Part shown: positions 1 through 64,000 of the stretch, piece by piece
Position numbering within the stretch: the first letter of the stretch is position 1
How the letters are laid out: each line of letters starts with the position of its first letter
Source of the DNA: Candidatus Omnitrophota bacterium
GTDB taxonomy: Bacteria > Omnitrophota > Gorgyraeia > Zapsychrales > Zapsychraceae
Direction: 5' to 3'
DNA: 64,000 nt
NCBI GenBank assembly: GCA_015233195.1
Contig: JADFYE010000011.1
Location: 4,472 to 68,471 of the forward strand
Translations under genes and position numbers: made by a program
The notes under the pieces: model-generated
Database searches by the model: none
The model's input: the letters and a program-made list of their open reading frames with translations, nothing else
What the model was told of the DNA's origin: nothing

Positions 1-2237
1 GAGGTAATTTAGATTATAAGGTTGGAATCGGACTTAAGGATGAAGTTGGACAGCTCTCGCGCTCATTTGACAAAATGACACAAGAATTAAAACAGCATAG
101 AGATAATTTGGAAGGATTAGTTGCTGAGCGTACGACTGAACTTAATCGGCTCAACCGTATTTTAAAAGCGCTTAGTAACAGTAATTATGCATCAACCCGC
201 CTTAGTGATGAGCCAACATATTTACAAGAAATATGTAAGATTATTGTTGAAGACTGTGGTTATGAGATGGTGTGGATCGGATATGCGGTTGAGGATGAAG
301 AAAAAAGTATAGTGCCTGTGGCATATGCTGGTTTTGAAAAAGGATATCTTGAAACTTTAAATCTTACTTGGGCGGACGCTGAGCGAGGCAGAGGACCCAC
401 TGGAACTGCAATACGCACCGGTAAACTGGTTATATGTAAAAACATGCATACTGACCCGTTGTTCACACCTTGGCGGGAAGAAGCTATAAAAAGAGGTTAT
501 GCTGCGTCAATTTCACTTCCTCTGATTTCTGAAGGAAAAACTTTTGGCGCGTTGACTATGTACGCTAAAGAACCAGATCCGTTTTCGGAAGAAGATGTAA
601 AGTTATTTACTGAATTGGTCGACGATATTGCTTCAGGTATAATTACAATAAGATTGCGTAAGGAAAATAAATTGTCTGAAGAAGCTTTGAAACTTAGAGA
701 GGAAAAAATTGAAGAACAATTCAATGAACTTATCCAGATTTATAAATATACTCCGGTAGGTTTATTTGTATTGGACCGGGATATGCGTTTTATAAGAGTT
801 AATGACCGGCTTGCAGAAACTAACGGAAAATCTATGGAAGAACATTTAGGACATTCGGTATCAGAGGTTATTTCTGAATCAATGGCAAAGGAACTTGCTC
901 AACTGTGGAAACCTATTTTTGAAAAAGGTGAACCGGTTTTAGATGTTGAAGTTAAAGGGGAGACAGCAAAAATGCCGGGAGTGGAGCGGTATTGGTTGGG
1001 TAATTATTTTCCGTATAGGTCAGCAGAAGGAGTAGTTATTGGGCTAATGGGCGCGGTTTTAGAAATCAGTGAACGTAAAGCTATGGAAAAGGATTTGGAA
1101 AAAAGCCGGAATGAGTTGGAGTTAAGAGTTAATCAAAGAACTGCTGAATTACGTCAGGCGAATGAGTTGATGGAAAAGATTTTTTCGACCGCTCATTTTT
1201 CCATTGTATATCTTGATCCGAAATTTAATTTTATCCGGGTAAATAAATCTTATGCCCAGGCGTGCGGATATACTCCTGAATTTTTTATAGGCAAAAATCA
1301 TTTTGATTTATATCCGCATGATGAAAACCGCGCGATATTTGAAAATGTCGTTAAGACCGGGCAACCGTTTTCAGTTTTCGCTAAGCCTTTTTCATTTCCT
1401 GATCATCCGGAATGGGGTGTAACTTATTGGGATTGGAGTTTACTGCCGGTTAAAGACGGAATAGGAGCAGTGGAAGGGCTGGTTTTTTGTTTGGTGGATG
1501 TTACCAAGCGTACTCAAGCGGAAGAAGAATTAGAAAAAACCCGCATGCAGTTGGAAGCGGCAAAACGGCTTTCGGATATTGGTACTCTGGCAGCGACTGT
1601 AGCACATGAACTGCGTAACCCTCTGGCTGCAATTAATATGGCGGCTTATAATATACAGCGTAAAGCGAAAAATCCTTTATTGGACAGTCATATCGAAGTT
1701 ATTGGACGGAAAATAAATGAAAGCGATCAGATTATAAATAATCTTCTGTTTTATACGCGTATTAAACCGCCGAAGCATGAATCAATTAACCTTTATGATA
1801 TTGTTAAAGAATGTTTTATTTTAGCTAAAGAACGTAATGCAAATTTAAATGTGACTGTGATTCAGCGGCTGGATAAAATAAAATCGGTATCTATGGATGG
1901 AGATTTGGTTCAATTACAAGAAATTTTCAGTAATATTATAAATAATGCTTTTGACGCCATGCGCACGCAGGGTGGTAAGATGACTATAATGGGGGATATT
2001 GAAGATGGTCGGGTACAGATTAAAATTTCAGATGAAGGGTTAGGTATAGATGCTGAAAATTTAAAAAGAGTTTTTGATCCGTTTTTTACGACTAAAGCGC
2101 AGGGCACAGGTTTAGGGCTTACAGTATGTAAACAAATTGTTACACTTCACGGCGGTACAATTGATATAACTAGTAAAAAAGGGGAGGGGACAACTGTTTC
2201 GGTCCAGCTCCCAATAAACAGAGAAAATCATGGGTAA
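1..2237 (+). CDS. Sensor histidine kinase, 5'-truncated by window edge (HAMP end, GAF, 2x PAS, HisKA, HATPase_c)
   Basis: Frame is open from nt 3 (GNLDYKVGIGLKDEVGQLSRSFDKMTQELK looks like the end of a HAMP domain), so the ATG at 75 is internal. H-box [12 protein letters not shown]; ATPase boxes DEGLGI and GTGLGL. Confidence 0.9.
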   Translation, partial: GNLDYKVGIGLKDEVGQLSRSFDKMTQELKQHRDNLEGLVAERTTELNRLNRILKALSNSNYASTRLSDEPTYLQEICKIIVEDCGYEMVWIGYAVEDEEKSIVPVAYAGFEKGYLETLNLTWADAERGRGPTGTAIRTGKLVICKNMHTDPLFTPWREEAIKRGYAASISLPLISEGKTFGALTMYAKEPDPFSEEDVKLFTELVDDIASGIITIRLRKENKLSEEALKLREEKIEEQFNELIQIYKYTPVGLFVLDRDMRFIRVNDRLAETNGKSMEEHLGHSVSEVISESMAKELAQLWKPIFEKGEPVLDVEVKGETAKMPGVERYWLGNYFPYRSAEGVVIGLMGAVLEISERKAMEKDLEKSRNELELRVNQRTAELRQANELMEKIFSTAHFSIVYLDPKFNFIRVNKSYAQACGYTPEFFIGKNHFDLYPHDENRAIFENVVKTGQPFSVFAKPFSFPDHPEWGVTYWDWSLLPVKDGIGAVEGLVFCLVDVTKRTQAEEELEKTRMQLEAAKRLSDIGTLAATVAHELRNPLAAINMAAYNIQRKAKNPLLDSHIEVIGRKINESDQIINNLLFYTRIKPPKHESINLYDIVKECFILAKERNANLNVTVIQRLDKIKSVSMDGDLVQLQEIFSNIINNAFDAMRTQGGKMTIMGDIEDGRVQIKISDEGLGIDAENLKRVFDPFFTTKAQGTGLGLTVCKQIVTLHGGTIDITSKKGEGTTVSVQLPINRENHG

Positions 2238-2589
2238 AAAAATCCTTATTATTGATGATGATGATGATCTTAGTCGGGAAATGGCGGATATTTTACGGGA
2301 TGAAGGTCATACTGTTGACACCCGGTTATATAAGCCCGAAGAACTGCCGGAATTTAAACCGCATAAATATGAGATAATTATTTTGGATTTTAAAATGCCA
2401 GGAATAACCGGAGCTGATATTTTAAGAACCATTCCTGAAAATCATGCCGGCACAAAAATCTTACTCATAAGCGGCAGACCGTTTGTTGAAAAAATTCTTA
2501 AAGAAACCGGTCAGTTTGGTAAAGTTGTAGAAATTATTTCAAAACCGTTCTCTATTCAAAATCTTCTGAAAAAAATCGCTGCTCTATAA
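2230..2589 (+). CDS. Single-domain response regulator (receiver only)
   Basis: IIDDDDD acidic pocket, phospho-Asp in ILDFKMPG, LLISG, SKPF. 8-nt overlap (ATGGGTAA) with the upstream kinase. Confidence 0.9.
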   Translation: MGKKILIIDDDDDLSREMADILRDEGHTVDTRLYKPEELPEFKPHKYEIIILDFKMPGITGADILRTIPENHAGTKILLISGRPFVEKILKETGQFGKVVEIISKPFSIQNLLKKIAAL

Positions 2590-2712
2590 GTTTCTTCCTG
2601 ATTTTTAAAAGTAGAAAAACATCAATAAATAGGGGAATCCTCCACTTATAAATAATTTATATGTTTATATAATAAAGAAAATTTACAAAATAAAATTTTA
2701 GGGGAGGAAGGA

Positions 2713-3114
2713 ATGGAAAGAAAAACAATTTTAATTTTAGATAATGACCGGGATTTTTTAAAAGAACTGGATGAAACTCTTACCTTAAGCGGTTATGACC
2801 TGATGGCAGTCGAAGACCCGCAGGAAGCTCTTAAAATTGCAAAACAAAATAAAATTGATTTAATTTTAGTTGATTTAAAAATGCCGAAAAAAACTGGTTT
2901 TGAAGTGGCTTATGAAGTTAGCCGGTCTTCCCATCTAAACCATATTCCAATAGTAGCTATGACTGGATTTTACACTGAAGAATATGATGAGCTTTTTAAT
3001 TATTGTTGTATCAGCCGATGTTTAAAAAAACCGTTCAGACCGTTGGATGTTATTAATCTGATAGAAGAAGTTTTAAGTATAAATCTGAATGAAAAACTTA
3101 ATGTGGGAAGATAG
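2713..3114 (+). CDS. Single-domain response regulator (receiver only)
   Basis: ILDND, LVDLKMPKKTG, VAMTGF, LKKPF. Strong SD GGGGAGGAAGG upstream. Confidence 0.85.
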   Translation: MERKTILILDNDRDFLKELDETLTLSGYDLMAVEDPQEALKIAKQNKIDLILVDLKMPKKTGFEVAYEVSRSSHLNHIPIVAMTGFYTEEYDELFNYCCISRCLKKPFRPLDVINLIEEVLSINLNEKLNVGR

Positions 3115-3139
3115 TAAATAAAACATGGAGGAATATAAA

Positions 3140-3535
3140 ATGTCAGAACTCAAAGAATTAATTCAAAGCGCGGATTGGAAATCAGAAAAGCATGTTCCAG
3201 TAATTGAATCCGCTGACAAAGTTAAAAAAGGTGAGTGGGTTAAGGTTACTGTAACTGTAGGTAAAGAAATTCCTCATCCTAATAAAACTGAGCATCACAT
3301 TAGTTTGATTGAAATATATTTTCATCCGCAAAATGAAAAATTTCCTTATCAAATCGGTAGTGCGGAATTTACCGCTCATGGCGCTTCAATTCAAGGTCCA
3401 GACACCAGTACCGTATATACACAGCCAACCGCAGTTTTGAGTTTTAAGACTGATAAATCCGGAACTATTTTAGCAGTAAGTTATTGCAATATTCATGGGC
3501 TATGGCAAGGTTCAAAAACATTGGAGGTTTTATAG
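3140..3535 (+). CDS. Superoxide reductase (1Fe neelaredoxin / desulfoferrodoxin ferrous-iron-binding domain)
   Basis: N-terminal EKHVPVIE motif, HPNKTEHHISLIE and C-terminal CNIHGLW iron-ligand motifs. Start moved to 3140 because SD GGAGGA lies 7 nt upstream (the track ATG is 3125). Confidence 0.85.
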   Translation: MSELKELIQSADWKSEKHVPVIESADKVKKGEWVKVTVTVGKEIPHPNKTEHHISLIEIYFHPQNEKFPYQIGSAEFTAHGASIQGPDTSTVYTQPTAVLSFKTDKSGTILAVSYCNIHGLWQGSKTLEVL

Positions 3536-4087
3536 ATGCTTCCAGTTGGTTTGTTAATGATAGAACATCGTCTGATCGAACGCATGATCAAATTGATGAG
3601 AACGGAAACTTCAAAGATCAATAACGGCGAAGATCCTAAAGTTCAATTTCTTCATGCGGTTACTGATTTTATTAAAACTTATGCTGATCAATGTCATCAT
3701 GGTAAAGAAGAGAATATTTTGTTTAAAAGTCTGGTTAAAAAACCGCTTTCGGAAAAACATAAACAGATTTTAAATGAACTTGCAGAGGAGCACATCTTTG
3801 CACGTAAAAAAACCAGAGGTTTGGAAGAAGCTATAAAAAAATATTTGCAGGGAGAATCTTCGGCTATTCCTAAAATTTCTCAATTTATGCACGAACTCAC
3901 GGAGTTTTATCCGCAGCATATTGAAAAAGAAGACAAACAGTTTTTTTTACCGTGTATGGATTATTATTCCAAATCAGAACTGGATACTTTATTGAATGAT
4001 TTTATGGCGTTTGATAAAGATCTGGTTCATGAAAAATATAAGGAGATTGTATATTCGTGGGAGGCAGACCAAGGGGATACTATATGA
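3536..4087 (+). CDS. Hemerythrin-like (HHE cation-binding) domain protein
   Basis: MIEHRLIERM, CHHGKEENILF and EEHIFARK His/Glu ligand patterns. ATG immediately follows the SOR stop (TAGATG). Confidence 0.75.
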   Translation: MLPVGLLMIEHRLIERMIKLMRTETSKINNGEDPKVQFLHAVTDFIKTYADQCHHGKEENILFKSLVKKPLSEKHKQILNELAEEHIFARKKTRGLEEAIKKYLQGESSAIPKISQFMHELTEFYPQHIEKEDKQFFLPCMDYYSKSELDTLLNDFMAFDKDLVHEKYKEIVYSWEADQGDTI

Positions 4088-5244
4088 AAAAAATATTTTT
4101 TATTTTAACTGGAATCACTATGCTTTTTAATTTTAATACATCTCTGGTTGCAAAAGCTCAAGCGCAGATAGCCGGTGCAGAACAGAGTGAGCGCGTGCGT
4201 TATTTTTATGACGCTTTGGTTCCTTATGGGGAATGGATATGGAATGCTCAGTATGGCTGGGTGTGGTCGCCTTATAATGTACCGATTGATTGGCAGCCAT
4301 ATACCGACGGACATTGGGAATATACGGATTATGGATGGACTTGGACATCGGATATGCCGTGGGGATGGGCGTGTTTTCATTATGGCAGGTGGTTTTATGA
4401 TGATAATTATGGATGGTTATGGTATCCGGATACAGTTTGGGCGCCTAGTTGGGTTGCCTGGCGGGTAAGCAATGATTGGATTGGCTGGGCGCCATTACCG
4501 CCTGAGGCTATTTGGCGCGAGCATATGGGATTAGAATTCAGCGATGATGATGAAGATGATTTTATTCCTTGGCACGCTTTTAGTTTTTGTCATGTTAATG
4601 AATTTGTAGAGAGGAATATTAAGCATCATTTGGCTAATCGCGCGCTTACAATAACTATTATGAAAGAATCCTCGCATGTTTCTCATTCTGTAAAATTTAG
4701 AAATGAACGGGTGGTTAATGAGCTACCGTTTGAGAAGCAAATTGTAAAAGTAGTAGGACACCCGATAACTCCTCGTAAATTGGTTTCAGTAAATACTCCG
4801 GAACAACATGGTATTTTTGGCAATGAAGTTAGAATGTTCCGTCCGGAATTTAAGGTAAAATCGCAAGAGGGAAAAGTTTCGAATACGCCCAGGGCTGTGC
4901 CGTTACCGTTAAGTGAAAAGCAGCCTGAAATTCGAAATTTGATAAATCAACATCAAATTGAAATGCAAAATTTAGAGAAAATGCATTCAGAGCGGCAAAA
5001 GGTTTTAAAGGAAGAACACGCGCGGGAACTGCAAAATCCGCCTCCAGGTATATCCAGGGAACAATTGATTGAAAAACATCAGACTGAGTTAAAGGCTAAT
5101 CAGGAACAAATACAGCGAGAACAGCAGCTTTTACAAAATTGGCATAACCGTGAAGAGCGAACATACACTGTTCCGAATGCGCCCCCTCATCGAGCTTTTA
5201 CTATTAAAGATGAAGAAGATAAGAAGGACAAAATATCGGAATAG
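4084..5244 (+). CDS. Secreted WXXGXW/YXWGXW-repeat protein with Q/E-rich coiled-coil C-terminus, function unknown
   Basis: Start set at 4084 (MKKIFFILTG... signal peptide ending AKAQAQ; ATGA overlap with the hemerythrin stop). Trp-rich repeats YGWVWSPY, YGWTWTSDMPWGWACFHYGRW, YGWLWYPDTVWAPSWVAWR. Confidence 0.7.
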   Translation: MKKIFFILTGITMLFNFNTSLVAKAQAQIAGAEQSERVRYFYDALVPYGEWIWNAQYGWVWSPYNVPIDWQPYTDGHWEYTDYGWTWTSDMPWGWACFHYGRWFYDDNYGWLWYPDTVWAPSWVAWRVSNDWIGWAPLPPEAIWREHMGLEFSDDDEDDFIPWHAFSFCHVNEFVERNIKHHLANRALTITIMKESSHVSHSVKFRNERVVNELPFEKQIVKVVGHPITPRKLVSVNTPEQHGIFGNEVRMFRPEFKVKSQEGKVSNTPRAVPLPLSEKQPEIRNLINQHQIEMQNLEKMHSERQKVLKEEHARELQNPPPGISREQLIEKHQTELKANQEQIQREQQLLQNWHNREERTYTVPNAPPHRAFTIKDEEDKKDKISE

Positions 5245-5301
5245 GAGTTAGTGATGTTTATTGATTATCTTTCATAAACTTGTTTTAACCAGGAGGTAAG
5301 T

Positions 5302-5727
5302 ATGAGAAAGAGAATTGTAATTTTAATCGTTGGAGCAATGTTTTTAGGCGCAGGGCTTGGCGCAATAGCATCGGCACAAGCAGCAAAAGATATGACTGGA
5401 ACAGAAATGATGATGAAAAAAAGTATGAAGATGGAGCATAAGGGTGAGGGTATGAATAAAATGGGTGGGATGATGATGGAAAGTATGATGAAAAAAAACA
5501 TAATCGCTACTTCTGACGGAGGGGTGATTGTTATGGCGGGTAATAAATTAATGAAATATGATAAAGACCTTAATCTGATTAAAGAAGTTGATATCAAAAT
5601 TGATATGGAAGCTATTAAGAAAGATATGAAAGCAATGATGGAAAATTGTCCGATGATGCAAAAAGAGTCAATGGAAGAAGAAAAGATGGAACACGAGATG
5701 GAAAAAAAGGCAGAAACAGCTAAATAG
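5302..5727 (+). CDS. Exported methionine-rich small protein (24 Met in about 114 mature residues)
   Basis: SD AGGAGG 6 nt upstream. Signal peptide MRKRIVILIVGAMFLGAGLGAIASAQA. MMMKKSMKMEHKGEGMNKMGGMMMESMM and MEHEME clusters. Confidence 0.75.
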   Translation: MRKRIVILIVGAMFLGAGLGAIASAQAAKDMTGTEMMMKKSMKMEHKGEGMNKMGGMMMESMMKKNIIATSDGGVIVMAGNKLMKYDKDLNLIKEVDIKIDMEAIKKDMKAMMENCPMMQKESMEEEKMEHEMEKKAETAK

Positions 5728-5735
5728 TTTAAAAT

Positions 5736-5776
5736 AAATAAGGACAAATCTTGATAAATAAGGTTTGTCCTTATTT
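5736..5776 (+). terminator. Hairpin after the Met-rich gene (13-bp stem AAATAAGGACAAA / TTTGTCCTTATTT)
   Basis: Perfect inverted repeat read directly, 9 nt after the stop. Weak T tract, so an intrinsic-terminator role is inferred. Confidence 0.55.
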
Positions 5777-5846
5777 ATATCGTTGCTAATAAGTAATCCT
5801 CGGGTTAAAATAATTAACTTAATTTATATATTTTAGAGGAAAATAA

Positions 5847-7340
5847 ATGCGGTTTAATAATTTTTTCATGCGTTATTTTCTTGCTTTGCTGGCTACCGGC
5901 ATAGCGTTTAGCTTACGGGTGATCCTTGTTCATTTTGTGGGTAATGGGTTAGCTACCTATATCACTTTCTATCCTTTTGTAATGATTGTAGCGTTATTAG
6001 GTGGGTTAGGTCCGGGGTTGGTAACTACCATCTCATCTATCTTAATCGTTGATTATTGGTTTTTACCTCCGATCGGAGTGTTTAGGTATGAAAATACTGC
6101 AGATGCTGTAGGTGCTGTATTTTTTTTAGGTATGGGAATATTAATGAGTGTAGTAGTGGAGTATTACCGTAGAGCTCAAAAAAAATCTATAGCAGCATTG
6201 CATTTGGCAAATTTATATAACCGCAGTTTGCTTGAAGCCTCAATTGATCCTTTGGTAACTATATCTGCAAATGGTAAAATCACCGACGTTAATGAAGCTA
6301 CAATAAAAGCTACTGGTAGAACCAGAGAAGAATTAATCGGTACAGAATATGCCAGCTATTTTACGGAACCTGAAAAAGCTCAGGCTGGCTATCAGCAGGT
6401 ATTTGCAAAAGGTTTTGTAAAAGATTATCCGCTGACTATGCGGCATAAGAATGGCAAGTTGATGGACGTGCTTTATAATGCCAGCCTTTATAAAGATAAT
6501 CACGGTAATATTGCTGGTATTTTTGCTGCTGCCCGCGACGTGACTTTGCTTAATCAGGCAGAAGCAGAACTCCGGCGTCATCGGGATAGTCTTGAAATTT
6601 TGGTAAACGAACGCACAGCTGACCTTGAATCTTCTAACCGGGATCTGGCGCGTACTAATGAAAATTTAGAGCAGTTTGCTTATGTAGCTTCACATGATCT
6701 GCAAGAGCCGCTTAGGGTAATGTCCAGTTATTCTCAACTTTTAGAGAAGCGGTATAAAGATAAACTCGATCAGGATGCTAATGATTTTATTGAATTTATT
6801 GTAGACGCTGCAAAGCGGATGCAGACGCTTATAACTGATCTTCTTTCGTATTCTCGTATCGGCAGAGCTGAATTGCCAATGAAGGATGTAGATGTTGATA
6901 GCATAGTAAATAAAATTATCAAAGGAATGTCTTCTAGCATTGAACAAAGCGGTGGGATTGTAAGTCATGACCAATTGCCGGTTTTATTGGCTCATGAAAT
7001 CAGTATTATACAGTTGTTTCAAAATCTTATATCAAACGCGTTGAAATTCCGTGGTGAAGAAGCGCCAAGGATTCATATAAGCGTTAAGCGAAATGATGCT
7101 GGCTGGACATTTTCAGTGGCAGATAATGGGCTTGGGATTGAGCCGCAGTATCATGAGCGGATATTCCAGATTTTTCAACGGCTTCATTCCCGCAGTGAAT
7201 ATTCCGGAACCGGCATTGGTTTGTCTATCTGTAAAAAAATTGTTGAGAATTATGGAGGAGAAATTTGGGTTGAGTCACAAAAGGGCAAGGGTTCGATTTT
7301 TTATTTTACAATTCCAATAAAAGGAGAAAAAAATGGTTAG
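5847..7340 (+). CDS. Sensor histidine kinase (DUF4118-like membrane domain, PAS, HisKA, HATPase_c)
   Basis: KdpD-type N-terminal TM bundle ([18 protein letters not shown]), PAS, H-box [16 protein letters not shown] and GTGIGL. Confidence 0.9.
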
Positions 7341-7797
7341 TGATAAAAGTCATTTTGTGAGTCCGATTGAAATACTGCTGGTAGAAGATAGCCCTGCGGA
7401 TGTCCGTCTGACCAAAGAGGCGCTTAAGGAAGAAAAACTTCATATGAATCTTCATGTAGTAGGTGATGGAGTTGAGGCAATGCAGTTTTTACATAAAGAA
7501 GGTAAATACGCGAACGCGCCAAGACCGGATCTAATACTTCTAGATCTCAATCTTCCTAAAAAAGACGGGCGCGAAGTACTTAAAGAAATTAAAGAAGATA
7601 AAAATTTAAAGTCCATACCAACTGTTATTCTGACGGTTTCTAAGGCGGAAGAAGATGTTTTTAAAACTTATAACTTGCACGCGAATTGTTATATTACAAA
7701 ACCGCTGGATTTGAATCAATTTTCACGGGTGGTACAGTCTATAAAAGATTTTTGGCTGACTATTGTCAAACTTCCGGCTAATGGAGGCAAGGAATAA
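7333..7797 (+). CDS. Single-domain response regulator (receiver only)
   Basis: [31 protein letters not shown]. 8-nt overlap (ATGGTTAG) with the upstream kinase. Confidence 0.9.
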
Positions 7798-9340
7798 CGT
7801 GGTTTTGGAAAAGGTAACATTATTAATAGTTGAAGATAATGACGCGGATTTTCGTCTGGTCGCGGAGTATTTGAAAGAATCTCCTTTGATATCCTTTGAA
7901 ATTGTCAGGGCGACGAGACTTTCAGATGCTATTATTATGTTATCGGAAAACAAAATTGATGCTGCTTTATTGGATCTTGATCTGCCGGATAGTAAAGGAT
8001 TATCCATAATAGAAAAAATTTATAATCATGATCAGGGAATTGCGATATTAGTTGTGACCGGATTAGATGATGAGAAATTAGGAATAGAAGCAGTTAAAAA
8101 AGGTGCACAGGATTATCTGGTTAAAGGGGCTATTAATGGAGAGCTGCTTTATAGAAGTATTCGCTATGCAGTAGAACGTAAGCGAGCGGAAAAAGCTTTG
8201 CATGAGAGTGAAGATAGGTTGAAATTTGCGCTTAAAGCAAGCCACACTGGAGCATGGGATTTAGATCTTATTGATCATACTGCAGTAAGATCGATAGAGC
8301 ATGACCGTATATTTGGTTATAATGAACTCTTGCCTTTATGGACTTATGAAATGTTCAGAGAACATGTGCTTCCAGAAGACCGTGAAATTGTGGATAGTAA
8401 GTTTATGTCAGCTATTGAAAATAAAACTGATTGGAATTTTGAGTGCCGCATTCGCCGGGTTGATGGAAAAGAGCGCTGGATCTGGGCGGTAGGGCGGCAT
8501 CATAGCGATGCATTCGGTAGAGTGCGGCGTATGGCTGGGATTGTGCAGGATATAACTGAAAGAAAATTGGCTGAAGAGATTTTGAAACGCGATAAGGAAA
8601 CTTTTGAGCGGCTGGTACAAGAAAGAACCAAAGATTTAGTAAATGCACAAGTCGAATTGGAACGGGCAAAACGGCTTTCTGATATTGGAGTATTAGCAGC
8701 TACGGTTGCTCATGAGTTGCGTAATCCTCTGGCAGCTATAGCTATGGCGTCGGCTAATATTCAGCGTAAAGCTAAAGACGCGTCATCATTAGAGGGGCAT
8801 TTTCAAGTTATAGAAAAGAAAGTATTTGAGAGTGATCAAATTATTAATAATCTGTTGTTTTATTCGCGGCTGCGTAAGCCTGATTTAAAAAAAGTAGATA
8901 TTTATTCTATTCTAGAAGAATGTGTTGATCACGCAGAAAAACAGTCTCAGAATAAAATTGTATTTACGAAGAAGTTTGATTCGATAAAAAATATTTTTAT
9001 TGAAGCGGATACCTTGCAAATTCAGGAAACTTTTTCTAATTTATTAAATAATGCTCGCGACGCGATTAACAGTGGCACCGGCGTAATAGAAATAAACGCG
9101 AGTCATGATTCCGAGTCGGTTAAAGTAATCATAAAAGATAATGGAAGCGGCATAGCAGAAGAAGATTTAGCGCATATATTTGATCCATTTTTTACTACCA
9201 AAGCCAAAGGTACTGGATTGGGACTAACAGTTTGTTATCAAATAATGAAGATGCATGGCGGATCTATTGGTTTTAAAAGTGAAAAGGATCAAGGGACAGC
9301 GGTTGAATTAATTTTGTCTAAAAAAGGTAAAAATGCTTAA
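7763..9340 (+). CDS. Hybrid receiver-PAS-histidine kinase
   Basis: N-terminal REC ([24 protein letters not shown]), PAS, then a HisKA/HATPase core about 70-80% identical by eye to that of the 1..2237 kinase. True start uncertain (ATG 7763 or 7781, or GTG 7799). Confidence 0.85.
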
Positions 9341-9731
9341 GCGAAAGATTTTAATTATTGATGATGATGTTGAATTATGCGAGGGTATGGCGACTTTGTT
9401 GCGGCATGAAGGATATATGGTTGAAAACACGTCTGATGTTTTTGCGGGAGTGAATTTGATTGAAGAACAAGAATTTAATGTTGTTTTGCTGGATTTCAGG
9501 ATGAAGGGTATGAACGGTATTGATATTTTAAAAAAAATCCAGAGTAAAAATTCCAAGATGAAAGTTTTTATTATCAGCGGTCAGCCGTCTATAGAGGAAT
9601 TGCTAGAGGACGAAAAAGTGTCGCATCTGGTAGCTGGAATAATTAATAAACCGTTTAGCGCAAAAGTTTTATTGGAAAAGATTAAAAAATCTTTGGAAAT
9701 TATACCGCCTAAATCTAGTGGAAAAAAGTAA
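9333..9731 (+). CDS. Single-domain response regulator (receiver only), paralogue of 2230..2589
   Basis: ILIIDDDVEL, LLDFRMKGMNG, IISGQ, NKPF. 8-nt overlap (ATGCTTAA) with the upstream kinase. Confidence 0.9.
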   Translation: MLKRKILIIDDDVELCEGMATLLRHEGYMVENTSDVFAGVNLIEEQEFNVVLLDFRMKGMNGIDILKKIQSKNSKMKVFIISGQPSIEELLEDEKVSHLVAGIINKPFSAKVLLEKIKKSLEIIPPKSSGKK

Positions 9732-9825
9732 ATAAAAAGTAGACTTGCCTAATTTTCATATTCTGATCAGTTGATAAAATACATTATAATTTATTTCGGG
9801 AATGTTAAACAAAAGGGAGAATGAA

Positions 9826-10404
9826 ATGAAAAAAGTATTAATGTTTTTGAGTGTAGTAGTGTTGTTCATGTTTATTGGTCATCCAGTTTTCGCGCAAGAA
9901 TCAATGATGATGAACAAATTGCAGACGGTAAAAATTGATGCGATTAAAGAGTTTAATGCAGATAAATTTGTACACAAGGCTCCTTTTGATACTGATAAAT
10001 TTGTTTTTAACACATATTTTTTCAAACCCAGACAGATACTTCCGTTCCATAAACATCCTGCTACCGACGAGTTATTTTATATTGTAGAGGGTGTTGGTGA
10101 ATTTACTGTAGGTAATGAAAGTACTATCGTCGGTCCTACATCAACTATTTATGGACCAGCAAATGTTTTTCATGGTCTTATAAATTCAGGAGATAAGGAT
10201 TTAGTGCTTATTTCTGTTCAGACGCCAAAACCAGTTACAAATACTTATGCTGAGAACGCGACTTTGATATGTCCAGTTTGTAAGCAGGAGATTATACTTA
10301 AAGAAGGTGTAAAAGAGGGTGATATTTATATTTGTCCGCGTTGTGGCGCGAAATTAAAAGTGACAAAAGGCGCAGATGGAAAATGGATAGGAGTTGCGCA
10401 ATAA
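9826..10404 (+). CDS. Exported cupin-domain protein with C-terminal LysW-like zinc ribbon
   Basis: Start at 9826 (SD AAGGGAGA; MKKVLMFLSVVVLFMFIGHPVFAQ signal/anchor). Cupin motif HKHPATDELFYIVEG...FHGLIN. C-terminal CPVC-x19-CPRC ribbon. Confidence 0.7.
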   Translation: MKKVLMFLSVVVLFMFIGHPVFAQESMMMNKLQTVKIDAIKEFNADKFVHKAPFDTDKFVFNTYFFKPRQILPFHKHPATDELFYIVEGVGEFTVGNESTIVGPTSTIYGPANVFHGLINSGDKDLVLISVQTPKPVTNTYAENATLICPVCKQEIILKEGVKEGDIYICPRCGAKLKVTKGADGKWIGVAQ

Positions 10405-10446
10405 ATGGAGGATGAAATAATTTAATTATTTGTATTTTGAATTAAG

Positions 10447-10474
10447 CCCCTTGTAATGAAATATTTACAAGGGG
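10447..10474 (+). terminator. Rho-independent terminator
   Basis: CCCCTTGTAA / TTACAAGGGG 10-bp stem followed by TTTTTGTTT. Confidence 0.8.
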
Positions 10475-10535
10475 TTTTTGTTTGGTTTGCTATAATCATT
10501 GATATAATAAATTTTATTAAAAAAGGCAAATATGT

Positions 10536-11189
10536 ATGTATAGAAAAAATCAGGGTATCAGTGTCAGTTTTATAAAAAAAACAGTGATGGTAGTGGTGGC
10601 GGTGGTGAGCGCGTTTTGGGCAAAACAGAATTTCATAGTCCAGCAGCCTGCGCAAGCACCGTCGAATGAAAAAATTTATTATGCGGTAAAAAGAGTAGTT
10701 GACGGGGATACTATCTGGCTGGAAAATGGTGAGAAAATCAGGCTGGTCGGCATGGATACGCCTGAGAGTAAGGATAATAATAAAGCGTTACGGGATAGTT
10801 ATCGTACTGGGACTGATGTTGCTACTATTGTTAATTTGGGTAAGAAAGCCAGCCGGTTTACTATGAATTTGGTTGAGCGCGGGGGTAATGCGGTGCGGCT
10901 TGAATATGAAGTGGAATCAAAAGATAAATATGGCAGGAGTTTAGCGTATTTGTTTATTAAAGTTCCGGGGGCAACGCCGCAGTCTGATCCGGGTTTATAT
11001 TTTATGCCGGATTCGGGTGAAATATTTTTAAACGCGTCGATTGTAAAAAGCGGATATGCTTCACCTATGACTATACCGCCTAATGTTAAATATTCGCATT
11101 TAATGGTCGAGCTGTTCCGAGACGCGCGCAACAATAATCGCGGATTGTGGGCGGAGAGTGGAAATAAATTGTTTAAGGATAAGAAGTAG
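10536..11189 (+). CDS. Thermonuclease (staphylococcal nuclease, SNase family), membrane-anchored or secreted
   Basis: VKRVVDGDTIWLENGEKIRLVGMDTPE SNase N-terminal motif, N-terminal hydrophobic segment, C-terminal RGLW. Confidence 0.8.
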   Translation: MYRKNQGISVSFIKKTVMVVVAVVSAFWAKQNFIVQQPAQAPSNEKIYYAVKRVVDGDTIWLENGEKIRLVGMDTPESKDNNKALRDSYRTGTDVATIVNLGKKASRFTMNLVERGGNAVRLEYEVESKDKYGRSLAYLFIKVPGATPQSDPGLYFMPDSGEIFLNASIVKSGYASPMTIPPNVKYSHLMVELFRDARNNNRGLWAESGNKLFKDKK

Positions 11190-11190
11190 T

Positions 11191-11207
11191 GGCGGGGTTC
11201 CCCCGCC
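11191..11207 (+). terminator. Rho-independent terminator
   Basis: GGCGGGG TT CCCCGCC hairpin followed by TTTTATT, 2 nt after the stop. Confidence 0.8.
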
Positions 11208-11235
11208 TTTTATTAAAAATTGAATATTAAAATTA

Positions 11236-14200
11236 ATGTCAGATAAAATAAATAAATTTGAATTTCCGGAAGTCAGGGTGGTGGATGCCTCCGCCGGTTC
11301 GGGAAAAACTTATGCCCTTGCCAAACGTTATGTTCAGCTATTATTAATGACCAACGCGGAAAATCATTCCGCAGCGTCTATCCGCAGTATATTGGCTTTA
11401 ACTTTCACCAATAAAGCAGCTTTTGAAATGAAGCGCCGTATTTTACTTTTTTTGCGTTCTATAGCATTAGGAGTTATGCCGCAAAATGAACTGCATGAAA
11501 TTATCAGCCCCTTGGGTTTGGATGCGGCTTACGCACAGCGTCGGGCATTAGAAGTAATGGAAGATATCATCCGCAATTATGATTTTTTTCAGGTGGATAC
11601 CATTGATACATTTATTAATGGAATGTTATCCGGATGTGCTTTTAAATTGGGCGTTAGCTCAAATTTTAAAATTAAGACTTCTGCAGCTGAATATTTGGAA
11701 TTAAGTTTAGACCGGTTTATTGATAATGCATTTACTGATCCAGAGGTTCTGGAAGGTCTTAACGATTTTCTGCATGGATATTTGTATATTGAGAACCGCA
11801 GCGGCTGGTTTCCTAAAAAAGATATGCTTGCCATAATCAGCGGATTGTTTAAAGAGATAAATATTCGGCAGGGTAAATTTTTAACCACAGATCTTACTAG
11901 TAAAACTTTGAGTGAATTACGCGGCATAATCATGGAGGAAATGCGCTTATTAAAAACTGCTTTACCAATAAAAATTGATAAACGGTTTGTGATGAAATTA
12001 AATAATTTTTTAGATGACCATAAAAAAGGTTTTGATATAGACAGCGTGCCGGATTGGTTTGCAAGAGAAGAAATACCAGCTTCTAAAGGCTCTGAAGTGG
12101 GGGATGACGCGGTAATGTTATGGAATTTGATCCGGGATAATTTGCGCAGGATGTGCGTGGATGAGGCAACTTCTTTATTTAATCCGTATGTGAGGATTTT
12201 TGATGGGGTATGGACACAGATCAATGAACTTACCCGGCGTGAAGATGTAGTATTTTTAAGCGAATTGAACCGTAAAGCAGCGCAGCTTTTACGGGACGGG
12301 GAGATTTCAGTTGAAGAATTGGCTATGCGTTTGACCAGCCGGTATCAGCATTATTTATTGGATGAGTTTCAGGATACTAGCCGTTTGCAATGGTCGAATA
12401 TTAATGGTTTGGTTAGGGAAGCATTATCAAAAGGCGGATCATTTTTTTATGTGGGGGATAAAAAACAGGCAATATACCGTTTCCGCGGAGGGGATGTGAC
12501 TTTATTTGATGATGTTAAAGATGAATTTAAGGCTTTTAATATCCAGATAGAAAATTTAGACCAGAACCGGCGCAGTTCGCAGAATATTGTTGAGTTTAAT
12601 AATCAAGTTTTTTCTATGGCGAATTTAAGGGGTTTTTTAGACCGCAGACAAAAAGCTGAAGAGGAAAAAAAGAAAGATACTTTGGTTAAATTTTCTGATA
12701 AAGATATTTATGCTTTAGAAAAAGTATTTGGTTCTTCTTCCCAAAAATTTCAGGCATCACGTTTAGGCGGATATGTAAAATTCGAATATATTGATGATAA
12801 AAATAAAGAGGTTCGAGACGAGATTCTTAAAGATAAATTTTTTGCGGTTATAAGTGATGTTACAAAAAGATATGGGTTTAAAGATATAGCAGTATTGACC
12901 AGGACTAATTCTCAGTCGAGGATGATTACGGACTGGTTATTAGAGGTAGATATTCCGGTTGAATCCGACGTAACTTTAGATATTACCCAGCATATTTTGA
13001 TACGGGATATTTGTTCATTTTTAAAGTTTTTAAATTCACCGGTAGATAACCTGGCGTTTTCTTCATTTATTTTGAGTGAGGTATTTTTAAAAGCGTCAGG
13101 CATGTCATTTGAACAAACCCAGAATTTTCTTTTGTCATTGCGCGATAAATTAGGACGGGCTAGCACAGTTTATATTTATACGGAATTTCGGCGTCAATTT
13201 CCAGAAATCTGGTCAAAATATATTGAAGAGTTTTTTAAGAACGTGGGTTTGTATCCAGTATATGAATTATTGGTTAGCATTTATCGCGGCTATGATATTT
13301 TAGAAAAATTCCCTGAGCAGCAGGGGTTTTTCATGCACTTTTTGGAATTAGTAAAAAAACAGGAAGCTGAGTATTCTGATTTGGGGGTGTTTTTAAAATA
13401 TTTTGACGAGTTAGCAGGGGAAGAAGCCTATGTGCACATAAGCGGAAGTAATGCGGTTAAAGTCATGACTATACATAAAGCTAAAGGTCTAGAGTTTCCA
13501 GTAGTTATTATTCCGTATTTGACTTTAGATGTAGAAGTTGGCGCGGGCAGTATGGATAATAAAATGGCATATGTGGTGCAAGAATCAGACGAGGCTTTAC
13601 AGCTATTACGTTTAAAGAAAAAATATTATAATTATTCCGACGAGCTATACCAGATTTATGCCAAAGAATATAAAAAAGAATTTTTATCTGAACTAAATAA
13701 TATCTATGTGGCTTTGACCCGCGCGTCGAATGAGATGTATGGTTTTATTCCTTCCAAAGTCGGCAGTTCTAATAATTCTGCAATGTTTTTATTGCCTGAT
13801 GGATTGCTTCAGGTCGGTGATGTGGGAACGGAATTAGTTAAAGCCGCGGATAAATCTGATGATTTAGTGATGATACCTCCGATGCAAAATCAGGATTGGA
13901 TCAAGTATCTTTCCGAAGAGTTTTTAGCAATTGAAGAATTTAAGTATCGTAAAGGACGAAAGCGCGGTGAAATTATCCATGCGTTTTTAGACCGGATCAT
14001 TGATTTGAATAAACAAAGTTTTGATGAGTTGGTTGGAAAGATCGAGGAAGAGAATTTTAAAGAAGCGGCAAGTGTGGTCGCTGGATTAGTTGGCGACGAC
14101 GAATTGAAACATTTCTTTTATTTAAAGCCAGGTGAAACAGCTTTCAATGAGCAGGAGATTGTGGATAAATACGGGCATTCAAAACGCATTGATCGGATTA

Positions 14201-14373
14201 TCATTCGTGAAGATAGTGTGGACGTGATCGATTATAAGTCCGGCGAAGCTGAAATTCCCGAACATAAAGTACAGGTAATGGGGTATGTGGAGATGGTGAG
14301 CAAAATGTTTCCTAATAAAAAGATTGACGGATATTTGATTTATGTTGAGACGAGGAAAGTTTTAAAAGTATGA
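11236..14373 (+). CDS. UvrD/Rep-type helicase with C-terminal PD-(D/E)XK nuclease (AddA/RecB-like subunit A)
   Basis: Walker A ASAGSGKTY, DEFQDTS (motif II), YRFRGG, TIHKAKGLEF, C-terminal RIDRIII...VIDYKSG nuclease motif. Confidence 0.85.
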   Translation: MSDKINKFEFPEVRVVDASAGSGKTYALAKRYVQLLLMTNAENHSAASIRSILALTFTNKAAFEMKRRILLFLRSIALGVMPQNELHEIISPLGLDAAYAQRRALEVMEDIIRNYDFFQVDTIDTFINGMLSGCAFKLGVSSNFKIKTSAAEYLELSLDRFIDNAFTDPEVLEGLNDFLHGYLYIENRSGWFPKKDMLAIISGLFKEINIRQGKFLTTDLTSKTLSELRGIIMEEMRLLKTALPIKIDKRFVMKLNNFLDDHKKGFDIDSVPDWFAREEIPASKGSEVGDDAVMLWNLIRDNLRRMCVDEATSLFNPYVRIFDGVWTQINELTRREDVVFLSELNRKAAQLLRDGEISVEELAMRLTSRYQHYLLDEFQDTSRLQWSNINGLVREALSKGGSFFYVGDKKQAIYRFRGGDVTLFDDVKDEFKAFNIQIENLDQNRRSSQNIVEFNNQVFSMANLRGFLDRRQKAEEEKKKDTLVKFSDKDIYALEKVFGSSSQKFQASRLGGYVKFEYIDDKNKEVRDEILKDKFFAVISDVTKRYGFKDIAVLTRTNSQSRMITDWLLEVDIPVESDVTLDITQHILIRDICSFLKFLNSPVDNLAFSSFILSEVFLKASGMSFEQTQNFLLSLRDKLGRASTVYIYTEFRRQFPEIWSKYIEEFFKNVGLYPVYELLVSIYRGYDILEKFPEQQGFFMHFLELVKKQEAEYSDLGVFLKYFDELAGEEAYVHISGSNAVKVMTIHKAKGLEFPVVIIPYLTLDVEVGAGSMDNKMAYVVQESDEALQLLRLKKKYYNYSDELYQIYAKEYKKEFLSELNNIYVALTRASNEMYGFIPSKVGSSNNSAMFLLPDGLLQVGDVGTELVKAADKSDDLVMIPPMQNQDWIKYLSEEFLAIEEFKYRKGRKRGEIIHAFLDRIIDLNKQSFDELVGKIEEENFKEAASVVAGLVGDDELKHFFYLKPGETAFNEQEIVDKYGHSKRIDRIIIREDSVDVIDYKSGEAEIPEHKVQVMGYVEMVSKMFPNKKIDGYLIYVETRKVLKV

Positions 14374-17165
14374 ATGATCGAATTATAAATTTTAGTTTTT
14401 GCGATGATTATATTGCTCAATTAACCGAGTTTATGTTGAAACGGTATGCGAGCTATGATAATGATCTGCGCCGTATTGCTGTCGTTTTCGGCGGACGTAG
14501 ACCGGCTTTATTTTTAAAGAGCGCTTTAGCTAAAAAATTCCGTTCGAATTTTTTCCCTCCTACTATTTTACGTATCGATGATCTGGTCGGAATAATTGCC
14601 GGTAAAGAGCAGGATAAAGCTTTGGTGCAGGATATGGACGCTGCTTACATTTTATACGGTTTAGCTAAACAACATACTCCTGAGCTTTTGGCTGGACGCG
14701 TTTCATTTGCGGAATTTTTACCTTGGGCTAAAGAGATAATTGCTTTTTTAGATCAGTTGGATCTGGAAGATATTGACAATAAACTTTTAGCAGATGTGGC
14801 GTTGAACGCAGAGGTTGGGTTTGATGTGCCGGAAGATATTAATGCGCTTTTAAAATATTTGAGTACGCTGCGAATTTTGTATTGCCAGACTTTGAGCGCT
14901 CAAGGATTATTTTCTCGAGGGATGCTATATAAGCAGGCAGCTGAAAACGCGGGTAGTGCGGTTTTGGATAAATGGGATGAGATTATATTCGCCAATTTCT
15001 TTTATTTTAACGCGTCGGAATTAAAAGTTGCCAAAACTTTAGTTGACTGTAAAAAAGCAGTAATGGCTTTCCAAGGGGACAGCCGCAAATGGTCGGTATT
15101 GGATAAGTTGTCAAAACATTTTGGCGCGCCGATTATTGAAGGAAAAGAAATTGATAAACCTAAATTCGATTTGAAAATTTATGAAGCGTTTGATGTTCAT
15201 TCTCAAGTGGGTTTAGTGCGTAAGATTTTAAGCGAAGTAAAAGACCTGGAACGCACAGTAGTGGTTTTACCTCAGCCGGATCACATAATACCTTTATTAT
15301 CCGACGTTGCAGGTTCGATTAAGGATTTCAACATTTCTCTGGGTTATCCGTTAAAACGCAGTAGTGTTTTTTCTTTGTTTGAAAGTATTTTTGAATGCCA
15401 GATATCTAAAAAAGATGGACGTTATCATGCAAAGAATTATTTGAAGCTTTTAATGCATCCGTTTATAAAAAATTTGGAATTGTCACAAGGCGCTTCAGTT
15501 ACCCGGATTTTGATACATAAAATCGAGGAGGTTTTAACCGGGCAGATACCTGCGGATATATCCGGAAAATTATTTATTAATTTAGAGGACATCTTAAGAG
15601 CTAATGAGATTTTTGATTCAGCCTGCCGGTCTACTGCTGATCAGGAAAATGTTAGTTTAAATTTAGAGCTTAAGAAAGATTTGGCATTGATCCATGAAGT
15701 ATTTTTTACAGAATGGGGCGAGATAAAGACTTTTCATGCTCTGGCGTTGCAGATAAAACGGGTATTGGATGTGCTTACTGAAAAAAGTTTTTTGCGGAAT
15801 TATCCGTTGAATATAAATATCGTGAATCGTTTGTCTGATATGGCGGATAAATTTTTGCAAGCGCAGTTTAAACACGAAGAGTTTACGATAGAAGAGATAT
15901 TCAAATTATTCACCTCAGGCGTAGAGCATGAGATAGTAGCTTTTATTGGCTCGCCGTTAAAAGGTTTACAAATTTTAGGTTTATTTGAAACCCGTTCTTT
16001 GAATTTTGATAATGTGATTGTAATGGATGCTAATGAAGGGGTTTTACCTCGTCTAGAATTGCGGTCTAATTTAATACCGCGTGAAGTTATGCTGGCTTTG
16101 AAGCTGGATCGGCTGGATATGGAAGAAGAGATACAGCGTTATCAATTTATGCGGCTGATATCATCAGCTAAAACCGTGCATTTGGTTTATCAGCATAATA
16201 ATGCTAAAGAGCGCAGCCGGTTTGTGGAGGAGCTTTTATGGGAAGATCAGAAAAAATTTAAGAAACTAGCGGCTTTACCAGTGGTTAAAGCTGGGTTTAA
16301 AGTTTCTGCGTTGCGGGATATCAGGCGGGTCAAAAAAACTCCGGAAGTTATTGAGCTTTTGCGCGGGTTTAAGTTTTCATCGTCCAGCGTAAACACTTAT
16401 TTACGGAATCCTATGGATTTTTATTATCAGTATATTTTAGGGTTACGGGAAAAAGAAGATATGCTGGATGAAATTGAAGCTAAAGAAGTCGGGACATTTT
16501 TTCATGAATTATTGGAAGAAGCATTTAAACCGTTTCTGGGGAAGAAGCCGTTGATTGACCGCGCGTTTATGGAAACTTTTGAACGTATCGCGCAGGAAAA
16601 ATTTGATGTTTATTTTGGTAAAGCAGGCAAGTCAGAAAATTTTCTCTTAAAAACTGTTATTGATGAACGGGTCAAACGTTTTCTGGAAAACGAGAGATCG
16701 TCTGAGGATCGTAAGGTAGCTAAAGTTTTATATTTGGAACAACGGTTTACGGATGAAATACATCTGCCTGGAGGTAAAGTGTTTTTTAATTATGTTTTTG
16801 ACCGGATAGATGAAATGGAAGACGGTTCCATCATGATATTGGATTATAAAACTGGATCAACTGATAAGGTGCCTAAGACTTTTGAAAATTTAGCAGAAGC
16901 GGAATTATCGAGGGAATTTTTGAAAAAACATATAGGGTCTTTTCAGCTTCCTTTATATTTTTATTATTTATCCCGTAAATATCCTGGCAAGAAGCTTAAT
17001 GCAGCTTTATATAGTTTAAGAACCCTGGGGTTGACATATTTTATAAAAGATAAGATGATGGATATTTCATATGAAGCAATAAATCAAGTATATCTGAAAG
17101 CATTGGATTTTATTATTAATGAGATCAAAAATCCGGAGGTAGATTTCATTGAAGAAGAAGACTAA
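14370..17165 (+). CDS. AddB-like PD-(D/E)XK nuclease subunit (no Walker A, no C-terminal Cys cluster)
   Basis: ATGA overlap with addA-like. C-terminal FDRIDEMEDGSIMILDYKTGS...QLPLY RecB-family nuclease motif. No GxxGKT/S, and no Cys in the last ~260 aa. Confidence 0.75.
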   Translation: MNDRIINFSFCDDYIAQLTEFMLKRYASYDNDLRRIAVVFGGRRPALFLKSALAKKFRSNFFPPTILRIDDLVGIIAGKEQDKALVQDMDAAYILYGLAKQHTPELLAGRVSFAEFLPWAKEIIAFLDQLDLEDIDNKLLADVALNAEVGFDVPEDINALLKYLSTLRILYCQTLSAQGLFSRGMLYKQAAENAGSAVLDKWDEIIFANFFYFNASELKVAKTLVDCKKAVMAFQGDSRKWSVLDKLSKHFGAPIIEGKEIDKPKFDLKIYEAFDVHSQVGLVRKILSEVKDLERTVVVLPQPDHIIPLLSDVAGSIKDFNISLGYPLKRSSVFSLFESIFECQISKKDGRYHAKNYLKLLMHPFIKNLELSQGASVTRILIHKIEEVLTGQIPADISGKLFINLEDILRANEIFDSACRSTADQENVSLNLELKKDLALIHEVFFTEWGEIKTFHALALQIKRVLDVLTEKSFLRNYPLNINIVNRLSDMADKFLQAQFKHEEFTIEEIFKLFTSGVEHEIVAFIGSPLKGLQILGLFETRSLNFDNVIVMDANEGVLPRLELRSNLIPREVMLALKLDRLDMEEEIQRYQFMRLISSAKTVHLVYQHNNAKERSRFVEELLWEDQKKFKKLAALPVVKAGFKVSALRDIRRVKKTPEVIELLRGFKFSSSSVNTYLRNPMDFYYQYILGLREKEDMLDEIEAKEVGTFFHELLEEAFKPFLGKKPLIDRAFMETFERIAQEKFDVYFGKAGKSENFLLKTVIDERVKRFLENERSSEDRKVAKVLYLEQRFTDEIHLPGGKVFFNYVFDRIDEMEDGSIMILDYKTGSTDKVPKTFENLAEAELSREFLKKHIGSFQLPLYFYYLSRKYPGKKLNAALYSLRTLGLTYFIKDKMMDISYEAINQVYLKALDFIINEIKNPEVDFIEEED

Positions 17166-19218
17166 AAAAATACAACAAACTTCCAATATAAAAACTGCAG
17201 TGGTGCCGGTTCCTGCTAAAAGACCGGTTTGGCAAGTGTGGCTATTGATAATTTTTGGGATATTAATCTATTCTAATACTTTTAATGCTACTTTTCATTT
17301 TGATGACCGGATATTCGTCGTAGAAAATCCTAACATCCGTGACATAACAAATATTAAGGCTATGTGGCATTCAATGCCGCAGAATTCGCGTTTTGTGGCT
17401 ACAGTTTCATTTGCTTTGAATTTCGCTATAGGTAAATTAAATGTGGTTGGTTATCACGTGGTTAATATCATGATTCATTTGATAAATGGATTTTTGGTAT
17501 GGTGGCTGGTTAAATTATTGTTTAACACTCCTGGTCTCAGCAAGTATAAGTTAAAAGAATTTAGTAATGAAATAGGATGGCTATCCGCCATGTTGTTTAT
17601 CGCCCATCCTTTGCAGACGCAGGCTATTACTTATATAACGCAAAGATATGCCTCATTAGCAACGTTATTTTATGTATTGACGATGTGTTGGTATTTAAAA
17701 GCTAGGTTGAATGCGGATAAGAAATTTTTTATTTTAAGTGGGGTTAGTGCTTTGTTAGGTATTTTTACAAAAGAGATGACTATGACATTGCCGTTAATGC
17801 TCTTATTGACTGAATGGTTAATGTTCGAGCATAAACAGATAAAGTTTAAGACGGTATTTATTTATTTTTTAATTTTAATCGGGTTTTTGTTGATAGTTCC
17901 GGCATTAATGCAGTTTAATTTCTTTTGGGCATTATTTGATCCCAAGCCTTCGTCTTCACATAAATGGGATATGATTATGCTCGAGCCTTATTTGATGACA
18001 CAGCTTAAAGTATGGGTGTTGTTACTGGCAAAATTTATTGTTCCGATTCATCAGAATGTTGATTATGATTTTCCGCTTTCACATAATTTTTGGCAGATAG
18101 ATGTGTGGGGCAGCGCGGTGTTGTTGGCGACGTTGCTAGTATTCGCGATAATTTATCGAAAGAAAAATGTTTTAGTAAGTTATGGTATTTTGTGGTTTTT
18201 TGTGGCGATTAGTATTGAATTTGTTCCTCGAATTTATGTGATATTCGAACATAAGATGTATTTACCGATCGTTGGTTTAAGTATGGCAGTTATTGGTTTA
18301 TGGCGGGAAAAAATACAAAATGAAAAAGTCCGGATGATTTTGATTACTTCATTAATTGTTTTGTTAGGCATGATCACGTTTCAACGTAACGCAATTTGGA
18401 AAGATGATATTTCATTGTGGTCGTCTGTAGTAAAAGAATCTCCGAATAAACCAAGCCCTAATTATAATTTAGGATGCGCGTATCAGCAGAAGGGCATGCC
18501 GGATGAAGCTTTGTATTATTTTAATCAAACCTATAATTCTTATCGCTACCATTATAAGAATTATGTAAATCGCGCGATGATATTGGAAGATCGGGGAGAT
18601 ATTAAAGGCGCGTTTGAAGATCTGAACCGGGCGATATTTTTACGAAACGATCTGGCTGAAGCTTTTAATAACCGGGGAGGTTTGTTTGGTAGACTGGAAA
18701 AATACGACCAGGCTTTAGCTGATCTTAACCGTTGTTTAATGATTCAGCCGATATTTCCTGAGGCGTATTATAACCGGGGTATGGTATATCAGAAACAGAA
18801 CCGTTTTCCTGAAGCTGTGGCAGATCTAAATATGGCTATAAAATTAAATCCTAGGTATACGGCTGCTTATTTGAATCGAGGCAGCGCGTATATTATGATG
18901 CAAAAATATAATGAAGCTTACCAAGATCTTACTAAAGCCATTGAGCTGAATCCTCAATATGCTGAAGCATATTTAAATCGAGGCGCAGCTTTAATGCAGT
19001 TGGGTAAACCCGAAGACGCATTAGTTAATTTTTCAAAGGCTATTCAATATAAACCGGATTGGGCAATGGCTTATTATAACCGGTGTTTTGTTTATCGGGC
19101 TTTGAATCGTTTAGATTTGGCTAGAAAAGACGCGCTTTATATTTTGAATTTTAATTTAGAGCTCGGTGAAAAACCAAAAGCGGAATTAAAGAAATTTTTA
19201 GGGCTACAGGCGAAATAG
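17149..19218 (+). CDS. Polytopic membrane protein (GT-C-like, TMTC/PMT-type) with C-terminal TPR repeats, paralogue 1
   Basis: TTG start with GGAGG 9 nt upstream. FHFDD acidic motif after TM1, about 10 hydrophobic segments, then about 7 TPR units (AEAYxNRG pattern). Confidence 0.75.
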   Translation: MKKKTKKIQQTSNIKTAVVPVPAKRPVWQVWLLIIFGILIYSNTFNATFHFDDRIFVVENPNIRDITNIKAMWHSMPQNSRFVATVSFALNFAIGKLNVVGYHVVNIMIHLINGFLVWWLVKLLFNTPGLSKYKLKEFSNEIGWLSAMLFIAHPLQTQAITYITQRYASLATLFYVLTMCWYLKARLNADKKFFILSGVSALLGIFTKEMTMTLPLMLLLTEWLMFEHKQIKFKTVFIYFLILIGFLLIVPALMQFNFFWALFDPKPSSSHKWDMIMLEPYLMTQLKVWVLLLAKFIVPIHQNVDYDFPLSHNFWQIDVWGSAVLLATLLVFAIIYRKKNVLVSYGILWFFVAISIEFVPRIYVIFEHKMYLPIVGLSMAVIGLWREKIQNEKVRMILITSLIVLLGMITFQRNAIWKDDISLWSSVVKESPNKPSPNYNLGCAYQQKGMPDEALYYFNQTYNSYRYHYKNYVNRAMILEDRGDIKGAFEDLNRAIFLRNDLAEAFNNRGGLFGRLEKYDQALADLNRCLMIQPIFPEAYYNRGMVYQKQNRFPEAVADLNMAIKLNPRYTAAYLNRGSAYIMMQKYNEAYQDLTKAIELNPQYAEAYLNRGAALMQLGKPEDALVNFSKAIQYKPDWAMAYYNRCFVYRALNRLDLARKDALYILNFNLELGEKPKAELKKFLGLQAK

Positions 19219-19270
19219 CGCAGAGTAACAGAGAAGAAAGTATAGAGTAAAAGAAAATAAAAACGAAGGG

Positions 19271-19440
19271 CAAATTTTTTTTAGTTAAAAGTCGGAGGGA
19301 TTGAGCGGACGTTGATAATTCGAGCGGGCACGGTTCGCACATGTTTTATGTGCGAGAGCGAGAATTATCGCCGAGCGTAGTTTAATACGCTGGATTAAAC
19401 AAGCGTTTCGTGAAATACCGAAGACTTTTATAAAAATTTG
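19271..19440. repeat. Repeat family A, copy 1 (~170 nt, terminal inverted repeats CAAATTTTT/AAAAATTTG, internal hairpins)
   Basis: Aligns over its full length with the reverse complement of 25399-25572 (core ~125 nt about 85-90% identical by eye). Several differences are compensatory within predicted stems. Confidence 0.8.
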
Positions 19441-19486
19441 CGTATTTAAAATTTATAAATATATCAAGACCAAATAATATATAATC

Positions 19487-21286
19487 ATGAATTCAAAAAT
19501 TTTTAAGATAATACTTTTAATATTATTTGGTCTAGTTATTTACTCCAATTCTTTCCAAGTGCCTTTCCAATATGATGATTATATTTTCATTTCCGGTAAT
19601 CCGGACATCCGCGATATAACCAATATCAAAGCTATGTGGAATTCTCAGCCGCAGAATTCGCGGTTTGTGGCAACAGTAACTTTCGCTATTAATTACGCGA
19701 TAGGCAAGTTGGATGTGGTCGGATATCACGTCGTAAATATTATTATTCATTTAATAAATGGGTTTTTGGTGTGGTGGTTGGTTAGATTATTATTTAACAC
19801 TCCTGGTCTTCGTGGTCATAGGTTAAAAGAATTCAGTAGTGAGATCGGTTGGTTAAGTGCAATGCTGTTTATCGCGCATCCTTTGCAGACGCAAGCAGTG
19901 ACATACATAACGCAAAGGTACGCGTCGCTGGCGACGTTGTTTTATTTGTTAACGATGTGCTGGTATTTAAAAGGACGCAGCTCCGTTGATAAAAAAAATA
20001 TATATTTTATTGGAGCCGGCATTAGCGCGTTGTTGGGTGTATTCACGAAAGAAATGACCATGACCATACCTTTAATGCTTTTATTAACCGAATGGTTGAT
20101 GTTCGAGCATAAAAATATAAAATGGCAGACTGTTTTTATTTACAGCTTAGTTTTATTAGGTTTTTTGATGATTGTTCCAGCCTTAATGCATTTTAATTTT
20201 TTCTGGGCGTTTTTTGAACCTAAGACTTCTTCTTCGCATACTTGGGACGTAGTTACGCTTGAACCTTTTTTGATTACGCAATTAAAGGTGTGGGTTTTGT
20301 TGCTGGCTAAATTTGTTATTCCTATAGGTCAGAATCTTGATTATGATTTTCCGCTTAAGCATAATTTTTGGCAGTTTGATGTGTGGGGCAGTGGTTTGGT
20401 GTTGGCAGGATTGTTGATTTTTGCGCTGGTTTATCGTCGGAAAAATGTTTTAGTAAGTTATGGTATTATGTGGTTTTTTGTAGCGATCAGCATTGAGTTT
20501 GTTCCTAGGATTTATTTGATATTCGAACATAAGATGTATTTGCCGATCGCGGGCTTAAGCATGGCAGTGATTGGTTTGTGGAGAGAGAAGATCAAAGATG
20601 AAATAGCGAGGATCATAATTATTTCCGCAGTCATAGTTGCTCTGGGATTTTTGACGTTTAATCGTAACGCGGTTTGGGGAAGTGCGATTTCATTATGGTC
20701 GGATGTGGTTAGTAAATCACCAAATAAAGCGTCGGCTTTGCATATGTTGGCTTTTTCTTATATTGAAGACGGTGATATTAAAAAAGGTTATGCGTATTTA
20801 GAGCGGACGCTGAATCAGGACCGGTATTATGTCAAGGCGCTTTATAACAAGGCGTATGTTTTTATTGAATTAGGTCAAAATGGAGAGGCTTTAAAAAATT
20901 TAAATGAGTGTCTGCGTCTGAATCCTCATTATTCGAGAGCTTATGTGAAGCGGGGTTTAGTTTATACTAACTTGGGTGAATATCAAAACGCGTTAAATGA
21001 TTTTGCAAAAGCGATTGAGCTTGAGCCCAGATATTCTGGAGGATATTTAAATCGAGGTGTAGCTTATTATAAAATGAATAATATTCTTTTGGCGATAAAA
21101 GATTTTAAAACCGCGATTAATTTAGCTCCGGAAATGGGAGGGGCATATTATAATCTTTTTTCAGCGTATAAGCTGCAAGGGGATGGTGTTCACGCTAAAG
21201 CCACTGCGCAGGATATAAAAAAGTTTAAATTAAAAATTTCTGATAAGCAGCAAATGGAAGTAGATCAGTTTGTTAGAGAAAATTGA
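19487..21286 (+). CDS. Polytopic membrane protein (GT-C-like) with C-terminal TPR repeats, paralogue 2
   Basis: Membrane domain about 80% identical by eye to 17149..19218 over ~410 aa (FQYDD motif). TPR region shorter and divergent. Confidence 0.8.
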   Translation: MNSKIFKIILLILFGLVIYSNSFQVPFQYDDYIFISGNPDIRDITNIKAMWNSQPQNSRFVATVTFAINYAIGKLDVVGYHVVNIIIHLINGFLVWWLVRLLFNTPGLRGHRLKEFSSEIGWLSAMLFIAHPLQTQAVTYITQRYASLATLFYLLTMCWYLKGRSSVDKKNIYFIGAGISALLGVFTKEMTMTIPLMLLLTEWLMFEHKNIKWQTVFIYSLVLLGFLMIVPALMHFNFFWAFFEPKTSSSHTWDVVTLEPFLITQLKVWVLLLAKFVIPIGQNLDYDFPLKHNFWQFDVWGSGLVLAGLLIFALVYRRKNVLVSYGIMWFFVAISIEFVPRIYLIFEHKMYLPIAGLSMAVIGLWREKIKDEIARIIIISAVIVALGFLTFNRNAVWGSAISLWSDVVSKSPNKASALHMLAFSYIEDGDIKKGYAYLERTLNQDRYYVKALYNKAYVFIELGQNGEALKNLNECLRLNPHYSRAYVKRGLVYTNLGEYQNALNDFAKAIELEPRYSGGYLNRGVAYYKMNNILLAIKDFKTAINLAPEMGGAYYNLFSAYKLQGDGVHAKATAQDIKKFKLKISDKQQMEVDQFVREN

Positions 21287-21288
21287 TA

Positions 21289-22944
21289 ATGAAAAAGTCT
21301 AATATAATAAAAACGCCCACTATTGTTAAACCCAATTGGTTGGCTATGGCATCATTCTTTTTATTTATAACGCTTCTTACATTCAGTAATGTTTTTGGAC
21401 ACAAGTTTACGCTTGACGATAAACTTTTTTTTGCTGAAAAAGGCGTATTACAATCTCTATCTATTGTAAAAATATTCACCAGTTCATATATTGGTTTTTA
21501 CCGTCCATTAGGAATGTATGTTTATGGTCTGGAAATGCAATGGTTTGGTACACATCTTTGGGCGTATCATTTGGTAAGCGTTTTATTTTTTACTTTTATT
21601 GGATATCTATTATACGTGCTGGTTTGGTTGTTATGGGGGGATCGCCGTTTGGCATTCTGGTCAGCATTGCTTTATTTGGTTCATCCTATCAATCACGTTT
21701 TGGTAGATTATAAGACTGCGGTTACAGTTATGGTGAGCGTTGCTGCCATGCAAATTAGTTTTATTTTTTTTATTTGGTATTTACGCGGGGAAAAATTGCG
21801 GGATTTGTGCGGTATGACTTTATTTTTTACAGCAGCTTTGTTTTCTCATGAGATGAGTTTTTTACTACCTGGGTTGTTTTTAATATTATGGTGTTTGGAG
21901 AAAAAATTTTATTGGAAAGAGTTTTTAAAAATTTTTGTACCGTTGTTTTTGGTGTTTTGTTTGTTTTTCTTTGCCCGGATGAAATTTGTCGGTATAAGTA
22001 AAGAAGGTTTGAATTTTGCGGCGTATGGTCTAGGATTTTTCCAATACTTTAATACTTTCTTTGATTTAGTTAAATGGTATTTGAGTAAATTGATTTGGCC
22101 GGAAAAGGTGGTGTTTCTTTGGAACGAGAGAATAACTCAAAATAATTTTGATTTGGCGCGTTTATTATGGACCGGCGGGTTAGGGATCATAGTAACTGTT
22201 ATATTTGTAACGCGCAAAAAATTGCCGGCGGTATTTAAGTCTTTAGTTTGGTTTTGGTTAGGGATGATCCCCGCTTTTTTAGGTTGCTTCGTGTATTCGC
22301 GAACCGTAGCTTACGCTTTGATCGAGCCGCATTGGTTCAGTTTTTGGGGTATGGGTTTTTTTATTTTTATCGCCTTGATATTTGTAAAGATTGAAAGGTT
22401 GCTCGGAAAATGGGGGACAACGGTTGGAGTTTTGGTGGTAAGCGGTTTGGCCGGACTTACTTTTTTGGTAAATGCTAATTGGGCGGATGATCTTACTTAT
22501 AGTAAATTTTGGCTGGATCAAAATTCGATAAATGGTTCAGCTTGGCAGACTTTGTCGCGAGGTTATATTGAAAAATATGACCAGGGTGTGGATGCATCAA
22601 AATACGATTCATGTGAAGTGCCAGCATATTTAGGTTTGGCATATCAAGGCATTGAAAAAATCAACCAAATGCAGGCTTATTATGATTTAGCTTTAAAAAT
22701 AGATCCGAAATGTGCGCAGGCATATTATGGGTTGTCAATATTATGGCATATGCTAAAAGATAATAATAAATCAGCAGATTTATTATATAAAGCTAAAGAG
22801 TTAGATGTTAGGTATTTTAGAGCATATCAAATAGCAGTTACAGTTTTTGATACAAAACAAGATAAAGATTCTTATATTCAATTACTTGAAGAGTATAAAA
22901 AGATCAAAGGAACGGAAGCTGTGGCGCGATGGCTGGAGAAGTAA
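21289..22944 (+). CDS. Polytopic membrane protein with C-terminal TPR repeats, divergent paralogue 3
   Basis: ATG at 21289 preferred over TTG at 21283. FTLDD motif after TM1, multiple TM segments, C-terminal TPR-like AQAYYGLS. Confidence 0.7.
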   Translation: MKKSNIIKTPTIVKPNWLAMASFFLFITLLTFSNVFGHKFTLDDKLFFAEKGVLQSLSIVKIFTSSYIGFYRPLGMYVYGLEMQWFGTHLWAYHLVSVLFFTFIGYLLYVLVWLLWGDRRLAFWSALLYLVHPINHVLVDYKTAVTVMVSVAAMQISFIFFIWYLRGEKLRDLCGMTLFFTAALFSHEMSFLLPGLFLILWCLEKKFYWKEFLKIFVPLFLVFCLFFFARMKFVGISKEGLNFAAYGLGFFQYFNTFFDLVKWYLSKLIWPEKVVFLWNERITQNNFDLARLLWTGGLGIIVTVIFVTRKKLPAVFKSLVWFWLGMIPAFLGCFVYSRTVAYALIEPHWFSFWGMGFFIFIALIFVKIERLLGKWGTTVGVLVVSGLAGLTFLVNANWADDLTYSKFWLDQNSINGSAWQTLSRGYIEKYDQGVDASKYDSCEVPAYLGLAYQGIEKINQMQAYYDLALKIDPKCAQAYYGLSILWHMLKDNNKSADLLYKAKELDVRYFRAYQIAVTVFDTKQDKDSYIQLLEEYKKIKGTEAVARWLEK

Positions 22945-22982
22945 ATTGACTGATATGTGGTTTTGTGTTACTTTATACGGCG

Positions 22983-23678
22983 ATGATTTCAGATAATTTT
23001 AGTAAAATTAAGCAGAATATTCAAGTTGTATGCCGACGGGTTGACCGAGATCCGAACGATGTTATTTTGGTCGGCGCGTCTAAGTATGCGGATGCTGGGA
23101 TGATTAAGGAAGCGGTTAACGCAGGATTGAAAGTGATTGGAGAGAATAGGGTTCAGGATGCTTTGGAAAAGTTTGAGGTTTTAGACCAGGAGGGTATAAA
23201 AGTCGTTAAGCACCTGATCGGTCATTTGCAGAGTAATAAAGTAAAATTGGCAGTTGAGAATTTTGATCTTATTCAATCTGTGGATAGTTTAAAATTGGCG
23301 CATGAAATTGATAAACACGCCCAGCGTTTGAATAAAGTAATGGATATTTTGGTGCAGGTGAATACGTCGGGTGAAAAACAAAAGTTTGGTACTGATAAGT
23401 CAACAGTTTTTGAGTTGGTTAAACAGATAGCTGGTTTATCCCATATCCGGGTACAAGGTTTAATGACTATGGGACCGCTGGTCGAGACAGAGGATCGGGA
23501 AATTGTCAGGCAATGTTTCAGGCAGTTAAAAGACATTTCGGAAACTATCCGCCGGGAATTATCAATATATCCTAAGATAGAAATGAAGTATTTGTCTATG
23601 GGGATGTCTGGCGACTATGATATCGCTTTGGAAGAAGGCGCAAACATGATCAGAATCGGGAGGGTCTTATTCACATGA
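22983..23678 (+). CDS. yggS: YggS-family pyridoxal-phosphate homeostasis protein
   Basis: LVGASKY (PLP Lys), IGENRVQDA, HLIGHLQSNKVK, LSMGMSGDY, IRIGR. Start moved to the internal ATG at 22983. Confidence 0.85.
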   Translation: MISDNFSKIKQNIQVVCRRVDRDPNDVILVGASKYADAGMIKEAVNAGLKVIGENRVQDALEKFEVLDQEGIKVVKHLIGHLQSNKVKLAVENFDLIQSVDSLKLAHEIDKHAQRLNKVMDILVQVNTSGEKQKFGTDKSTVFELVKQIAGLSHIRVQGLMTMGPLVETEDREIVRQCFRQLKDISETIRRELSIYPKIEMKYLSMGMSGDYDIALEEGANMIRIGRVLFT

Positions 23679-24469
23679 GCAAAAAAATGACAGTGGGTAT
23701 TATTGGTGGTGGGAATATGGGTACTGCTATAGCTGCAGGTATCTGGAATCAGTTTGATGTTTATGTATGCGAGAAAGATAAGAAACGTGAAGCATTGCTG
23801 CGTCGTAAATATTCAGTCAAGACTATTGATATCGCGAGCTTGGTAAACAATTGTAAAGTTATTATTTTAGCTATAAAGCCGCAGAATATTGATGAGATCC
23901 TGAGCGCTTTGCATGGAATGATCGGCGAGGATAAGATCATTATTTCAGTGGTTGCCGGCATATCCTGCGCTTTTATTGAAAAACATTTAAGAGTTAAAGT
24001 GCGGGTGATCCGGGCAATGCCGAATTTACCAGCACAGATCAGGGAAGGTATTACCGGTATAGCTAAAGGTAAATATGCTAAGCCGCATGATCTGAAAGTT
24101 GCAGCTTTGATCTTAGGGTTTATTGGTCAGACGGTTATTGTAGAGGAGAAAATGATAAACGCGATCACTGCGGTTTCAGGCAGCGGTCCGGCTTATGTGT
24201 TTTTATTTTTGGAAAGTTTTGTTAATTCAGCTATCAGTTTAGGTTTGACCAAAGATATGAGTATAAAATTAGTTAGCCAGACCATAAAGGGTAGTTTTAG
24301 TTTGATTGAAAAAACTAAGCAGGCTCCTGCGCTGTTGCGTCAGCAAGTCACGTCTAAAGGCGGAACTACTGAAGCAGCTTTAAATGTATTTTCTAGCCAG
24401 CATTTTGAAAAGATGTTTCATACTGCGGTCCATGCAGCAGAAAAAAGAGCTAAAGAATTAGGTAAATAA
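23675..24469 (+). CDS. proC: Pyrroline-5-carboxylate reductase
   Basis: GIIGGGNMGTAI Rossmann motif, RAMPNLPA, SGSGPAYVF, TSKGGTTEAAL signature. Confidence 0.9.
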   Translation: MSKKMTVGIIGGGNMGTAIAAGIWNQFDVYVCEKDKKREALLRRKYSVKTIDIASLVNNCKVIILAIKPQNIDEILSALHGMIGEDKIIISVVAGISCAFIEKHLRVKVRVIRAMPNLPAQIREGITGIAKGKYAKPHDLKVAALILGFIGQTVIVEEKMINAITAVSGSGPAYVFLFLESFVNSAISLGLTKDMSIKLVSQTIKGSFSLIEKTKQAPALLRQQVTSKGGTTEAALNVFSSQHFEKMFHTAVHAAEKRAKELGK

Positions 24470-24478
24470 GGAGTTTAT

Positions 24479-25339
24479 ATGGTTAAAGTCGGAATTATAG
24501 GCGGGAGCGGGCTGTATCATATTGAAGGTATTGCGAATGTAAAAGAGATCACAGATATTAAAACGCCTTTTGGTATGGCGTCTGATTCTTTATTTGCCGG
24601 ACAATTAGACGGGATAGATGTAGTATTCTTATCCCGCCATGGGCGGGGGCATCGGGTATCTCCGTCTGAAATAAATTACCGAGCTAATATTTTTATGATG
24701 AAAAAACTCGGAGTGGACGCTATACTTTCAGTTTCCGCTTGCGGCAGTTTGCGTGAGGATATGAAACCTTTGGATTTTGTAGTGCCGGACCAATTTGTTG
24801 ACCGCACGCATCAGGCGCGTAAAATGACATTTTTTGAGAATGGAATAGTCGCTCATGTTTCATTGGCTGATCCGGTTAGTCCGGAATTGACCAAAATCCT
24901 GGTCGATAGTTGTAAAAGTTTAGGTTTAAGGGTTCATCCAAAAGGTACGTACATAAATATGGAAGGTCCGCAATTCTCGACCAAGGCTGAGTCGAATTTG
25001 TATCGCCAATGGGGTATGGATATTATTGGAATGACTACTATGTCTGAAGCCCGTCTGGCGCGCGAAGCAGAAATTTCATACGCGACTTTGGCTGCAGTTA
25101 CAGATTATGATTGCTGGCATCCGGGACACGACGCTGTAACTGTGGATATGATAATTGGTTATTTAACTAAGAACGCGGAGAACGCTAAAAAGATATTGAA
25201 GCTGGCTATACCAAAGATCGGGCAGTTGAAAGAGTTCAGCGCCCAAGGCGCGCTTAAGTTCGCGTTATTAACCGACCGAAAAGCAATCCCAGAACGCGTT
25301 AAAAAAGATTTAGAAATTTTGATTAAAAATTATTTGTAA
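24479..25339 (+). CDS. mtnP: S-methyl-5'-thioadenosine phosphorylase
   Basis: IGIIGGSGLY, FLSRHGRGH, NYRANI, GMTTMSEARLAREAE; typical MTAP family pattern. Confidence 0.9.
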   Translation: MVKVGIIGGSGLYHIEGIANVKEITDIKTPFGMASDSLFAGQLDGIDVVFLSRHGRGHRVSPSEINYRANIFMMKKLGVDAILSVSACGSLREDMKPLDFVVPDQFVDRTHQARKMTFFENGIVAHVSLADPVSPELTKILVDSCKSLGLRVHPKGTYINMEGPQFSTKAESNLYRQWGMDIIGMTTMSEARLAREAEISYATLAAVTDYDCWHPGHDAVTVDMIIGYLTKNAENAKKILKLAIPKIGQLKEFSAQGALKFALLTDRKAIPERVKKDLEILIKNYL

Positions 25340-25347
25340 AAAAATAG

Positions 25348-25376
25348 TCCCGTAAAATCGCTTTGCGATCACGGGA
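25348..25376 (+). terminator. Rho-independent terminator of the yggS-proC-mtnP unit
   Basis: TCCCGT...ACGGGA outer stem with inner ATCGC-TTT-GCGAT, followed by TTTATT. Confidence 0.7.
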
Positions 25377-25398
25377 TTTATTAAATAAAAATTTAAAA

Positions 25399-25572
25399 CA
25401 AATTTTTGATTAAAAATCTTCGGTATTTCGCGGAACGCTTGTTTAATCCGGCGTATTAAACTGCGCTCGAAGATAATTCTCGCTCTCGTACGGTGAAGCA
25501 TGTACGAACCGTGCCCGCTTGAATTATCTAACGTCCGCTTTAATACCTCAAATTTTTAACTTTAAAAATTTG
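25399..25572. repeat. Repeat family A, copy 2 (inverted relative to copy 1)
   Basis: Reverse complement aligns with 19271-19440, including the terminal CAAATTTTT/AAAAATTTG. Confidence 0.8.
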
Positions 25573-25592
25573 TTAATAATATAAAAATTGTA

Positions 25593-25631
25593 TCCCTCTC
25601 CAGCCTCTGGGGAGAGGGTAGGGTGAGGGGA
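25593..25631 (+). repeat. Hairpin repeat family B, copy 1 (CCCTCTCC-loop-GGAGAGGG-TAGGGTGAGGGG)
   Basis: 8-bp stem plus G-rich tail. Ends 2 nt before the ileS ATG, so the GGTGAGGGG tail sits where the SD should be. Confidence 0.8.
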
Positions 25632-25632
25632 T

Positions 25633-28437
25633 ATGGATTATCAAAAGACTTTAAATTTACCTAACACTAATTTTTCCATGAAAGCGGGCTTAGCTGAAAA
25701 AGAACCAGCCATGCTCGAGAAATGGAATAATGATAAATTGTATGAACAGATCCGTCAAAAATGCAAAGGCAAAAAACCTTTTATTCTTCACGACGGACCA
25801 CCGTATGCTAACGGTAATATTCATATTGGTCATGCTTTAAATAAAGTTTTAAAAGATATCATTGTTAAATACAACACCATGAAAGACCTGGATGCTTTGT
25901 ATATTCCGGGCTGGGATTGTCATGGTCTGCCGATTGAGCATCAATTATTAAAAGAACTCAAAAAAAATAAAGGCGAAGTGGATTGCGTTGATTTCCGTAA
26001 AAAAGCGTATGAATATGCCATGAATTTTGTGGGTATACAGCGCGACCAGTTTAAACGTTTGGGAATACAAGGTCAGTGGGATAATCCATATTTAACTTTA
26101 AAACCTGAATATGAATTTTGGATCTTGAATTCTTTGGCAAGGCTGAATAAAGACGGTTACATTTATCGAGGATTAAAACCAGTTAACTGGTGCGCGTCAT
26201 GCGAAACTGCTTTGGCTGAAGCTGAAGTGGAATATGAAGACCATACTTCTCCGTCAGTATATGTTAAATTTGCGGTTAAAAACGCGGATGCTATTGGTTT
26301 TAAAAATACTAAAGTTAGTTTGGTTATATGGACTACTACGCCTTGGACTTTAATGGCTAACGTTGCGGTTGCGGCGAATGCTAAGTTTGATTATGTTTGC
26401 GCTAAAGTCGGCGATGAAATTTTAATTTTGGAGAAAAGTTTAGCTCCAAAAATTTTTGCCAAAGCTAAGATCGAGAATTTTAAAATTGAAAAAGAACTTA
26501 AAGGCAAAGAACTGACTGTATTAAAATACGAACATCCGTTCGGAATTGAGACTAATTGCTGCGTGGTCTGCGCTGATTATGTTACTAATGAGGATGGTAC
26601 AGGTTTGGTGCATACAGCGCCGGGACATGGGCAGGATGATTTTCAGACTGGACTTAAAAATAATTTAGATGTGCTGATGCCAGTTGATGACCGCGGTATT
26701 TATACCAAACAAGCTGGAGCTTTTGCTGGTCAGCATGTATTTAAAGCTAATGATCTGATCGTCGAAGATTTACGGGGACGAGGGATATTATTGTTAAAAG
26801 AAAATATTCCGCACTCATATCCGCATTGCTGGCGTTGTAAGAAACCGATTATTTTCCGTGCAACTAAACAATGGTTTTTGAATATTGAACATAAAGATTT
26901 ACGGCAGCGTTTAAAGGACGCTATTGTTAATAAAGTTCAATGGATTCCTGCTGCTGGACGGGAACGTATTTTAGGTATGGTTGCGACTCGTCCGGATTGG
27001 TGTTTATCACGGCAGCGTTTTTGGGGTGTGCCTATTCCTGCTGTGGTTTGTAAATCTTGCGGGGAACATATTTTGTTTTCTGAAGTAATAGAAAAATTCC
27101 GGGATATGGCAAAACAAAAAGGAACTGATGTTTGGTTCACCCATGATGTAAAAGAATTTTTACCGGCTGGTACAAAATGTCCGCATTGTTCTGGTTCTGA
27201 TTTCACCAAAGGTTCGGATATTCTGGACGTTTGGTTTGATTCTGGAGTAAGTCATCAGGCAGTTGCAAAAGGTATGTTAGGTAAAGATATTCCAGTTGAC
27301 CTGTATCTTGAAGGCTCAGATCAGCATAGGGGTTGGTTTCAATCTTCGCTTATTCCTGCTGTTGCTATGGAAGGTATTCCGCCATATAAAGCGGTTTTGA
27401 CCCATGGTTTCGTAGTGGATGGAGAAGGTCGAAAAATGTCAAAATCTTTAGGAAATGTGGTGTCTCCGCTTGATATTATCAAGAATAGTGGAGCAGATAT
27501 CCTAAGATTGTGGATTGCCTCAAGTTTGTATAGTGATGATATCCGTATATCAAAAGTGATATTAGAACGCTTGGTTGATGCTTACCGCAAGATCAGAAAT
27601 ACCATGAAGTATATATTAGGTAACTTGAATGACTTTAATCCGGATACGGATATAGTTGAATATAAACAACTTTGGGACCTGGACCAATGGGCGCTAAGCA
27701 GATTACATGGAATGATGGATCGGGTTTATACGAATTACGCGGAATATGAATTTTCAAAAGTGTATAAAGAAATTTATCACTTTTGTAATGAAGACTTGTC
27801 ATCTTTTTATCTTGACATTTTAAAAGACAGACTGTATATTTCATCCACTAAATCAATGGAAAGAAGGTCAGCACAGACTGCTCTTTATCATGTTTTAAAT
27901 AATTTGGTTCGGGCTTTGGCTCCGATTTTGTGTTTCACCTCCGAAGAGATTTTCACCTATATGCCAAGAGGCAAGGAATTAAATAAAGTCAACAGCGTGC
28001 ATCTTTTGAATTGGCTGGATCTGCCTAAAGAGTGGATGAATTCTGAAGTCGGTCAAAAATTTGATGCGTTTATAGTTTTACGACCATATGTATTAAAAGC
28101 ATTGGAAGATAAACGCAGGCTTAATGAGATCGGCAGTTCTTTGGAAGCAAAAATAATTTTTAAAACCGCGAGTGATCAAGATTATGATTATTTGACCAAA
28201 CAAGTCAAAGAGCTTCCGCAGATGTTTATTGTATCGCAGGTTTTAGTCGAGAAAGTCAGTAAAGTTGAACAAGGCTTGGGTGAACAATTCGCTAGCACTA
28301 CTGTCGTAGTAGAAAAAGCCGACGGTGCAAAATGTGATCGATGTTGGAACTACAGCACGGATGTAGGAAAATCAGAAGCACATCCGGGTTTGTGTAAACG
28401 ATGTAATGATATTGTAAAGGAGATAGTGAATGCCTAA
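25633..28437 (+). CDS. ileS: Isoleucine--tRNA ligase (type 1, C-terminal zinc finger)
   Basis: PPYANGNIHIGHALNK (HIGH), KMSKS, CP1 editing region, C-terminal CDRCW...CKRC. Confidence 0.97.
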   Translation: MDYQKTLNLPNTNFSMKAGLAEKEPAMLEKWNNDKLYEQIRQKCKGKKPFILHDGPPYANGNIHIGHALNKVLKDIIVKYNTMKDLDALYIPGWDCHGLPIEHQLLKELKKNKGEVDCVDFRKKAYEYAMNFVGIQRDQFKRLGIQGQWDNPYLTLKPEYEFWILNSLARLNKDGYIYRGLKPVNWCASCETALAEAEVEYEDHTSPSVYVKFAVKNADAIGFKNTKVSLVIWTTTPWTLMANVAVAANAKFDYVCAKVGDEILILEKSLAPKIFAKAKIENFKIEKELKGKELTVLKYEHPFGIETNCCVVCADYVTNEDGTGLVHTAPGHGQDDFQTGLKNNLDVLMPVDDRGIYTKQAGAFAGQHVFKANDLIVEDLRGRGILLLKENIPHSYPHCWRCKKPIIFRATKQWFLNIEHKDLRQRLKDAIVNKVQWIPAAGRERILGMVATRPDWCLSRQRFWGVPIPAVVCKSCGEHILFSEVIEKFRDMAKQKGTDVWFTHDVKEFLPAGTKCPHCSGSDFTKGSDILDVWFDSGVSHQAVAKGMLGKDIPVDLYLEGSDQHRGWFQSSLIPAVAMEGIPPYKAVLTHGFVVDGEGRKMSKSLGNVVSPLDIIKNSGADILRLWIASSLYSDDIRISKVILERLVDAYRKIRNTMKYILGNLNDFNPDTDIVEYKQLWDLDQWALSRLHGMMDRVYTNYAEYEFSKVYKEIYHFCNEDLSSFYLDILKDRLYISSTKSMERRSAQTALYHVLNNLVRALAPILCFTSEEIFTYMPRGKELNKVNSVHLLNWLDLPKEWMNSEVGQKFDAFIVLRPYVLKALEDKRRLNEIGSSLEAKIIFKTASDQDYDYLTKQVKELPQMFIVSQVLVEKVSKVEQGLGEQFASTTVVVEKADGAKCDRCWNYSTDVGKSEAHPGLCKRCNDIVKEIVNA

Positions 28438-28822
28438 TAAGAATCCAGACAAAATGGATTCCAAGAAATTGGAATTTTTTAAAGAACTGCTTTTAAAATT
28501 GAAAAATGATATTCTTAGGAATATTGATACCATGAATAAGGAGACCGGCGGACAGATGGCAGATTCCAAAGATGTTTCCGGACATGTTATGCATATGGCT
28601 GATGTGGCAACTGATATGTATGACCGGGAATTCGCTTTAGGCTTAGCGTCGAACGAACGTGAATTATTACAAAAGATTGAAGCTGCTTTAAAACGTATTG
28701 AGAACGGGACTTATGGTTTATGTCTTTCTACCGGTAAGCCAATATCGCAAGCCCGTCTAAAAGCTATACCTTATGTTGAATATTGTATGGAGTATCAGGA
28801 GAAATTAGAGCAAGATAAATGA
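28430..28822 (+). CDS. DksA/TraR-family protein with degenerate zinc finger (2 of 4 Cys)
   Basis: Sits between ileS and lspA. Coiled-coil N-terminus. GTYGLCLSTGKPISQARLKAIPYVEYCMEYQ matches the DksA C4 region with CxxT and CxxY. Confidence 0.75.
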   Translation: MPNKNPDKMDSKKLEFFKELLLKLKNDILRNIDTMNKETGGQMADSKDVSGHVMHMADVATDMYDREFALGLASNERELLQKIEAALKRIENGTYGLCLSTGKPISQARLKAIPYVEYCMEYQEKLEQDK

Positions 28823-29298
28823 ACCGGTTAGCTAAATCTCAGTTCGATACCATCCTTGCGTTCGTAGTGAGTTTGTCCGTTGTCCTCATCGATCGTTATA
28901 CCAAGATCATTTTTACAAAATTACTTTCCTTAGGTGAGTCTTTACCGGTCATCCGCAATGTTCTGCATATGACGCTGGTCCATAATACCGGCATTGCTTT
29001 TGGTTTTTTCAAAGACCACGGCGCGGTATTCATCATAATCCCGTTTATCGCGATAGTTCTTCTGATCTATAATATTTTTTATTATCGGCAAAATCATGAA
29101 GCTTTGAGCCGAGGTTATATCCTCGGATTTTCGTTGATATTGGGAGGCGCGATCGGTAATTTGTTCGACCGGATATCTTACGGATATGTAATTGATTTTA
29201 TTGATCTTCGGGTCTGGCCGGTATTTAATATCGCGGATAGCGCTATAACCATAGGCGCGGTATTGATAGTTTTGAAATGTTTTCAGGCAAAAGAGTAG
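28819..29298 (+). CDS. lspA: Lipoprotein signal peptidase (signal peptidase II)
   Basis: 4 TM segments, NTGIAFG, FNIADSAITIGA catalytic-Asp motif, conserved ileS-lspA synteny. Confidence 0.9.
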   Translation: MNRLAKSQFDTILAFVVSLSVVLIDRYTKIIFTKLLSLGESLPVIRNVLHMTLVHNTGIAFGFFKDHGAVFIIIPFIAIVLLIYNIFYYRQNHEALSRGYILGFSLILGGAIGNLFDRISYGYVIDFIDLRVWPVFNIADSAITIGAVLIVLKCFQAKE

Positions 29299-29302
29299 GA
29301 AA

Positions 29303-30208
29303 ATGGCTCAATACTACAAAGTTGACGAAGAGTCTTTAGGTAAAAGGCTCGATGTTTTTCTTACCGAAATGTTGACGGATATTCCTTCCCGTTCGCTTAT
29401 CCAAAAATTAATCGATAATGGTCATGTTAAAGTTAATGAACGCATCGTTAAGGTTGGTTATAAACTGCGTATAGGGGACGATGTTAATGTTGAGATCCCG
29501 GAAGATTTTTTTTCGTCCCGGTATGCCGCGCCGGAAAATATTCCCTTAAATATTTTTTATGATGATGAAAGTTTTCTTATCATAAATAAAGAATCAGGTA
29601 TGACTGTTCATCCGGGTGCTAATTGCATCGAAGGGACGGTAGTCAATGCGCTGTTATATAAAGAAATTGAATTATCCAAGATTGAAGATGAAATGCGTCC
29701 AGGAATAGTGCATCGTCTGGATAAAGATACATCCGGGTTATTGTTGATAGCTAAAGATAATATTGCGCACGCGAAATTAGCCAAACAGTTTGAACGGCAT
29801 TCGATCCGCAAAACTTATATTGCTTTGGTCGAAGGAGAAGTGGCTTTTGATGAAGGAAAGATAGACGAGCCATTAGGTCCGCATCCGCGCGATCATGAAA
29901 AACGCGCGATTAGGCGGGATGATCGAGGCAAAGAGTCTTTAACATATTATAAAGTTTTGAAACGCAGTAAAGGTGTAAGTCTGGTGGCTTTATTTCCTCA
30001 TACTGGGCGTACTCACCAGTTACGCGTCCACATGGCGTATTTAAAACATCCGATTTTAGGCGATGAAAAATATGGTCATAAAAATACTTTTCCCCGTTTA
30101 GCTCTTCATGCCCAAGCCATTGGATTTCAGCATCCCCGTACTGGTCGGCAGGTTGAGTTTTCTTCTGTTCCTCCTAAAGAATTTTTAGAATGCGTGGCAA
30201 ATAAATAA
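29303..30208 (+). CDS. rluD: 23S rRNA pseudouridine synthase, RluD/RluA family
   Basis: N-terminal S4 domain (RLDVFL), HRLDKDTSGLLLIAK catalytic Asp, GRTHQLRVH. Confidence 0.9.
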   Translation: MAQYYKVDEESLGKRLDVFLTEMLTDIPSRSLIQKLIDNGHVKVNERIVKVGYKLRIGDDVNVEIPEDFFSSRYAAPENIPLNIFYDDESFLIINKESGMTVHPGANCIEGTVVNALLYKEIELSKIEDEMRPGIVHRLDKDTSGLLLIAKDNIAHAKLAKQFERHSIRKTYIALVEGEVAFDEGKIDEPLGPHPRDHEKRAIRRDDRGKESLTYYKVLKRSKGVSLVALFPHTGRTHQLRVHMAYLKHPILGDEKYGHKNTFPRLALHAQAIGFQHPRTGRQVEFSSVPPKEFLECVANK

Positions 30209-30294
30209 TACAGTTATTTTAGGGATTTTTATAATTGCGCATATCTCTACCAAATGAAATTATACTTGCGTTTAGAATAATCTTATAGTATGCT

Positions 30295-31443
30295 TTGATC
30301 ATGCGGACAAGACATTTTTGGTTAAAAAAGATCGAAGAGTTATGGAAAGAGAAATCTATTATCTGGGTTTCCGGAGTTCGGCGGGCAGGTAAAACATTTC
30401 TCGGAAAAAGTATCAAGGGCGCGGTCTATTTTGATTGCGAACTGCCCCGTGTGCGCCAAATGATGTCAGATCCGGAAGGTTTTCTTGATGGTTTAAAAAA
30501 CAAGCGTATTATTTTGGATGAAATTCACCGGTTGGATAATCCTTCAGAGCTTCTAAAAATAGCAGCAGATCATTATTCTGATATTCAGATCATAGCAACA
30601 GGTTCTTCAGCTTTAGGGGCTTCATCAAAGTTTAAGGATACATTGACAGATCGAAAAAGGGAATTATGGCTGTGTCCGATGTTGACAGAAGATTTGAAAG
30701 ATTTTGATCATAAGGATTTAAAGCATCGATTTTTGAGAGGCGGATTGCCGGCACTATTTTTGGCAAAAGATTTTCCTGAAAAAGAATTTCAGGAGTGGGT
30801 GGACTCCTATTGGGCTAAAGATATTCAAGAGCTTTTTCGTTTAGAGCGCAGGCATTCATTTCAGAAATTTTTTGAGCTTTTAATGGTACAAAGCGGAGGA
30901 TTGTTCGAGGCATCTTCTTTTGCCGCTCCTTGCGAAGTTAGTCGAACAACTATTTCAAATTATTTAAGTGTTTTGGAAGCAACATATGTTGTTAATGTTG
31001 TCAGACCATTTCATACACATCAGGCAACAGAAATTGTAGCAGCGCCTAAGGTCTATGCTTTTGATACTGGATTTTTTTGTTACTATCGCGGATGGGAAAG
31101 TTTGCGTCAAGAAGATTTGGGAACCTTGTGGGAACATTTTGTTTTAAATGATATTCAAGGTCATCTGCAAATTAGAGATGTTCAGTATTGGCGTGATAAA
31201 AACGGTCATGAGATAGATTTTATTTTAAAATTACGAGGTAAGCAGCCTATTGCCCTTGAATGCAAATGGCAGGCTAATAAAACGGATAGTAAAAATATAG
31301 AAGTGTTTCTTAAAAGTTATCCTAACGCTACGGTGTTGGTAGTCTCTAATGATACTAAACAATCATATTCTAAAAAAATTGGTACAGCAGTTGTTAAATA
31401 TGTAAATCTTTCCGATTGTGTTTCTATTCTTCAAACTAAATAA
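30295..31443 (+). CDS. AAA-family ATPase with DUF4143-like C-terminal domain
   Basis: Walker A GVRRAGKT, Walker B ILDEIH. The C-terminal half, with a restriction-endonuclease-like E-x-K pattern (GHEIDFIL...ECKW), is typical of the AAA_14/DUF4143 family as I recall it. Confidence 0.7.
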   Translation: MIMRTRHFWLKKIEELWKEKSIIWVSGVRRAGKTFLGKSIKGAVYFDCELPRVRQMMSDPEGFLDGLKNKRIILDEIHRLDNPSELLKIAADHYSDIQIIATGSSALGASSKFKDTLTDRKRELWLCPMLTEDLKDFDHKDLKHRFLRGGLPALFLAKDFPEKEFQEWVDSYWAKDIQELFRLERRHSFQKFFELLMVQSGGLFEASSFAAPCEVSRTTISNYLSVLEATYVVNVVRPFHTHQATEIVAAPKVYAFDTGFFCYYRGWESLRQEDLGTLWEHFVLNDIQGHLQIRDVQYWRDKNGHEIDFILKLRGKQPIALECKWQANKTDSKNIEVFLKSYPNATVLVVSNDTKQSYSKKIGTAVVKYVNLSDCVSILQTK

Positions 31444-31559
31444 TTCCTGGATTTTGTACAACTTTAGCCCCCCTTGACAAATTACTATTTATATGGCATG
31501 TTTTCAGCACTTTTTATCAAGTAAACGGTTACTTATTTAACTATTTAACAGGAGATTTT

Positions 31560-34500
31560 ATGTTAAAACGTTTTATTTCGTCGTTGATTTTAATTTCTTT
31601 TACCATTTCGTCAGTATGTCCGTCAGCGTTTGGTCAAATGGTGACCCTTCCTCAACCCGGTACTATGTTAAATCCCACGTCAGCAGTTATGCCGGTAATT
31701 ATGCGGGGCGTGAACATTGACCCGAACAATCCTTTGAAATTCGATTTTATTATGGATAAAGGAACTGATAAAACGGGTGCTGCTAATGTGTCTTTCGAAG
31801 CAGAGTCCAAAAAACTTATTAATTATTTTTTAGCTTCATTAACAGTTCCGCAGGAAGAGATGTGGGTTAACCTTTCTCCGAATGAGCCAGACCGTATTAT
31901 ACCAGCCAATTTTGGTAAGACTGAAATGGGTAGAGATGTTTTAGCTCAGGATTATTTATTAAAACAATTAACTTCGTCATTAATGTATCCTGAAAATGAA
32001 TTGGGCAAAAAATTTTGGGCAAAGATTTATGAACGCGCGCAAAAAGAATTCGGCACGACTGATATTCCAACTGACACATATAATAAGGTATGGATTATTC
32101 CTGAAACCGCCAAGATATACGAACACGCCAATGGTTCGACAGGCTCACCACGTGGAGGCGCGTTTATTGTAAAAACGCACCTTAAAGTAATGATGGAGAA
32201 GGATTATGTTAAAGAGGACCGTTCGCAGGAGCTCCCGGCACGCCCTCGGGACATTTCGTCCTCGGTTGTAAACGGTAAAGAGAATGTTGTGTCTGCGACG
32301 CAAGAGCAGATTTTTAAACAGATCATTATTCCTGAGATTGAGAAAGAAGTTAATGACGGCGCGATATTTGCTAATCTTCGTCAGATCTATAATTCAATGC
32401 TTTTAGCATTATGGTATAAAAAAGCTTTAAAAGATTCATTATTGGGAAAAGCATTTGTTGACCAGAAAAAAACCAGCGGTTTAGAACTTACTGATAAAAA
32501 CGCAAATCAAAAAATCTATGAGCAATATTTAGCCGCCTTTAAAAAAGGCGTGTATGACTATGTCAAAGAAGAATACGACCCTAAAGAACAAAAAGTTATA
32601 AGCCGTAAATATTTTTCAGGCGGGTGGGCTGGTGATAAAACGCGGTTAGCAGTTGAACAAGGCAGTTCTGCAGAACTTAATGAAGCCGTTCAGGTTTTAG
32701 AGCGAGAGCAGCGCACGATCAGAGTTTCTGGTCAAGTATCTCCGGATGGGGCTATGTTGCGTAGTGGACAATTGCCTCTTAGCGCGCTTGCTTCACCCAA
32801 TATTAAATCATATGAAGAACGATTAAAAATAGAAGCAACAAATACAGCACGAATTGAAGCTGATACTTTGTTATTTATGGTAAGGCGATATTTTGATATC
32901 GGCAGTCAAAACCTTCCAGAGTTTATTAACGAAGCAGCACAAAAAATATATTTATCTGGAGTATATATCGATAGAGATCAAAAAGTAGTTGGTAGTGTTT
33001 ATACACCTGTAAATGGAAAAACAATTGTTAAGGGAATAATCTCGCCTTGGCTTTATACCAAAGAATCTTTTAAAACTGGAATTATTGTTGGTTCAAAAGG
33101 AAATAGAGTTGACAGTCCTAAAGAAGTAATGATAGTAGGACCTGAAAAATTTATGTTTACCATTAGAAAGGGACAGGACGGACCATTTAAATTTTTTATG
33201 GGGATGGATAATGGTGAATTTAGAATGCAAGCGCGTACTACAACGGGTGAGACATTAATAGTATCTCCTGAAATTGTTCGCGTACCGAATTCACTGTCTG
33301 AATATTTTAAGGGTAGACATTTTAGGTTTAAACCAGAATTTATGACTTTTACTGATATTAGCTATGGAGTTAAAATTATAAGAAACATTAATGGGTTTTT
33401 GCAAGAAGTTAGCAGTTTAAAGTCTACAGATGGAACTATATTGAAACTGCGTACTTTATTGGAGGGTAATGCTGTAGCTTGTGCTTTAGCTGTAATTGAT
33501 GGTAAAGTAAATGTAATTTATTATGATTTTGATAATACAACATTTAAAGGCATTCAGCAGTATATTGGGGTTAATGATTTTGGACATAGGATTGTTTTTA
33601 GTTTAGATGAGGAGACGGGTGTAGTTACAGCATCGTCGCAAAAGGCTGAATTAAATGTAGGAGACAAAATAGAGTTTAAAGGTATAAAAGACAGTGCTAT
33701 GAATGTTAGCGAAGCTATTAGCATGGCTAAGGGGTTGGTTGGAATTAGGGAAAAAATTTATCCAAACTTTTTAATGATGCAACCACTTTTTGACGGTAAA
33801 GCGATTGCAGGTGAGATTATTACTACTGCAGATCAAACAAGGTATATTTTGATATTAACGCAGGATATTTCTAATGGTATATCAGTTTATTTAGTACCAG
33901 AAAAAGATTTTCCGGGCGATTGGAAAAAAACAACTTCGGATTTGGAAACATGGGAATTAAGAGACATTAGTTTTGCTAAGCCATACTTTAAAGGATCGTT
34001 TCTTATTAAAGAGGGTAAGCTCGACTATAAAGGTGACAGAAAACTTCCATGGTTAAAAGGAGAAGTTGATGATTTTTTAAGTAAAATTCAGAGTTCTAGA
34101 GCTTGGGATGACGTAAGGATATTGAAAGCTTATTTAAATCAGAATGGAAAATCAAAATCAGTTGCTGATTGGGCTAAACAAAAAATGGCTGATGCTCAAG
34201 CTCTTAAGGAATATTTGTTAAGAGATGTTCCTGATTCAAAAGATTTGAGTTACGTTGTTATAAAATATGGTAACGTGGGATTTTTGCGCGCTGTTTATCT
34301 TACTGAGAATTCTAAAGTATCAGGCGCAGAGTATGTGTTTTATGAAAAGCAGGATAATGGAGAGCCTGCTATTTATGTTGAAAAGACTTTTATGCATAAT
34401 ACTTTCTCTCAAACAACTGAATGGAAAATAACTGCTGATGACATTAAAATCCCTCGGTTTAAGGGTTATGTAGCTTCGACAAAAAATAGATTAGTTGAGA

Positions 34501-36002
34501 AAGCTAGTTTGGGCGATATTATTATTGCTGTTTCTGACGTAGAAAATCCCAAACAAAAACAAACCAAGGAAATTCCGGTTTGGGAATTTTTAGTTAAAAA
34601 TGGTTTTGCAGATCAAGTTGCTGGAGATAAAAATCTTATTCGTTTACGTGCTAATATAGCTGAAAATACTTTGAAAGCTAAAATTGAAGAAAAGATTTTT
34701 AAACCAAGCGATGATACAACGGGTAATGCTTTGGATCTTTTTACGTTTGGTATTGTAGGTGATTGGCAAAAAGTCAGAGATAATATTTGGACTGCTGTAG
34801 AAAAGATACAAGCAGAGGAAAGGTTTCTTGATACTGGGATAATTGAAGCCGGCGCTATTTATAGAGGGAAATTGGATTTTGATGTTTTTAGTGATGGAAG
34901 TGTTCAAATAGCTAATGCTAGAAAAACAGTACTGCAAAAAGGGAACCTTGCTCTTACAGATAAACCGCGGGTATATTTGCATTTTAGCCCACCATGGGAA
35001 TATTTAAATGCTGAGGTTTTAAAACGGATTTTTTTAAGCGCTAATAATGTATCATTATTTTATCAAAACGTTAAAGAAAAATTTTCTCAGCTTTATGTTG
35101 ATAATCCCTGGCTTAACGATGTAGGAATTCCTGTTGGTTTTGTAAGAGATTTAAAAGACGGAAGAAATTATCTGGCGTTTATACCTTATAAAGAAAATCC
35201 TGAAGAATATGTTGCTTCGCCTTTGTCAAATGTAATCACAATGTTATGTGTTCCTATTACTGATGGTAATAATCCAAATCTTGCGCCAATTTCTTACACT
35301 GTTGACCAAGAAGGAATAGTTTATAAAACAGAAGTAGAAGCATTTAAGAATAAAGTTCCAAAAAAGGGTTTTAAACCAGCACCTGATATGCAATTTATTT
35401 GGGATGTTGAAGCAGGAGTAACAGTTAAGCAAACTGATTTTATGAAAGAGTTTGGTAAACCCAGGGGATTAGAAATATATCAATGGCTGATAGATCAAAA
35501 ATTTGTAAATGAAAAGGGTCAATTAATTGTTTCAATCGATATAATCAAAAAAGAGTTGGAGGCTGCAAAACATACGGTAAATAGTAAAAAGCAAGAGGCA
35601 GAATCCGGCAAGAAAAAGGAAGAATTAAAACCTCATAAATATTTTCCTATTTCTACGCAAATTTTAGATTTAATTAACGCAGCCAGTGCTTCTTCCGCGC
35701 AAAAATTATTTGGCTTCGAGCCGTATGACGCTGCTTCACCTGCTGCGGATAAGGCGGCTCTGGTTGAGGCTGTTCCACAAGTCGCGCAGCGAGACGGTGG
35801 TATTGATCTTAATGCCGCGAATATAAAGATGGACGTGGATCAGGCAATGCAAGGCGGGTTTAAAATGAACATCGATCCTGCAATGTTGCAGCAAATTCAA
35901 AATGCAAAAGGCTTGCAGTTTAATATTATGCAAGTCCAGCCTAATGTTAGTTTAAGGTTGTTGCTTGGTCTATTAGATGTTAATGATGTTAAAAAAGGTT
36001 AA
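31560..36002 (+). CDS. Very large secreted protein (1480 aa), function unknown
   Basis: SD AGGAG. Signal peptide MLKRFISSLILISFTISSVCPSAFGQ. Uninterrupted ORF with no motif I can assign. The central ~2.5 kb looks more AT-rich than the 5' 1.2 kb. Confidence 0.8.
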   Translation: MLKRFISSLILISFTISSVCPSAFGQMVTLPQPGTMLNPTSAVMPVIMRGVNIDPNNPLKFDFIMDKGTDKTGAANVSFEAESKKLINYFLASLTVPQEEMWVNLSPNEPDRIIPANFGKTEMGRDVLAQDYLLKQLTSSLMYPENELGKKFWAKIYERAQKEFGTTDIPTDTYNKVWIIPETAKIYEHANGSTGSPRGGAFIVKTHLKVMMEKDYVKEDRSQELPARPRDISSSVVNGKENVVSATQEQIFKQIIIPEIEKEVNDGAIFANLRQIYNSMLLALWYKKALKDSLLGKAFVDQKKTSGLELTDKNANQKIYEQYLAAFKKGVYDYVKEEYDPKEQKVISRKYFSGGWAGDKTRLAVEQGSSAELNEAVQVLEREQRTIRVSGQVSPDGAMLRSGQLPLSALASPNIKSYEERLKIEATNTARIEADTLLFMVRRYFDIGSQNLPEFINEAAQKIYLSGVYIDRDQKVVGSVYTPVNGKTIVKGIISPWLYTKESFKTGIIVGSKGNRVDSPKEVMIVGPEKFMFTIRKGQDGPFKFFMGMDNGEFRMQARTTTGETLIVSPEIVRVPNSLSEYFKGRHFRFKPEFMTFTDISYGVKIIRNINGFLQEVSSLKSTDGTILKLRTLLEGNAVACALAVIDGKVNVIYYDFDNTTFKGIQQYIGVNDFGHRIVFSLDEETGVVTASSQKAELNVGDKIEFKGIKDSAMNVSEAISMAKGLVGIREKIYPNFLMMQPLFDGKAIAGEIITTADQTRYILILTQDISNGISVYLVPEKDFPGDWKKTTSDLETWELRDISFAKPYFKGSFLIKEGKLDYKGDRKLPWLKGEVDDFLSKIQSSRAWDDVRILKAYLNQNGKSKSVADWAKQKMADAQALKEYLLRDVPDSKDLSYVVIKYGNVGFLRAVYLTENSKVSGAEYVFYEKQDNGEPAIYVEKTFMHNTFSQTTEWKITADDIKIPRFKGYVASTKNRLVEKASLGDIIIAVSDVENPKQKQTKEIPVWEFLVKNGFADQVAGDKNLIRLRANIAENTLKAKIEEKIFKPSDDTTGNALDLFTFGIVGDWQKVRDNIWTAVEKIQAEERFLDTGIIEAGAIYRGKLDFDVFSDGSVQIANARKTVLQKGNLALTDKPRVYLHFSPPWEYLNAEVLKRIFLSANNVSLFYQNVKEKFSQLYVDNPWLNDVGIPVGFVRDLKDGRNYLAFIPYKENPEEYVASPLSNVITMLCVPITDGNNPNLAPISYTVDQEGIVYKTEVEAFKNKVPKKGFKPAPDMQFIWDVEAGVTVKQTDFMKEFGKPRGLEIYQWLIDQKFVNEKGQLIVSIDIIKKELEAAKHTVNSKKQEAESGKKKEELKPHKYFPISTQILDLINAASASSAQKLFGFEPYDAASPAADKAALVEAVPQVAQRDGGIDLNAANIKMDVDQAMQGGFKMNIDPAMLQQIQNAKGLQFNIMQVQPNVSLRLLLGLLDVNDVKKG

Positions 36003-36011
36003 TTTATAAAC

Positions 36012-36032
36012 GGACAGGTCACAGACCTGTCC
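36012..36032 (+). terminator. Hairpin terminator (GGACAGGTC-ACA-GACCTGTCC)
   Basis: Perfect 9-bp stem 10 nt after the stop; A/T-rich tract follows. Confidence 0.65.
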
Positions 36033-36202
36033 CTACGAAAAAAATAATTGTTTTTGAGATTTAGAATTTTTATTTAACGGTGGTTGTGGATTTTCACGAT
36101 CACCGTTTTTTAATTTTTATAACAAATTCTTTATTTATCCTCTTTTTTCTATATAATAAAAATATATTAAAATATTCTATGTTGTTTAATGGGGGAGAAG
36201 TT

Positions 36203-37075
36203 ATGGTAAATAATAAAATGAATAATTCTTCTGGAAAAATTCTGGTTATATTTTTGGTGATAGCTGCAGTTTTATTGACGTCATTGGCTGCTATTTCTAC
36301 TTTTTTATTCCAGAAAGAAATTGAAAAGCGTAAAAGTGCTGAAGATAAATTGAATGTATATTTGAAAGAACGGGTTACCGTTACAAAAGATCTGGAGCAA
36401 TTACAAAAAGAGAAACAAATCTTACAGGAAAAAAATAAAGAAGCTGATGATAAAATCAATGGATTGTTAGACGAGCTGGAATTGCAGGAAGGCTTGAGAA
36501 AAGAGATTAAAAATGAGAGCGCCTCGTTACGAGAACAGTTAGACTCTGCTAAAAAAGATACTGAAAAATTAAATGCTAAAGTGGCTGAATTGCAGGAAGC
36601 CGCGCAAAAATATGAAGAAATAAAAAATACTTTTGAGACGCAGAAAAAACAAAAGGAAGATTTGGACGCTCAATTAAAGACCACAAATGAACATACCCGC
36701 AAGCTGGAAAGCACGTTGGTGGAATTAGAAAGAAAAATTTTGGAATATGACCCGAATTTTAAGCCTTCAACTGGTGAGGTTGCAAAGATCGCCAAAGGCG
36801 CAGAACAGATTGCTTTAGATACTATAGTCGTTGCTCCGCAAACTATTCCAGAAGGACGGGTGTTGGCGGTTGATACTGACGCGGAATTTCTGATCTTAAA
36901 TTTAGGGGAAAAAGATGGAGTAAAAGCTGGTACGATTATGTCAGTGTACCGCGGCAAAGATTATTTGGGTGATGTAAAGATAACCCGAATTCAGCCGGAG
37001 ATGTCTGCCGCTGATTTTATCCCTCCGTTCTCTAGTAAATTGGTCCGTAAGAACGATCAGGTGGTCGTGAAATAA
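36203..37075 (+). CDS. Membrane-anchored coiled-coil protein with small C-terminal beta-rich domain, function unknown
   Basis: Start set at ATG 36203 (SD GGGGGAGAAG 3 nt upstream; the track start at 36080 is a GTG inside AT-rich leader). TM ILVIFLVIAAVLLTSLAAISTFLF, about 170 aa of heptad-rich E/K/Q sequence, then GRVLAVD...LILNLGEKDGVKAG...VYRG. Confidence 0.7.
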   Translation: MVNNKMNNSSGKILVIFLVIAAVLLTSLAAISTFLFQKEIEKRKSAEDKLNVYLKERVTVTKDLEQLQKEKQILQEKNKEADDKINGLLDELELQEGLRKEIKNESASLREQLDSAKKDTEKLNAKVAELQEAAQKYEEIKNTFETQKKQKEDLDAQLKTTNEHTRKLESTLVELERKILEYDPNFKPSTGEVAKIAKGAEQIALDTIVVAPQTIPEGRVLAVDTDAEFLILNLGEKDGVKAGTIMSVYRGKDYLGDVKITRIQPEMSAADFIPPFSSKLVRKNDQVVVK

Positions 37076-38382
37076 TGGATCTTGTTGTTAAAAAAATCTC
37101 ACAAATTAAGGGGCATGTAGTTTGCCCTGCTTCAAAGTCGTATTCTATCCGCGCGTTTATTATTGCGGCTTGCGGAGGTAAGTCTAATATTATTTCCCCG
37201 TCGGATTGTGATGATGCTAAAACTGCATTAAAAACTGCTAAAGCTTTAGGCGCAAAAATAATAAAATTTAATAATGGGTTTAATGTGCAAGGCGATATTT
37301 TGCCGCTTAAACAAAAAACTGTGTGTGTGGATGAGTCAGGCACTGTACTACGTTTTTTATTGCCTTTATTGGCTCTGCATGATCAGCAGGTTATTGTCGA
37401 GGGAAAAGGTTCACTTATTGGACGACCGAATACTTTCTTGATTAAAACTTTGCAGGATATGGGCGTGAATATTAAAGGTTCAGGTGATAAACATAGCGTG
37501 CCGATAAAATTAAATGGCGGGGTAATGTCCGGCGGCAAGATCAAGATAGACGCGAGCGTGAGTTCGCAATTTGTGTCTGCGCTTTTGATAGCTTGTCCGC
37601 AATTAGCAGTTGATACTAGTTTGACTTTGACTGGTGATTTAGTGTCAGGTGATTACATTACCATGACGCTGCAGATGCTGGAACGGGCGGGGATAAAAAT
37701 AAAAATAAATAGGGACAGACGCTATTTATTATCAAAAACAAATAAAATAAATAGCGTCTGTCCCTATTTATTAATACCTGGTCGGCAAAAATATAAGGGT
37801 TTGAAAAATTTTCATGTGCCGTCTGATTATGGATTAGCCGCATTTTTAATGGGTGCTGCAGCTTTAGTTAAGTCTAATGTTAGTTTAAAAGGTTGTTTCG
37901 ACGATAGTTTAGTTCAGGCGGATGGACATATTATTGAATTTTTGGAACGCATGGGCGTAAAAATGGTTCGCACTAAAAAGTCGATCAAAATTAAAGGACC
38001 ATTTGAATTAAAAGGCGGGGATTTTTCTTTAAAAGCCTGCCCTGATCTGGTTCCAATCATGGCAGTGTTAGCATTGTTCGCGAAAGGACGCACTCGGCTT
38101 TATAATATTGCTCATGCAAAAGTAAAAGAGTCAGACCGTATTTCTGATCTAAGAAAAGAATTATTAAAAGTTGGGGCGGACGTCAGGGAATCTAAGGATG
38201 AATTGTTGATTTATCCTCGTGAAGAGTATAAGTCAGGGCAGATACTGGATCCTCACAATGATCATCGTTTAGCTATGGCGTTTTCTATATTGGGTTTGCG
38301 AATCGGATGCACAGTCAAGAATATAGAATGCTCGCATAAATCCTATCCAGGGTTTGTTAAAGATTTTCGTTCAATTTTATAA
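37075..38382 (+). CDS. aroA: 3-phosphoshikimate 1-carboxyvinyltransferase (EPSP synthase) carrying an in-frame palindromic-repeat insertion
   Basis: PASKSYSIRA, ESGTVLRFLLP, SSQFVSALL, KESDRI, NDHRLAMAF. TAATG overlap with the upstream gene. Residues INRDRRYLLSKTNKINSVCPYL are encoded by the repeat at 37704-37772. Confidence 0.9.
   Translation: MDLVVKKISQIKGHVVCPASKSYSIRAFIIAACGGKSNIISPSDCDDAKTALKTAKALGAKIIKFNNGFNVQGDILPLKQKTVCVDESGTVLRFLLPLLALHDQQVIVEGKGSLIGRPNTFLIKTLQDMGVNIKGSGDKHSVPIKLNGGVMSGGKIKIDASVSSQFVSALLIACPQLAVDTSLTLTGDLVSGDYITMTLQMLERAGIKIKINRDRRYLLSKTNKINSVCPYLLIPGRQKYKGLKNFHVPSDYGLAAFLMGAAALVKSNVSLKGCFDDSLVQADGHIIEFLERMGVKMVRTKKSIKIKGPFELKGGDFSLKACPDLVPIMAVLALFAKGRTRLYNIAHAKVKESDRISDLRKELLKVGADVRESKDELLIYPREEYKSGQILDPHNDHRLAMAFSILGLRIGCTVKNIECSHKSYPGFVKDFRSIL
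37704..37772. repeat. Palindromic repeat family C, copy 1 (27-bp perfect arms, 15-nt loop), intragenic in aroA
   Basis: AATAAATAGGGACAGACGCTATTTATT at 37704-37730, exact reverse complement at 37746-37772. The same 24-nt arm occurs at 62741-62798. Confidence 0.9.
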
Positions 38383-38441
38383 TTCATCTTGACAATTTTA
38401 TCAGACGCTATTATCGTATTTGCATTAAATTAAAAACGTAA

Positions 38442-38461
38442 GGGTACGAAATATCGTGCCC
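38442..38461 (+). terminator. Hairpin downstream of aroA (GGGTACGA-AATA-TCGTGCCC)
   Basis: 8-bp stem including one G-U pair. Sequence-related to the terminator after gap. No strong T tract. Confidence 0.45.
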
Positions 38462-38509
38462 CTACAAAATATTTATTCAATATTTAACATTATAATAGAG
38501 GAGGAATAA

Positions 38510-39508
<999 letters not shown>

Positions 39509-39536
39509 TTTAAAATAAAAGTTTAAAAATAAAAAA

Positions 39537-39557
39537 GGGTGCGATAATATCGTGCCC
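39537..39557. terminator. Bidirectional terminator between convergent gap (+) and the GT2 gene (-)
   Basis: GGGTGCGAT-AAT-ATCGTGCCC stem flanked by AAAAAA on the left and TTTTTT on the right. Confidence 0.8.
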
Positions 39558-39561
39558 TTTT

Positions 39562-41205
39562 TTATTTTCTCGTCTTATCCGTTACCCAAAATTCCATATA
39601 TTTTCCGAACATCAAGCGGGTTTGCGCGTCGAGAGCAGGTAGGGCGCTTAATCCTACCAATACAAAAGGTATGGCGAGCCATTCGAAGATGTGACCAAGT
39701 TTTTTTGCCCACTTGTGATCACCTTTTGGTTCAGGAAGCATGGCAATGCTTAATAAAATAGAAATGAATAAAGATATCGAGGACAACTGAAATATAGTTC
39801 GGGTTATGTGCGGTTCGTTGTAATAAAGTACGGAATTGTTATATTGCTGCCCGGCAATAAGCGCGGGAAACCAGCTCATAGTGGTTAAAAGAAAGCCCCA
39901 GGTTGCCCAGGATACGTGGTCTTCCAGCATTTTGAATCCATGCCGGATTTTATTATATACAGAAATATTTGGACTTCTTAAAAATCCCCGGATAAGTATT
40001 GGGAAATTTTCAACCCCATACGCCCAGCGTCGTCTTTGTTTATAAATATTTTTTATTGTGGTTTTCCAGTCTTCTGCCATGGTTGCGTCCATGGATAAAG
40101 TTGCATAGATTGGGATTACCTGATATTTTCCCTCGTAGAATATGTAAGCTTTCCAGAATATTGCTGAGTCGTCGGATATCATGTCTTTTGGCCAATAGCC
40201 TATATCGTGTAAAGCTTTGAAACTCATGCTGTGGCTGGAAAAGGTAACTAATTTTTCCGGGTTGGTAGATTCAATTAATTGGAAGAATGAAGAACCGGTT
40301 TCCATAACCCGCGAGAATGCTGGTACGGTCCAGATATTATTGTGGTATACCGGTATAGGTTGATAACTGGCATGTTCCCGGTCGGGTGTGGTCATGAACG
40401 CGTAAGTTAAGGCGGAAAAATATTTTTTGTCTACTACAGTATCAGCGTCGAAACAGGAAACTATGACATTGCTAAGATCTATATTGTTGTCTTGAAAATA
40501 TTGGGTGCAATGCGTGGCAGCGTAAGAAGCATTAGCGCCTTTTACTCTAGCTTCTCCAGGAAGGTTTGACGGGTGTATAACAACTAAAAAATCCAAAAAC
40601 ATATTTTTAAATTCTTTTTGTAATTTTTCCGCGGCTTTTTTTGTGGTCGCAGGCGCGCGTTCTTCAATGGCTAATGTGACTAATATTTGCTTGCAGGAGA
40701 TTTCCTGCTCGATTAGAGATATTATTCCTGGACGTAGTATTTCCTCATCTTCTTTTGCTGCAGGTATTATAACTAAATGGATCAGGTCATTTGATATAGG
40801 AGGTAATGCCGGACAACGTAATAGTTTTTTCAGGTTACTATGATGTATTCCGCTGGATATAAGTTTATCAAGGGAGCGCGACCCTGACTCGTTTTTTAAT
40901 GTAGTGTTTAGGTGTAATTCGTCGATCTCTTTAATTCGATTCAGCCAAGGGGTTTTACTTTCCACGTTGAAGCGTAAATAAGATAAGGTGAGAAGTATAG
41001 TCATATATAGCAAGCGGATGAACCAGAAAAATATCAGGGCTATGGCTATGATCGAAGCCATTAAAGGCGCGGTGAAAGATAGTATGGTGATTGATAATAA
41101 TATTGTCCAACTGACAATCCCGGGTAATTTTTCGAGAAATATTTGTAAACGTTTTTCGTTTTGGGGGATGTCGGTTTTAGAATATATGAATTTGTGGTTT
41201 GGCAT
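39562..41205 (-). CDS. Membrane-embedded processive family-2 glycosyltransferase (cellulose-synthase-like)
   Basis: N- and C-terminal TM clusters flank a GT-A domain with FDADTVVD (DxD) and QRRRWAYG (QxxRW). Confidence 0.8.
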   Translation of the reverse strand: MPNHKFIYSKTDIPQNEKRLQIFLEKLPGIVSWTILLSITILSFTAPLMASIIAIALIFFWFIRLLYMTILLTLSYLRFNVESKTPWLNRIKEIDELHLNTTLKNESGSRSLDKLISSGIHHSNLKKLLRCPALPPISNDLIHLVIIPAAKEDEEILRPGIISLIEQEISCKQILVTLAIEERAPATTKKAAEKLQKEFKNMFLDFLVVIHPSNLPGEARVKGANASYAATHCTQYFQDNNIDLSNVIVSCFDADTVVDKKYFSALTYAFMTTPDREHASYQPIPVYHNNIWTVPAFSRVMETGSSFFQLIESTNPEKLVTFSSHSMSFKALHDIGYWPKDMISDDSAIFWKAYIFYEGKYQVIPIYATLSMDATMAEDWKTTIKNIYKQRRRWAYGVENFPILIRGFLRSPNISVYNKIRHGFKMLEDHVSWATWGFLLTTMSWFPALIAGQQYNNSVLYYNEPHITRTIFQLSSISLFISILLSIAMLPEPKGDHKWAKKLGHIFEWLAIPFVLVGLSALPALDAQTRLMFGKYMEFWVTDKTRK

Positions 41206-41209
41206 AGGA

Positions 41210-42643
41210 TTAAGGTAAAATATTTATAATGATCAATTGTTGAGTTTTATCGTCTATATAAAAAAGTTTTCCAGCTTTTTCCGAATAAAATATCCGGTTT
41301 TGTGTAGAGGTTATCATGGAAATTTCGCGGGAACATATCATATCTACATCAGTTAAATTTACCTGATCTCCGTCTTTAAAAATTATTTGGGAACCATGGT
41401 TAACTGGGAAAGCTTGGGTTATATTTTTACCGTTATTAATTACCCAGGTTATGGTCGGTCCAGTTTCGAACAGCCCTTCTCGTCGGGTTTCAGCGAAATC
41501 GATTATGCCTATTTGGCTGGTGGTCCATACTAAAAGTTTTTTTCCTTCAGCTAAAGGTATAAATCCTTTGCAGTTTTTTTCAATCAATTTATAAGGCAAA
41601 CCATTCCATAATAATTGTCCGTCTTGACTTAAAAATAGAGTAGTGTTGTTAAGTACAGTTATCCGGTATTGTTCTGTTTCCTGGAATTCTTTGGGTAAGG
41701 TCTCAAGTCCACCGGTAAGTTTTTCGCGTTTGGGTTGACGGTAATCGATCTTGTTAAAATGGTCACCGGTATCTACTACATATAATTGCCGTCCATGCAG
41801 ACCAAAACCTTTAGTATTAGTCGCGATCTGAGGGAAAATGCCTTTATTTTTAACATCAATGCGGGATATGTCTTTTGAATTAGTATAAAAAATATTGTCA
41901 TTGTCTTCGGCTGACCAAAATATGTTTTCAGGTTGAGACGTGAATAATAAGGAAATATCAGAAAATTCGGTTGGAGTAGATAGCGGGTCTACCCATATGA
42001 ATGCTGGATTCTCAGTTACAGTGGCATTTGATAATTTGAGTAATAGGTTAGTGCTTTCTTCTATTGTAATTATATCGGTGATATTTTCTGGCAGATTTTG
42101 ATTTGATGAATTGAATAAAGGTGATAATTTGTCATTCTCGTCCATATTATTGTTATTTAGGTTTATAGGTAAGGCTGGAGTGGACCAGCGATAAACGTAA
42201 ATCCCGTTGGTTTTATTATCTTGCGGAATAAGAAGTAAAGCTCGCTCGTCTATAGGCAGCATTTTTTGAAATTTAAAAGCAGTGATGGCGCGTTTTGCCC
42301 AAACTTGCGGGATAAGAAAAATGTTTTCAAGTACGGTAGCTTGTTCTTCTATTACTGGTACTACTTTATGCCAAGTGTGATAGCTGCTGATGGATATAGT
42401 TATGTCATAGTTGCCGGGTTTGAGGTTGCGGATAACAGTTGGGGTGCGTTCATTGAATAGTTTTCCGTTAATGTGTACTTTAGCATTTGAAGGCAGAGTT
42501 GACAGGCTGATGACGCCAGTTTTCATTATTGGTTTTTGCGGACGGATAACTATGCCTAACGCGTCAAATATAATAATTGGACACATAATCAGGTATAGCA
42601 AGGTGAATAAATAAAAAAGTATTTTTCGGATTTTCGATAGCAT
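41210..42643 (-). CDS. Membrane-anchored PEGA-domain protein with large beta-rich C-terminal region
   Basis: N-terminal TM. PEGA-type segment LSTLPSNAKVHINGKLFNERTPTVIRNLKPGNYDITIS. 4-nt gap to the downstream GT2 gene. Confidence 0.7.
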   Translation of the reverse strand: MLSKIRKILFYLFTLLYLIMCPIIIFDALGIVIRPQKPIMKTGVISLSTLPSNAKVHINGKLFNERTPTVIRNLKPGNYDITISISSYHTWHKVVPVIEEQATVLENIFLIPQVWAKRAITAFKFQKMLPIDERALLLIPQDNKTNGIYVYRWSTPALPINLNNNNMDENDKLSPLFNSSNQNLPENITDIITIEESTNLLLKLSNATVTENPAFIWVDPLSTPTEFSDISLLFTSQPENIFWSAEDNDNIFYTNSKDISRIDVKNKGIFPQIATNTKGFGLHGRQLYVVDTGDHFNKIDYRQPKREKLTGGLETLPKEFQETEQYRITVLNNTTLFLSQDGQLLWNGLPYKLIEKNCKGFIPLAEGKKLLVWTTSQIGIIDFAETRREGLFETGPTITWVINNGKNITQAFPVNHGSQIIFKDGDQVNLTDVDMICSREISMITSTQNRIFYSEKAGKLFYIDDKTQQLIIINILP

Positions 42644-42708
42644 AGTTTTAGTCTTTTAAGTTTTGTGTATTATAAGGCAAAGGCTTTTATTTGGCTATCA
42701 AAAATCGT

Positions 42709-42737
42709 TTGACAGTAATTTTTTTTTAATATATCAT
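42709..42737 (+). promoter_or_regulatory. Candidate sigma70-type promoter of the mreB operon
   Basis: TTGACA (42709-42714), 17-nt spacer, TATCAT (42732-42737). Its position would exclude the ATG at 42736 as the mreB start. Confidence 0.4.
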
Positions 42738-42786
42738 GTCTATTCTTAACGAGTGTCTGTCACAACTTAACTCAAAGGAAATATTG

Positions 42787-43860
42787 ATGTTACATACTAT
42801 CTTTAAACTCTTCAAAAGATTGTCTAATTGGGTACTTGGTCTTTTTTCAAATGATATGGGTATCGACTTAGGAACTGCCACTACCTTGGTTTATGTAAAA
42901 GGCGAAGGGGTAGTATTGCGGGAACCGTCTGTGGTAGCGATTGAAAAAGATACGAACCGGGTTATTGCGGTAGGGGAAGAAGCTAAAAAAATGTTAGGTA
43001 AAACTCCGGGTAATATTGTGGCTATCCGCCCTATGAAAGATGGGGTTATTTCGGATTTTGAGATTACTGAAGCTATGCTTCGTTATTTTATTAAAAAAGT
43101 ACATCCACGCAGACCTTTGGTCCGTCCGGCAATGGTTATAGCTATTCCGTCGGGAATTACTGAAGTTGAGAAGAGGGCGGTTCGTGATTCTGCCGAACGT
43201 GCAGGCGCGCGCTCAGTTGAATTGATCGAGGAACCTAAAGCTGCGGCAGCTGGGGTTGGGCTTCCAATTGAAGAACCTGAAGGAAACATGATTATTGATA
43301 TTGGTGGTGGTACTACTGAATTCGCGGTAATTTCGTTGGGAGGTTTAGTAAATTCGAAATCTATCCGTATAGCAGGCGACAAACTTGACGCGGCTATAAT
43401 TGAATATTTGCGCAAAACCTATAATTTGATGATTGGGGAACGTACGGCTGAAGAGATTAAGATCCGTATTGGTTCGGCTTATCCGCTGGAAGAAGAATTG
43501 AATATGGATGTACGTGGACGGGATTTAATTTCTGGTCTTCCTAAAACTATTACAGTTACTTCAGTTGAGATCCGGGATGCTTTACAGGATCCGGTACAGG
43601 CGATCGTTGACGCTGCAAAATCTACATTGGAACAAACCCCGCCGGAATTAGCGGCTGATTTGATTGACCGGGGTATTGTGTTAGCAGGCGGAGGAGCTTT
43701 ATTACGCGGTATTGATAAACGGATCGCGGAAGAAACCGGTTTACCAGTGCATATCGCAGATGATCCTTTGACTGCGGTAGTTATGGGTACTGGTCATGTG
43801 TTAAATATGTCGGTGCGGTTGCGTCGTCGTATGGTGGTTCAGACTAAATTAGATTTCTAA
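42787..43860 (+). CDS. mreB: Rod shape-determining protein MreB
   Basis: [14 protein letters not shown], actin-fold phosphate and adenosine motifs ([16 protein letters not shown]). Start set at 42787 (SD AAGGAA 6 nt upstream; the N-terminal length then matches other MreB). Confidence 0.95.
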
Positions 43861-43882
43861 TTTTATATAGGTTTATATTAAT

Positions 43883-44665
43883 GTGTTTGGAAATAGACGA
43901 AATAGCTCTACTTTAATTATAATCATTTGCCTTCCTGTACTTTTCTTTTTGTTCCGCAGTAATTTTTTTGACAGTTTGAAATTCAATTCTATTGATATGC
44001 TAAAAGGACCTATCCGGATATTGGCTTGGCCGGTATTGGAAGTCCGTAAAATGTTTTTGTTTCATGTGAGTTTTAGCGAGAATGTCAGGCTGCGTAAAGC
44101 TAATGAAGTTCTTAAGAGCAGGTTAGTGGGTATGGATGAATTGGTTCGGGAAAATCAGCGTCTGACTGATCTGTTATCGTTAAAACGCAAGAGTGTTTTT
44201 TCTTCAGTAGCTGCTTCAGTTATTGGTCGTGATCCTTCCTATTGGAACTCGATATTGGTTATTGATAAAGGTAGTTCCGATGGGGTAAAGCTTGGACAGG
44301 CAGTAATAAATACCGCCGGAGTAGTGGGTAAAATTATTGAAGTTGGTCGTAATTCTAGCAAAGTAGTTTTGATAACTGATCCGGAATTTAGTGTAGCTGC
44401 GGCGATCGAGGACAGCCGTGAAAGCGGGTTGGTTTCAGGAACTTTGCAGGGTCTATGCAGGATGCGTTATTTGCGCAGTAATGTTTCAGTCGCTGTAGGC
44501 AGCCGGGTAGTTACTTCGAGGATAAGTTCTTCTTTTCCTGAAAATTTAATAATAGGTAAAGTGGATCAAATAGTTCCTTCTCAAGACGCGGATTCAATTG
44601 ATTGTTTAGTAAAACCGGAAGTTGATTTTTCGCGGTTGGAAGAAGTTTTAGTGGTGGGTGAATAA
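43883..44665 (+). CDS. mreC: Rod shape-determining protein MreC
   Basis: GTG start. TM, coiled coil (ENQRLTDLL), beta-barrel region VINTAGVVGKIIEVG. mreB-mreC-mreD synteny. Confidence 0.85.
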   Translation: MFGNRRNSSTLIIIICLPVLFFLFRSNFFDSLKFNSIDMLKGPIRILAWPVLEVRKMFLFHVSFSENVRLRKANEVLKSRLVGMDELVRENQRLTDLLSLKRKSVFSSVAASVIGRDPSYWNSILVIDKGSSDGVKLGQAVINTAGVVGKIIEVGRNSSKVVLITDPEFSVAAAIEDSRESGLVSGTLQGLCRMRYLRSNVSVAVGSRVVTSRISSSFPENLIIGKVDQIVPSQDADSIDCLVKPEVDFSRLEEVLVVGE

Positions 44666-44667
44666 AA

Positions 44668-45150
44668 ATGAAAAGAAGTTTATTTATAGTTTTAGCTTGT
44701 GTGGTGTGTTTTATTATTGAATTTTTATTATTTAATTATGTGTCGCCGTGGTTGCGACCAAGTTTGATTATTATATTATTGGTGTTTGCGGATATATTTT
44801 GGAATGTGCGTTCTGCAGTTTTGGTAGCTCTGGTCGGGGGAATGCTGGAAGATAGTTTTGGTATGACTTTTGGATTTAATATGGTTGCGTATAGTGTATG
44901 CGTTTTGGCAGCTTCTTTTTTAGGTGATTATATTTATCAAAAAGGTTCGCGCTCGTCGTTGGTAGTGCTTTTATTTTTTGTGTTGGGGGTTAATGTTTTA
45001 GTGCGGTTCTTGTTGTTGGCAATGGTAGACCAGGGGATATCTGTTGGCATGGTGCTTAGCGGGATAACAGTAGATATAGTGGTTACATTATTAGTGGCTA
45101 ATATTACATTCAATGGTCTTATAAGATGCGCCTTAAAATTATACGCGTAA
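44668..45150 (+). CDS. mreD: Rod shape-determining protein MreD
   Basis: 160-aa polytopic membrane protein in the canonical position after mreC. Confidence 0.75.
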   Translation: MKRSLFIVLACVVCFIIEFLLFNYVSPWLRPSLIIILLVFADIFWNVRSAVLVALVGGMLEDSFGMTFGFNMVAYSVCVLAASFLGDYIYQKGSRSSLVVLLFFVLGVNVLVRFLLLAMVDQGISVGMVLSGITVDIVVTLLVANITFNGLIRCALKLYA

Positions 45151-46838
45151 TTATCATAGCTTTATTTGTCGGAGTTACTTTGCACCTGTTTTATGCTCAG
45201 GTAATACGCGGAAAATATTATCATAGATTAAGCGCTTATAATCGGATACGGGTAGTCCCTCTTGATGGTTGGCGAGGCTCGATCAAAGACCGTAATGGCG
45301 TGATTCTGGCTGACAATAAACTTTCCTATGATTTATCAGTAACACCGCAGGATATTAATGATGTTGAGCCTTTGTTTGATTTTCTCGAGAATGTTTTAGA
45401 TATTCCTTCTCGGGAATTGAAACTAAAATATCAGCAGAATCGGGAAGCTCCTTTTGCTCCAGTAGTTTTGGCTGAGGGTATTTCCCGGGAGAAAGCGATT
45501 GTTATCGAGGAGAATGAGTATAAGTTCCCGGCTTTATGGGTGCAAAAAACTTTCCGCAGGTATTATCCTTTAGGCAGTAATTCAGCGCATGTTTTAGGAT
45601 ATGTTGACCGGGTAAATGAGGAGACGATAGATAATTTTCAGGGTTATGGATATTCTCCGAGGAGTTTAGTCGGGTATTTGGGAATTGAAGAGTATTATGA
45701 CCGGGAATTGCGCGGTGAAGAAGGCGGTTTGCAGATTGAGGTAAATAATCGCGGTAAGCAGGTCAGGCTTTTGAGCATTAAGGATCCCAGTAAAGGTAAA
45801 GATATCGAATTGACTATTGATTCGGATATTCAAAATATAAGCAGGGAAACTTTAGGCGGCAGGCAGGGCGCGATTGTTATGTTGGATATAGATAGTGGCG
45901 AGATTTTGAGTATGGCGAGTTCGCCGGATTATGATCCGAATATTTTTGTTGATCCAGCGTTGAAAAAAGGTAAAGTGGATATTTTGCGTGATGTCCGGGG
46001 ACCTATGGTTAATCGGTCGGTACGCGGCGCTTATGCTCCGGGTTCCGTATTTAAAGTACCAATGGCGTTTGCAGGGTTAGATTTAAAAAAAATAGCTACC
46101 TATACAACTTTTAATTGCCCGGGATTTTATCAAGTCGGAGAAACTCAGTTTGGATGTTCACATGTGCACGGTGTTCAGGATTTATTTAACGCGATCGCGC
46201 ATTCATGTAATGTTTATTTTTTTAATTTAGGAAAATTGTTAGGTTCGGAAGCTATAGCATATTATGGGAGGATGTTTGGTATAGGCAGACTTACCGGCGT
46301 GGATTTGCCTTATGAAAGACCAGGATATATATCGGATAAAAAAGGTCATGTTACAGCAGGAAAGAATTGGTTTTTGGGTGACACACTAAATATGTCGATC
46401 GGACAAGGCGATACTTTGGCAACGCCTTTGCAGATAGCTAGGATGTTGGCAACTGTAGAAAGAGATGGCGTTGAAGTACAACCGCATATTATTAAGTCAA
46501 TCAATGGAGTAGTGGTTACTAAATATAATTTTACGCGAACGCTTAAACTTAATAAGAGTATTTTTGATGATATAAAAAAAGGTTTGCGTATGACTGTGTC
46601 TGAACCGACTGGTACAGGGTATGATCTTTATATGCCTGATCTTTATGTGGCAGGTAAAACTGGGACAGCTCAGACTGTTCGAGGACGGGAACCGCATGCT
46701 TGGTTTGCCGGATACGCGTTGGGAAAAGAACGTAAAGTGGCGTTTTGTATTTTTTTGGAATTTGGCGGGGGTAGTGAGAACGCGTGTATTATTGGGCGAC
46801 AGCTGCTGACGCGGATGAGGGAACAGGGGAAGATTTAA
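45126..46838 (+). CDS. mrdA: Penicillin-binding protein 2 (elongasome transpeptidase)
   Basis: N-terminal TM, SVFK (SxxK), SCN (SxN), KTGTAQ (KTG). Follows mreD. Confidence 0.92.
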   Translation: MRLKIIRVIIIALFVGVTLHLFYAQVIRGKYYHRLSAYNRIRVVPLDGWRGSIKDRNGVILADNKLSYDLSVTPQDINDVEPLFDFLENVLDIPSRELKLKYQQNREAPFAPVVLAEGISREKAIVIEENEYKFPALWVQKTFRRYYPLGSNSAHVLGYVDRVNEETIDNFQGYGYSPRSLVGYLGIEEYYDRELRGEEGGLQIEVNNRGKQVRLLSIKDPSKGKDIELTIDSDIQNISRETLGGRQGAIVMLDIDSGEILSMASSPDYDPNIFVDPALKKGKVDILRDVRGPMVNRSVRGAYAPGSVFKVPMAFAGLDLKKIATYTTFNCPGFYQVGETQFGCSHVHGVQDLFNAIAHSCNVYFFNLGKLLGSEAIAYYGRMFGIGRLTGVDLPYERPGYISDKKGHVTAGKNWFLGDTLNMSIGQGDTLATPLQIARMLATVERDGVEVQPHIIKSINGVVVTKYNFTRTLKLNKSIFDDIKKGLRMTVSEPTGTGYDLYMPDLYVAGKTGTAQTVRGREPHAWFAGYALGKERKVAFCIFLEFGGGSENACIIGRQLLTRMREQGKI

Positions 46839-46895
46839 TAGTATAGAGTGGATGGTATAGAGTATATAGAAAAAGAATAAAAAATGGTGAAGTGA

Positions 46896-46934
46896 TCCCC
46901 TCTCCGACCTCCGGGGAGAGGGCAGGGTGAGGGG
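46896..46934 (+). repeat. Hairpin repeat family B, copy 2
   Basis: TCCCCTCTCCGACCTCCGGGGAGAGGGCAGGGTGAGGGG; same architecture as 25593-25631. Confidence 0.8.
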
Positions 46935-47092
46935 TTATTTTACTATTTAAGACATTGCGCTTGCCTCGAAGAAGCCTTGGCGAAAAATATGATATTTTGA
47001 TTTTGGTTTAATTATATAATTTTTGTTGAAACAAATTTTTTATTAATCTGGTTTAAAAAAATTGATAGTATGTATTTAATAAAAGGAAAAAG

Positions 47093-47941
47093 ATGAGAAA
47101 AATTTGTTTAATTTTGTTTTTTTTAATATTAGTTATTGGTAATAATGCTTTTTCAGATGATTTGCTACAACAATTATCAGATAAAAGTCTTTTTAATAAT
47201 CAACGTGACGAGGTAGTAAATGCTTTGTTAAAATTAAAACCGACTTTGGCAATGTCTTCAGCTTTGTTAGTGATTATGAACGATAATTATTCTCCTATGG
47301 AACCTGGGATGCCTTCAAAACCTTGGATGGATGATCGCATGTCACAAAAAGCAAAAATTTGGTATGCCGCTGGTGATGTTTGGGATGCTTGGTTTCGTGA
47401 AAAGGATATTAATAAAGTAAAAATTTTGTGTGCATTGCTAAATGAAAATCATTCGAATTATATTTATTATTTGATATTTGGTGAAATGAAAAATGTTCAA
47501 TGGGATGTAGTAGCTGAAGAATCTGTTTATAATTTCACACAAGATAATAAACATGATATCGAATCTCGAGTGCATGCTTATGAAGTTTTAATGAGTCATT
47601 GTAAAGATAAATATATTGCTGAAGTTTTGAGGTTTATTGCGTCTGTACCAAAAAAAGATCAGCTAAACTATTTTTGCAATATTTTTGAGGTTGGAAATCG
47701 GTTTTTCGAATATTCTCTTCCTTCACAAAAAGAAATAATTAAATTTGGTTTTATTCTTCTTGAAGAGGATGGAAAAAATGGTTTTCAGAGTGTTAGAGCT
47801 GTTAATTTGGCACTTCAGTTAGGGTTTTTTCTTAAAATACCTGGTCAATTCGCGTCTGGTGTAGCGTTATTTCATGAATCTTCTGAGTCTATGAATACTG
47901 TAAAAAACGCGTTAAAGTGGAAGAAAGATAATAATTTGTAA
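47093..47941 (+). CDS. Secreted hypothetical protein, very AT-rich orphan gene between mrdA and rodA
   Basis: Signal peptide MRKICLILFFLILVIGNNAFS, no recognisable motif, visibly lower GC than its neighbours. Confidence 0.6.
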   Translation: MRKICLILFFLILVIGNNAFSDDLLQQLSDKSLFNNQRDEVVNALLKLKPTLAMSSALLVIMNDNYSPMEPGMPSKPWMDDRMSQKAKIWYAAGDVWDAWFREKDINKVKILCALLNENHSNYIYYLIFGEMKNVQWDVVAEESVYNFTQDNKHDIESRVHAYEVLMSHCKDKYIAEVLRFIASVPKKDQLNYFCNIFEVGNRFFEYSLPSQKEIIKFGFILLEEDGKNGFQSVRAVNLALQLGFFLKIPGQFASGVALFHESSESMNTVKNALKWKKDNNL

Positions 47942-47971
47942 TCAAAGGGAATATTTAATAGTGAAATTTAT

Positions 47972-48011
47972 CCCCTCATCCTAACCTTCTCCCCAGGGGC
48001 TGGAGAAGGGA
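47972..48011 (-). repeat. Hairpin repeat family B, copy 3 (inverted orientation)
   Basis: Reverse complement TCCCTTCTCCAGCCCCTGGGGAGAAGGTTAGGATGAGGGG. Stem change C->T is matched by G->A relative to copies 1 and 2. Confidence 0.75.
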
Positions 48012-48046
48012 TATTTATTTTTGTATAAAATTTATTAGGACATGAA

Positions 48047-49153
48047 ATGAACAAAAATGTAACTATCAGAATTTGGGTGTTTTCGATATTGATCATGCTG
48101 TTTGGTCTGGTCGGACTTTATAGCGCGACTTTTAATAACACGCGCGTTCCCCAGAAAATATTTTATGATCAAATGATGTTTACTTTAATCGCTGTGCTTA
48201 TTATGTGGGCATTAAGCAATATTGATTATCGTAAATTTTTTGATTTTGCCTATGTCGTATACGGCGCAAATGTTTTGATGTTATTTTTGGTTTTATTAAC
48301 CGGTCGCAATGCTTTAGGCGCGACTCGCTGGTTTGAAATTGCAGGATTTAGTTTTCAACCTTCTGAATTCATGAAGTTGAGCTTGATCTTGGTTTTGGGC
48401 AGGTATTATTCCAGCCGGTCTTCGAATTATATGTTTGGTTTTTATGGCAGGATTCATTATATTTTTCAGTTTATAGTCGTACCGTTTTTGTTAACAGTTG
48501 TTCCAATGCTATTGATATTCAAACAGCCGGATTTAGGTACCGCGATATTATTGTTTGGGATATTTTTAGCGATTATGTTTGTTAACGGCATACCTTATCG
48601 ATTTATGTTTAGTTTTCTGGGTATATGCGTGTTAGCTATGCCAGTGATGTGGATGTTAATGAAAGATTATCAGAAGTCGCGTTTGTTAGTTTTTTTAAAT
48701 CCCAATATTGATCCTTTAGGGTCAGGATACACTATTATTCAATCGAAGATAGCAGTAGGTTCAGGACAATTATTTGGAAAAGGCTGGTTCGCAGGAACAC
48801 AAAATCAGCTTAATTTTTTACCTGAACGCCATACTGATTTTATTTTTTCAGTAATTGGCGAGGAGTGGGGATTTTTAGGCGGGATATTTTTAATAACATG
48901 TTTTTTTGTTCTGGTCCACGCTGGATTAAGTATAGCGGATAAAGTTACAGATAAGTTCGGGGTTAATGTTACTGTGGGTATTGCTGCTATATTGGCTTTG
49001 CAAGTAGTAATTAACATTGGCATGGTCATGGGCATGTTTCCTATCGTAGGTATTACGCTTCCCTTGGTTAGTTATGGCAGGACTTCATTTTTAACTACAG
49101 CGATTATGTTAGGATTTCTTCTAAATCTGAGTAGAAAAAGATCTTTTCAATAA
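48047..49153 (+). CDS. rodA: Rod shape-determining protein RodA (SEDS family)
   Basis: QPSEFMK, KQPDLGTA, PERHTDFIFSVIGEEWGF, LPLVSYGRTS. Confidence 0.93.
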   Translation: MNKNVTIRIWVFSILIMLFGLVGLYSATFNNTRVPQKIFYDQMMFTLIAVLIMWALSNIDYRKFFDFAYVVYGANVLMLFLVLLTGRNALGATRWFEIAGFSFQPSEFMKLSLILVLGRYYSSRSSNYMFGFYGRIHYIFQFIVVPFLLTVVPMLLIFKQPDLGTAILLFGIFLAIMFVNGIPYRFMFSFLGICVLAMPVMWMLMKDYQKSRLLVFLNPNIDPLGSGYTIIQSKIAVGSGQLFGKGWFAGTQNQLNFLPERHTDFIFSVIGEEWGFLGGIFLITCFFVLVHAGLSIADKVTDKFGVNVTVGIAAILALQVVINIGMVMGMFPIVGITLPLVSYGRTSFLTTAIMLGFLLNLSRKRSFQ

Positions 49154-49231
49154 CTTTAAAATGTTTTTTAGTGCTTTTTGGTTAAGATTAGGTATATTAA
49201 AATAGTTAATATTTATCTATAAAATATTATT

Positions 49232-49678
49232 ATGAAAGAATTTAAAAGAACTAATACAAAAAAACTTGGTGAAGTGCTGGTCGAGCGCGGGGTTATCAAT
49301 CACCAACAGCTTAATAAGGCTCTAGAGATCTGGCAAGCTAAAGGCGGTCTTATGGGCGAAATATTGGTAGAGCTTAAATTTGCCACTGAAGAGGATATTG
49401 CCCAGGCTTTGACATGCCAGTACGGGTTTCCTTTCTTGCCGTTGAATAATTATGAAGTTGATCCTGTGGTTATGAAATCTGTATCGAGGGAATTGTGCGT
49501 CAAATATGTTTTGGTGCCGATAGATAAGATAGGGAAAAGCATCACTTTGGCTATGGCTAATCCATTGAATACCATGGCGATTGAGGAGCTTGAAACCTTA
49601 ACTGAATGTAGTATTCAAGTGTTTGTAAGTACTACTACGGAAATAAAAAAGTTTTTAGAAAAAAATTACATGGAGTGA
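49232..49678 (+). CDS. Stand-alone GspE/MshE N-terminal (MshEN/T2SSE_N) domain protein
   Basis: KLGEVLVERGVINHQQLNKALEIWQ and LMGEILVELKFATEEDIAQALTCQ tandem helices followed by PFLPL...ITLAMANPLN. No ATPase domain. Confidence 0.75.
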   Translation: MKEFKRTNTKKLGEVLVERGVINHQQLNKALEIWQAKGGLMGEILVELKFATEEDIAQALTCQYGFPFLPLNNYEVDPVVMKSVSRELCVKYVLVPIDKIGKSITLAMANPLNTMAIEELETLTECSIQVFVSTTTEIKKFLEKNYME

Positions 49679-49679
49679 T

Positions 49680-51455
49680 ATGGCGTTCTTAAAAGACCGG
49701 ATCAAAGAAATCCTGTTGCGCGATAATCTGCTCTCTGCTGCTGATCTTGAAAAAGCTTTGAATGAACAAGAGCGGAAAGGCGGCGAATTAAGTCGTATCC
49801 TCGTAGATATGAAGTTGATAGACGATGATACTCTCACTAATGTATTAAGCCGCAGTTTAGGTGTTCCTACCATAAGTATTAGCCGGATTAAGATTGATCC
49901 TTCCATAATCAAAATCATACCTAAAGATGTGGTGGTTAAATATCAGATCATGCCGATATCTTTGATCGGCGAGACTTTGACTATTGCTATGGCTGATCCA
50001 TTGAACATTTTTGTGGTGGATAATGTCAAAGCTGTTACTGGATATATCATAAATACCATAATTGCTCGTCGTTCAGAAATAGCCACAGCTATCGATTTAT
50101 ATTATAAAAAAGATGAGCAGTCTAAAGAAGCGGCGCATGAAGAAACGCATGAAGAATCTTTGGATAAGATCAGTGATCTCATGGGTGATATGGAAAACCC
50201 GGATGAGCTGGATGATATAAAATCCGATGAATTTATGGGATCATCTTCCGGAGTAGAAGAAATAAAAGACGAAGCTCCGATCATTCGTTTAACTGATTCG
50301 ATAGTGCGGCAAGCAGTATTGATGAAATCCAGCGACGTATTTATTGAACCTTTAGAACGGGAGATGCGGGTACGTTTGCGGGTTGACGGAATGATCCGGG
50401 AGATAGACCGTTTGCCTAAGGCTATTCTTGCGCCTTTGGTTTCACGCATTAAAGTTATTTCTAATCTTGATATTTCTGAACACCGGTTGCCGCAGGATGG
50501 CAGGTTTAAGATGATAGTTTCAGCTGATAAAGAAGTTGATTTTCGTGTTAATGTTTTGCCTACAGCTTTAGGCGAGAAAGTTTGTTTGCGGGTTTTAGAC
50601 CAGAGCGGGACAGTATTAGACGTTGAAAAATTAGGGTTTGAGCCGAGCTCATTAGAGCGGTTAATAGAGTGTACTAAAAAGCCGCATGGGATGATATTGA
50701 CTTGCGGACCTACGGGAAGCGGAAAGACCACGACTTTATATTCCATTCTTAAACATGTTGATTCACCGGAAAAAAATATTGTTACAGTTGAAGATCCAGT
50801 CGAGTATCAGTTCAAAGGCGCTTGTCAGGTTAATGTTAAACCTGCGATGGGTTTAACCTTTGCTGCTAGTTTGCGTTCAATATTGCGGCAGGATCCGGAT
50901 ATTATTATGATCGGAGAGATCCGGGATGCTGAAACTTTGGATATAGCAGTTAAAGCTGCTTTGACCGGACATTTGGTGCTGAGTTCTTTGCATACGACTA
51001 CAGCTGCCGGATCAGTAGTGCGTATGGTGAATATGGGGGTTGAACCATTTTTAATTTGTTCTTCAGTTTTATGTATTATAGCCCAGCGTCTTTTACGTAA
51101 AGTATGTCAGAATTGTAAAGAACCTTATACTCCACCCGACGCTGTAATTGAAAGAGTTGGTTTGCGGCAGATTTCTCAAGAAAAAACCATTACGCTTTAT
51201 AAAGGTAAAGGCTGTGACCAGTGTTTTAAGAGCGGGTATAAAGGGCGGGTTGGTATCACCGAAATTTTAGTTATAACTCCAGCAGTCAAAGAAGTGATAA
51301 CAGCTATGGCTGGCGAACCTAAGGTTAAAGAAGTTGCGCGGCAGGAAGGAATGATAACTATGCGCGAGGACGCTTTGTATAAAGCGTTGAAAGGACTGAC
51401 TACGCTCGAGGAGGTTTTAAGAATTACAGCACCTGACGAAACATTGAAAAAATAA
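49680..51455 (+). CDS. Type IV pilus / T2SS assembly ATPase (PilB/GspE family), copy 1
   Basis: N-terminal MshEN-like domain, Walker A GPTGSGKTTT, Walker B DPDIIMIGEIRD, His box LSSLHT, tetracysteine CQNC...CDQC. Confidence 0.92.
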   Translation: MAFLKDRIKEILLRDNLLSAADLEKALNEQERKGGELSRILVDMKLIDDDTLTNVLSRSLGVPTISISRIKIDPSIIKIIPKDVVVKYQIMPISLIGETLTIAMADPLNIFVVDNVKAVTGYIINTIIARRSEIATAIDLYYKKDEQSKEAAHEETHEESLDKISDLMGDMENPDELDDIKSDEFMGSSSGVEEIKDEAPIIRLTDSIVRQAVLMKSSDVFIEPLEREMRVRLRVDGMIREIDRLPKAILAPLVSRIKVISNLDISEHRLPQDGRFKMIVSADKEVDFRVNVLPTALGEKVCLRVLDQSGTVLDVEKLGFEPSSLERLIECTKKPHGMILTCGPTGSGKTTTLYSILKHVDSPEKNIVTVEDPVEYQFKGACQVNVKPAMGLTFAASLRSILRQDPDIIMIGEIRDAETLDIAVKAALTGHLVLSSLHTTTAAGSVVRMVNMGVEPFLICSSVLCIIAQRLLRKVCQNCKEPYTPPDAVIERVGLRQISQEKTITLYKGKGCDQCFKSGYKGRVGITEILVITPAVKEVITAMAGEPKVKEVARQEGMITMREDALYKALKGLTTLEEVLRITAPDETLKK

Positions 51456-51458
51456 TTT

Positions 51459-53171
51459 ATGGCGAAGACTGTTAAAGATACAATTTTGGATGGATTAGTC
51501 AATTCCGGGAAGTTTCCTCCCAAGGTATTGGAAGAAGCACGTCTGCTTAATCAGAGAGAGAAAATCCCTTTTGAGAAAGCTTTGATTAAAAAAGGTTTGA
51601 TTACAGAAGAAGATTGGTTATTGCTGCTGGTCGACGAATTAGGTATTCCTTTTGTAAATATAGCTAGGTATAAACTTACACCTTATCTGCAAGAAATCAT
51701 TCCTGAGTCAGTTGCCCGGCAATATAAAATCGTGCCTTTGTCTGATACTCAATTTTCAGTAACAATTGCTACATCTGACCCCTTGAATGTTTATGCCCTC
51801 GATGATTTAAAAAATATTACCGGAAAACGTATTGACATAGTCTTGAATACTGAAACCGAGATCATGAAAAAGATCGATGGTTTTTATGGAGATCCAACCA
51901 AACGTGATGCTCCGGAATTCAAAGCTCAGGACGCTGCTTTAGAAGCCTTTGAGATTGTTTCGCAGAAAGAAGAAGAGGGCGCTTCAACTGATGGGTCGGA
52001 TGAATCGGACAAAGCTCCGATAATACGGATGGTAAATTTGATATTAAAGGAAGCTTTACGTCAACGCGCGTCGGATATACACATTGAACCTATGGAAACT
52101 TGCGTGCGGGTGAGGTACCGTATAGACGGTGTTTTACGGGATGTTTTAACTATTCCTAAAAAGAATCAGAATGCTATGGCTACGCGTATCAAGATCATGT
52201 CGCGTTTGGATATTACGGTAAATCAAATGCCTCAAGATGGACGGTTCAAACTGACTTTAAAAGATAAGAGTGTGGATTTCCGGGTGTCAATATTACCGGC
52301 TACATTCGGACCTAAAGTGGTTATGCGTATTTTGGATCGTTCAAAATTAGCAGTTGGTATAGACGGGTTGGGATTATCGCCTAAGGCTTTGACAGTTATT
52401 AAAGACGGTATTAAAAAACCGTTTGGTATGCTTTTAGTTACTGGTCCTACTGGAAGCGGTAAATCTACAACTTTGTATTCGATTGTGAACGAGCTTAATA
52501 CAGTTGAAAAAAATATTATTACGGTCGAAGATCCGGTTGAGTATTTGCTGGAAGGTTTGACGCAGATACAAGCCATGCCTGAGATTGGGCTGACTTTCGC
52601 TGAAGGCTTACGTTCGATTTTACGTCAAAGTCCGGACATTGTTATGGTCGGGGAAATACGGGACGGTGAAACTGCGGATATTGCTATTAAAGCTTCTTTG
52701 ACCGGTCAATTAGTGTTATCTACTTTGCATACTAATGATGCTCCTGGTGCCTTGACTCGTTTGGTGGATATGGGGGTAGAACCTTTTTTGGTGGCGTCCA
52801 GTCTGGTGCTGGTAACTGCTCAGCGTTTGTGTCGTAAAATATGTCAGCATTGCAAGGCAGAGGTAAAGATCGAAACAGATATTTTAAAACGGATAGGACC
52901 CCTGGTTCCTAAGGGGACAGTTTTTTATCAAGGAAAAGGCTGTGAGTTTTGTAAAAATACCGGATATAACGGGCGCATGTCTGTGACTGAAGTTTTGGAA
53001 GTTGATGATGATGTACGTATGATGTTATTGGAAGGCAAAACTTCTGATGACATAAAGAAATTTGCTTGTGAGCAAAAAGGAATGAAGACTTTGTATCAGG
53101 ACGCCATGGCTAAATGTATAGACGGTCAAACTACTATGGAAGAAGTGTTTAGGATTACAAGTAGTGACTGA
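51459..53171 (+). CDS. Type IV pilus / T2SS assembly ATPase (PilB/GspE family), copy 2
   Basis: Walker A GPTGSGKSTT, SPDIVMVGEIRD, LSTLHT, CQHC...CEFC. 3-nt gap to copy 1. Confidence 0.92.
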   Translation: MAKTVKDTILDGLVNSGKFPPKVLEEARLLNQREKIPFEKALIKKGLITEEDWLLLLVDELGIPFVNIARYKLTPYLQEIIPESVARQYKIVPLSDTQFSVTIATSDPLNVYALDDLKNITGKRIDIVLNTETEIMKKIDGFYGDPTKRDAPEFKAQDAALEAFEIVSQKEEEGASTDGSDESDKAPIIRMVNLILKEALRQRASDIHIEPMETCVRVRYRIDGVLRDVLTIPKKNQNAMATRIKIMSRLDITVNQMPQDGRFKLTLKDKSVDFRVSILPATFGPKVVMRILDRSKLAVGIDGLGLSPKALTVIKDGIKKPFGMLLVTGPTGSGKSTTLYSIVNELNTVEKNIITVEDPVEYLLEGLTQIQAMPEIGLTFAEGLRSILRQSPDIVMVGEIRDGETADIAIKASLTGQLVLSTLHTNDAPGALTRLVDMGVEPFLVASSLVLVTAQRLCRKICQHCKAEVKIETDILKRIGPLVPKGTVFYQGKGCEFCKNTGYNGRMSVTEVLEVDDDVRMMLLEGKTSDDIKKFACEQKGMKTLYQDAMAKCIDGQTTMEEVFRITSSD

Positions 53172-53248
53172 TAAGATTGATAAAGAAACGCTTTTTAAAA
53201 TATGGTTTGATGATAAAATGAATATAAATTATTTTGAGGGGATAGATA

Positions 53249-54451
53249 ATGGCTACTTTTAAGTATGTTGGAAAAGACGCGGAATCAAAAAGTATTACTG
53301 GCAAGATTTCAGCTGATGACCGTAATGCGGTTATTGAAGAGTTGCGTAAGCGCAAACTCACCATTATTTCGGTTACTGAAGTAAAAGATGAAAAAGTTAA
53401 AGCTGGAGCGAGAAAGAAAGTTAAGCCAGAAGAAGTTGTGCTTTTCGCGCGTCAGCTGGCTACCATGGTCGAGGCTGGTATGCCTATATTACAGGGGTTG
53501 AACGCTTTATCGGAGCAGACTACCAATGAAGGATTTAAAAAAGTTTTGACTGAAGTTGAAATGGATATTAAGCATGGCAGCAGTTTATCCTCGTCTTTTG
53601 CTAAACACCCTTATGTTTTTAATAATTTATTCGTTAATTTAGTTAAGGTTGGTGAGACCGGCGGTATTTTAGCTACGGTATTGGACCGGGTTTCAACTTA
53701 CATGGAAAAAACTTTGAGTTTGCAGCGCAAAGTAAAATCCGCATTGGTTTATCCCGCGGTAGTTGTATCAATGGCAGGGATTATAACTATAATTTTGTTG
53801 GTCAAGGTTGTTCCGACATTTTCAGGCATATATTCATCTTTCGGTAAAGAGCTGCCGCCTATGACGCAGGTGTTAGTAAATACTAGTAATTTTTTGCGTT
53901 CATATTTATTGTTGGTTGTTGCTGCTATAGTTGGTTTGATTTTTGCTATGAATCGCTGGCACAAAACTGAAAAAGGAGCGGTTGCTATTGACGGCGCTAT
54001 TTTGCGTATGCCGGTATTTGGTGAACTTTTACGTAAGGTAGCGGTAAGCAGGTTTACTCGGACTTTAGCTACTTTGGTACAGAGCGGTGTTCCTATTTTG
54101 GAATCTTTGAATATTGTGGAAAAAACTATAGGTAACCGGGTGCTTGAGAATGTAATTAAAGATGTTCAAACTAGCGTTCGTCAGGGAGAAAGTTTAGCTG
54201 TTCCTTTAGAAAAAAGTTCGGTTTTCCCTCCAATGGTTACCCGTATGATTTCGATTGGTGAAAAATCCGGTCAAATGGAAAAAATGCTTTTAAAAGTATC
54301 TGAGTTTTATGATGATCAAGTGGATACTGCAGTTGAAGGTTTAACGAGTATGATCGAACCATTAATTATCGGGGTTATGGGTATAGTTATCGGGTTTATT
54401 GTCGTGGCTTTGTTTATGCCAATATTATCAATGTCGCAATTGGTAAGTTAA
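53249..54451 (+). CDS. Type IV pilus / T2SS platform protein (PilC/GspF family)
   Basis: Two T2SSF repeats (FARQLATMVEAGMPIL and FTRTLATLVQSGVPIL), 3 TM segments, 400 aa. Confidence 0.92.
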   Translation: MATFKYVGKDAESKSITGKISADDRNAVIEELRKRKLTIISVTEVKDEKVKAGARKKVKPEEVVLFARQLATMVEAGMPILQGLNALSEQTTNEGFKKVLTEVEMDIKHGSSLSSSFAKHPYVFNNLFVNLVKVGETGGILATVLDRVSTYMEKTLSLQRKVKSALVYPAVVVSMAGIITIILLVKVVPTFSGIYSSFGKELPPMTQVLVNTSNFLRSYLLLVVAAIVGLIFAMNRWHKTEKGAVAIDGAILRMPVFGELLRKVAVSRFTRTLATLVQSGVPILESLNIVEKTIGNRVLENVIKDVQTSVRQGESLAVPLEKSSVFPPMVTRMISIGEKSGQMEKMLLKVSEFYDDQVDTAVEGLTSMIEPLIIGVMGIVIGFIVVALFMPILSMSQLVS

Positions 54452-54453
54452 AC

Positions 54454-55389
54454 ATGTTTAGAAAAATAAATTTAATTTTGATGATGTTTTTGGTCTTGAG
54501 TATCAGTTCGTCTTTTGCTCAAGAAGGGAAAGTTACTGTTCGGGATTGGAACGGTTCTTTAGAAGCGCTAAATGAAAGTTTGAAGAGAGTTTATCAGAAT
54601 AATCAGGCTTTATCAGCCCAGATTGAAATTTTAAATGCTGAGGTTGATAAGTTACAGGCTCAAACGGATGAGTTGGATACGCACGCGGTTGATGATCCGG
54701 GAAATTTTGCTTTTAATAATAAAAAAGAAGTTGAAGTTTTTCAGAAAGAAGCGGATAGAGTTTATCAGAATTTAAAAGATATAGCTAAAGAGCGGCAAGA
54801 ACTGGAAGTAAGATTAATTGAAAAAAATAAAGAAATGGTCCAGCTTAAAGCGGATATTGATAGTCTGTATAAGATAGTGGCAGGGTTAAAAGAAAAAATA
54901 CAATATTCTTCAGAAGGTAAAGACCCGGATATTGAACGACAAAAAAAAGATCTTAATTCCTGGATTAGTGAAACAGAAAAAAGTTGTAATAAGGCGCAAA
55001 ATGAATTAGCTGCGTTACGGAAAAAAAATACGGTTAGTGGAAAGACGAAGAAATTAGAGAAAAGGAAAATTGAACTTCAGAATAAGCTCGAAAAATTAAA
55101 GCAGGAAATAGCAGTATTACAGGAAAATCAGCAAGTTGATGCTGGGTCGTTGAAACTGGAACAGGAATATCAAGATAAGATCAGCAGCATATCTGAAAAT
55201 ATTTCTAAACTTGAAAAACGTCGGGATGAATTGAACGGAGTTTTGGACCATATAGCGGAAAAATTAGATAAAAATAATTTTCATCTGGACCAGGAAAATG
55301 TTGATGTTAAAGAATTAGAGCATAATTTAAAAGTTTTAAAAGATGAAAATATTCAGTTAAAGAATGATTTTAATCGTCTGCAAAAATAA
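54454..55389 (+). CDS. Exported or anchored coiled-coil protein, function unknown
   Basis: Signal/anchor MFRKINLILMMFLVLSISSSFAQ followed by about 280 aa of heptad-rich E/K/Q/L sequence. 2-nt gap after pilC. Confidence 0.65.
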   Translation: MFRKINLILMMFLVLSISSSFAQEGKVTVRDWNGSLEALNESLKRVYQNNQALSAQIEILNAEVDKLQAQTDELDTHAVDDPGNFAFNNKKEVEVFQKEADRVYQNLKDIAKERQELEVRLIEKNKEMVQLKADIDSLYKIVAGLKEKIQYSSEGKDPDIERQKKDLNSWISETEKSCNKAQNELAALRKKNTVSGKTKKLEKRKIELQNKLEKLKQEIAVLQENQQVDAGSLKLEQEYQDKISSISENISKLEKRRDELNGVLDHIAEKLDKNNFHLDQENVDVKELEHNLKVLKDENIQLKNDFNRLQK

Positions 55390-55399
55390 AGGCGCGTAA

Positions 55400-55969
55400 G
55401 TGGCAGATCAGTTTGATCCACAGGTAATGGTTACAGCGTTGATGGGTTATGTTCAGGAAATTTTGGAAACAAAGTGCAAAGCTAAATTATCTGAAAAAGC
55501 CGCTTTTTTGAAAAAGAATATCATTGAGTATGACAGCAAAATGCGGCTTTTTGGTTTGGAAAAATTTGATGGACCTTGTTATGTTGCGGCAATTAATTTA
55601 TATTTGACTAAGCAAAAGTTGGAAAATAAAGATTGCTGCGGTGTGATAGTTTTATTTTTGGATGAAGAAATTGCTGAGCTTTTTGTCCGGGCTTTGCAGC
55701 CAGGGGTGAGTTATGAGGATCCGGATGTCGTTATGGATAATTGCGGGGAATTATGTAATATTATTGCTGTGCAGTTTAAGAATGAAGCTGTGAATTTTGG
55801 ATATGCTAATTTGTTTTTATCCGCTCCGGTTAAAGCGCATAATGATATAATGTATGGAGTAGATTTTCCTTTTGAAGAAGACTTTTATTATGAAATAAGT
55901 TTTAAAGTAAAAAATAGGAAAGCTGTGGTAGTGTCATTTGTGATGGCTAATGTTGCGAATAAAAATTAA
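55400..55969 (+). CDS. CheX/CheC-like CheY-P phosphatase
   Basis: GTG start. Exact match to the CheC/CheX/FliY active-site consensus D/S-x3-E-x2-N-x22-P: D113-NCG-E117-LC-N120-(22 aa)-P143. Confidence 0.65.
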   Translation: MADQFDPQVMVTALMGYVQEILETKCKAKLSEKAAFLKKNIIEYDSKMRLFGLEKFDGPCYVAAINLYLTKQKLENKDCCGVIVLFLDEEIAELFVRALQPGVSYEDPDVVMDNCGELCNIIAVQFKNEAVNFGYANLFLSAPVKAHNDIMYGVDFPFEEDFYYEISFKVKNRKAVVVSFVMANVANKN

Positions 55970-56058
55970 GCGGTAAAAAATTTTTGATTGGCGGTTTGGG
56001 TTATTTTCGTTAGAATTATCAAAAGTCGTTGCATGTTGGTAATTACAGGGGATTTAAA

Positions 56059-56475
56059 ATGGATAAAAATGAACATTCTGATTCAAGTAACCGTCGTCAA
56101 TTTACTCGGGTTGACCGACCGCATTTATTGAAGGTGAAAGTTTTTGATCTTAAGGAACAGGACTCTGTACGCAGGATTGAAGCGGTAACGAGAAATGTTT
56201 CTGCCGGAGGTTTGGCGTTTGAGTCAGAACAGTTTTTTGAAGCTGGTACAGTTTTGGAAATAGAATTAGATGCTCCAGGCTGGGAAAAAATAAAAGGAAT
56301 ATTTGCCGCGGAAGAAAATGAACCTCGTCTTTCTGCGGTAATGCTTTTAGCAAAAGTTATCCGGACCAGGGTGATTGAAGAAGGATTATACGATATTGCT
56401 GTAGCTTTTGTGGGTATAGATGAACGTCACCGTAACGCGTTAATGAAGTATGTAAAAGAGAAAGATAAAGTATAA
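56059..56475 (+). CDS. PilZ-domain protein (c-di-GMP receptor)
   Basis: RRQFTR (RxxxR) and NVSAGG (D/NxSxxG) with the right spacing. Start set at ATG 56059. Confidence 0.8.
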   Translation: MDKNEHSDSSNRRQFTRVDRPHLLKVKVFDLKEQDSVRRIEAVTRNVSAGGLAFESEQFFEAGTVLEIELDAPGWEKIKGIFAAEENEPRLSAVMLLAKVIRTRVIEEGLYDIAVAFVGIDERHRNALMKYVKEKDKV

Positions 56476-56487
56476 GTTGGAGGTAAA

Positions 56488-56916
56488 ATGGCAAAGAATA
56501 CAGTTTTAGTTGTAGATGACGAAGAATATATGGTTAGTCTGCTTAGGCGGGCATTGACTGATGAATCAACAGAAGTTATTGGCGCTTGTAATGGGCTAGA
56601 AGCTTTAGATTTAGTGGTTAACCGGCATGTGGATTTGGTGATTGCAGATAACAATATGCCTAAATTATTGGGTGAAAAACTTTTGGGTGAAGTCAGAAAG
56701 CTTGATCCGTTCATACAGCTAATAATGATTACCGGTTATCCGTCGATGGATGTGATTAATAAAATGTTAGAGATTGGGATATCGGATTTTGTGATCAAAC
56801 CTTTTAATCTGCAGGAATTGCAAGATATGGTAAGAGAAACTTTGCGGCGGGTTGAACGCTGGCGAAAGTTAAGGAAAGATTGGAGCTCAAATCAAAAACC
56901 CACAGGACCCGCATAA
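56488..56916 (+). CDS. Single-domain response regulator (receiver only)
   Basis: VLVVDDEE, LVIADNNMP, MITGY, VIKPF. Confidence 0.88.
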   Translation: MAKNTVLVVDDEEYMVSLLRRALTDESTEVIGACNGLEALDLVVNRHVDLVIADNNMPKLLGEKLLGEVRKLDPFIQLIMITGYPSMDVINKMLEIGISDFVIKPFNLQELQDMVRETLRRVERWRKLRKDWSSNQKPTGPA

Positions 56917-58058
56917 TGGTTTCGATTTTGATCGTAGATGATTCTGATGTGGAATGCACTTTGGTCAGAAGTATTATTGCAAAAAACTTTCCGGATTCGG
57001 TTATTTCGATAGCACATAATGGTCAAGAAGCTTTTAATTTATTAGCAAAATCTCCGGCAGATATTATTTTATCTGATATTATGATGCCGGTTATGGACGG
57101 TCTGGAATTTTGCCGCAAGGTAAAAAATATCCCGTCGCTTAAAGATGTTCCAGTCCTTTTAGTTTCTTCCCTGTACCAATTACATGAAAAAAATGAAGGC
57201 TTTGAAGCTGGGGCTTCAGATTATATTGTCAAGCCGATTGAGACCGACGAAGTAGTGGCGCGGGTCAAAGTGCATCTTAGCATCAAACAAAATCACGACG
57301 AGTTAAAAAAACTTAATAAAGATTTGAAAGCCGCGCAGGAAGCGTTGATCCAGAGCGAAAAAATGTCAGCAGTTGGTTCTTTGGCTGCTGGAATATCGCA
57401 TGAGTTTAATAATATTTTGGGAATGTTAAAAGGTTATGTGCAGTTATCGCAGCAGAAGAGTCGGATCGAAGAAGTAAAATCTTTTTTGTCAGTCATGGTG
57501 GAATTAATAGACCGGGGCGAATTTTTAGTTAGGTCGATGATGGATTTTTCTAAGGGGAGCGTATCAGAAAATAAACAGAAGGTCATGTTACCGGTTTTAA
57601 TCAAGAAAGTTCTGGTATTAATGGAGCAAATGCTGCGTTCCAAGTGTATTGAGATTGAATTTTCAGATCAAACAGTTTTGGAAATAGAGTGTTACCCTAA
57701 TCAGCTTTCTCAAGCTTTTATAAATTTTATAAAAAATGCTATGGAAGCTTGTGAAGAAAGTTCTATAAAGAAAATCAAGATCGAATACGGTAAATTTATT
57801 ATAGGAACAGATGGTAAAGAATCAGCCTATATTCGTTTTATTGATACTGGTTCAGGTATACCTGAAGCAATACGTAACCGCATATTTGATCCGTTCGTAA
57901 CCACTAAAGGGGTTATTTCCGGAGGTGACAAGTCAAAATCCGGCACAGGTTTAGGGTTGACCATAACTTATGATATAATTAAAAAACATAATGGAGATGT
58001 AAAAGTAGAAAAGACCGGTCCAGACGGAACTACGATGTTAGTTTGCCTTCCTCTTTAA
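56916..58058 (+). CDS. Hybrid receiver-histidine kinase (REC, HisKA, HATPase_c), no sensory domain
   Basis: Start at 56916 (TAATG overlap). ILIVDDSD, ILSDIMMPVMDG, KPI. H-box GISHEFNNIL. DTGSGI and GTGLGL. Confidence 0.88.
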   Translation: MVSILIVDDSDVECTLVRSIIAKNFPDSVISIAHNGQEAFNLLAKSPADIILSDIMMPVMDGLEFCRKVKNIPSLKDVPVLLVSSLYQLHEKNEGFEAGASDYIVKPIETDEVVARVKVHLSIKQNHDELKKLNKDLKAAQEALIQSEKMSAVGSLAAGISHEFNNILGMLKGYVQLSQQKSRIEEVKSFLSVMVELIDRGEFLVRSMMDFSKGSVSENKQKVMLPVLIKKVLVLMEQMLRSKCIEIEFSDQTVLEIECYPNQLSQAFINFIKNAMEACEESSIKKIKIEYGKFIIGTDGKESAYIRFIDTGSGIPEAIRNRIFDPFVTTKGVISGGDKSKSGTGLGLTITYDIIKKHNGDVKVEKTGPDGTTMLVCLPL

Positions 58059-58169
58059 TATCTTATCCTTAGCCTTTTATCTTTGACTTATTTTAAAAAT
58101 ATGTTAATGTATTAAATGTACAAAATAAGAAATAAGTAGTAAATATTTTTTATTAATTGGAGGTGCTAC

Positions 58170-58379
58170 ATGGAAAAAGAAAAGTTGCGGGATTTGATCC
58201 ATGATCTTAGTCAGCCTCTTTCTGCCGCATCGGTCAATATTAATGTGGTCGCTTCAATGATAAGTAAAAAATCGGTTAACCTACCTGAAATAAGAAAAAT
58301 CATAAGTGATGTTGAGCGAGAGAATCAGCATGCTTTTGAAATTTTGGAAACAATCAGGACTTACATTAAGGAGAATTAA
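58170..58379 (+). CDS. Stand-alone DHp (HisKA-like dimerisation/phosphoacceptor) protein, 69 aa, no ATPase domain
   Basis: SD GGAGGTG. LIHDLSQPLSAASVNINV resembles the FixL-type H-box (HELNQPL) followed by a second helix. 2-nt gap to the FixJ-type regulator. Confidence 0.6.
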   Translation: MEKEKLRDLIHDLSQPLSAASVNINVVASMISKKSVNLPEIRKIISDVERENQHAFEILETIRTYIKEN

Positions 58380-58381
58380 AA

Positions 58382-59002
58382 ATGGATTTGCGGACAGCGG
58401 TGATTTATGTTGTTGATGATGATGTAGCGATGTTAAAAAGTTTAGAACGCTTGTTAGTCGGAAAAGGATATAAAGTTGAAATATTTTCTTCGGCTCAGGA
58501 GTTTTTGGCGAAAAATAAATATCATCAGCCAGCGTGTATTCTGCTTGACCTAAAAATGCCGGAAATCACTGGTTTGGATTTACAGAAAAAATTAATCATC
58601 CGCGGGGTGCGTTTACCAATAATTTTTGTTTCCGGACAAGGTGATGTTCCCAGCAGTGTTAAAGCCATGAAAGGCGGAGCAGTTGATTTTATTGTTAAAC
58701 CTTTCAAATCTGAAGATTTGCTTTCAGTGGTAGAGCATGCTTTAGAATTGTCAGTTAAGATCCAGAAAGAATCAGCTGAACAGCATAAACTTCAGATGTT
58801 GCTGGATAAAATGACTAAAAGAGAAAAACAGGTGTTTCAATTGGTTATAAAAGGTTTATTAAATAAACAAATTGCGGTTGAATTAGGAATCAGTGAAAAA
58901 ACTGTTAAGGTTCATCGGGGTCGGTTGATGGAAAAATTAAATGTGAATTCTGTTGCGGAATTAGTACGAATGGCAGGTAAGTCCGGTAATTTATCCGAAT
59001 GA
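58382..59002 (+). CDS. FixJ/NarL-family response regulator (REC + LuxR-type HTH)
   Basis: VVDDDVAM, LLDLKMPEITG, FVSGQGD, VKPF. C-terminal TKREKQVFQLVIKGLLNKQIAVELGISEKTVKVHR. Confidence 0.92.
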   Translation: MDLRTAVIYVVDDDVAMLKSLERLLVGKGYKVEIFSSAQEFLAKNKYHQPACILLDLKMPEITGLDLQKKLIIRGVRLPIIFVSGQGDVPSSVKAMKGGAVDFIVKPFKSEDLLSVVEHALELSVKIQKESAEQHKLQMLLDKMTKREKQVFQLVIKGLLNKQIAVELGISEKTVKVHRGRLMEKLNVNSVAELVRMAGKSGNLSE

Positions 59003-59011
59003 AGTGATAGT

Positions 59012-59386
59012 ATGAATAGCGACAAAAAAATATTAATCGTTGACGATGATCGTAATGTTCGTAAATCGACGCGGCGTTTGTTATTTATTAATGGTCTAAT
59101 GAATGTAGCTGAAGCTGGAGGAGTTACCGAGGCAGAAAACATTATCAAGGATTTTTGTCCGGATCTGATATTGGTAGATATAGGAATGCCGGATCGCAAA
59201 GGATACGAATTGTGTATGGATATAAAAGATGATCCAGATAAAAAGAAAATAAAAATTATTGGTATTTCTGGGTACGCCGGTGGAATTGGTGAAGCTTTTA
59301 TGCAGGCGTGCGGAGCGGATTGTTTCTTCGAAAAACCTTTTGACAGCGATCAATTGGTTAGAAAAATTTTTGAACTATTAGGGTGA
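59012..59386 (+). CDS. Single-domain response regulator (receiver only)
   Basis: ILIVDDDRN, ILVDIGMPDRKG, GISGY, EKPF. Confidence 0.88.
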   Translation: MNSDKKILIVDDDRNVRKSTRRLLFINGLMNVAEAGGVTEAENIIKDFCPDLILVDIGMPDRKGYELCMDIKDDPDKKKIKIIGISGYAGGIGEAFMQACGADCFFEKPFDSDQLVRKIFELLG

Positions 59387-59390
59387 CAAT

Positions 59391-59957
59391 ATGGAAAATA
59401 GACCGTTGACTACAGGGGAGATGGCAGAACATTGCCATGTAACTTATCGTACTGTTTTGAAATGGATAGAGGACGGTAAATTAAAAGCTTACCGTACTCC
59501 GGGAAAACACAGCCGAGTGTACGCCGAGGAGTTCGTTAGGTTTTTGCGGGATTATAAAATGCCGATTCCTAATGAATTTAAGGCTTTGGCAGCGGTTAAA
59601 AGGATATTGGTAGTTGATGACGATAAGAATATTACCCGGTCGCTGCAGCGTTTGTTGAAGGGAGCCGGATATAGTGATATTGAATTAGCGTTTGATGGTT
59701 TTGAGGCGGGAAGGAAATTTTTTGAGTTCCAGCCTCATTTAGTTATAGTAGATATTCGTATGCCGGGGATCGATGGATTTCAAGTTGTTGAACATATTTT
59801 GAAATCTCCTCATGGAAAGCAAGTAAAGATAATCGCAATATCCGCGTTTTTTGAAGCAGAAAAGAAAAAATATTTGATCCAGCAAGGTGTAAGTTTTTGT
59901 TTGGATAAACCGTTTGATCCAAAAGAATTGATAGTAAAAATAAAAGAGATAATATGA
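59391..59957 (+). CDS. Excisionase/MerR-type HTH fused N-terminally to a receiver domain
   Basis: LTTGEMAEHCHVTYRTVLKWIEDGKLKAYRTPGKHSRV (excisionase-family HTH) then ILVVDDDKN, VIVDIRMPGIDG, AISAF, LDKPF. Confidence 0.85.
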   Translation: MENRPLTTGEMAEHCHVTYRTVLKWIEDGKLKAYRTPGKHSRVYAEEFVRFLRDYKMPIPNEFKALAAVKRILVVDDDKNITRSLQRLLKGAGYSDIELAFDGFEAGRKFFEFQPHLVIVDIRMPGIDGFQVVEHILKSPHGKQVKIIAISAFFEAEKKKYLIQQGVSFCLDKPFDPKELIVKIKEII

Positions 59958-62746
59958 TCTTTGGATCGCTGTCTCGTAGATTAATATTTTTTATTTTAGC
60001 ATTTTGGGGTCTTAGCATATTTTGTGTAAGCGCTAATGCTGAATATATTGATGATGATGAGGTTGATGCTTCCTCATGTTATCGTATCGGTATTGTTACA
60101 GAGCAGGAAGATATTGATGCGTCAGAACAATGGATGCCGGTTGTAGATTACCTTAATACCAATATTAAAGATCAATGTTTTGCTATCCGCTATTTTAAGC
60201 CTTCTTACAGTTTATCTGCCATAAAAGCCAAAGAAGCTGATTTTTTATTTATGAGTCCAGTAGTCTACTCAGAATTAGAACATCACGTTTTGATAGACAC
60301 CTATTTGAGTATGGAACGTTTACAGGGCGGCATGTATTATTCGCGCAGCGGCGCCACTGTTTTCACTCGTCCGGAACAAAAAGATATTAATGTTTTTAAA
60401 GATTTGAAACATAAAAAAGTAATTGTCTTTAAATCTGAGGATATGCGGGGTGAGTTGGCTTTTGAGCGGGAGTTAGTAAAACTTCATGTTGATCCTAAAA
60501 AAGCATTTAAAAAATATATTTTGACTGAGAATAAAAAAGATATTCTATCTTCAGTTTTACGCAAAGAATATGACGCGGGAGTTTTGGCTACCGGAGATTT
60601 GGAAGATCTGGTGGCTAAAGGGGCTTGTTCTTGGAAGGATTTAAAAATAATCGAACCATATAAAGATTTTCAGATGAAAATGTTTTATGGGGTATCGTTC
60701 CGTTATAGCACTGATCTTTACGCTGATTGGATTTTTGTTTCTATTCGAAATATTCAGTCTCAAATAGTCAGGGATGTGGTTGGGGCGTTATTAAAGATGC
60801 CACCGCATAAGGCTGGTTTTGGCGAAGTTTGGCGTCCAGCATACGATTATCATGATGTTCATGACGCGCTTTGGGACCTAAAACGTGGTAGTCATAATTT
60901 GTGGCATATTCAGAATTCTTTGGCTCGGCTTTGGAGTTCTTATGGATGGTTGATTGTTTTGATATTGTTTATATTTGTGTCAAGCTTGATTTTGGCTATA
61001 TATTTATTAATCAATAATTTCTTATTAAGAAAATCAAAATCGGAATTATCCTACCGGGTATTTTCACAAAAAGAGATTGAAGCCGGGGTTCAGGAGACGG
61101 AAGCCAGGATTGAAGCCATATTGAATGCTATACCTTACGCGGTGATAGGGTTTGAGAATGACACTATAATTTTTGTGAATGGGGCGGTAAAAAAAATCTT
61201 TGGCTGGGATCCGGAAAATTTATTGGGTAAGACTGCTGAAATGCTTTATTCGGGTGAGCATTATATTAATTTAATAAAAGAGATATATTTATCGTTTAAA
61301 AAAGATCAAGTGCTTTGTAAAGAAATAAGTGCTCAAAGAAAAAACGGGGAACACTTTGATTGTTTAGTAAATATTGCGCAGACCAAAACTGTGGGAATTG
61401 ACCATCGCTTTGTCGGGGTGTTTATCGATGTTTCAAATCAGTATCAACAGGAAGAATTGTTAAAGAAACTTTCCAAAGCTGTTGAGCAAAATCCGGTCGG
61501 CGTGTTGATTGTTTCTTATCTTGGCAAGGTCGAATATGTGAATGACAGTTTTGCGCATATAACTGGACTGGAACATTCGCATATTATGAGTTCGTCTGCG
61601 CATAAAATTCTTAGTGAATTATTTTTATATAGTGAAAGTAAAGATTTATGGAATTCTATAGTGACTGCGCAGCTTACCCAAAAAGAATTTTTGACTCAGC
61701 GTAAGAATGGTGAGCAATACTGGGCGGCATTAACGGTTTCTTTGCTTAAAAATTTGGAAGGATCAGTAAGTTATATTGTGTTTAATTGGGATGATATTTC
61801 TGAACGTAAAAAAGCTGAAGATCAGCTTCGTAAAAGTCAGCAGGAAGTAGAACGGGTCAATGCCAGCCTGCTGGATAATGAAAAAGCTTTAAAGACTATG
61901 ATCCAGGATCTGGAATCAACACATAATCAGTTAAAAACTATGCAGACGCAGTTGATTCAGACTGAAAAACTTTCGTCGATCGGGCAATTAGCCGCAGGTA
62001 TAGCGCATGAAATTAATAATCCGATTGCTTTTATTAATAGCAACATGGACGCGTTGGAAAGATATTTAGGAAGTATAAAAAAGATATTTGACGTGTTGCA
62101 CGAGTATGATCGCACTTCTAAAGATGAAGTTGATAAGTTTCATGAAGCGTTTGCAAAAATGAGCAGGATAAAGAATGAGGAAAATATTGATTTTATTTTA
62201 AAAGATATAGATGATGTGATCCATGAATCTAAAGAAGGATTGGAACGGATCAAAAATATTGTAATTGATCTTAAGACTTTCTCGAGGAGAGATGATTCTT
62301 CCCGGGTATTCGCTGACTTGAACCAGATATTAGAAGGAGTTATAAACATTGTCTGGAATGAAATACGATATAAGGCTAAATTGACCAAAAATTTTCAAAA
62401 AATATCATTGGTGAATTGTAATCCTCAGCAGTTGGGTCAGGTATTTATAAATCTTTTAATCAATGCTATTCAGGCAATACCGGAAAAAGGTGAAATAGTT
62501 TTATCAACTTATGAAAAAAATGGGTTTGCAGTAGTTGAAATATCTGATACCGGATCAGGCATACCCGATAATGTGCGGCCATATATTTTTGAGCCTTTTT
62601 TCACTACTAAAAAAGCGGGTGAGAGTACTGGCTTGGGTTTGAGCATAAGTTTAGAAATAATCACTAGGCATCAAGGAAAGATCGACGTGAAAAGTAAAGT
62701 TGGTGAAGGCACTACTTTTTATGTATATTTGCCGCTTTCTAAATAG
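59954..62746 (+). CDS. Sensor histidine kinase with periplasmic PhnD-like solute-binding domain, TM, 2x PAS, HisKA, HATPase_c
   Basis: ATGA overlap. Signal/TM, then YRIGIVTEQ...FLFMSPVVY (phosphonate-binding-protein-like fold), TM WLIVLILFIFVSSLILAIYLLI, PAS x2, H-box GIAHEINNPI, DTGSGI, STGLGL. Confidence 0.88.
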   Translation: MIFGSLSRRLIFFILAFWGLSIFCVSANAEYIDDDEVDASSCYRIGIVTEQEDIDASEQWMPVVDYLNTNIKDQCFAIRYFKPSYSLSAIKAKEADFLFMSPVVYSELEHHVLIDTYLSMERLQGGMYYSRSGATVFTRPEQKDINVFKDLKHKKVIVFKSEDMRGELAFERELVKLHVDPKKAFKKYILTENKKDILSSVLRKEYDAGVLATGDLEDLVAKGACSWKDLKIIEPYKDFQMKMFYGVSFRYSTDLYADWIFVSIRNIQSQIVRDVVGALLKMPPHKAGFGEVWRPAYDYHDVHDALWDLKRGSHNLWHIQNSLARLWSSYGWLIVLILFIFVSSLILAIYLLINNFLLRKSKSELSYRVFSQKEIEAGVQETEARIEAILNAIPYAVIGFENDTIIFVNGAVKKIFGWDPENLLGKTAEMLYSGEHYINLIKEIYLSFKKDQVLCKEISAQRKNGEHFDCLVNIAQTKTVGIDHRFVGVFIDVSNQYQQEELLKKLSKAVEQNPVGVLIVSYLGKVEYVNDSFAHITGLEHSHIMSSSAHKILSELFLYSESKDLWNSIVTAQLTQKEFLTQRKNGEQYWAALTVSLLKNLEGSVSYIVFNWDDISERKKAEDQLRKSQQEVERVNASLLDNEKALKTMIQDLESTHNQLKTMQTQLIQTEKLSSIGQLAAGIAHEINNPIAFINSNMDALERYLGSIKKIFDVLHEYDRTSKDEVDKFHEAFAKMSRIKNEENIDFILKDIDDVIHESKEGLERIKNIVIDLKTFSRRDDSSRVFADLNQILEGVINIVWNEIRYKAKLTKNFQKISLVNCNPQQLGQVFINLLINAIQAIPEKGEIVLSTYEKNGFAVVEISDTGSGIPDNVRPYIFEPFFTTKKAGESTGLGLSISLEIITRHQGKIDVKSKVGEGTTFYVYLPLSK

Positions 62747-62798
62747 GGACAGACGCTATTTATTTGCAAGATACAATAAATAGCGTCTGTCCCTATTT
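62741..62798. repeat. Palindromic repeat family C, copy 2 (24-bp perfect arms, 10-nt loop), overlapping the kinase stop codon
   Basis: AAATAGGGACAGACGCTATTTATT at 62741-62764 and its reverse complement at 62775-62798. The kinase TAG (62744-62746) lies inside the left arm. It probably also acts as the cluster terminator. Confidence 0.88.
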
Positions 62799-62875
62799 AA
62801 AATACTAAGACCAAGGTCGCATTTATCCTGCCTTATATTATTGTTATATTACTCCCTTAATATAGAGGAGTTCAT

Positions 62876-63577
62876 ATGGCTTTTGCATTGTATTTACAAG
62901 ATTTAGTTGTGTCTTTTATGTTGCCGGATAAAAACACGGGGCTAGACCGGATTTTTGTTGATAATTTGAAGCTTGATGCAGGAGAGAAGCTTTGCATATC
63001 CGGACCTTCTGGCTCAGGTAAAAGTGTATTGCTGAATGTACTGGCTGGAGTAAAAAAACCGAACGCCGGACAAGTGTTGTGGGATGGTCTGGATATTACT
63101 CATTTAAGTATTTTTGAACTGGATAAATGGCGTAAACGTAATATAGGTTTTATTTTTCAAGACCTGCATATTTTATCCGGAATGACAGTTTTGCAGAATG
63201 TTTTATTAATGACGGAACAGAATATTAATTCTGTGAATGCTGAAGCGCTTAATTCCCGGGCTAAAATTTTATTACGCGATATGGGGATTTTTTATTTTGA
63301 CCGTCCGGCAAATACGCTTTCCCGAGGAGAACAGCAGCGGGTCGCTATTGTACGCGCGCTTTTAATGTCTCCTCAAGTTTTGATTGCGGATGATCCTTTT
63401 TCCAGCATGGATAATATGACTACGGTTATGGCTTTAAATATTTTATTAAAGCACGTTAAAGAAACCGGTTCTACTTTGATAATTGCCAGCAGTAATCAGA
63501 TTGTCCATCAACGCATTGATCGTGTAGAAATTATGGAAAAAGGCATGTTGCTCCATGAGCACAGTCTTCATACCTAA
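62876..63577 (+). CDS. ABC transporter ATP-binding protein (LolD/FtsE-like), no adjacent permease
   Basis: Walker A GPSGSGKS, signature LSRGEQQR, Walker B LIADDP. SD GAGGAG. Confidence 0.85.
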   Translation: MAFALYLQDLVVSFMLPDKNTGLDRIFVDNLKLDAGEKLCISGPSGSGKSVLLNVLAGVKKPNAGQVLWDGLDITHLSIFELDKWRKRNIGFIFQDLHILSGMTVLQNVLLMTEQNINSVNAEALNSRAKILLRDMGIFYFDRPANTLSRGEQQRVAIVRALLMSPQVLIADDPFSSMDNMTTVMALNILLKHVKETGSTLIIASSNQIVHQRIDRVEIMEKGMLLHEHSLHT

Positions 63578-63672
63578 TAAAAACTAATTCTTAACCCTTC
63601 CCTTGTGTTAAATTCAATATTACAATACTCTAAATTTATTAAATTTTAATTTTATTATTAGGAGGAAGGTTA

Positions 63673-64000
63673 ATGTCATCTAAATTATCAGTTTGGTTTA
63701 CAGCCATGCGTCCATTTTCGTTTACAGCGTCGATTATGCCGGTATTAATTGGCATCGCGTTTGTGTTTGGACGGGGATTATCAGTAGATGGCTGGTCAGC
63801 TTTATGTTTTCTTTTGTCTGCAGTGTGCATTCATGCTGGAACAAATTTGATTAATGATTATTATGATTTTATTTCCGGAGTGGATACAAAAAATAAAATG
63901 GGGCTAAGCGGTGCTTTAACTTCTGGCAGATTGACTCCGGAACAGATCCGTAAGGCAGGATGGATTATGTTTGGTTTAGGATTTTTATTCGGGATTTATT
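63673..64000 (+). CDS. menA: UbiA-family prenyltransferase, probably 1,4-dihydroxy-2-naphthoate polyprenyltransferase, 3'-truncated by window edge
   Basis: Not in the ORF track because it is open-ended. SD AGGAGGAAGG. Own translation MSSKLSVWFTAMRPFSFTASIMPVLIG...HAGTNLINDYYDFISGVD contains the NDYxD prenyl-diphosphate motif. Confidence 0.75.
   Translation, partial: MSSKLSVWFTAMRPFSFTASIMPVLIGIAFVFGRGLSVDGWSALCFLLSAVCIHAGTNLINDYYDFISGVDTKNKMGLSGALTSGRLTPEQIRKAGWIMFGLGFLFGIY

Follow-up and report, generated by a model that had tools for sequence, protein, structure and literature searches.

The 64,000-nucleotide stretch of Candidatus Omnitrophota DNA analysed here (the window) carries two intergenic copies of a structured element. 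Their sequences place them in a conserved family that Rfam 15 does not contain. Across this family we observed a common fold with covariation, a defined folded strand, a patchy multi-copy spread, a discrete unit and empty orthologous sites. On balance, we favour the reading that these are conserved structured elements, probably mobile, which behave as non-autonomous intergenic repeats and whose single-stranded fold is under selection. A structured non-coding RNA and a MITE-like element had been offered as alternatives by the first-pass annotation of this DNA; the evidence favours both together, and the two are not exclusive. The Omnitrophota have not been cultured; they are ultra-small and possibly predatory, and we know of no described non-coding RNA biology in them. 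The element would join an ornate structured RNA with MITE-like repeat behaviour, two things that are usually treated separately.

Two inverted copies and their relatives

Copy 1, the full element from P0 to P0', occupies 19271-19440 with + as its folded strand, and copy 2 occupies 25399-25572 with - as its folded strand, the two being inverted relative to each other. The end-to-end alignment reported at first pass was reproduced: copy 1 and the reverse complement of copy 2 align with 86% mean column identity over 234 columns, flanks included, and with 82% identity over the 121-position core. Each copy begins with CAAATTTTT and ends with AAAAATTTG, and neither has directly duplicated flanks, again as first described; what had been called terminal inverted repeats corresponds to the predicted closing helix, P0, of the family model given below. 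Within the window, a 14-mer from the core is found only at copies 1 and 2. When folding was compared with dinucleotide shuffles, z scores of -4.3 to -5.9 were obtained for both strands of both copies.

To collect relatives, 185,579 species genomes were scanned with the pattern GCGGGCACGG-N(10-40)-GAGAGCGAGAA. This gave 88 loci, mostly chance matches in high-GC genomes, from which the true relatives were separated by blastn and nhmmer with the window copies as queries; a stricter pattern applied to metagenome contigs gave 16 more loci. The family amounts to 35 matches, or about 33-34 distinct copies, in 13 species-level MAGs and metagenome contigs, and is thus more than the local pair first seen. 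Nine of the MAGs are labelled Candidatus Omnitrophota or Omnitrophica, and the other four are TPA MAGs labelled Planctomycetia or Planctomycetales. The window, too, comes from an Omnitrophica MAG, as its MTAP protein shows 100% identity to a 'Candidatus Omnitrophica bacterium' entry at NCBI. The element is about 155-175 nt long and non-coding. Every relative was found by matching exact patterns to the most conserved loop, which biases the sample towards it.

The family was then compared with what has been catalogued. At gathering thresholds, the 4227 covariance models of Rfam 15 gave no match in the window and only tRNAs in 17 related loci, and at E <= 10 both copies and the divergent member L063a returned only noise (11-20 bits), in agreement with the initial remark that the repeat resembled no recognised RNA family. 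A full-text literature search, with most subscription journals outside its scope, found no published description of the element. No member was present among IMG/VR viral contigs searched by pattern scans and then with the covariance model, and a phage origin was rejected on this ground.

The fold, its covariation and the folded strand

The fold was derived from alignments A2-A5, RNAalifold and a covariance model, R1, which was built from 25 seed sequences and has 121 positions and 29 pairs; realigning the 35 matches gave alignment A5. On the 64-kb window with filters off, the model found copies 1 and 2 only, at 103.3 bits (19299-19415) and 99.5 bits (25425-25545), and the next match scored 13.5 bits (E = 0.21).

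In this fold a long closing stem, P0, leads via a tandem G.A step to P1 (GCNGCA/UGCNGC) and then to a three-way junction almost without unpaired residues. In copy 1 (+ strand), the 5' arm of P0 (CAAAUUUUU ... UAAAAGUC, 19271-19293) pairs in the MFE fold with the 3' arm at 19423-19440 (GACUUUUA.AAAAAUUUG), and P0 covaries in relatives. By model and alignment, the 5' strand of P1 (GCGGACG, 19305-19311) pairs with 19404-19411 (CGUUUCGU). The first arm runs in order through P2a, P2, a tandem G.A step, two G-C pairs, an internal loop and P3. P2a has 2 bp, one alternating between C-G and U-A and the other between G-C and C-G, and P2 has 8 bp, its 5' strand in copy 1 (GAUAAUUC, 19314-19321) pairing with 19362-19369 (GAAUUAUC) with 96% of cells paired. 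The internal loop is invariant and asymmetric, 5' GGGCACGG(U) / 3' GA, and the hairpin beyond it, P3, is variable. In copy 1, the invariant columns at 19322-19333 (GAGCGGGCACGG) hold the tandem G.A step, the GC pairs and the internal loop, those at 19356-19362 (GAGCGAG) form the 3' side of the GC pairs and tandem G.A step, and P3 spans 19334-19355 by fold and alignment.

In the P4 arm, GC pairs are followed by a tandem G.A step or GCA/AA loop and then by a variable stem of 6-8 bp, capped by a conserved 7-nt loop, YCGCUGG (L4). By RNAalifold and pair counts, P4 of copy 1 lies at 19375-19404 on the + strand, with GC, the internal loop GUA/AA and the stem GUUUAAU/AUUAAAC, and its loop, ACGCUGG, is at 19387-19393. 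L4 pairs with the internal loop of the first arm by 2-3 bases, a contact that in the model locks the two arms side by side. Tertiary-pair counts assign G19328 and C19329 of the copy 1 internal loop to this contact. In copy 2 (- strand), model and alignment place the internal loop (AAGCGGGCACGG) at 25509-25520 and pair its G25514 and C25513 with C25451 and G25452 of L4, which alignment with copy 1 places at 25448-25454 (ACGCCGG). Tandem G.A motifs (CGAG/CGAG) are conserved in three to four helices, and the element has about 25 invariant nucleotides in all. A separate observation concerns an internal duplication, present in copy 1 (19301-19333 and 19356-19415) and in all relatives: UUC-GA-GC(N)GCAC ... 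GC-GA-GAA occurs at the P0/P1 boundary and again at P2/internal loop, as if one tandem-G.A helix module were present twice in the fold, one copy nested within the other.

Covariation supports this fold across the family and is very strong, bearing out the early suggestion of selection on a folded nucleic acid. In A5, whose counts lean to the model structure, a tendency mitigated by slid controls and by a mutual-information ranking, 93.8% of 1076 cells are standard pairs compared with 35-49% after a shift of 1-3 columns in the 3' partners, and changes on both sides are found in 28 of 32 pairs. The covariation score of A5 is 0.547, against 0.151 after shuffling (0 of 500 shuffles reach 0.547) and at most 0.123 after sliding. 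Since A5 was fitted to the model, all column pairs were also ranked by APC-corrected mutual information, and the top 12 all fell within proposed helices. In P4, the 'GC' of AGCG and the 'GC' of the downstream AAGCG form C-G in 30 sequences and U-A in 4.

The tertiary pair between the third G of GGGCAC and the C of CGCUGG is G-C in 28 copies, C-G in 4 and broken in none, and the copies with C-G (L024a, L084b/L095b, L087b) are not each other's nearest neighbours. This clean swap supports the loop-to-internal-loop contact. Copies with the standard and the variant tertiary pair appeared to be paired within loci; we dismissed this co-occurrence as ascertainment bias because the scan pattern required the standard loop.

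The closing stem also covaries. In copies that start with GCGGGUGRC and end with GRCAGGACCCGC, P0 is 85% paired versus 30-45% when slid, with double changes in 19 of 29 pairs and three pairs outside the conserved GCGGG. A constant AGG bulge marks P0 of this type, as does a purine-purine mismatch alternating between A.G and G.A; a kink-turn reading of the bulge was rejected, as by eye its register is off the k-turn consensus. The window copies have an AU-rich P0 in its place, and the ends of the element differ between subfamilies (CAAAUUUUU, GCGGGUG and GAACGGCGA).

Several differences between the two window copies can be placed in this structure. Two G.U pairs of P1 in copy 1 are G-C in copy 2, which keeps the pairing, and the U of L4 in copy 1 is C in copy 2, which turns the tertiary G.U into G-C. 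Two of the four compensatory changes proposed at first pass also fit the family fold: C-G to U-A in P3 (UCGCACAU/AUGUGCGA versus UCGUAC/GUACGA), and G-C to A-U in P0 (UAAAAGUC/GACUUUUA versus UUAAAAAU/AUUUUUAA), where the sequences are as claimed and covariation of the closing stem is seen in GCGGGUG-type relatives. A third, at the foot of P2 (T.G in copy 1, A-T in copy 2), is at a position that forms no pair of the family model. The fourth, AGCGUA/UACGCU, had been mis-assigned: the real hairpin is GUUUAAU/AUUAAAC and CGCUGG is its conserved loop, so this helix fails, and the hint that it gave of + as the folded strand at 25.4 kb falls away with it. An H-type pseudoknot, in which the loop of an AGCG/CGCU hairpin would pair downstream, was likewise rejected, as RNAalifold and pair counts make the 'downstream' pairing the real P4 stem.

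The folded strand was identified from the non-standard pairs. The helices of A5 contain 12 G.U versus 2 A.C, and 35 G.A/A.G versus 7 C.U/U.C. As the conserved tandem G.A steps would be pyrimidine-pyrimidine mismatches on the opposite strand, the folded strand is + for copy 1 and - for copy 2, the latter contrary to the first reading. Selection appears to act on a single-stranded fold, and RNA is most likely its form, in view of the complex fold, the tertiary pair and the purine-rich invariant loops.

Genomic setting and dispersal

By our own ORF calls the copies are always intergenic, and among 20 copies about 8 are sense and 12 antisense to the flanking genes. The neighbours are unrelated housekeeping genes: AddB/TPR and MTAP/IleRS in the window, MTAP and IleRS again in L057, and elsewhere S9/ArgC, cytochrome b/multihaem cytochrome, FolD/MTHFR, LeuB/Asd, KsgA/GatC, Mfd, SerA and Rpe. 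Copy 1 is sense and 47 nt upstream of the second GT-C/TPR gene, and copy 2 is antisense to both its neighbours. The genes downstream of sense copies (GT-C/TPR, HCP, Asd, ArgC, SerA, Rpe) are unrelated. An all-against-all ORF comparison of 23 loci found no recurrent neighbour protein family, which led us to reject an associated protein partner. No transposase-like ORF family recurred within about 4 kb of any copy, and no reverse transcriptase, integrase or TnpA gene was present in the examined loci. Integration linked to tRNAs was also rejected, since a tRNA adjoins one orthologous group only (L069/L094/L101). A scan found no sigma-70-type promoter upstream of copies 1 and 2, and inspection by eye found no conserved upstream motif among the copies.

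Several features beside the copies were noted. The GT-C/TPR genes on either side of copy 1 (17149-19218 and 19487-21286) are tandem paralogues; they had been described as near-identical, and their DNA identity over 300-nt blocks is only 75-76%. Between the MTAP stop codon and copy 2, hence 3' of copy 2 on the - strand, a CCCGU...ACGGG hairpin with A/T runs on either side (25330-25375), recognised by sequence and missed by a simple terminator scan, looks like a bidirectional terminator outside the repeat. A further hairpin beside copy 2 (CCCTCTCC...GGAGAGGG, 25585-25632) lies immediately upstream of ileS. In two other loci, pairs of copies bracket toxin-antitoxin-like cassettes, as direct copies in L078 (3229-4351, MazE-like and YafQ-like) and as inverted copies in L024 (3681-5890, nucleotidyltransferase).

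The element behaves as a discrete unit. Four copies lie within 8 kb in L033, and two lie head to head only 2 nt apart in L084. Close copies were found in different species with unrelated flanks: identity is 93% between L033a and L027 (165 nt) and 97% between L087a and L061 (156 nt). The absence of target-site duplication first noted for the window pair proved general, with no direct repeats in the flanks of >20 copies. Where flanks are related they are complementary, for example GGCA...TGCC or TTTA...TAAA, and represent either a further helix or a palindromic target.

Orthologous sites without the element were found in related genomes. In the closest relative, L105 (GCA_015233115.1), MTAP is 88% identical and the order AddB-TPR-YggS-ProC-MTAP-IleRS is kept, and neither the MTAP-IleRS nor the TPR-TPR spacer contains the element, the 20.8 kb being free of any copy. 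Syntenic DNA of 96 kb from 5 other Omnitrophota genomes (L105, L106, L138, L139 and L140) contained zero copies; the MTAP-IleRS spacer is 3-213 nt in these five and 3-92 nt in the four besides L105. The spacers of the window, L105 and L057 were unalignable outside coding regions and gave no exact empty-site junctions. In L057, whose MTAP is only 57% identical, a copy lies in the same MTAP-IleRS spacer in the same orientation as in the window; either the L057 copy was gained independently or insertion favours this spacer. We also observed that in L105 (10868-11079) and L106 (10862-10947) this spacer is filled by unrelated long inverted repeats with heptad-like units (GTATGTAG... / ...CTACATAC; AGTCACNAAGTCAC / GTGACNGGGTGAC), and the spacer holds different hairpin elements in different lineages.

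Other copies are retained or have decayed. Syntenic copies are kept in the related genomes L069/L094/L101 and L093/L096. Window copies 1 and 2 are mutual nearest neighbours within their genome, as are L063a/b and L024b/L051, and other within-genome copies are as distant as copies from other species. Because within-genome copies are often as diverged as those between genomes, nothing points to a recent burst. As copies 1 and 2 are closest to each other and both are absent from the nearest sequenced relative, we infer a gain plus a duplication in this lineage. Among the decayed copies, L051 4384-4574 has an insertion of about 70 nt inside L4, L093 1810-1937 has lost L4, and L078b (L078 4216-4340) is mutated in the invariant internal loop. 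The copy at L069 355-528 has a P0 5' arm of the GGCUUGG subtype and a 3' arm of the CCUCGG subtype which no longer pair, and the syntenic copy in L101 has matching arms; the mismatch suggests recombination or gene conversion between copies.

Candidate explanations and known systems

On the reading we favour, the element would be a non-autonomous intergenic repeat that occasionally duplicates or moves. Its core, in a single-stranded folded form that is most likely RNA, would be recognised by a factor encoded elsewhere in the genome, which may be a mobilising enzyme or an RNA-binding or processing protein. Such recognition would allow the element to persist, and the variable closing stem might only insulate the fold from its surroundings. 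Several observations speak against a mobile repeat. The loci examined show no target-site duplication, no autonomous partner element and no nearby gene for a transposase, reverse transcriptase or integrase. Conservation is lowest at the ends and highest in the centre, whereas a classical TIR-based MITE has the opposite pattern, and the copies kept at syntenic positions also fit a host function. If RNA is the active form, antisense copies would need a promoter of their own, and none was found at the window copies.

By analogy, the nearest systems appear to be ERIC/BOX/Correia-type repeats and MITEs in behaviour, and three-way-junction aptamers and docked-loop small ribozymes in architecture. 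ERIC/IRU, BOX and Correia repeats are imperfect palindromes of about 100-170 nt in intergenic DNA. The element resembles them in its size, intergenic site, occurrence in either orientation and multiple copies, in having a long imperfect hairpin, in presence/absence differences between relatives and in its lack of coding capacity. However, it has a non-palindromic invariant three-way-junction core and a covarying tertiary pair across 13 species-level MAGs, it lacks Correia's TA duplication, and it has no sequence in common with these repeats. Like MITEs, it is short and non-coding, has terminal inverted repeats (CAAATTTTT/AAAAATTTG on both window copies), is insertion-polymorphic between related genomes (both window sites are empty in L105) and forms a discrete unit with unrelated flanks. 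Unlike them, it has no target-site duplication (flanks of >20 copies) and no known parent IS, and its within-genome copies are old and diverged. The classical TIR-based MITE is a poor fit because the ends vary, covarying as a helix, and the centre is conserved.

Other repeat and guide-RNA systems differ more plainly. REP/REPIN sequences are palindromes of 20-40 nt with a conserved 5' tetranucleotide, inverted doublets and a RAYT gene, whereas the present unit has 155-175 nt and a non-palindromic core and there is no Y1-transposase ORF in its loci. No gene of the TnpB/IscB, IS110 or retron type is adjacent, as would be expected for omega RNA, bridge RNA or retron ncRNA; in contrast to guide RNAs, whose variable loops can be programmed, the element has invariant loops, and its two ends pair with each other.

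Host-encoded, paralogous trans-acting sRNA genes are the explanation that survives best beside a mobile repeat. Each copy would be its own transcription unit, and the stable RNA would serve the cell by binding a protein or a ligand. Covariation in several helices, as expected of a structured ncRNA, was found in the pair counts, the mutual-information ranking and the P0 counts. The strong purifying selection on the core nucleotides, the conserved tertiary contact, the paired termini, which many stable RNAs also have, the terminator-like hairpin that follows copy 2 on its own strand and the syntenic retention of some copies all agree with this proposal. We nevertheless regard it as unlikely, given that no conserved upstream sequence or promoter was seen, that the flanks share nothing even where they meet the closing stem, that the distribution is patchy with empty orthologous sites, and that several copies have decayed. 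Moreover, promoters would not fit between the head-to-head copies, which are separated by 2 nt.

The same absence of a promoter, together with the lack of a preferred orientation, would suit a DNA-level site, in which a recombinase or HUH transposase would act on the folded single strand (compare attC and the IS200/IS605-derived PATEs). The folded strand also folds well with DNA parameters (z -4.5), and tandem G.A pairs are stable in DNA too; an ssDNA substrate gains some plausibility from this fold, the neutral orientation and the absence of a visible promoter. The lack of target-site duplication, the flanks that are often mutually complementary, as if from a palindromic target, and the copy pairs flanking toxin-antitoxin cassettes in L078 and L024 point the same way. 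Integron attC sites and Vibrio VCR-type repeats are similarly structured as single strands, about 60-140 nt long, and can flank small (toxin-antitoxin) cassettes. However, the conserved centre and variable ends are the opposite of attC and of LE/RE ends, the core boxes R'' (RYYYAAC) and R' (GTTRRRY) are absent, orientation is mixed rather than uniform as in an array, and no intI lies nearby nor any integrase or TnpA gene in any locus. Both window copies lie within a single replichore of constant GC skew but on opposite strands, and a loop-to-loop tertiary pair is unusual for DNA substrates. We therefore consider a DNA-level site rather improbable.

The docked loops bring to mind a catalytic RNA: the dispersed repeat might carry a small ribozyme of a new class, for instance one that cleaves itself. 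Touching invariant loops, covarying stems and no gene association are typical of self-cleaving ribozyme classes, and bacterial hammerhead, twister and pistol ribozymes are scattered, multi-copy and polymorphic. The element likewise concentrates its invariant nucleotides in an internal loop and a hairpin loop in mutual contact, has covarying stems, and is present in multiple copies in either orientation without gene association. With hammerhead, twister, twister-sister, pistol and hatchet it would share a multi-stem junction, tertiary-paired conserved loops and scattered, multi-copy occurrence without gene association. Yet no Rfam ribozyme model matches even at E <= 10, no cleavage site can be inferred, and the core, at about 120 nt, is larger than most small ribozymes, which makes this analogy quite improbable as an explanation. 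The broader proposal that the element is a mobile bacterial RNA of a new class, either catalytic or dependent on its structure, is doubtful rather than probable; such an RNA could be a self-cleaving or self-ligating ribozyme on a SINE- or retrozyme-like repeat, or an RNA fold recognised by a trans-acting propagating enzyme.

A role in controlling the downstream gene in cis, as a riboswitch or attenuator leader, suggested by the sense position of copy 1 and by a three-way junction with docked arms that resembles purine/TPP-type aptamers (a closing P1, two roughly parallel arms and a distal tertiary contact), is barely tenable and was rejected, as about 12 of 20 copies, copy 2 included, are antisense to both neighbours against about 8 sense, and the element is not consistently in 5' UTRs, precedes unrelated genes with no regulon and has no visible expression platform.

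Taken against every named family considered, the element lacks features that were tested as defining it, and it has no match among the 4227 models of Rfam 15. If its fold is catalytic, or a handle for a mobilising enzyme, it would represent a new mechanism by which non-coding elements spread in bacteria. Should it be no more than a protein-binding module, it still provides a ready covariance model for annotating Omnitrophota genomes, a marker of intergenic turnover and a compact three-way junction rich in tandem G.A for structural study.

The window also contains other repeats. A second diverged pair of duplicated segments lies near its start (1525-2318 and 8631-9424, 7106 nt apart). Another repeat family, a 41-nt near-palindrome (TAAATAGGGACAGACGCTATTTA...), occurs at 37706-37746 and 62740-62799, in direct and inverted copies 25 kb apart with 83-85% identity.

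Follow-up and report, generated by a model that had tools for sequence, protein, structure and literature searches.

We propose that a 69-nt palindrome read in frame within the aroA gene of an Omnitrophota genome is most probably a head-to-head, REPIN-like and MITE-like dimer of the ~21-27-nt terminal inverted repeat (TIR) of an IS200-like, REP-associated-type Y1 (HUH) transposase unit ('REPtron/TIRtron'). We read the insert as a REP/TIR dimer because variants of its unit flank genes of a Y1/HUH family whose best matches are REP-associated and TnpA_REP proteins. Presumably a transposase acting in trans moved the dimer, and the insert was tolerated because it came to lie in a surface hairpin turn with its sole open frame in use. 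Coordinates refer to the window, the whole stretch of 64,000 nucleotides that was analysed; loci elsewhere carry numbers (L001 and so on).

The aroA palindrome is a lineage-specific insertion

The aroA locus has the following features.

37075..38382, + strand: intact aroA (EPSP synthase) ORF of 435 aa, host of the insertion (PF00275, E 3e-83, residues 5-429)
37704..37730, + strand: left REP/TIR unit of the aroA dimer, AATAAATAGGGACAGACGCTATTTATT, read directly from the sequence
37731..37745, + strand: A-rich loop or spacer of the dimer, ATCAAAAACAAATAA, 15 nt, from the sequence
37746..37772, - strand: right REP/TIR unit, exact reverse complement of the left unit, from the sequence
37717..37758, + strand: codons 215-228 (RRYLLSKTNKINSV), the sole segment with pLDDT < 50 (AlphaFold2)

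A sequence-only reading of this DNA had described perfect 27-nt arms at 37704-37730 and 37746-37772 around a 15-nt loop, lying in frame in aroA, and re-reading the sequence bears this out; a repeat search gives arms of 27 nt with 100% complementarity and a total of 69 nt. A check of the three forward frames finds a single open one, and it is the frame of aroA, as had also been claimed, with the left unit coding for (K)INRDRRYL(L) and the right unit for INSVCPYL(L). The left unit is a mini-hairpin in itself (AATAAATAG / GGACAGACG / CTATTTATT). Folded as RNA, the palindrome forms a 27-bp hairpin with an A-tract on its 5' side and a U-rich tract on its 3' side, which gives it a terminator-like shape, and reaches -39.7 kcal/mol compared with -10.5 +/- 2.4 in shuffles (z = -12); folded as single-stranded DNA (ssDNA) it reaches -26.4 kcal/mol (z = -15). 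A simple terminator scan did not flag the palindrome because loop and stem exceed the limits of the scanner, and an Rfam scan of 37500-38000 returned no known RNA family, only sub-threshold matches to generic hairpins (miRNA precursors).

The window AroA matches Pfam EPSP_synthase (PF00275) end to end and retains all residues that do not vary among the aligned orthologues (K21, S22, R26, G89, R117, S163-Q165, D324, K351, R355, R398 and K422). In 98 of 101 orthologues the anchors around the insert lie 41 aa apart; a distance of 56 aa is seen in the window protein only, in agreement with the earlier estimate of about 15 extra residues. All 22 aligned Omnitrophota orthologues, including P0002 (75% identical), are shorter by exactly 15 aa at the insert, no comparable insert appears among the 120 closest AroA homologues, and the orthologue alignment that the first reading had called for confines the extra residues to the window protein. 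The flanks of the insert are collinear with the orthologues, the reading frame is kept, and comparison at the DNA level shows that the eight ancestral codons at this site in a relative's aroA are unrelated to the arm. Judged by these comparisons, the aroA hairpin is confirmed as a real, lineage-specific, in-frame insertion.

The net gain is 15 aa, or 45 nt, with 23 codons now standing where 8 stood; at 75% aa identity, the aroA orthologue of the closest MAG has diverged too far to give the insertion boundaries. The palindrome can thus not be taken as a simple addition of all 69 nt: because the net gain falls below that length, 12-24 nt of ancestral aroA would have been replaced, and because pure transposition would have added 57-69 nt rather than 45, an accompanying deletion must be assumed. 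Notably, the insertion appears to have cost aroA 12 nt or more of its ancestral sequence.

An AlphaFold2 model of the window AroA has a mean pLDDT of 90.4 and a TM score of 0.87-0.89 against E. coli EPSPS, and its low-confidence segment 215-228 lies between strands 210-212 and 231-234. The surface loop expected from sequence inspection is what the model predicts, the extra residues falling in the one loop of low confidence in an otherwise confident EPSPS fold. We infer that the 23 encoded residues probably form a floppy surface loop distant from the active-site cleft. The aroA allele may have survived because the single open frame is used, the length change is a multiple of three, and the predicted floppy loop is far from that cleft. 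If the palindrome is a transposase-mobilised dimer, the insert has no function for AroA and is at best neutral, possibly costly.

The unit is dispersed in the window and across phyla

A second REPIN-like dimer is present in the window.

62741..62764, + strand: left unit of the second dimer (sequence and repeat search)
62765..62774, + strand: spacer of the second dimer, TGCAAGATAC, 10 nt (sequence)
62775..62798, - strand: right unit of the second dimer (sequence and repeat search)

The arms of this dimer (62741-62798) are identical to those of the aroA copy over 24 nt each, its spacer is unrelated, and its 23-nt arm cores lie at 62741-62763 and 62776-62798. The 23-nt core occurs four times in the window, as two inverted pairs, compared with zero times in 100 shuffles even when three mismatches are tolerated. 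The first reading was right about the shared 24-nt arm and the unrelated loop but erred in placing this copy wholly outside any protein body: the TAG at 62744-62746 in the left unit is the stop codon of a 930-aa histidine-kinase ORF (59954..62746). The right unit lies within the 129-nt gap upstream of an ABC-ATPase ORF (62876..63577). In the closest MAG, the histidine-kinase gene has an unrelated palindrome at its 3' end, and synteny stops at that point. No direct target-site duplication was found at either window copy, in the flanks ATAAAAATAAA / AATACCTGG and CCGCTTTCT / AAAATACTA, and a classical DDE-type MITE, having terminal inverted repeats and a target-site duplication, was rejected on these flanks. 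When the window was searched for decayed units, taken as GACAG enclosed by a stem of 6 bp or more, only the four known units came up. The copy number of the repeat looks low, with two dimers in 64 kb and one locus in a whole related MAG; in one Deltaproteobacteria MAG the repeat is present on five contigs. Ordinary terminator-like hairpins of similar design are present in the window at 5734-5778 and 39526-39568, and the terminator-like shape of the dimer suits its intergenic copies right after stop codons.

The unit is a small hairpin, A(3-6)-TAGGGACAGACGCTA-T(3-6), with the consensus A(3-6)TAGGGACAGACGCTAT(3-6) over the loci and a conserved loop that contains GGGACAG. As ssDNA, AATAAATAG-GGACAGACG-CTATTTATT folds at -6.1 kcal/mol (z = -14.5), hairpins are formed by six of the seven unit variants, and the stems covary (TAG/CTA, CTAG/CTAG, TAGGGG/CCCCTA). 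The outer end of the unit is ATAG in the window and at most loci, CTAG in L036 and GGGG upstream in L038; the canonical GTAG tag was found at no unit end in the window or the loci examined. The exact 20/21-mer is present at 11 genome loci and 13 metagenome loci, and an identical 21-nt core (AAATAGGGACAGACGCTATTT) is shared by genomes of Omnitrophota, Desulfobacterota, Nitrospirota and Bacteroidota that span 30-67% GC. Inverted pairs are formed by both window copies and at L001, L002, L009-L011, L013-L015, L020 and L021; every pair runs '+ then -' with the GGGACAG side always outermost, and the spacers are variable and unrelated between genomes. These further copies, together with orthologues that lack the segment, uphold the earlier claim of a dispersed repeat rather than ancestral aroA sequence.

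A search of viral contigs gave no match to the 21-mer and hence no evidence for a phage vector, and a full-text literature search with the core on either strand, as DNA and as RNA, found no paper. We also considered integron attC-like cassette sites, CRISPR repeats, Tn3-type inverted repeats, uptake sequences and tyrosine-recombinase core sites, and dropped them because they fit neither the conserved asymmetric loop nor the flanking of Y1 genes and the spread across phyla.

The unit flanks genes of a Y1 transposase family

The repeat is linked to a family of ~220-aa Y1 transposases with 1365 homologues, whose hosts include Omnitrophota, Nitrospirota, Flavobacteriales and Ratteibacteria. The unit or a variant flanks 10 of 10 distinct transposase gene loci fetched (L034/35, L028-33, L026, L027, L036, L037, L038, L039 and L040), inverted on both sides or on the single side available at a contig end. 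At many loci the downstream TIR provides the stop codon of the transposase; the Y1_Tnp gene at L023:1148-1690(-) ends on the TAG of the repeat. The TIRs of L027 and L038 contain GGGGACAG and those of other loci AGGGACAG, and Saprospiraceae-like contigs alone yielded a cognate transposase of the exact 'ACGC' variant. L018, L022 and L023 carry multiple transposase fragments. By tblastn, no Y1 transposase gene was found in the 64-kb window, nor in L001-L024 outside Bacteroidota-like contigs.

Within the family, the HUH motif (NHVHFI) and the catalytic tyrosine (RYVExNP) are invariant, and the proteins end in a C-terminal GRPKK (AT-hook-like) tail. They pass Pfam Y1_Tnp, and their best NCBIfam match is NF047646 REP_Tyr_transpos at 68-73 bits, under the cut-off of 80, with IS200 at 20-26 bits. 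The sole PDB match of the family is E. coli TnpA_REP (4ER8, E 0.004).

Discussion

In the model that we favour, a transposase of the ~220-aa family, encoded elsewhere in the genome, would excise the dimer and insert it as ssDNA by a route resembling that of IS200/IS605 and the one proposed for REPINs, leaving no target duplication; the insertion event would take out 12-24 nt of the original turn-coding sequence. Several points weigh against this model: the window has no Y1 gene, the exact 'ACGC' variant has its cognate transposase in Saprospiraceae-like contigs only, the family scores under the curated RAYT cut-off, the tag is not GTAG, copies look few, and a deletion must accompany the insertion.

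An unlikely alternative is that the unit is a module useful to the host, a bidirectional intrinsic terminator or a host-protein binding site spread by recombination or selection, and that its association with Y1 genes is secondary. Many copies do lie directly 3' of stop codons (62741 in the window, L001, L013, L016, L019, L020 and L024), and the dimer, with its A-tract, GC-rich stem core and U-rich tail, is similar in design to the ordinary terminator-like hairpins at 5734-5778 and 39526-39568. However, an identical 21-mer over 30-67% GC and several phyla would not be expected of terminators, which have no need of a conserved asymmetric loop; a secondary association fits poorly with inverted units at 10 of 10 transposase genes, and a terminator within aroA would be harmful rather than useful.

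We regard as more improbable still that the palindrome is a cis-regulatory RNA of aroA (an RNase III site, a translation pause site or an attenuator) kept by selection. The perfect 27-bp duplex, at -39.7 kcal/mol, is long enough for a double-strand RNase, and both arms are free of mutations. Yet the same arms recur unaltered in the intergenic copy and in other phyla, which makes their perfection a property of the element rather than of aroA, and such an insert is present in 0 of the 120 closest AroA homologues.

The present case shares with Rickettsia palindromic elements (RPEs) a palindromic nature, a housekeeping gene entered in frame and a site predicted to be at the protein surface, and the reverse strand of our unit contains CGTC, the tag of the REPs with which PMC3733652 classes RPE-4 and RPE-6. 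Membership in the RPE family, or direct analogy through a common origin, nevertheless has very little to recommend it. PMC10969869 and PMC3733652 describe RPEs of ~100-150 bp without a dedicated transposase, whereas the element here spans 57-69 nt and has a unit that is found on either side of Y1 transposase genes; CGTC is internal to the loop rather than at the unit end, and sister variants (GGGACAGCGAC) lack it; and the host belongs to the Omnitrophota, not to Rickettsia. Judged by description, CGTC-tagged units have 8-9-bp stems and 4-5-nt loops, and the present unit has 21-27 nt and a 9-nt loop. The likening to RPEs that was made at first therefore holds as an analogy only, the element belonging with the REP/REPIN-type repeats that flank IS200-like Y1 genes. 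Finally, fold-back chimeras can yield perfect palindromes, but it is highly improbable that assembly or amplification produced such a chimera, or a mis-join, within aroA, given that the arms equal the repeat consensus at a second site and 24 other public loci, that the frame is preserved and the aroA flanks are collinear with orthologues, and that a fold-back would have copied aroA sequence and not a foreign repeat.

Further support for the reading as a REP/TIR dimer comes from known systems. REPINs consist of conserved inverted REPs and a less conserved spacer (Bertels & Rainey 2011, PMC3116915). Similarly to REPINs and the REP-RAYT system (PMC3116915; Nunvar 2010, PMC2817692; 4ER8), the unit is a short palindrome that forms a long hairpin when paired in inverted orientation around a less conserved spacer; units flank an HUH/Y1 gene in inverted orientation, there is no target-site duplication, and a RAYT is the best model and structure match of the transposase, although below the curated cut-off (68-73 vs 80 bits). 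It differs from REP-RAYT in its ATAG or CTAG tag in place of GTAG, in the ~220-aa transposase with a GRPKK tail, in an apparently low copy number and in one intragenic copy.

[quoted passage not shown] Here too, TIRs flank a Y1 gene at a fixed short distance and hold (A/G)GGGACAG, which fits GGGGWSAS as quoted in that text (exactly in L027 and L038, 7/8 in the window), and, like those that it describes, they are partly self-complementary and also present elsewhere in the genome as dimers. Compared with the TIRtrons of that account (PMC3733652), the hosts are uncultivated phyla (Omnitrophota, Nitrospirota and others), and the downstream TIR often gives the stop codon.

IS200/IS605 elements (IS608, ISDra2), our model for the proposed mechanism, likewise pair an HUH/Y1 enzyme with ends that contain hairpins, and leave no target duplication. 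Their two ends do not form an inverted repeat, whereas the ends here are TIR-like and short non-autonomous dimers are present.

In-frame elements of this sort had been thought at first to be known from very few lineages, but Di Nocera 2013 (PMC3733652) reports in-frame REP dimers within genes, coding for 20-30 aa, in several species. As in those cases and in RPEs (PMC3733652, PMC10969869), a palindromic dimer is read in frame and lengthens a housekeeping enzyme by ~20-30 residues where the fold permits it; what sets the aroA insert apart is its sequence family and host, the explicit link to a transposase and the replacement of 8 codons by 23.

The kind of event is thus already known, and the 21-nt core that is unchanged across phyla adds interest. 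In itself the aroA insert is a curiosity, an essential enzyme that has absorbed a 23-codon segment of selfish DNA in a hairpin turn, as with REPs and RPEs in other bacteria. Its wider value lies in an exactly conserved 21-nt hairpin unit tied to a widespread, so far uncharacterised ~220-aa Y1 family in uncultivated phyla. Annotators should recognise such hairpins because stop codons and additional residues of annotated proteins come from them.

The distribution of the core suggests that the repeat family has spread between phyla, which would bear on the persistence of REPIN-like elements. A vertical, single-copy pattern is described for RAYTs (PMC5581495), and the identical core across phyla together with the multi-copy transposase fragments of L018 and L023 hints instead at IS-like horizontal spread. 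This makes it tempting to speculate, at what we judge to be somewhat less than even chances, that we are dealing with a horizontally mobile RAYT/REPIN-type lineage, in which the 21-nt recognition core stays identical base for base across four phyla, spacers drift to host composition and an essential gene is colonised in frame. If true, such a lineage would contradict the view of REPIN-RAYT systems as essentially vertical, lineage-specific residents, and would provide an ssDNA transposase of broad host range whose substrate is a defined 21-nt hairpin.

A perfect palindrome in aroA and its second copy

Sequence, repeat and fold checks show that the palindrome inside aroA (EPSP synthase) is real. 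The perfect 27-bp stem claimed in the sequence-only reading was recovered in a repeat search of the window (27-nt arms, 100% complementarity), and a second inverted pair has the same arms.

37704-37730, left arm of the aroA element, read from the window sequence: AATAAATAGGGACAGACGCTATTTATT
15 nt between the arms, loop: ATCAAAAACAAATAA
37746-37772, right arm: exact reverse complement of the left arm
62741-62763 and 62776-62798, second inverted pair: identical 24-nt arms, unrelated 10-nt spacer

The aroA element folds at -39.7 kcal/mol as RNA (shuffles -10.5 +/- 2.4; z = -12) and at -26.4 kcal/mol as single-stranded DNA (z = -15). Four copies of the 23-nt arm core are present in the window and form two inverted pairs; 100 shuffles contained none, even with three mismatches permitted. 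The second copy had been placed outside any protein body, which is not wholly so: a 930-aa PAS/histidine-kinase ORF (59954..62746) takes its stop codon from the TAG in the left arm. Inspection of the flanks revealed no target duplication at either copy. In the relative MAG GCA_015233115.1 (L041, 5243-5300), an unrelated GC-rich palindrome of ~57 nt (ACCGTTGGACCACCGCGTCGGTGGACCAC / TGGTCCACCGACGCGGTGGCCCAACGGT) directly follows the stop codon of the histidine-kinase orthologue, the position held in the window by the second REPIN-like dimer.

The insertion in AroA

The element sits in a 435-aa ORF (37075..38382) whose residues 5-429 match Pfam EPSP_synthase (E 3e-83). Translation of its three forward frames agrees with the claim that aroA reads the only open one. 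The product (P0001) is annotated as AroA from an Omnitrophota ('Candidatus Omnitrophica') MAG, and in alignment 22 of 22 Omnitrophota orthologues, including the closest relative (P0002, 75% identical), lack exactly 15 of its residues.

Aligned segment of AroA
Window protein: GIKI-KINRDRRY-LLSKTNKINSVCPYL-LIPG
P0002: GIKI-EVKSPREY-VIPG

Among the top 120 AroA homologues, two flanking conserved motifs were both detected in 101; their spacing is 41 aa in 98 of these and 56 aa in the window protein alone, so that the earlier estimate of about 15 extra residues holds. At the DNA level, the eight codons at this site in the P0002 gene (GAG GTA AAA AGT CCG CGG GAA TAT) bear no relation to the arm. The net gain in aroA is 45 nt, and the dimer is 57 nt long if counted as the TAGGG...CCCTA core and 69 nt as the full palindrome, implying that 12-24 nt of ancestral turn-coding sequence were lost or overwritten.

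An AlphaFold2 model built with the orthologue alignment has a mean pLDDT of 90.4 and can be superposed on structures of E. coli EPSPS (TM 0.87-0.89). Its sole segment with pLDDT below 50, residues 215-228, lies between strands 210-212 and 231-234; in line with the surface loop expected beforehand, we read it as an enlarged surface loop that is probably disordered. All alignment-invariant residues are kept, including catalytic K21/S22/R26, S163-Q165, D324, K351, R355, R398 and K422, and together with the confident EPSPS-like model this makes aroA look functional. Downstream, the relative MAG has an insert of two genes separating aroA from gap (L025, 11341-11786; products of 69 and 79 aa, the latter with a faint HicA-toxin match), and the window has only a 127-nt spacer (38383-38509) without these genes.

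Distribution and shape of the repeat unit

With one genome scanned per species, the 20-mer AATAGGGACAGACGCTATTT was found at 11 loci, and a metagenome scan added 13 (GC 30 to 67%), which extends the earlier arm comparison and bears out the claim of a dispersed repeat.

Genome loci with the 20-mer
Omnitrophota: two MAGs, one being nDJH6bin5, whose aroA is the closest orthologue and lacks the insert
'Deltaproteobacteria' MAG (GC 54-61%): five contigs
Desulfobacterota, Syntrophales, Nitrospirota and Saprospiraceae MAGs: one each

The unit consensus from 45 aligned instances is A(3-6)-TAGGGACAGACGCTA-T(3-6), and a single unit is by itself a small hairpin (AAATAG / GGACAGACG / CTATTT). In paired units GGGACAG is invariably on the outer side, and the spacers are alike inside one genome and unlike across genomes, tracking host composition. 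The majority of copies are intergenic, directly 3' of stop codons. Stuttered partial tandem duplications of the unit's outer half (AAATAGGGAC...) adjoin its outer end in different phyla (L001 1330-1385; L012 200-280; L020 1425-1445; L028 2920-2945; L038 2400-2445) and are possibly traces left where the end of the element was repeatedly cleaved or slipped.

Link to a Y1 transposase family

The conserved inner flanks of the repeat in low-GC contigs led to a transposase: they are the 3' end of a gene matching Pfam Y1_Tnp (IS200-like; L023, 1148-1690, minus strand), whose stop codon is the repeat's TAG. This ~220-aa family has 1365 detectable homologues, Omnitrophota, Nitrospirota, Flavobacteriales and Ratteibacteria being among the sources, and the inverted motif or a close variant brackets the gene at 10 of the 10 distinct loci fetched, on the single available side where a contig ends.

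Motifs flanking the transposase gene
L034/35, Saprospiraceae-like: GAGGGACAGACGCTA upstream, TAGCGTCTGTCTCTA at the stop codon
L028-33, Nitrospirae: TAGGGACAGCGACTA on each side
L026, L036 and L037, Omnitrophota: variants of GGGACAGCGAC
L027, Omnitrophota: TAGGGGGACAGCGCCCCTA, plus an upstream dimer
L038, Nitrospirota: GGGACAGCGACC variant
L039, ENA metagenome contig: more diverged variant (AATAAGGACGGTAGC)
L040, Flavobacteriales: more diverged variant (TAGGGTGACAGCGACC)

Across these variants the stems show compensatory changes and the GACAG loop is constant. In the proteins, the HUH motif (NHVHFI) and the catalytic tyrosine (RYVExNP) are invariant and a GRPKK tail stands at the end; the conserved C-terminus (...GRxxxxxKxGRPKK) is AT-hook-like. 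The best NCBIfam match is REP-associated tyrosine transposase (RAYT; 68-73 bits, cut-off 80), the IS200 model scoring 20-26 bits, and in the PDB the sole relative found was TnpA_REP of E. coli (4ER8). No gene of this family lies within the 64-kb window.

In many loci the downstream unit's TAG supplies the transposase stop codon (L034 3640-3690; L028 3640-3685; L023 1148-1165). Short low-GC Bacteroidota-like contigs carry several full or fragmentary gene copies, each with a flanking unit (L018 1-300; L022 1-50; L023 1-125 and 1151-1690; L007 150-310), which suggests that a Bacteroidota-like host has multiple, IS-like copies of the entire ~0.8-kb unit.

Other features of the window

36009-36036, minus strand: GTAG-tagged hairpin cGTAG-GGACAGGTC-tgt-GACCTGTCC, directly past the stop of a 1480-aa ORF (31560..36002)
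5734-5778: hairpin with 19-bp arms (ATAAATAAGGACAAATCTT / AAGGTTTGTCCTTATTTAT), directly past ORF 5302..5727
39526-39568: palindrome with 21-bp arms (AAAATAAAAAAGGGTGCGATA / TATCGTGCCCTTTTTTATTTT), between convergent gap (end 39508) and ORF 39562..41205 (minus strand)

The first is shaped like a canonical 'GTAG + stem-loop' REP and has TAGGGACAG in common with the repeat; it is a single copy, and this 9-mer match could be due to chance. The outer part of the second (AATAAGGAC) is similar to the REP variant flanking the L039 Y1 transposase, and it may be a further repeat variant or an ordinary terminator. The third has a typical bidirectional-terminator shape. GC skew is strongly positive over positions 1-64000 (0.14-0.31 per 4 kb; GC 36-39%) and the plus strand holds nearly all long ORFs; the window is probably on the leading strand of one replichore.

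Discussion

Judged by its sequence, the aroA element has the anatomy of a REPIN, a hairpin made by two inverted REP units around a less conserved spacer (PMC3116915), and its units appear to derive from the ends of a Y1-transposase unit. We propose, by analogy with IS200/IS605 and with the route suggested for REPINs, that a transposase of the ~220-aa family encoded elsewhere in the genome would act in trans on the single-stranded hairpin, and that the dimer would enter aroA without target duplication; none is seen at the window copies. The original turn would have been partly lost in the same event or later, and the allele would have been retained by selection, since the element is read in its single open frame, the gene's length changed by a multiple of three and the insertion falls in a hairpin turn at the surface. 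With its A-tract, GC-rich stem core and U-rich tail, the dimer RNA resembles a bidirectional terminator, which agrees with where the intergenic copies lie; within aroA such a structure could reduce expression and might be cleaved by RNase III.

The sequence-only reading had likened the element to the Rickettsia palindromic elements (RPEs). An in-frame selfish palindrome is right in substance, but the element is one of the REP/TIR repeats associated with Y1 transposases and not an RPE. REPs within genes are documented in several species by Di Nocera et al. (PMC3733652), and RPEs are their Rickettsia counterpart (PMC10969869). The phenomenon is therefore a known one, and calling the element an RPE is no more than an analogy.

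REP/REPIN-RAYT systems are among the closest matches. In contrast to canonical ones, the repeat here has no GTAG tag and an apparently low copy number, the transposase scores below the curated RAYT threshold, and there are two signs of IS-like behaviour, namely several transposase fragments (L018, L022, L023) and a 21-nt core identical in several phyla; RAYTs, by contrast, are for the most part single-copy with vertical inheritance, according to published work (PMC5581495). Closer still are the TIRYT/TIRtron tyrosine transposases, whose flanking terminal inverted repeats have GGGGWSAS in common and build moderately abundant dimer families (PMC3733652); the (A/G)GGGACAG of our repeat fits this consensus as quoted there. 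More interesting than the aroA case itself is that the 21-nt core is identical across phyla and appears tied to a transposase family of candidate phyla that is so far uncharacterised.

Follow-up and report, generated by a model that had tools for sequence, protein, structure and literature searches.

Does a compact set of pilus-motor genes with no pilin gene beside it still belong to a T4aP, and why would it encode two assembly ATPases together with a free copy of their N-terminal domain (N1D)? These questions are raised by a locus in a Candidatus Omnitrophica MAG (locus tags HQL25_; closest relative, HQL26), of which a 64-kb stretch, the window, was analysed. Five genes on the forward strand, encoding a stand-alone MshEN/GSPII protein, two PilB-type ATPases (PilB1 and PilB2), PilC and a coiled-coil protein, are separated by gaps of 1, 3, 77 and 2 nt. 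The ORF coordinates agree with the initial annotation on the tight packing of the four motor genes (1, 3 and 77 nt) and on the 148-aa length of the first product, and Pfam assignments with scores far above chance bear out its reading of an MshEN-only protein, two PilB-type ATPases and one PilC. With its detached MshEN domain, tandem PilB paralogues and single PilC, the layout also matches none of the textbook orders (T4aP, MSHA, Tad or T2SS), as had been claimed. We think it probable (about 0.7) that the locus is the intact, in-use motor part, cytoplasmic and inner-membrane, of a T4aP machine typical of Omnitrophota.

The ATPases are the first guide to the kind of machine. PilB1 (591 aa; 49680..51455, forward strand), the more canonical T4aP assembly ATPase, and PilB2 (570 aa; 51459..53171, forward strand), a diverged PilB paralogue, both match Pfam MshEN and T2SSE (E = 2e-136 and 3e-131, respectively). 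Their best structural relatives are T4aP PilB/PilF at 452-524 bits, compared with 370-394 for GspE and about 105-128 for PilT; PilB1 scores 524 bits to Geobacter PilB versus 393 to GspE, and PilB2 508 bits to PilB versus 394 to GspE. With NCBIfam, PilB1 scores 644 on the PilB model and 557 on the GspE model, and PilB2 606 and 595; neither reaches the PilB equivalog cutoff of 675.65, nor, at 433 and 454, the cutoff of 850 for NF053534 (TfpB). The two proteins are 41% identical to each other, and each falls in a clade of its own (29 and 32 genomes; bootstrap 81 and 72). Judging from their sequences, they are ancient paralogues, both nearest to T4aP PilB, always adjacent and sharing one PilC.

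It is very improbable that the two ATPases instead serve different machines that happen to be encoded at one locus, one as a T4aP PilB and the other as a T2SS GspE. PilB2 is near-equal on the two NCBIfam models, and PilC (400 aa; 53249..54451, forward strand; two Pfam T2SSF stretches, E = 6e-66) scores equally as PilC and GspF (400 and 398 bits with NCBIfam). However, PilB structures beat GspE by more than 100 bits for both ATPases, there is a single PilC/GspF, none of the 36 loci separates the pair, and in relatives it is adjoined by T4a pilins and PilMNOPQ, without GspC/L/M. An ordinary PilB and an ordinary GspE of separate systems, part of the outcome that the initial annotation had named as its own refutation, are therefore not what was found: both proteins score highest against T4aP PilB structures, each forms its own clade, and in every sampled relative the two lie side by side with a single PilC.

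The same arrangement recurs in related genomes. The MshEN-only gene is followed by PilB1 and PilB2 in all 36 core-centred metagenome contigs, so that the block of MshEN-only, PilB1, PilB2 and PilC genes, whose conservation in relatives had been proposed as a check, is found throughout Omnitrophota. The mre-mrd-rod genes said to lie directly upstream are indeed there (mreB, mreC, mreD-like, pbp2 (mrdA), a 282-aa insert and rodA; 42736..49153, forward strand; Pfam), but they are no peculiarity of this locus: 32 of 34 metagenome contigs have rodA no more than four genes ahead of the MshEN-only gene. The unusual traits, namely tandem assembly ATPases and the occurrence of their regulatory N-terminal domain as an additional free protein, are thus phylum-wide rather than locus-specific.

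In relatives, one PilC follows both ATPases, and a pilin or PilMNO gene lies within six genes after it in 19 of 23 loci. Two loci have the core and then a pilin and minor pilins (L001/L004); another has a minor pilin and a GspK-like gene, the core, two pilins and PilMNO (L008); a longer genome locus has the core, a pilin, PilM-N-O-P and a secretin (PilQ) with STN/N0 domains (L014); and a fourth pattern runs from PilT through the core to pilins and PilMNOPQ (L035). The T4a pilins of these relatives carry a short leader (KGFTLVEIM...). The Omnitrophota system is like the canonical T4aP of Myxococcus xanthus, Geobacter and Pseudomonas (PilB, PilT, PilC, PilMNOPQ, PilA) in its PilB-like ATPases and PilC and, in the relatives' operon, in its T4a pilins, minor pilins, PilM/N/O/P and PilQ secretin. 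It departs from that canon in its two tandem PilB proteins, the extra free N1D protein, the absence of PilT from most loci and, in one clade, the secreted coiled-coil protein after PilC; in the present genome the structural genes are, in addition, unlinked and presumably lie elsewhere.

This last departure bears on whether the motor still has a filament. A six-frame scan of the 64 kb found no class III prepilin motif, the window holds no further T2SSE-family ORF, and Pfam found no secretin, PilM/N/O, PilT or prepilin peptidase among the other window ORFs of at least 90 aa, which upholds the earlier statement that all of these are missing from the window. The 8.6 kb downstream of the motor and the 49 kb upstream of it contain no pilus structural gene, nor do the 10 kb downstream in HQL26. 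The suggestion of a motor without a filament system is nevertheless not supported by the relatives, whose orthologous blocks form part of complete T4aP operons; the pilins are missing here because the operon is broken downstream of the coiled-coil gene, a lineage-specific change that only HQL25 and HQL26 show. Between these two genomes, the four motor genes have dN values of 0.086-0.10, compared with 0.10 for rodA and 0.19 for pbp2 (dS is saturated). The motor genes are as conserved as rodA and are therefore in use.

Persistent purifying selection, together with the empty flanks in both genomes, would also suit a truly orphan motor: the lineage would have shed its pilus genes, leaving the ATPases and PilC to a different task under chemosensory control, such as signalling or secretion by way of another conduit. 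We consider this quite unlikely. PilB and PilC are not known to function without pilins. Each contig, at about 70-80 kb, represents just a part of its genome, and other members have split systems, with pilin-PilMNOPQ clusters that lack a motor within 10 kb upstream (L028, L036, L051, L052 and L058). Further, T4aP genes are common, occurring in most Omnitrophota genomes according to TXSScan (PMC10066038). The pilin, minor-pilin and PilMNOPQ genes of this MAG are most likely encoded elsewhere in the same genome. PilC is the inner-membrane platform of the machine.

The gene after PilC (54454..55389, forward strand) marks the point of the operon break. It had been described as encoding a signal-anchored coiled-coil protein of ~280 aa. 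The coiled coil stands, but the product has 311 aa, and its N-terminus (SFA|QE) looks like a cleavable signal peptide rather than an anchor. It has just generic, below-threshold coiled-coil matches in Pfam and NCBIfam, and its AF2 model is all-helical: five long helices follow the signal peptide, without a globular domain. The gene directly follows PilC in 14 of 23 metagenome loci. Because it is present together with PilMNO in relatives, the protein is not a stand-in for the PilN/PilO-like proteins that might have been expected at this position; AF2 and synteny point to a predicted secreted, clade-specific accessory of the pilus operon. It evolves fast, with 52% identity to its HQL26 counterpart versus 88% for the motor proteins.

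Why, then, two ATPases? Walker A, the Asp box, Walker B and the tetracysteine are intact in PilB1 and PilB2, here and in 29 and 32 orthologues. The initial annotation, which reported all motifs as intact, is right for Walker A/B and the tetracysteine but not strictly so for the His box of PilB2, which reads TGQ...LHTN instead of TGH (TGQ in 23 of 32 orthologues). Both enzymes, each with catalytic motifs, may be needed in distinct roles for pilin insertion through one PilC. A precedent is Acinetobacter baylyi, in which PilB and TfpB are two non-redundant extension motors of one T4aP, TfpB being the proposed initiator and PilB continuing (Ellison et al. 2021, PMC8213720). The Omnitrophota pair, as judged from its genes, would likewise provide two PilB-family ATPases for one T4aP; unlike the A. 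baylyi pair, its members are not TfpB, and they are adjacent, co-oriented with PilC, phylum-wide and accompanied by a detached N1D. PilB1 and PilB2 could alternate between initiation and processive extension, as proposed for A. baylyi, or could form a mixed ring.

The gene order in Myxococcus and Geobacter is pilB-pilT-pilC, and PilB2 occupies the pilT position. It could accordingly be an antagonist, a PilB-derived ATPase for retraction or disassembly. The lack of PilT in the window and in most sampled loci fits this idea, as do the family-specific changes from TGH to TGQ and from RQDPD to RQSPD and the N1D of PilB2, which is the most diverged (that of PilB1 is 47% identical to the Geobacter PilB N1D). 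Yet PilB2 is a full-length protein whose N1D, N2D and zinc-binding Cys4 have no counterpart in PilT, and it is far closer in score to PilB than to PilT. In four lineages, moreover, a true PilT of 355-370 aa lies directly upstream of the MshEN-PilB1-PilB2 block, and PilB2 therefore coexists with PilT. We regard a retraction role as unlikely.

The detached domain (148 aa; 49232..49678, forward strand) ends with a stop codon 1 nt ahead of the PilB1 start. It matches Pfam MshEN only (63 bits), scores 59 bits on the NCBIfam c-di-GMP_motif model NF053729, for which the cutoff is 38, and aligns over its full length with the PilB N1Ds from Geobacter and Myxococcus and with Thermus PilF. Its AF2 model (pLDDT 89.5) was compared by Foldseek with MshEN bound to c-di-GMP (5HTL; TM 0.81-0.85, rmsd 2.1 Å over 138 columns) and with the Xanthomonas PilB N-domain from a complex with PilZ (TM 0.78). 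Homologues number more than 1100; the best 120 of these have 143-174 aa, are 60-85% identical and are strongly conserved (mean top-residue frequency 0.81). Of 120 stand-alone proteins, 102 have the tandem hG..hh motif twice, compared with 0 of 29 PilB1 and 0 of 34 PilB2 proteins; the stand-alone proteins retain the invariant glycines of the motif and its Leu positions, which the N1Ds of both ATPases have lost. The division of labour between the free domain and the ATPase N1Ds is not clean, because the N1D of PilB1 also passes the NCBIfam c-di-GMP domain model (43.7 bits).

Fold, motif and gene neighbourhood suggest that the 148-aa protein is probably a receptor for c-di-GMP, or an adaptor, that acts on the ATPases in trans; it would most likely bind c-di-GMP and relay the signal to them or to their docking site. 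Like Vibrio cholerae MshEN (PDB 5HTL; PMC5013675), it has a two-motif four-helix bundle followed by a C-terminal subdomain. Unlike that domain, to which it is 23-24% identical, it is unfused to an ATPase, and Lys11 at motif I position 1 and Leu40 at motif II position 1 stand in place of the two stacking Arg residues. Motif I also ends in Trp where Gln is expected, motif II has Lys at the expected turn Gly, and the protein has no match to the strict c-di-GMP motif. Thermus thermophilus PilF bears three tandem GSPII/MshEN domains on one ATPase, of which B and C bind c-di-GMP and A does not (PMC11731258, PMC12002112). GSPII-B, with a KD of 6 nM for c-di-GMP, has the same Lys/Leu motif variant (PMC11731258). 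[quoted passage not shown]

Alternatively, the detached protein may not sense c-di-GMP and may instead be a docking adaptor or competitor at the N1D site on PilM/PilC or the ATPase ring, selecting an ATPase or holding the motor off; we rate this as possible but hold it only tentatively. Both canonical Arg residues are absent and there is no strict match, in most of the family motif I position 1 is Gln or His rather than Arg, Lys or Leu and the motif II turn is Lys, and the fold also matches a PilZ-bound N-domain. Conservation spans the whole protein, including the C-terminal subdomain (invariant P96, D98-G101 and N110-P111 in a 38-sequence alignment), as would fit a protein-protein surface. 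PilF GSPII-A, moreover, is MshEN-like without c-di-GMP binding, which small motif deviations can abolish (PMC12002112). On the other hand, the Lys/Leu variant is identical to that of the tightest known binder, the motif glycines and Leu positions persist only outside the ATPases, and c-di-GMP-related genes recur near the stand-alone gene. The sensor and adaptor roles are not exclusive.

Among these neighbours, in other lineages, are a REC-HD-GYP gene that separates PilB2 from PilC and an upstream gene for a HAMP-GAF-GGDEF protein. Most of the upstream GGDEF proteins in relatives (40 of 48) lack GG[DE]EF and hence are no evidence of local c-di-GMP synthesis. The window itself has a PilZ-domain protein (56029..56475, forward strand; Pfam PilZ, 40 bits), which its motifs mark as a likely c-di-GMP receptor. 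In Xanthomonas citri, the N1D-type domain of PilB docks PilZ in a PilB-PilZ-FimX assembly that couples c-di-GMP signalling to PilB (PMC8389850; PDB 7LKM, 7LKO). The present locus is similar in its N-domain fold and in having a PilZ gene, two genes downstream of PilC's neighbour. Xanthomonas PilZ is not known to carry the c-di-GMP motifs; the window protein, as read from its translation, has RxxxR (RQFTR) and N-x-S-x-x-G (NVSAGG), and the window holds no FimX-like gene.

Chemosensory and two-component genes follow the coiled-coil gene only in HQL25 and HQL26, a block that this lineage would have placed there. Its first gene, in the pilin-gene position, encodes a CheX-like protein (189 aa; 55400..55969, forward strand; Pfam CheX 26.1 bits, just below the cutoff of 27) from a small family of 7 proteins located in Che clusters; HQL26 has the same gene after its coiled-coil gene. 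Of the HQL26-type chemosensory block, the window retains only the CheX-like, PilZ, REC and REC-HK genes. The receiver protein (56488-56916) and receiver-histidine kinase (56880-58058; both forward strand, Pfam) are the conserved end of the HQL26 chemosensory block, the last genes of that Che cluster being REC, REC-HisKA-HATPase and a 69-aa ORF.

The motor block of HQL25 opens with the gene for a 148-aa MshEN-only protein (49232-49678), followed by two ATPase genes, PilB1 (49680-51455; 591 aa) and PilB2 (51459-53171; 570 aa), a PilC gene (53249-54451; 400 aa), and the gene for a coiled-coil protein (54454-55389; 311 aa). These five ORFs are separated by gaps of 1, 3, 77, and 2 nt, and translation of the window bears out the positions that the initial annotation had assigned to them. 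In Pfam, the first protein matches the MshEN domain only, both ATPases match MshEN and T2SSE (E-values of 2e-136 for PilB1 and 3e-131 for PilB2), PilC carries two T2SSF stretches (6e-66), and the last protein yields generic coiled-coil noise only. Downstream are a CheX-like gene (55400-55969), whose small family is housed in Che clusters, a PilZ gene (56029-56475), a receiver, a receiver-histidine kinase, and then more receivers and kinases. When 42-60 kb was scanned for promoters and terminators, the counts did not exceed those of shuffled sequence and there were zero intergenic terminators; the scan is no firm guide to operon boundaries.

What the window lacks is the filament that such a motor would serve. 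A six-frame scan of the entire 64 kb revealed no class III prepilin motif, and HMMs built in this analysis found no third T2SSE-family ORF, PilT included. Pfam identified neither a secretin nor PilMNO, PilT, or a prepilin peptidase (PilD; zero Peptidase_A24 matches) among window ORFs of 90 aa or more; the other ORFs of this size encode kinases, AddAB-like nucleases, TPR proteins, housekeeping proteins, and the mreB-mreC-mreD-pbp2-rodA products. The window likewise holds neither a PilM-PilN-PilO-PilP alignment complex with a PilQ secretin nor the type II secretion components GspC, GspL, GspM, and GspD with pseudopilins. The initial description of a motor with no pilin, secretin, PilMNO, PilT, or prepilin peptidase in its neighborhood is therefore confirmed.

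The further suggestion that this is a motor without a filament system is not supported by comparison with relatives. We assembled two samples, both annotated with HMMs built from orthologues. The first comprises 80 loci from a pilin-centred scan of species-representative genomes, based on an alignment of Omnitrophota major pilins; HQL25 is not among them. The second consists of metagenome contigs from a scan centred on the MshEN-only gene. In this core-centred sample, PilB1 and PilB2 follow the MshEN-only gene in 36/36 cases, and a pilin or PilMNO lies no more than six genes 3' of PilC in 19 of the 23 loci with enough sequence. Two contigs with close homologues, L001 and L004, run mreB-mreC-mreD-pbp2-rodA, MshEN-only, PilB, PilB, PilC, and a coiled-coil protein of ~310 aa; right after it come a 132-aa pilin (MKRINNKGFTLVEIMIVVAIIA...), more N_methyl proteins, and a DUF4900 protein. 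Other relatives vary the theme: in L008, the core is preceded by a minor pilin and a GspK-like gene and followed by two pilins, PilM, PilN, and PilO; L014 continues from the core through a pilin, PilM, PilN, PilO, and PilP to a secretin with STN/N0 domains; in L046, minor pilins and PilMNOPQ lie 3' of the pilin; and L035 begins with a 355-aa PilT. In four lineages other than that of the window, a PilT of 355-370 aa stands immediately 5' of the block. Pfam matches PilM_2, PilO, and Secretin with STN in the relatives' operons, which carry PilM/N/O/P/Q and T4a pilins in place of gsp genes, one of them with a T2SSK-like minor pilin. Thus, the orthologous block lies in complete pilus operons; it is conserved throughout the sampled Omnitrophota loci and is normally contiguous with pilus structural genes. 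T4aP have already been reported in most Omnitrophota by means of TXSScan (PMC10066038); we found no published description of this gene order. Nine of the loci bearing the Omnitrophota-type operon and a pilin (L015-L017, L020-L023, L035, and L057) come from records named “uncultured Planctomycetales/Planctomycetia bacterium”, and these labels are probably wrong.

The block also keeps constant company on its 5' side. In the window it adjoins mre-pbp2-rodA (42736-49153), as had been noted, and rodA lies no more than four genes 5' of the MshEN-only gene in 32 of 34 core-centred metagenome contigs (L094-L172). The adjacency of elongasome and pilus motor is a synteny that spans the phylum. Between pbp2 and rodA the window has a 282-aa ORF (47093-47941) with a signal-peptide-like N-terminus and no Pfam match; in relatives, rodA directly follows pbp2 without it.

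Among the sampled relatives, pilins are absent after the coiled-coil gene only in the window and in the closest relative MAG, HQL26 (GCA_015233115.1; locus L173), whose motor proteins are 87-88% identical to those of HQL25. In HQL26, the coiled-coil gene is followed (L173, 10001-20561) by CheX, PilZ, CheW, PilZ, CheW-REC (CheV), CheR, CheB, and REC, the array continuing with Hpt, CheA, CheD, CheX, REC, REC-HK, and a 69-aa ORF; no MCP gene was seen in this cluster. The window retains both ends of the array (CheX-like and PilZ at one, REC, REC-HK, and the 69-aa ORF at the other) without its middle, and the Che genes were therefore either deleted in HQL25 or gained in HQL26. Taken together, the array and its two ends indicate that a chemosensory block occupies, in this lineage, the position that pilins hold in relatives. 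The 69-aa ORF of the window (58170-58379), which lies 3' of the REC-HK gene and has a weak HisKA match, may be a real small gene, given its presence at the same place in HQL26.

A motor stripped of its pilins might be a decaying remnant. Between HQL25 and HQL26, dN for the four motor genes is 0.086-0.10, equal to that of rodA and half that of pbp2 (dS is saturated). The motor is under purifying selection in HQL25, and its parity with rodA rules out decay. Elsewhere among the Omnitrophota, five loci (L028, L036, L051, L052, and L058) contain a pilin-PilMNOPQ cluster that lacks a motor within 10 kb. The pilus structural genes of HQL25 most likely reside elsewhere in its genome, and the apparent orphan status of the motor probably reflects a broken operon.

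The two ATPases are 41% identical to one another. Against experimental structures, both score best with T4aP extension motors (Geobacter PilB, 504-524 bits; Myxococcus PilB, 468-501; Thermus PilF, 452-505), ahead of GspE (370-394 bits) and PilT (~105-128 bits). The PilB equivalog TIGR02538 is the top NCBIfam model for both, although their scores (644.0 for PilB1 and 605.7 for PilB2) fall below its cutoff of 675.65; those for the GspE equivalog TIGR02533 (557.3 and 594.6 bits) also fall below cutoff (630.25), and those for NF053534, which describes TfpB, the second extension ATPase of Acinetobacter, are far below it (433 and 454 bits versus 850). The two proteins have a PilB-type architecture, with an N1D, an N2D, and a CTD that bears the Walker A/B motifs, the Asp and His boxes, and a zinc-binding Cys4 site. 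In both families (29 and 32 genomes), little or no variation is seen in Walker A or B, the Asp box, the second His, or the four Cys residues. The original claim of intact Walker A/B, His box, and tetracysteine motifs thus holds for Walker A/B and the tetracysteine site but is not strictly true for the His box of PilB2 (LTGQLVLSTLHTN), where Gln replaces the first His (TGH to TGQ), as it does in 23/32 orthologues. The PilB2 family also has RQSPD in place of RQDPD, and the PilB1 family has LHTT in place of LHTN (17/29). These are family-specific changes that are predicted to adjoin the nucleotide site, and both enzymes are probably active. Judged by homology and motifs, then, the block is predicted to encode a T4aP-type platform and two PilB-type ATPases with conserved catalytic motifs.

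A more prosaic account of this doubling is that an ordinary PilB and an ordinary GspE, from separate and complete systems, happen to be neighbors. In a neighbor-joining tree (Kimura distances, 100 bootstraps, PilT root), PilB1 and PilB2 are each monophyletic, with bootstrap values of 81 and 72; the single PilBs of Verrucomicrobiota and Kiritimatiellae are placed relative to them with a support of only 31-34%. The N1D of PilB1 is nearest that of Geobacter PilB (47%), and that of PilB2 is the most diverged (34%). These clades, the better T4aP scores, and the single PilC contradict the PilB-plus-GspE account. PilB1 and PilB2 instead appear to be old, distinct paralogues, always accompanied by one PilC in the sampled loci. 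The layout of a dual PilB and a free N1D, which had been judged unlike any textbook arrangement, is both real and conserved.

The 148-aa protein itself is identical to NCBI protein HQL25_05375 from a Candidatus Omnitrophica MAG. Its homologues number more than 1100; the best 120 listed span 143-174 aa, share 60-85% identity with it, and are very conserved (mean top-residue frequency, 0.81), and all names given among those 120 are from Omnitrophota. In general, stand-alone MshEN proteins of ~150 aa are common: of the best 150 cluster representatives, 62 have no more than 200 aa. We found nothing relevant in the literature on the presence of such proteins in pilus operons. One could suspect that an assembly or frameshift artefact had split a PilF-like ATPase with two MshEN domains. 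That explanation is rejected by the recurrence of a separate ~150-aa ORF in more than 1100 sequences, and by the differing junctions: the gap is 1 nt in the window and 60-130 nt in four relatives (L008, L013, L019, and L032), and L001 has an overlap instead. The protein aligns end to end with PilB N1D and PilF GSPII domains and scores 63.3 bits against Pfam PF05157 (MshEN; cutoff, 23.1). An AF2 model derived from 38 family members (pLDDT 89.5) resembles MshEN with c-di-GMP (5HTL; TM 0.81-0.85), the Xanthomonas PilB N-domain bound to PilZ (TM 0.78), and PilF GSPII-B with c-di-GMP (TM 0.75-0.80). Modeling thus identifies the protein as a free N1D with a predicted MshEN fold.

Whether it binds c-di-GMP is a more delicate matter. 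The ligand motif consists of two 24-residue elements, (R/K/L)LGxx(L/V/I)(L/V/I)xxG(L/V/I)(L/V/I)xxxxLxxxLxxQ, about five residues apart. Motif I of the 148-aa protein, KLGEVLVERGVINHQQLNKALEIW, fits this consensus except for its final Trp (Gln in the family); after the spacer QAKGG, motif II, LMGEILVELKFATEEDIAQALTCQ, has Leu at position 1, as in PilF GSPII-B, and departs from the consensus at the turn Gly, which is Lys, and at the hydrophobic pair, which is F-A. The two stacking arginines of MshE correspond to Lys11 and Leu40, the same pair as K167/L196 of PilF GSPII-B. The latter domain binds c-di-GMP at 6 nM and was the basis for extending the consensus to (R/K/L)LG... (PMC11731258). The NCBIfam c-di-GMP_motif model NF053729 (cutoff, 38) scores the 148-aa protein at 59 bits and PilB1 at 43.7, and does not match PilB2. 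The tandem signature hG..hh....h...h occurs twice in 102/120 stand-alone proteins, as opposed to 0/29 PilB1 and 0/34 PilB2 sequences. Against binding stand the Trp that ends motif I, the Lys at the motif II turn, the Gln or His at motif I position 1 in most relatives, and the precedent of PilF GSPII-A, in which slight changes can abolish binding. Further, the strict motif has no match in the HQL25 protein, and the relaxed motif of Wang et al. has a single match in only 14 of the best 120 family members listed.

The genetic neighborhood leans toward c-di-GMP signaling. The PilZ protein of the window (Pfam PilZ, 40.3 bits) has both predicted c-di-GMP receptor motifs, RxxxR (RQFTR) and (D/N)xSxxG (NVSAGG). 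Other lineages carry a gene for a REC-HD-GYP protein 3' of PilB2 and 5' of PilC (L046:7061-8197, L019, L026, and nine metagenome loci), in the slot that is an empty 77-nt gap in the window; 15/20 of these proteins have the full HHExxDGxGYP motif. A HAMP-GAF-GGDEF gene directly precedes the MshEN-only gene in many Omnitrophota lineages (L046:1771-3189, L035:1695-3167, L077:2885-4204, and 45 others); in the core-centred sample it does so at 14/34 loci. We considered the upstream GGDEF proteins as a local source of c-di-GMP and rejected them, as their active sites are degenerate (GDNEF, GDHEF, GDDEF, and GPNEF), with 40 of 48 lacking GG[DE]EF. Rather than a cyclase, such a protein is more likely a sensor or scaffold. 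In 12/36 metagenome loci, PilB2 and PilC are separated by a second free MshEN gene. It is also found in L014 (6680-7138), L013, L015, L016, L021, L025, and L034 and is more diverged; several of these second proteins have a near-canonical R(L/I)GE.. motif I.

The gene after PilC had been described as encoding a signal-anchored protein of ~280 aa, standing where PilN/PilO-like proteins might be expected. The product is in fact 311 aa long, with an N-terminus that resembles a cleavable signal peptide. AF2, run on the single sequence (pLDDT 71), predicts five long helices and no globular domain. The protein is fast-evolving, with HQL25 and HQL26 sharing 52% identity, and its gene lies directly 3' of PilC in one large clade (14/23 loci), being absent from others. 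Where present, it co-occurs with PilMNO, and a role as a PilN/PilO substitute is rejected on that ground; we regard it as a putative accessory periplasmic protein.

The accepted extension motor is a single PilB hexamer. To our knowledge, PilB/TfpB of Acinetobacter is the sole studied exception, and it is regarded as a surprise. The dual-PilB, free-N1D motor is a real and conserved T4aP variant that apparently has not been described so far. That two PilB paralogues and a detached domain stand side by side at every sampled locus, in a phylum of reduced genomes, argues for non-redundant roles. By analogy, the nearest experimental counterpart would be the PilB/TfpB pair of Acinetobacter baylyi (PMC8213720). 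With its pilus genes presumably located elsewhere in the genome, HQL25 would use PilB1 and PilB2 on the single PilC in differing roles. The free N1D, probably produced together with PilB1 given the 1-nt gap, would sense c-di-GMP or serve as a docking adaptor and thereby gate the motor; in the HQL25/HQL26 lineage, the adjoining chemosensory-type proteins may supply further input. Combining these elements, we tentatively envisage an obligate PilB1/PilB2 motor, either a mixed ring or two ATPases alternating on one PilC, with a c-di-GMP-binding free N1D that chooses the engaged ATPase. Such a motor might also account for retraction in the numerous lineages whose operon has no pilT; in HQL25 and HQL26, the motor would additionally be directly under a chemosensory pathway. 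We give this combined reading roughly three chances in ten. Omnitrophota are very small and may be predators or parasites, and type IV pili are considered central to their attachment to hosts (PMC10066038). Their motor is a natural system in which to ask how one platform serves two ATPases and what an N1D does when untethered from its ATPase. There is also a lesson for annotation: a motor that lacks pilins within one window may be no more than part of a broken operon, and automated callers that demand co-localised components will under-call split pilus systems.

Three features of the window away from the motor deserve mention. A segment at 30295-36002, made up of a DUF4143/AAA_14 ATPase gene and an ORF of 1480 aa without a Pfam match, separates an rluD-like gene from the genes for a 331-aa protein and an EPSP-synthase-family protein; L001 and L004 run straight from RluD to the latter two genes, and the segment thus looks like a lineage-specific insertion. 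Another ORF with no Pfam match (553 aa; 21283-22944) lies 3' of two TPR proteins. Finally, GC skew is positive in all 2-kb bins (1-64000) and the + strand carries nearly every long ORF; the window in its entirety appears to belong to a single replichore, with its genes co-oriented.

Follow-up and report, generated by a model that had tools for sequence, protein, structure and literature searches.

Two proposed signalling modules, one a possible remnant of a Che-type cluster, behind PilB/PilC genes in an uncultured Omnitrophota bacterium

The genes that follow a PilB-PilB-PilC operon in an uncultured Omnitrophota bacterium are best explained as two adjacent signalling modules: module A (55400-58058), which would be the remnant of a Che-type cluster, and module B (58170-62746), which would be an ordinary multi-regulator two-component unit. 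We put the probability of this reading at about one half. The data are a single 64-kb window (the whole stretch of DNA that was analysed) from a metagenome-assembled genome (MAG). In the closest relative, Omnitrophota nDJH6bin5, the same locus carries a full che gene set, so the window appears to be a cut-down Che-type cluster beside pilus genes. We read it as a chemosensory cluster minus its CheA core, with CheX, PilZ, a CheY-like receiver and a REC-kinase kept.

Gene layout in the window and in its closest relative

Five genes precede the CheX-like gene, all on the + strand and separated by gaps of 1-77 nt. The first encodes a stand-alone MshEN protein of 148 aa (49232..49678; Pfam MshEN 63.3 bits), a putative c-di-GMP receptor which scores 59 bits against the NCBIfam c-di-GMP_motif model (NF053729, cut-off 38). 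Two PilB/GspE-type ATPases follow. ATPase 1, or PilB1 (49680..51455; Pfam T2SSE 454.7 bits plus an N-terminal MshEN), reaches 644 bits with the PilB model TIGR02538, below its cut-off of 675.65, and 43.7 bits with the c-di-GMP motif model, above the cut-off of 38. ATPase 2 (51459..53171; T2SSE 438.1 bits plus MshEN) scores 605.7 bits with the PilB model versus 594.6 bits with the GspE model, and gives no match to the c-di-GMP motif model. Next come a PilC/GspF platform protein (53249..54451; Pfam T2SSF 220.6 bits, in two stretches) and a secreted 311-aa coiled-coil protein with a hydrophobic N-terminus (54454..55389; weak coiled-coil-type matches only). It is from the ATPase and platform genes alone that we infer a pilus; no prepilin motif, pilin gene or PilMNOPQ gene was found in the window.

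On PilB-type ATPases, MshEN serves as the receptor for c-di-GMP (PMC5013675). As in those MshE/PilB receptors, the 148-aa protein and PilB1 pass the MshE-related motif model. Unlike in them, a free-standing MshEN protein here precedes two paralogous ATPases, the second of which is without the motif.

Between 55400 and 62746, nine tightly packed genes run in one direction on the + strand: a CheX-like gene, a PilZ gene and seven two-component genes. A sequence-only reading had proposed this order and shared strand, and reading of the ORFs together with a Pfam domain search bore it out. The domains are as it named them, but its tally of nine includes CheX and PilZ rather than standing besides them. 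The TAATG (56914-56918) and ATGA (59954-59957) junctions were seen by direct reading of the sequence. Short gaps or overlaps had been described throughout, which is true of the other junctions (up to 12 nt with a PilZ start at TTG 56029, up to 89 nt with one at ATG 56059) but not of the 111-nt gap before 58170. Pfam also confirmed five receivers, two kinases and an orphan DHp protein, and all five receivers have complete sites, with the DD, D, T/S and K residues in place.

The relative (loci L001/L030) shares this layout. Its first half reads MshEN-PilB-PilB-PilC-coiled-coil-CheX-PilZ, as in the window, with orthologues in L001 of the MshEN protein (at the matching position, 85% identity), PilB1 (88%), ATPase 2 (87%), PilC/GspF (87.5%) and the coiled-coil protein, which lies between PilC and CheX in both (52%); the CheX-like proteins are 61% identical. 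Its second half reads REC-HK-69aa-LuxR-HTH/REC-PhnD kinase, also in the window's order. Interspersed among these genes are CheW, CheV, CheR, CheB, Hpt/CheA, CheD and second copies of CheX and CheY. About 8 kb of che genes part the two halves, neither of which is disturbed. Conserved synteny with pilus genes had been suggested as a check: the PilB-PilB-PilC order is indeed kept in this sister species, but it is not a trait of the CheX-like family. Two loci (L026/L027) have a looser link, with the CheX-like gene ~3 kb upstream of RodA-MshEN-PilB-PilB-PilC, and more distant CheX-like loci lie within che superclusters or among housekeeping genes.

The downstream genes as a probable separate unit

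The five + strand genes from 58170 appear to form a two-component unit of their own with transcriptional output. A conserved promoter-like block stands before them and a 25-bp hairpin after them. The intergenic region in front (58059..58169) is AT-rich and contains a promoter-like TTGACT-16-TAATGT and the conserved block; TATGTTAATGTA and CAAAATAAGAAA are common to this region and L030. No stable fold or terminator-like structure was found in it (folding z = -0.96), and scans for consensus promoters and terminators did no better than on shuffled sequence, which leaves one conserved block as the basis for dividing the genes between two transcription units. At the other end, a perfect 25-bp hairpin (62740..62799) overlaps the stop codon of the last kinase gene and is the probable end of a transcription unit. 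The 151 nt which include it (62730-62880) have an MFE of -52.3 kcal/mol (z = -8.09), and the palindrome has a second copy at 37710-37766.

The first product of this unit is a stand-alone 69-aa DHp protein (58170..58379; weak Pfam HisKA, 17.6 bits). Its H-box reads IHDLSQPL, and an ATPase domain is lacking; L030 has a 69-aa orthologue at the equivalent position (57% identity, HDLSQPL invariant). It is followed by a FixJ/NarL-type REC-GerE response regulator (58382..59002; Pfam REC 91.8 and GerE 80.8 bits; 75% identical to its L030 orthologue), by the single-domain receiver REC124 (59012..59386; Pfam REC 75 bits), which has no orthologue in L030, where it comes closest to the REC of the HTH-REC protein (39.5%), and by an HTH_17-REC response regulator (59391..59957; Pfam HTH_17 37.7 and REC 82.2 bits; 77% identical to its L030 orthologue). 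The last gene (59954..62746) encodes a sensor kinase made up of a PhnD-like domain in the periplasm, a TM helix, two PAS domains, HisKA and HATPase (Pfam Phosphonate-bd 71 bits at residues 45-284, PAS_9 79.1, HisKA 24 and HATPase_c 86.7 bits). Its H-box, AHEINNP, is at residue 685, and a 913-aa orthologue in L030 is 59% identical. We take this kinase to resemble those of the TtrS/ThsS type, whose sensor part is a periplasmic, PhnD-like binding domain: here too, a hydrophobic segment at the N-terminus precedes the Phosphonate-bd domain, and a TM helix and then the cytoplasmic kinase come after it. It also gives a partial match to the TtrS model (132 bits, cut-off 750). It differs in its two PAS domains and in the set of regulators around it.

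The sequence-only reading had instead joined all nine genes into one branched phosphorelay, in which the PhnD-like kinase and the REC-kinase both supply the five receivers. CheX would reset those that are single-domain, and they and PilZ would gate the PilB/PilC motor directly. We consider this unlikely. Co-direction of all genes, the small gaps apart from the 111-nt one, the lack of a terminator-like structure in that gap, a strong hairpin only after the last kinase, and a sister species that keeps the whole order except REC124 are all in its favour. However, in the sister species ~8 kb of che genes lie between the halves and both are undisturbed, the promoter-like block upstream of the DHp gene is conserved, and two module B regulators have DNA-binding domains. 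Pfam found no HPt domain among the nine genes, and the hybrid kinase carries its REC at the N-terminus, an arrangement unlike a classical His-Asp-His-Asp relay. Another dense two-component cluster lies in the window at 75-9731, so runs of many receivers seem to be a trait of this genome. Nor is the idea that the last five genes steer the pilus supported: their outputs, GerE and HTH_17, are DNA-binding domains, and no link to the pilus was found.

Module B, as we propose it, would have its own promoter. Its solute-sensing PhnD-like PAS kinase would signal to the FixJ/NarL-type regulator, the HTH_17-REC regulator and a spare receiver. An accessory role in phosphotransfer or as a phosphatase may fall to the 69-aa DHp protein, and the output would be transcription.

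The CheX-like protein

The CheX-like protein (CheX189; 189 aa, 55400..55969, + strand, GTG start) is a putative receiver phosphatase that scores 26.1 bits with Pfam CheX, slightly under the gathering score of 27 bits. The claimed match to D-x3-E-x2-N-x22-P is exact (D113, E117, N120, P143), and structure prediction, the check proposed for it, gave a modelled CheX fold with the active-site residues correctly placed (AF2; pLDDT 79.6, pTM 0.80). All 13 best Foldseek matches are CheX or CheC-like, with E as low as 5e-8. Where CheX189 has GELCN, T. maritima CheX has GELGN in the alignment, so that E117 and N120 line up with the catalytic Glu and Asn. The predicted fold is like that of CheX from Thermotoga maritima and Borrelia burgdorferi (Foldseek E 5e-8 to 2e-6; TM up to 0.73, target-normalised), with a single D-x3-E-x2-N-x22-P site on a long helix. 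However, sequence identity to solved CheX structures is only 12-16%, CheX189 is ~35-40 aa longer than canonical CheX, with a conserved IEY..R.R..GL.KF segment common to its subfamily, and no CheA lies near its gene.

Among the genomes scanned, this ~190-aa subfamily is confined to Omnitrophota, and only ~30 of its 118 members have the full active-site motif. CheX189 could be a scaffold or binding protein with a CheX fold and no phosphatase activity, its place beside receivers being a historical leftover. That would suit a subfamily in which about half of the members lack E117 or N120, the most conserved residues (R49, K55, F56, G81, G134, S141, G153, E165) are outside the active site, and the extra segment is missing from canonical CheX. 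It would also suit ~13 lineages where the gene has no receiver in its vicinity and sits amid genes of housekeeping type (radical SAM, Exo_endo_phos, CBS, isochorismatase, acetyl-CoA synthetase, MoeA/MobA). We nevertheless hold the scaffold reading to be decidedly unlikely: CheX189 and all its close relatives retain D, E and N, a CheX-like-REC fusion protein exists (L025), and the catalytic Asn is present in every lineage with an adjacent receiver gene (17/17) versus 2/15 without (Fisher p = 3e-7, a statistic that ignores phylogeny). In the receiver-linked DTNF clade, Thr replaces the catalytic Glu, so REC linkage is not always accompanied by an intact site.

A phosphatase acting on the local single-domain receivers had been suggested. 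The pattern of Asn retention is consistent with neighbouring receivers as substrates, but which one is uncertain: the receiver 3' of the CheX-like gene in relatives is 32-36% identical to the kinase's N-terminal REC and less so to REC142.

The missing che core and known systems

Three more + strand genes complete module A. The single-domain PilZ protein (138 aa, 56059..56475; Pfam PilZ 40.3 bits) has the two motifs reported for it, RQFTR (RxxxR) and NVSAGG (NxSxxG), looks competent for c-di-GMP binding, and shares 72-74% identity with L001's second PilZ. REC142 (56488..56916; Pfam Response_reg 88.6 bits) is a single-domain, CheY-like orphan receiver with equivalents of D12/D13/D57/T87/K109; it is 68% identical to a REC located between CheB and Hpt-CheA in L001, and a receiver of its family has the same position in L055. 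The 380-aa REC-HisKA-HATPase kinase (56916..58058; Pfam REC 82.4, HisKA 34.3, HATPase_c 70.5 bits) is 62% identical to its orthologue in L001/L030 and overlaps the REC142 stop as TAATG. The PilZ ORF opens at TTG 56029 and the kinase ORF is open from 56880, but ATG 56059 and ATG 56916 are the likelier starts and match the relative's 140- and 378-aa orthologues.

The chemotaxis core had been noted as missing from the cluster, and profile searches found no signal for CheA, CheW, CheR, CheB methylesterase, CheD or MCP anywhere in the 64-kb window. In L005, L007/L033, L031 and L034, more distant relatives, the CheX-like gene lies inside large che superclusters, so parsimony favours loss in the window over gain in the relative. 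A REC-HK adjoins a REC142-like receiver in L005, L007/L033 and L034; the L031 contig is short and ends before that position. The core would have been removed from module A in three clean blocks. With a MAG as the source, an assembly or binning artefact might be suspected, but we regard this as highly improbable: each of the three separate blocks left intact ORFs with ribosome-binding sites, the junctions are compact (12-89 nt or a 1-nt overlap), and the flanking genes are 59-88% identical to the relative, so the sequence is not a chimera of that genome.

Module A might also serve a CheA pathway encoded elsewhere, with REC142 and CheX189 as ordinary chemotaxis accessories and nothing CheA-free about them. 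This is a possibility to take seriously, if not a likely one: the MAG is incomplete and the data cover one 64-kb window of it, clusters with several CheA genes are common among Omnitrophota relatives (L005, L007, L034), and REC142 orthologues adjoin CheA in L001 and L055. However, a collection of 5.8 billion proteins, including this MAG's, held no CheA more than 59% identical to the relative's, and the two closest matches traced (55% and 59%) belong to other assemblies. Translation of the REC-kinase that was kept is coupled to that of REC142. Furthermore, in a second (sister) clade the partners of the CheX-like gene are an Hpt-HisKA-HATPase-REC kinase, which is not a CheA, and a REC-HD-GYP protein, so CheA-free operation recurs in the CheX-like family.

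Che-type clusters of the kind proposed here are known from Pil-Chp, Frz and Dif. Like Pil-Chp (Pseudomonas), Frz and Dif (Myxococcus), pathways which govern type IV pili or outputs tied to them, the window combines CheY-like receivers and a putative CheC/CheX-type phosphatase with predicted type IV pilus functions, and the sister species' locus adds the full CheA/W/V/R/B/D set. Unlike those systems, the window is without CheA, CheW, CheR, CheB and MCP, has a conventional REC-HisKA as module A's sole kinase, and offers no PilG/PilH-type assignment and no visible PilT. Dif includes a CheC-like phosphatase, DifG (PMC4671073). In Vibrio cholerae, the PilZ protein PlzC shares a pathway with CheX and modulates CheX activity on CheY-P (PMC12799141). 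In the window and the relative, the PilZ gene is directly 3' of the CheX-like gene, but here PilZ is a single 138-aa domain with PilB/PilC as neighbours, linked by gene order.

In module A, the REC-kinase would now be the phosphoryl donor for REC142, and CheX189 would dephosphorylate either REC142 or the receiver within the kinase itself. The c-di-GMP level would act through PilZ, which may tune CheX or the ATPases jointly with the MshEN domains of the stand-alone protein and PilB1. Module A's output would be the activity of the PilB/PilC machine encoded directly upstream; it is gene order alone that would tie either module to the PilB/PilC proteins. The combination had been thought to have no described model, but this is not supported: the relative's full CheA/W/V/R/B/D set points to a reduced Che-type cluster. 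The cluster therefore looks like a reduced form of an already known kind, not a new system.

Genes and proposed transcription units of the signalling run

The nine-gene signalling run (55400–62746) lies on the + strand, which carries nearly all genes of the window, where G+C is low (35–40%). Pfam confirmed the domains that the sequence-only reading had assigned to all nine genes. The first four, here called module A (55400–58058), are CheX189, a CheX-like protein (55400–55969) whose 26.1 bits to CheX do not reach the PF13690 gathering score of 27; a PilZ protein (56059–56475, likely start ATG 56059; PF07238 at 40.3 bits against a cut-off of 22.5); the receiver REC142 (56488–56916); and a REC-HisKA-HATPase kinase, the REC-kinase (56916–58058, likely start ATG 56916). 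The last five, module B (58170–62746), are DHp69, a 69-aa ORF with a weak HisKA match and the H-box IHDLSQPL (58170–58379); a REC-GerE protein (58382–59002); the receiver REC124 (59012–59386); an HTH_17-REC protein (59391–59957); and a 930-aa kinase (59954–62746) with a Phosphonate-bd (PhnD-like) domain at residues 45–284, two PAS domains, HisKA and HATPase.

Most of the finer detail of that reading also stood. The CheX189 motif residues D113, E117, N120 and P143 are correctly placed, and D/S-x3-E-x2-N-x22-P occurs in the protein as a single copy. The PilZ motifs RxxxR and D/NxSxxG are present as RQFTR and NVSAGG, and the overlaps TAATG (56914–56918) and ATGA (59954–59957) can be read directly in the sequence. 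Besides the two starts given above, these points needed correction: the genes number nine in all, rather than CheX and PilZ plus nine, with seven of them being two-component genes; and the packing, while compact, leaves 111 nt before the 69-aa gene. The acidic pair, phospho-Asp, T/S and K are intact in all five receivers. A multistep His-Asp-His-Asp phosphorelay would use a hybrid kinase with a C-terminal receiver and an HPt or Spo0B-like transfer protein; here the hybrid kinase carries its REC at the N-terminus and Pfam found no HPt domain; DHp69, with its conserved His, could be a putative transfer protein.

Consensus promoter and terminator scans performed no better than on shuffled sequence. 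The 111-nt gap contains TTGACT-16-TAATGT, and the block TATGTTAATGTA plus CAAAATAAGAAA within it is conserved in the sister species nDJH6bin5, even though the proteins encoded on either side are only about 60% identical; the gap at 58050–58172 gave no significant fold. Over the stop codon of the last kinase there is a perfect 25-bp hairpin (−52.3 kcal/mol for the surrounding 151 nt, z = −8.1). A search of Rfam over 46800–64000 found no riboswitch or other RNA, the only matches being chance miRNA-like ones on the hairpin. These features suggest that transcripts of the pil genes run on into CheX-PilZ-REC-REC/HK, that the last five genes have a promoter of their own within the run, and that transcription ends at 62800.

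A perfect palindrome of about 60 nt (TAAATAGGGACAGACGCTATTTATT ... AATAAATAGCGTCTGTCCCTATTTA) occurs twice in the window, at 37706–37770 and 62740–62799, with four arm matches found against 0 expected by chance. The second copy overlaps the stop codon of the last kinase. The first sits in frame within a 435-aa EPSP-synthase-family ORF (37075–38382), which it leaves unbroken, and so recalls by analogy palindromic elements that insert into coding sequence.

A second dense cluster of kinases and receivers lies at 75–9731 of the window: a GAF-PAS kinase, two REC proteins, desulfoferrodoxin, hemerythrin, DUF6600, a DUF4118-PAS kinase, a REC protein, a REC-PAS kinase and a final REC protein. Its content suggests redox or oxygen sensing, and its presence indicates that long receiver runs are normal for the host genome. 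Three ORFs elsewhere match no Pfam family at E ≤ 1e-4 (31560–36002, 1480 aa; 21283–22944, 553 aa; 36080–37075, 331 aa).

The chemosensory genes of the sister species

Among relatives, isolate nDJH6bin5 (contig JADFYJ010000014; loci L001/L006 and L030) comes closest, with the gene order RodA, PMT/TPR protein, MshEN, PilB, PilB, PilC, coiled-coil, CheX, PilZ-a, CheW, PilZ-b, CheV, CheR, CheB, REC, Hpt, CheA, CheD, CheX2, REC, REC-HK, 69-aa ORF, REC-GerE, HTH_17-REC, PhnD-PAS kinase, then unrelated genes. The window proteins map one-to-one onto this order with the exception of REC124, so the proposed conservation of the run with PilB-PilB-PilC is borne out in a relative. Identity is 85–88% for MshEN, PilB1, PilB2 and PilC, 52% for the coiled-coil protein, 61% for CheX189, 72% for PilZ (to PilZ-b), 62% for the REC-kinase, 57% for DHp69 (HDLSQPL invariant), 75% for REC-GerE, 77% for HTH-REC and 59% for the PhnD-PAS kinase. 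REC142 shares 68% identity with the receiver after CheB, the one between CheB and Hpt-CheA in L001.

Nothing in the sister species corresponds to REC124. Its nearest match there is the receiver of the HTH_17-REC protein encoded next to it in the window (39.5% to the L030 orthologue), a domain from which REC124 seems to have arisen by recent local duplication.

Given this one-to-one mapping, the window lacks three blocks: PilZ-a with CheW; CheV-CheR-CheB; and Hpt-CheA-CheD-CheX2-REC. The junctions at all three are compact and intact. Pfam and probe-based tblastn agree with the earlier observation that a chemotaxis core is absent: the 64-kb window contains no CheA, CheW, CheR, CheB methylesterase, CheD or MCP. 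The sister species has CheA and CheW at the same locus, without an MCP.

In more distant relatives (L005, L007/L033, L031 and L034), the CheX-like gene lies inside large che superclusters, typically ordered CheW-CheA-...-CheR-CheB-CheX-REC-CheX'-Hpt-REC-REC/HK-REC142-like-CheA2-CheD/REC, and L055 has REC142-like receivers between CheB and Hpt-CheA. Embedding in a che cluster thus predates the arrangement in the window, and the parsimonious reading is that the window lost these genes. A paralogous CheA may instead be encoded elsewhere in the incomplete genome. Searching with the nDJH6bin5 CheA gave nothing above 59% identity, and the two closest matches that could be traced (55% and 59%) belong to other assemblies, a result consistent with real loss. 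What is new is an apparently clean loss of the che core that spared CheX, PilZ, the REC-kinase and a CheY-like receiver, all beside pilB-pilB-pilC.

In some relatives CheA itself is split between two ORFs (L001 15336–17714, equivalent to L030 3272–5650; L055 1543–4363): one of 318 or 444 aa contains Hpt, and the other, of 465 or 488 aa, has the dimerisation, ATPase and CheW parts.

CheX189 and its subfamily

CheX189 is identical to hypothetical protein HQL25_05400 of a Candidatus Omnitrophica metagenome-assembled genome. By sequence it is hard to place: phmmer found no relative among PDB sequences, NCBIfam gave no match, and the family profile reached E = 0.009 at best against the PDB, so CheX was reached only by profile and fold search. 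An AlphaFold2 model built with seven homologues as input (pLDDT 79.6, pTM 0.80) upheld the proposed CheX fold. Its best 13 PDB matches were all CheX or CheC-like, including T. maritima 1SQU/1XKO, Desulfovibrio 3HM4 and the Borrelia CheX-CheY3 complex 3HZH (E 5e-8 to 2e-6), with FliY, FliM-middle and CheC next. In the family profile alignment, GELCN (E117, N120) falls on GELGN of T. maritima CheX 1SQU/1XKO, whose Glu and Asn are the catalytic residues. Judged from the predicted model, CheX189 belongs structurally to the CheX class and keeps the motif intact, yet its sequence makes it an outlier and a remote branch.

The branch is small. When 1.84 billion representatives were searched exhaustively with an HMM, only 218 proteins came back, almost all of them close to 190 aa long, and all 24 CheX-like genome loci are from Omnitrophota, counting five filed as 'uncultured Planctomycetales' and one simply as 'bacterium'. 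The best-conserved positions of the subfamily (R49, K55, F56, G81, G134, S141, G153 and E165) are outside the active site, and about 30 of the 118 full-length members retain the whole motif.

The CheX-like loci of the genome and metagenome scans were divided into those with a receiver gene within 1.5 kb and those without, and collapsing sequences at ≥90% identity left 34 lineages, of which 32 could be scored. The equivalent of N120 was Asn in 17/17 receiver-linked lineages versus 2/15 unlinked ones (Fisher p = 3e-7, ignoring shared ancestry); few independent events may lie behind this correlation. One locus joins the two proteins physically: L025 9116–10129 is a single 337-aa ORF that fuses a CheX-like N-terminal part (77 bits to CheX189 by phmmer) to a C-terminal receiver (Pfam REC at residues 225–333). 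Together, the fusion and the retention of Asn near receivers lend indirect support to the prediction that CheX189 dephosphorylates a receiver.

In a clade of four loci (L021, L024, L045 and L048; 6584–9533 in L021), the CheX-like gene is flanked by receivers and encodes Thr where the catalytic Glu would be (D-T-N-F); beside it are an Hpt-HisKA-HATPase-REC hybrid kinase and a REC-HD-GYP protein. The window is thus not the only place where non-CheA kinases and c-di-GMP enzymes accompany the subfamily.

Lone CheX-like genes occur around position 10000 of L009, L010, L012, L013, L015–L017, L019, L022 and L023, where K, S, Q or E mostly takes the place of the catalytic Asn. Unlinked genes share a conserved housekeeping neighbourhood, preceded by genes for radical SAM, Exo_endo_phos and CBS proteins and followed either by isochorismatase with acetyl-CoA synthetase or by MoeA/MobA. 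MreB/MreC had been a candidate identity for the conserved upstream neighbours and was rejected by BLAST, in line with the Pfam assignments.

This Omnitrophota-specific CheX-like subfamily of about 190 aa, with an active site that tracks receiver adjacency, is also new. Decay of the active site where no receiver gene is nearby offers a clean comparative handle on which subfamily members are enzymes.

Pilus linkage and a possible rewired controller

Upstream of the run are, in order, MreB, MreC, a 160-aa ORF, PBP2, a 282-aa ORF, RodA, MshEN, two PilB/GspE-type ATPases, PilC and a 311-aa coiled-coil protein. MshEN-PilB-PilB-PilC comes directly after rodA in three Omnitrophota lineages (window 42736–54451; L001 48–8934; L026/L027 13680–20518), in the window closing the cell-shape run mreB-mreC-(mreD)-pbp2-x-rodA and in L026/L027 with a second small MshEN gene ahead of PilC. 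The 282-aa ORF between PBP2 and RodA (47093–47941) has no Pfam family at E ≤ 0.01 and no NCBIfam match.

The proposed tie between CheX-like and pilB/pilC genes holds for some loci only. The two lie less than 10 kb apart in the window and its sister, in L026/L027 (REC-CheX-REC about 3 kb upstream of RodA-MshEN-PilB-PilB-MshEN-PilC) and in L025, where the nearby PilB-like genes are distant relatives, but not elsewhere among the scanned loci; the metagenome scan gave no further locus with PilB/PilC adjoining a CheX-like gene.

Both ATPases have MshEN N-termini by Pfam, and in NCBIfam their PilB and GspE scores are almost equal, both below the equivalog cut-offs. The c-di-GMP motif model NF053729 (cut-off 38) matched the stand-alone 148-aa MshEN protein at 59 bits and PilB1 at 43.7 bits, with no match to PilB2; a strict 24-residue MshEN regular expression matched none of the three N-termini, two of which the domain model matched. 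The window and L001/L030 contain no prepilin-type motif, and pilins may be encoded elsewhere in the genome. 'Pilus motor' is a reasonable label for the ATPases and PilC, the putative pilus being proposed from the ATPase and platform genes only.

In Pil-Chp and Frz, Che-type signalling governs type IV pili or pilus-linked outputs. Lacking CheA, CheW and an MCP, the window does not qualify as a Che pathway; the Che trait it does have is a CheY-like single-domain receiver, REC142, with a complete active site. Its likeness to Pil-Chp, Frz and Dif (which includes the CheC-like DifG; PMC4671073) would be Che-type control of a pilus-linked output. We read module A as the CheA-less remnant of a chemosensory cluster, in which the REC-kinase would phosphorylate REC142, and CheX189 would reset either REC142 or the REC-kinase's own receiver. 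The latter receiver is the window's best match (32–36% identity) to the receiver following the CheX-like gene in relatives. By analogy with the PilZ-CheX link of V. cholerae (PlzC-CheX), reported in 2026 (PMC12799141), PilZ may modulate CheX189 or the ATPases, and the target of module A would be the PilB/PilC machine. Module B we read as an ordinary two-component unit that senses a solute and comprises, besides its kinase, two regulators that bind DNA, one spare receiver and an accessory protein made of DHp only.

The boldest form of this reading is that CheX and a CheY-like receiver were uncoupled from CheA and rewired to a conventional REC-HisKA kinase and, with c-di-GMP sensing by PilZ and MshEN, now make up a minimal controller, free of methylation, whose direct target is the paired PilB ATPases; we consider this doubtful, at roughly one chance in five. 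The original interpretation, a branched phosphorelay with c-di-GMP input governing a type IV filament, is partly supported: the CheX fold and the conserved order stand, and the supposed absence of any described model does not, as PhnD-like sensor kinases, MshEN-bearing ATPases and PilZ-CheX coupling are each already described. The organism is uncultured, and these findings overturn no current model.

The window does provide a second, independent gene-neighbourhood case for the Vibrio PilZ-CheX link. If the rewiring is real, a chemosensory pathway can drop its CheA/MCP core yet retain a CheY/CheX pair that resets quickly and answers to an ordinary kinase, which would bear on the evolution of 'alternative cellular function' Che systems and of CheY-like pilus regulators. 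The controller would then be a natural case of a chemosensory output module outliving its sensory core.
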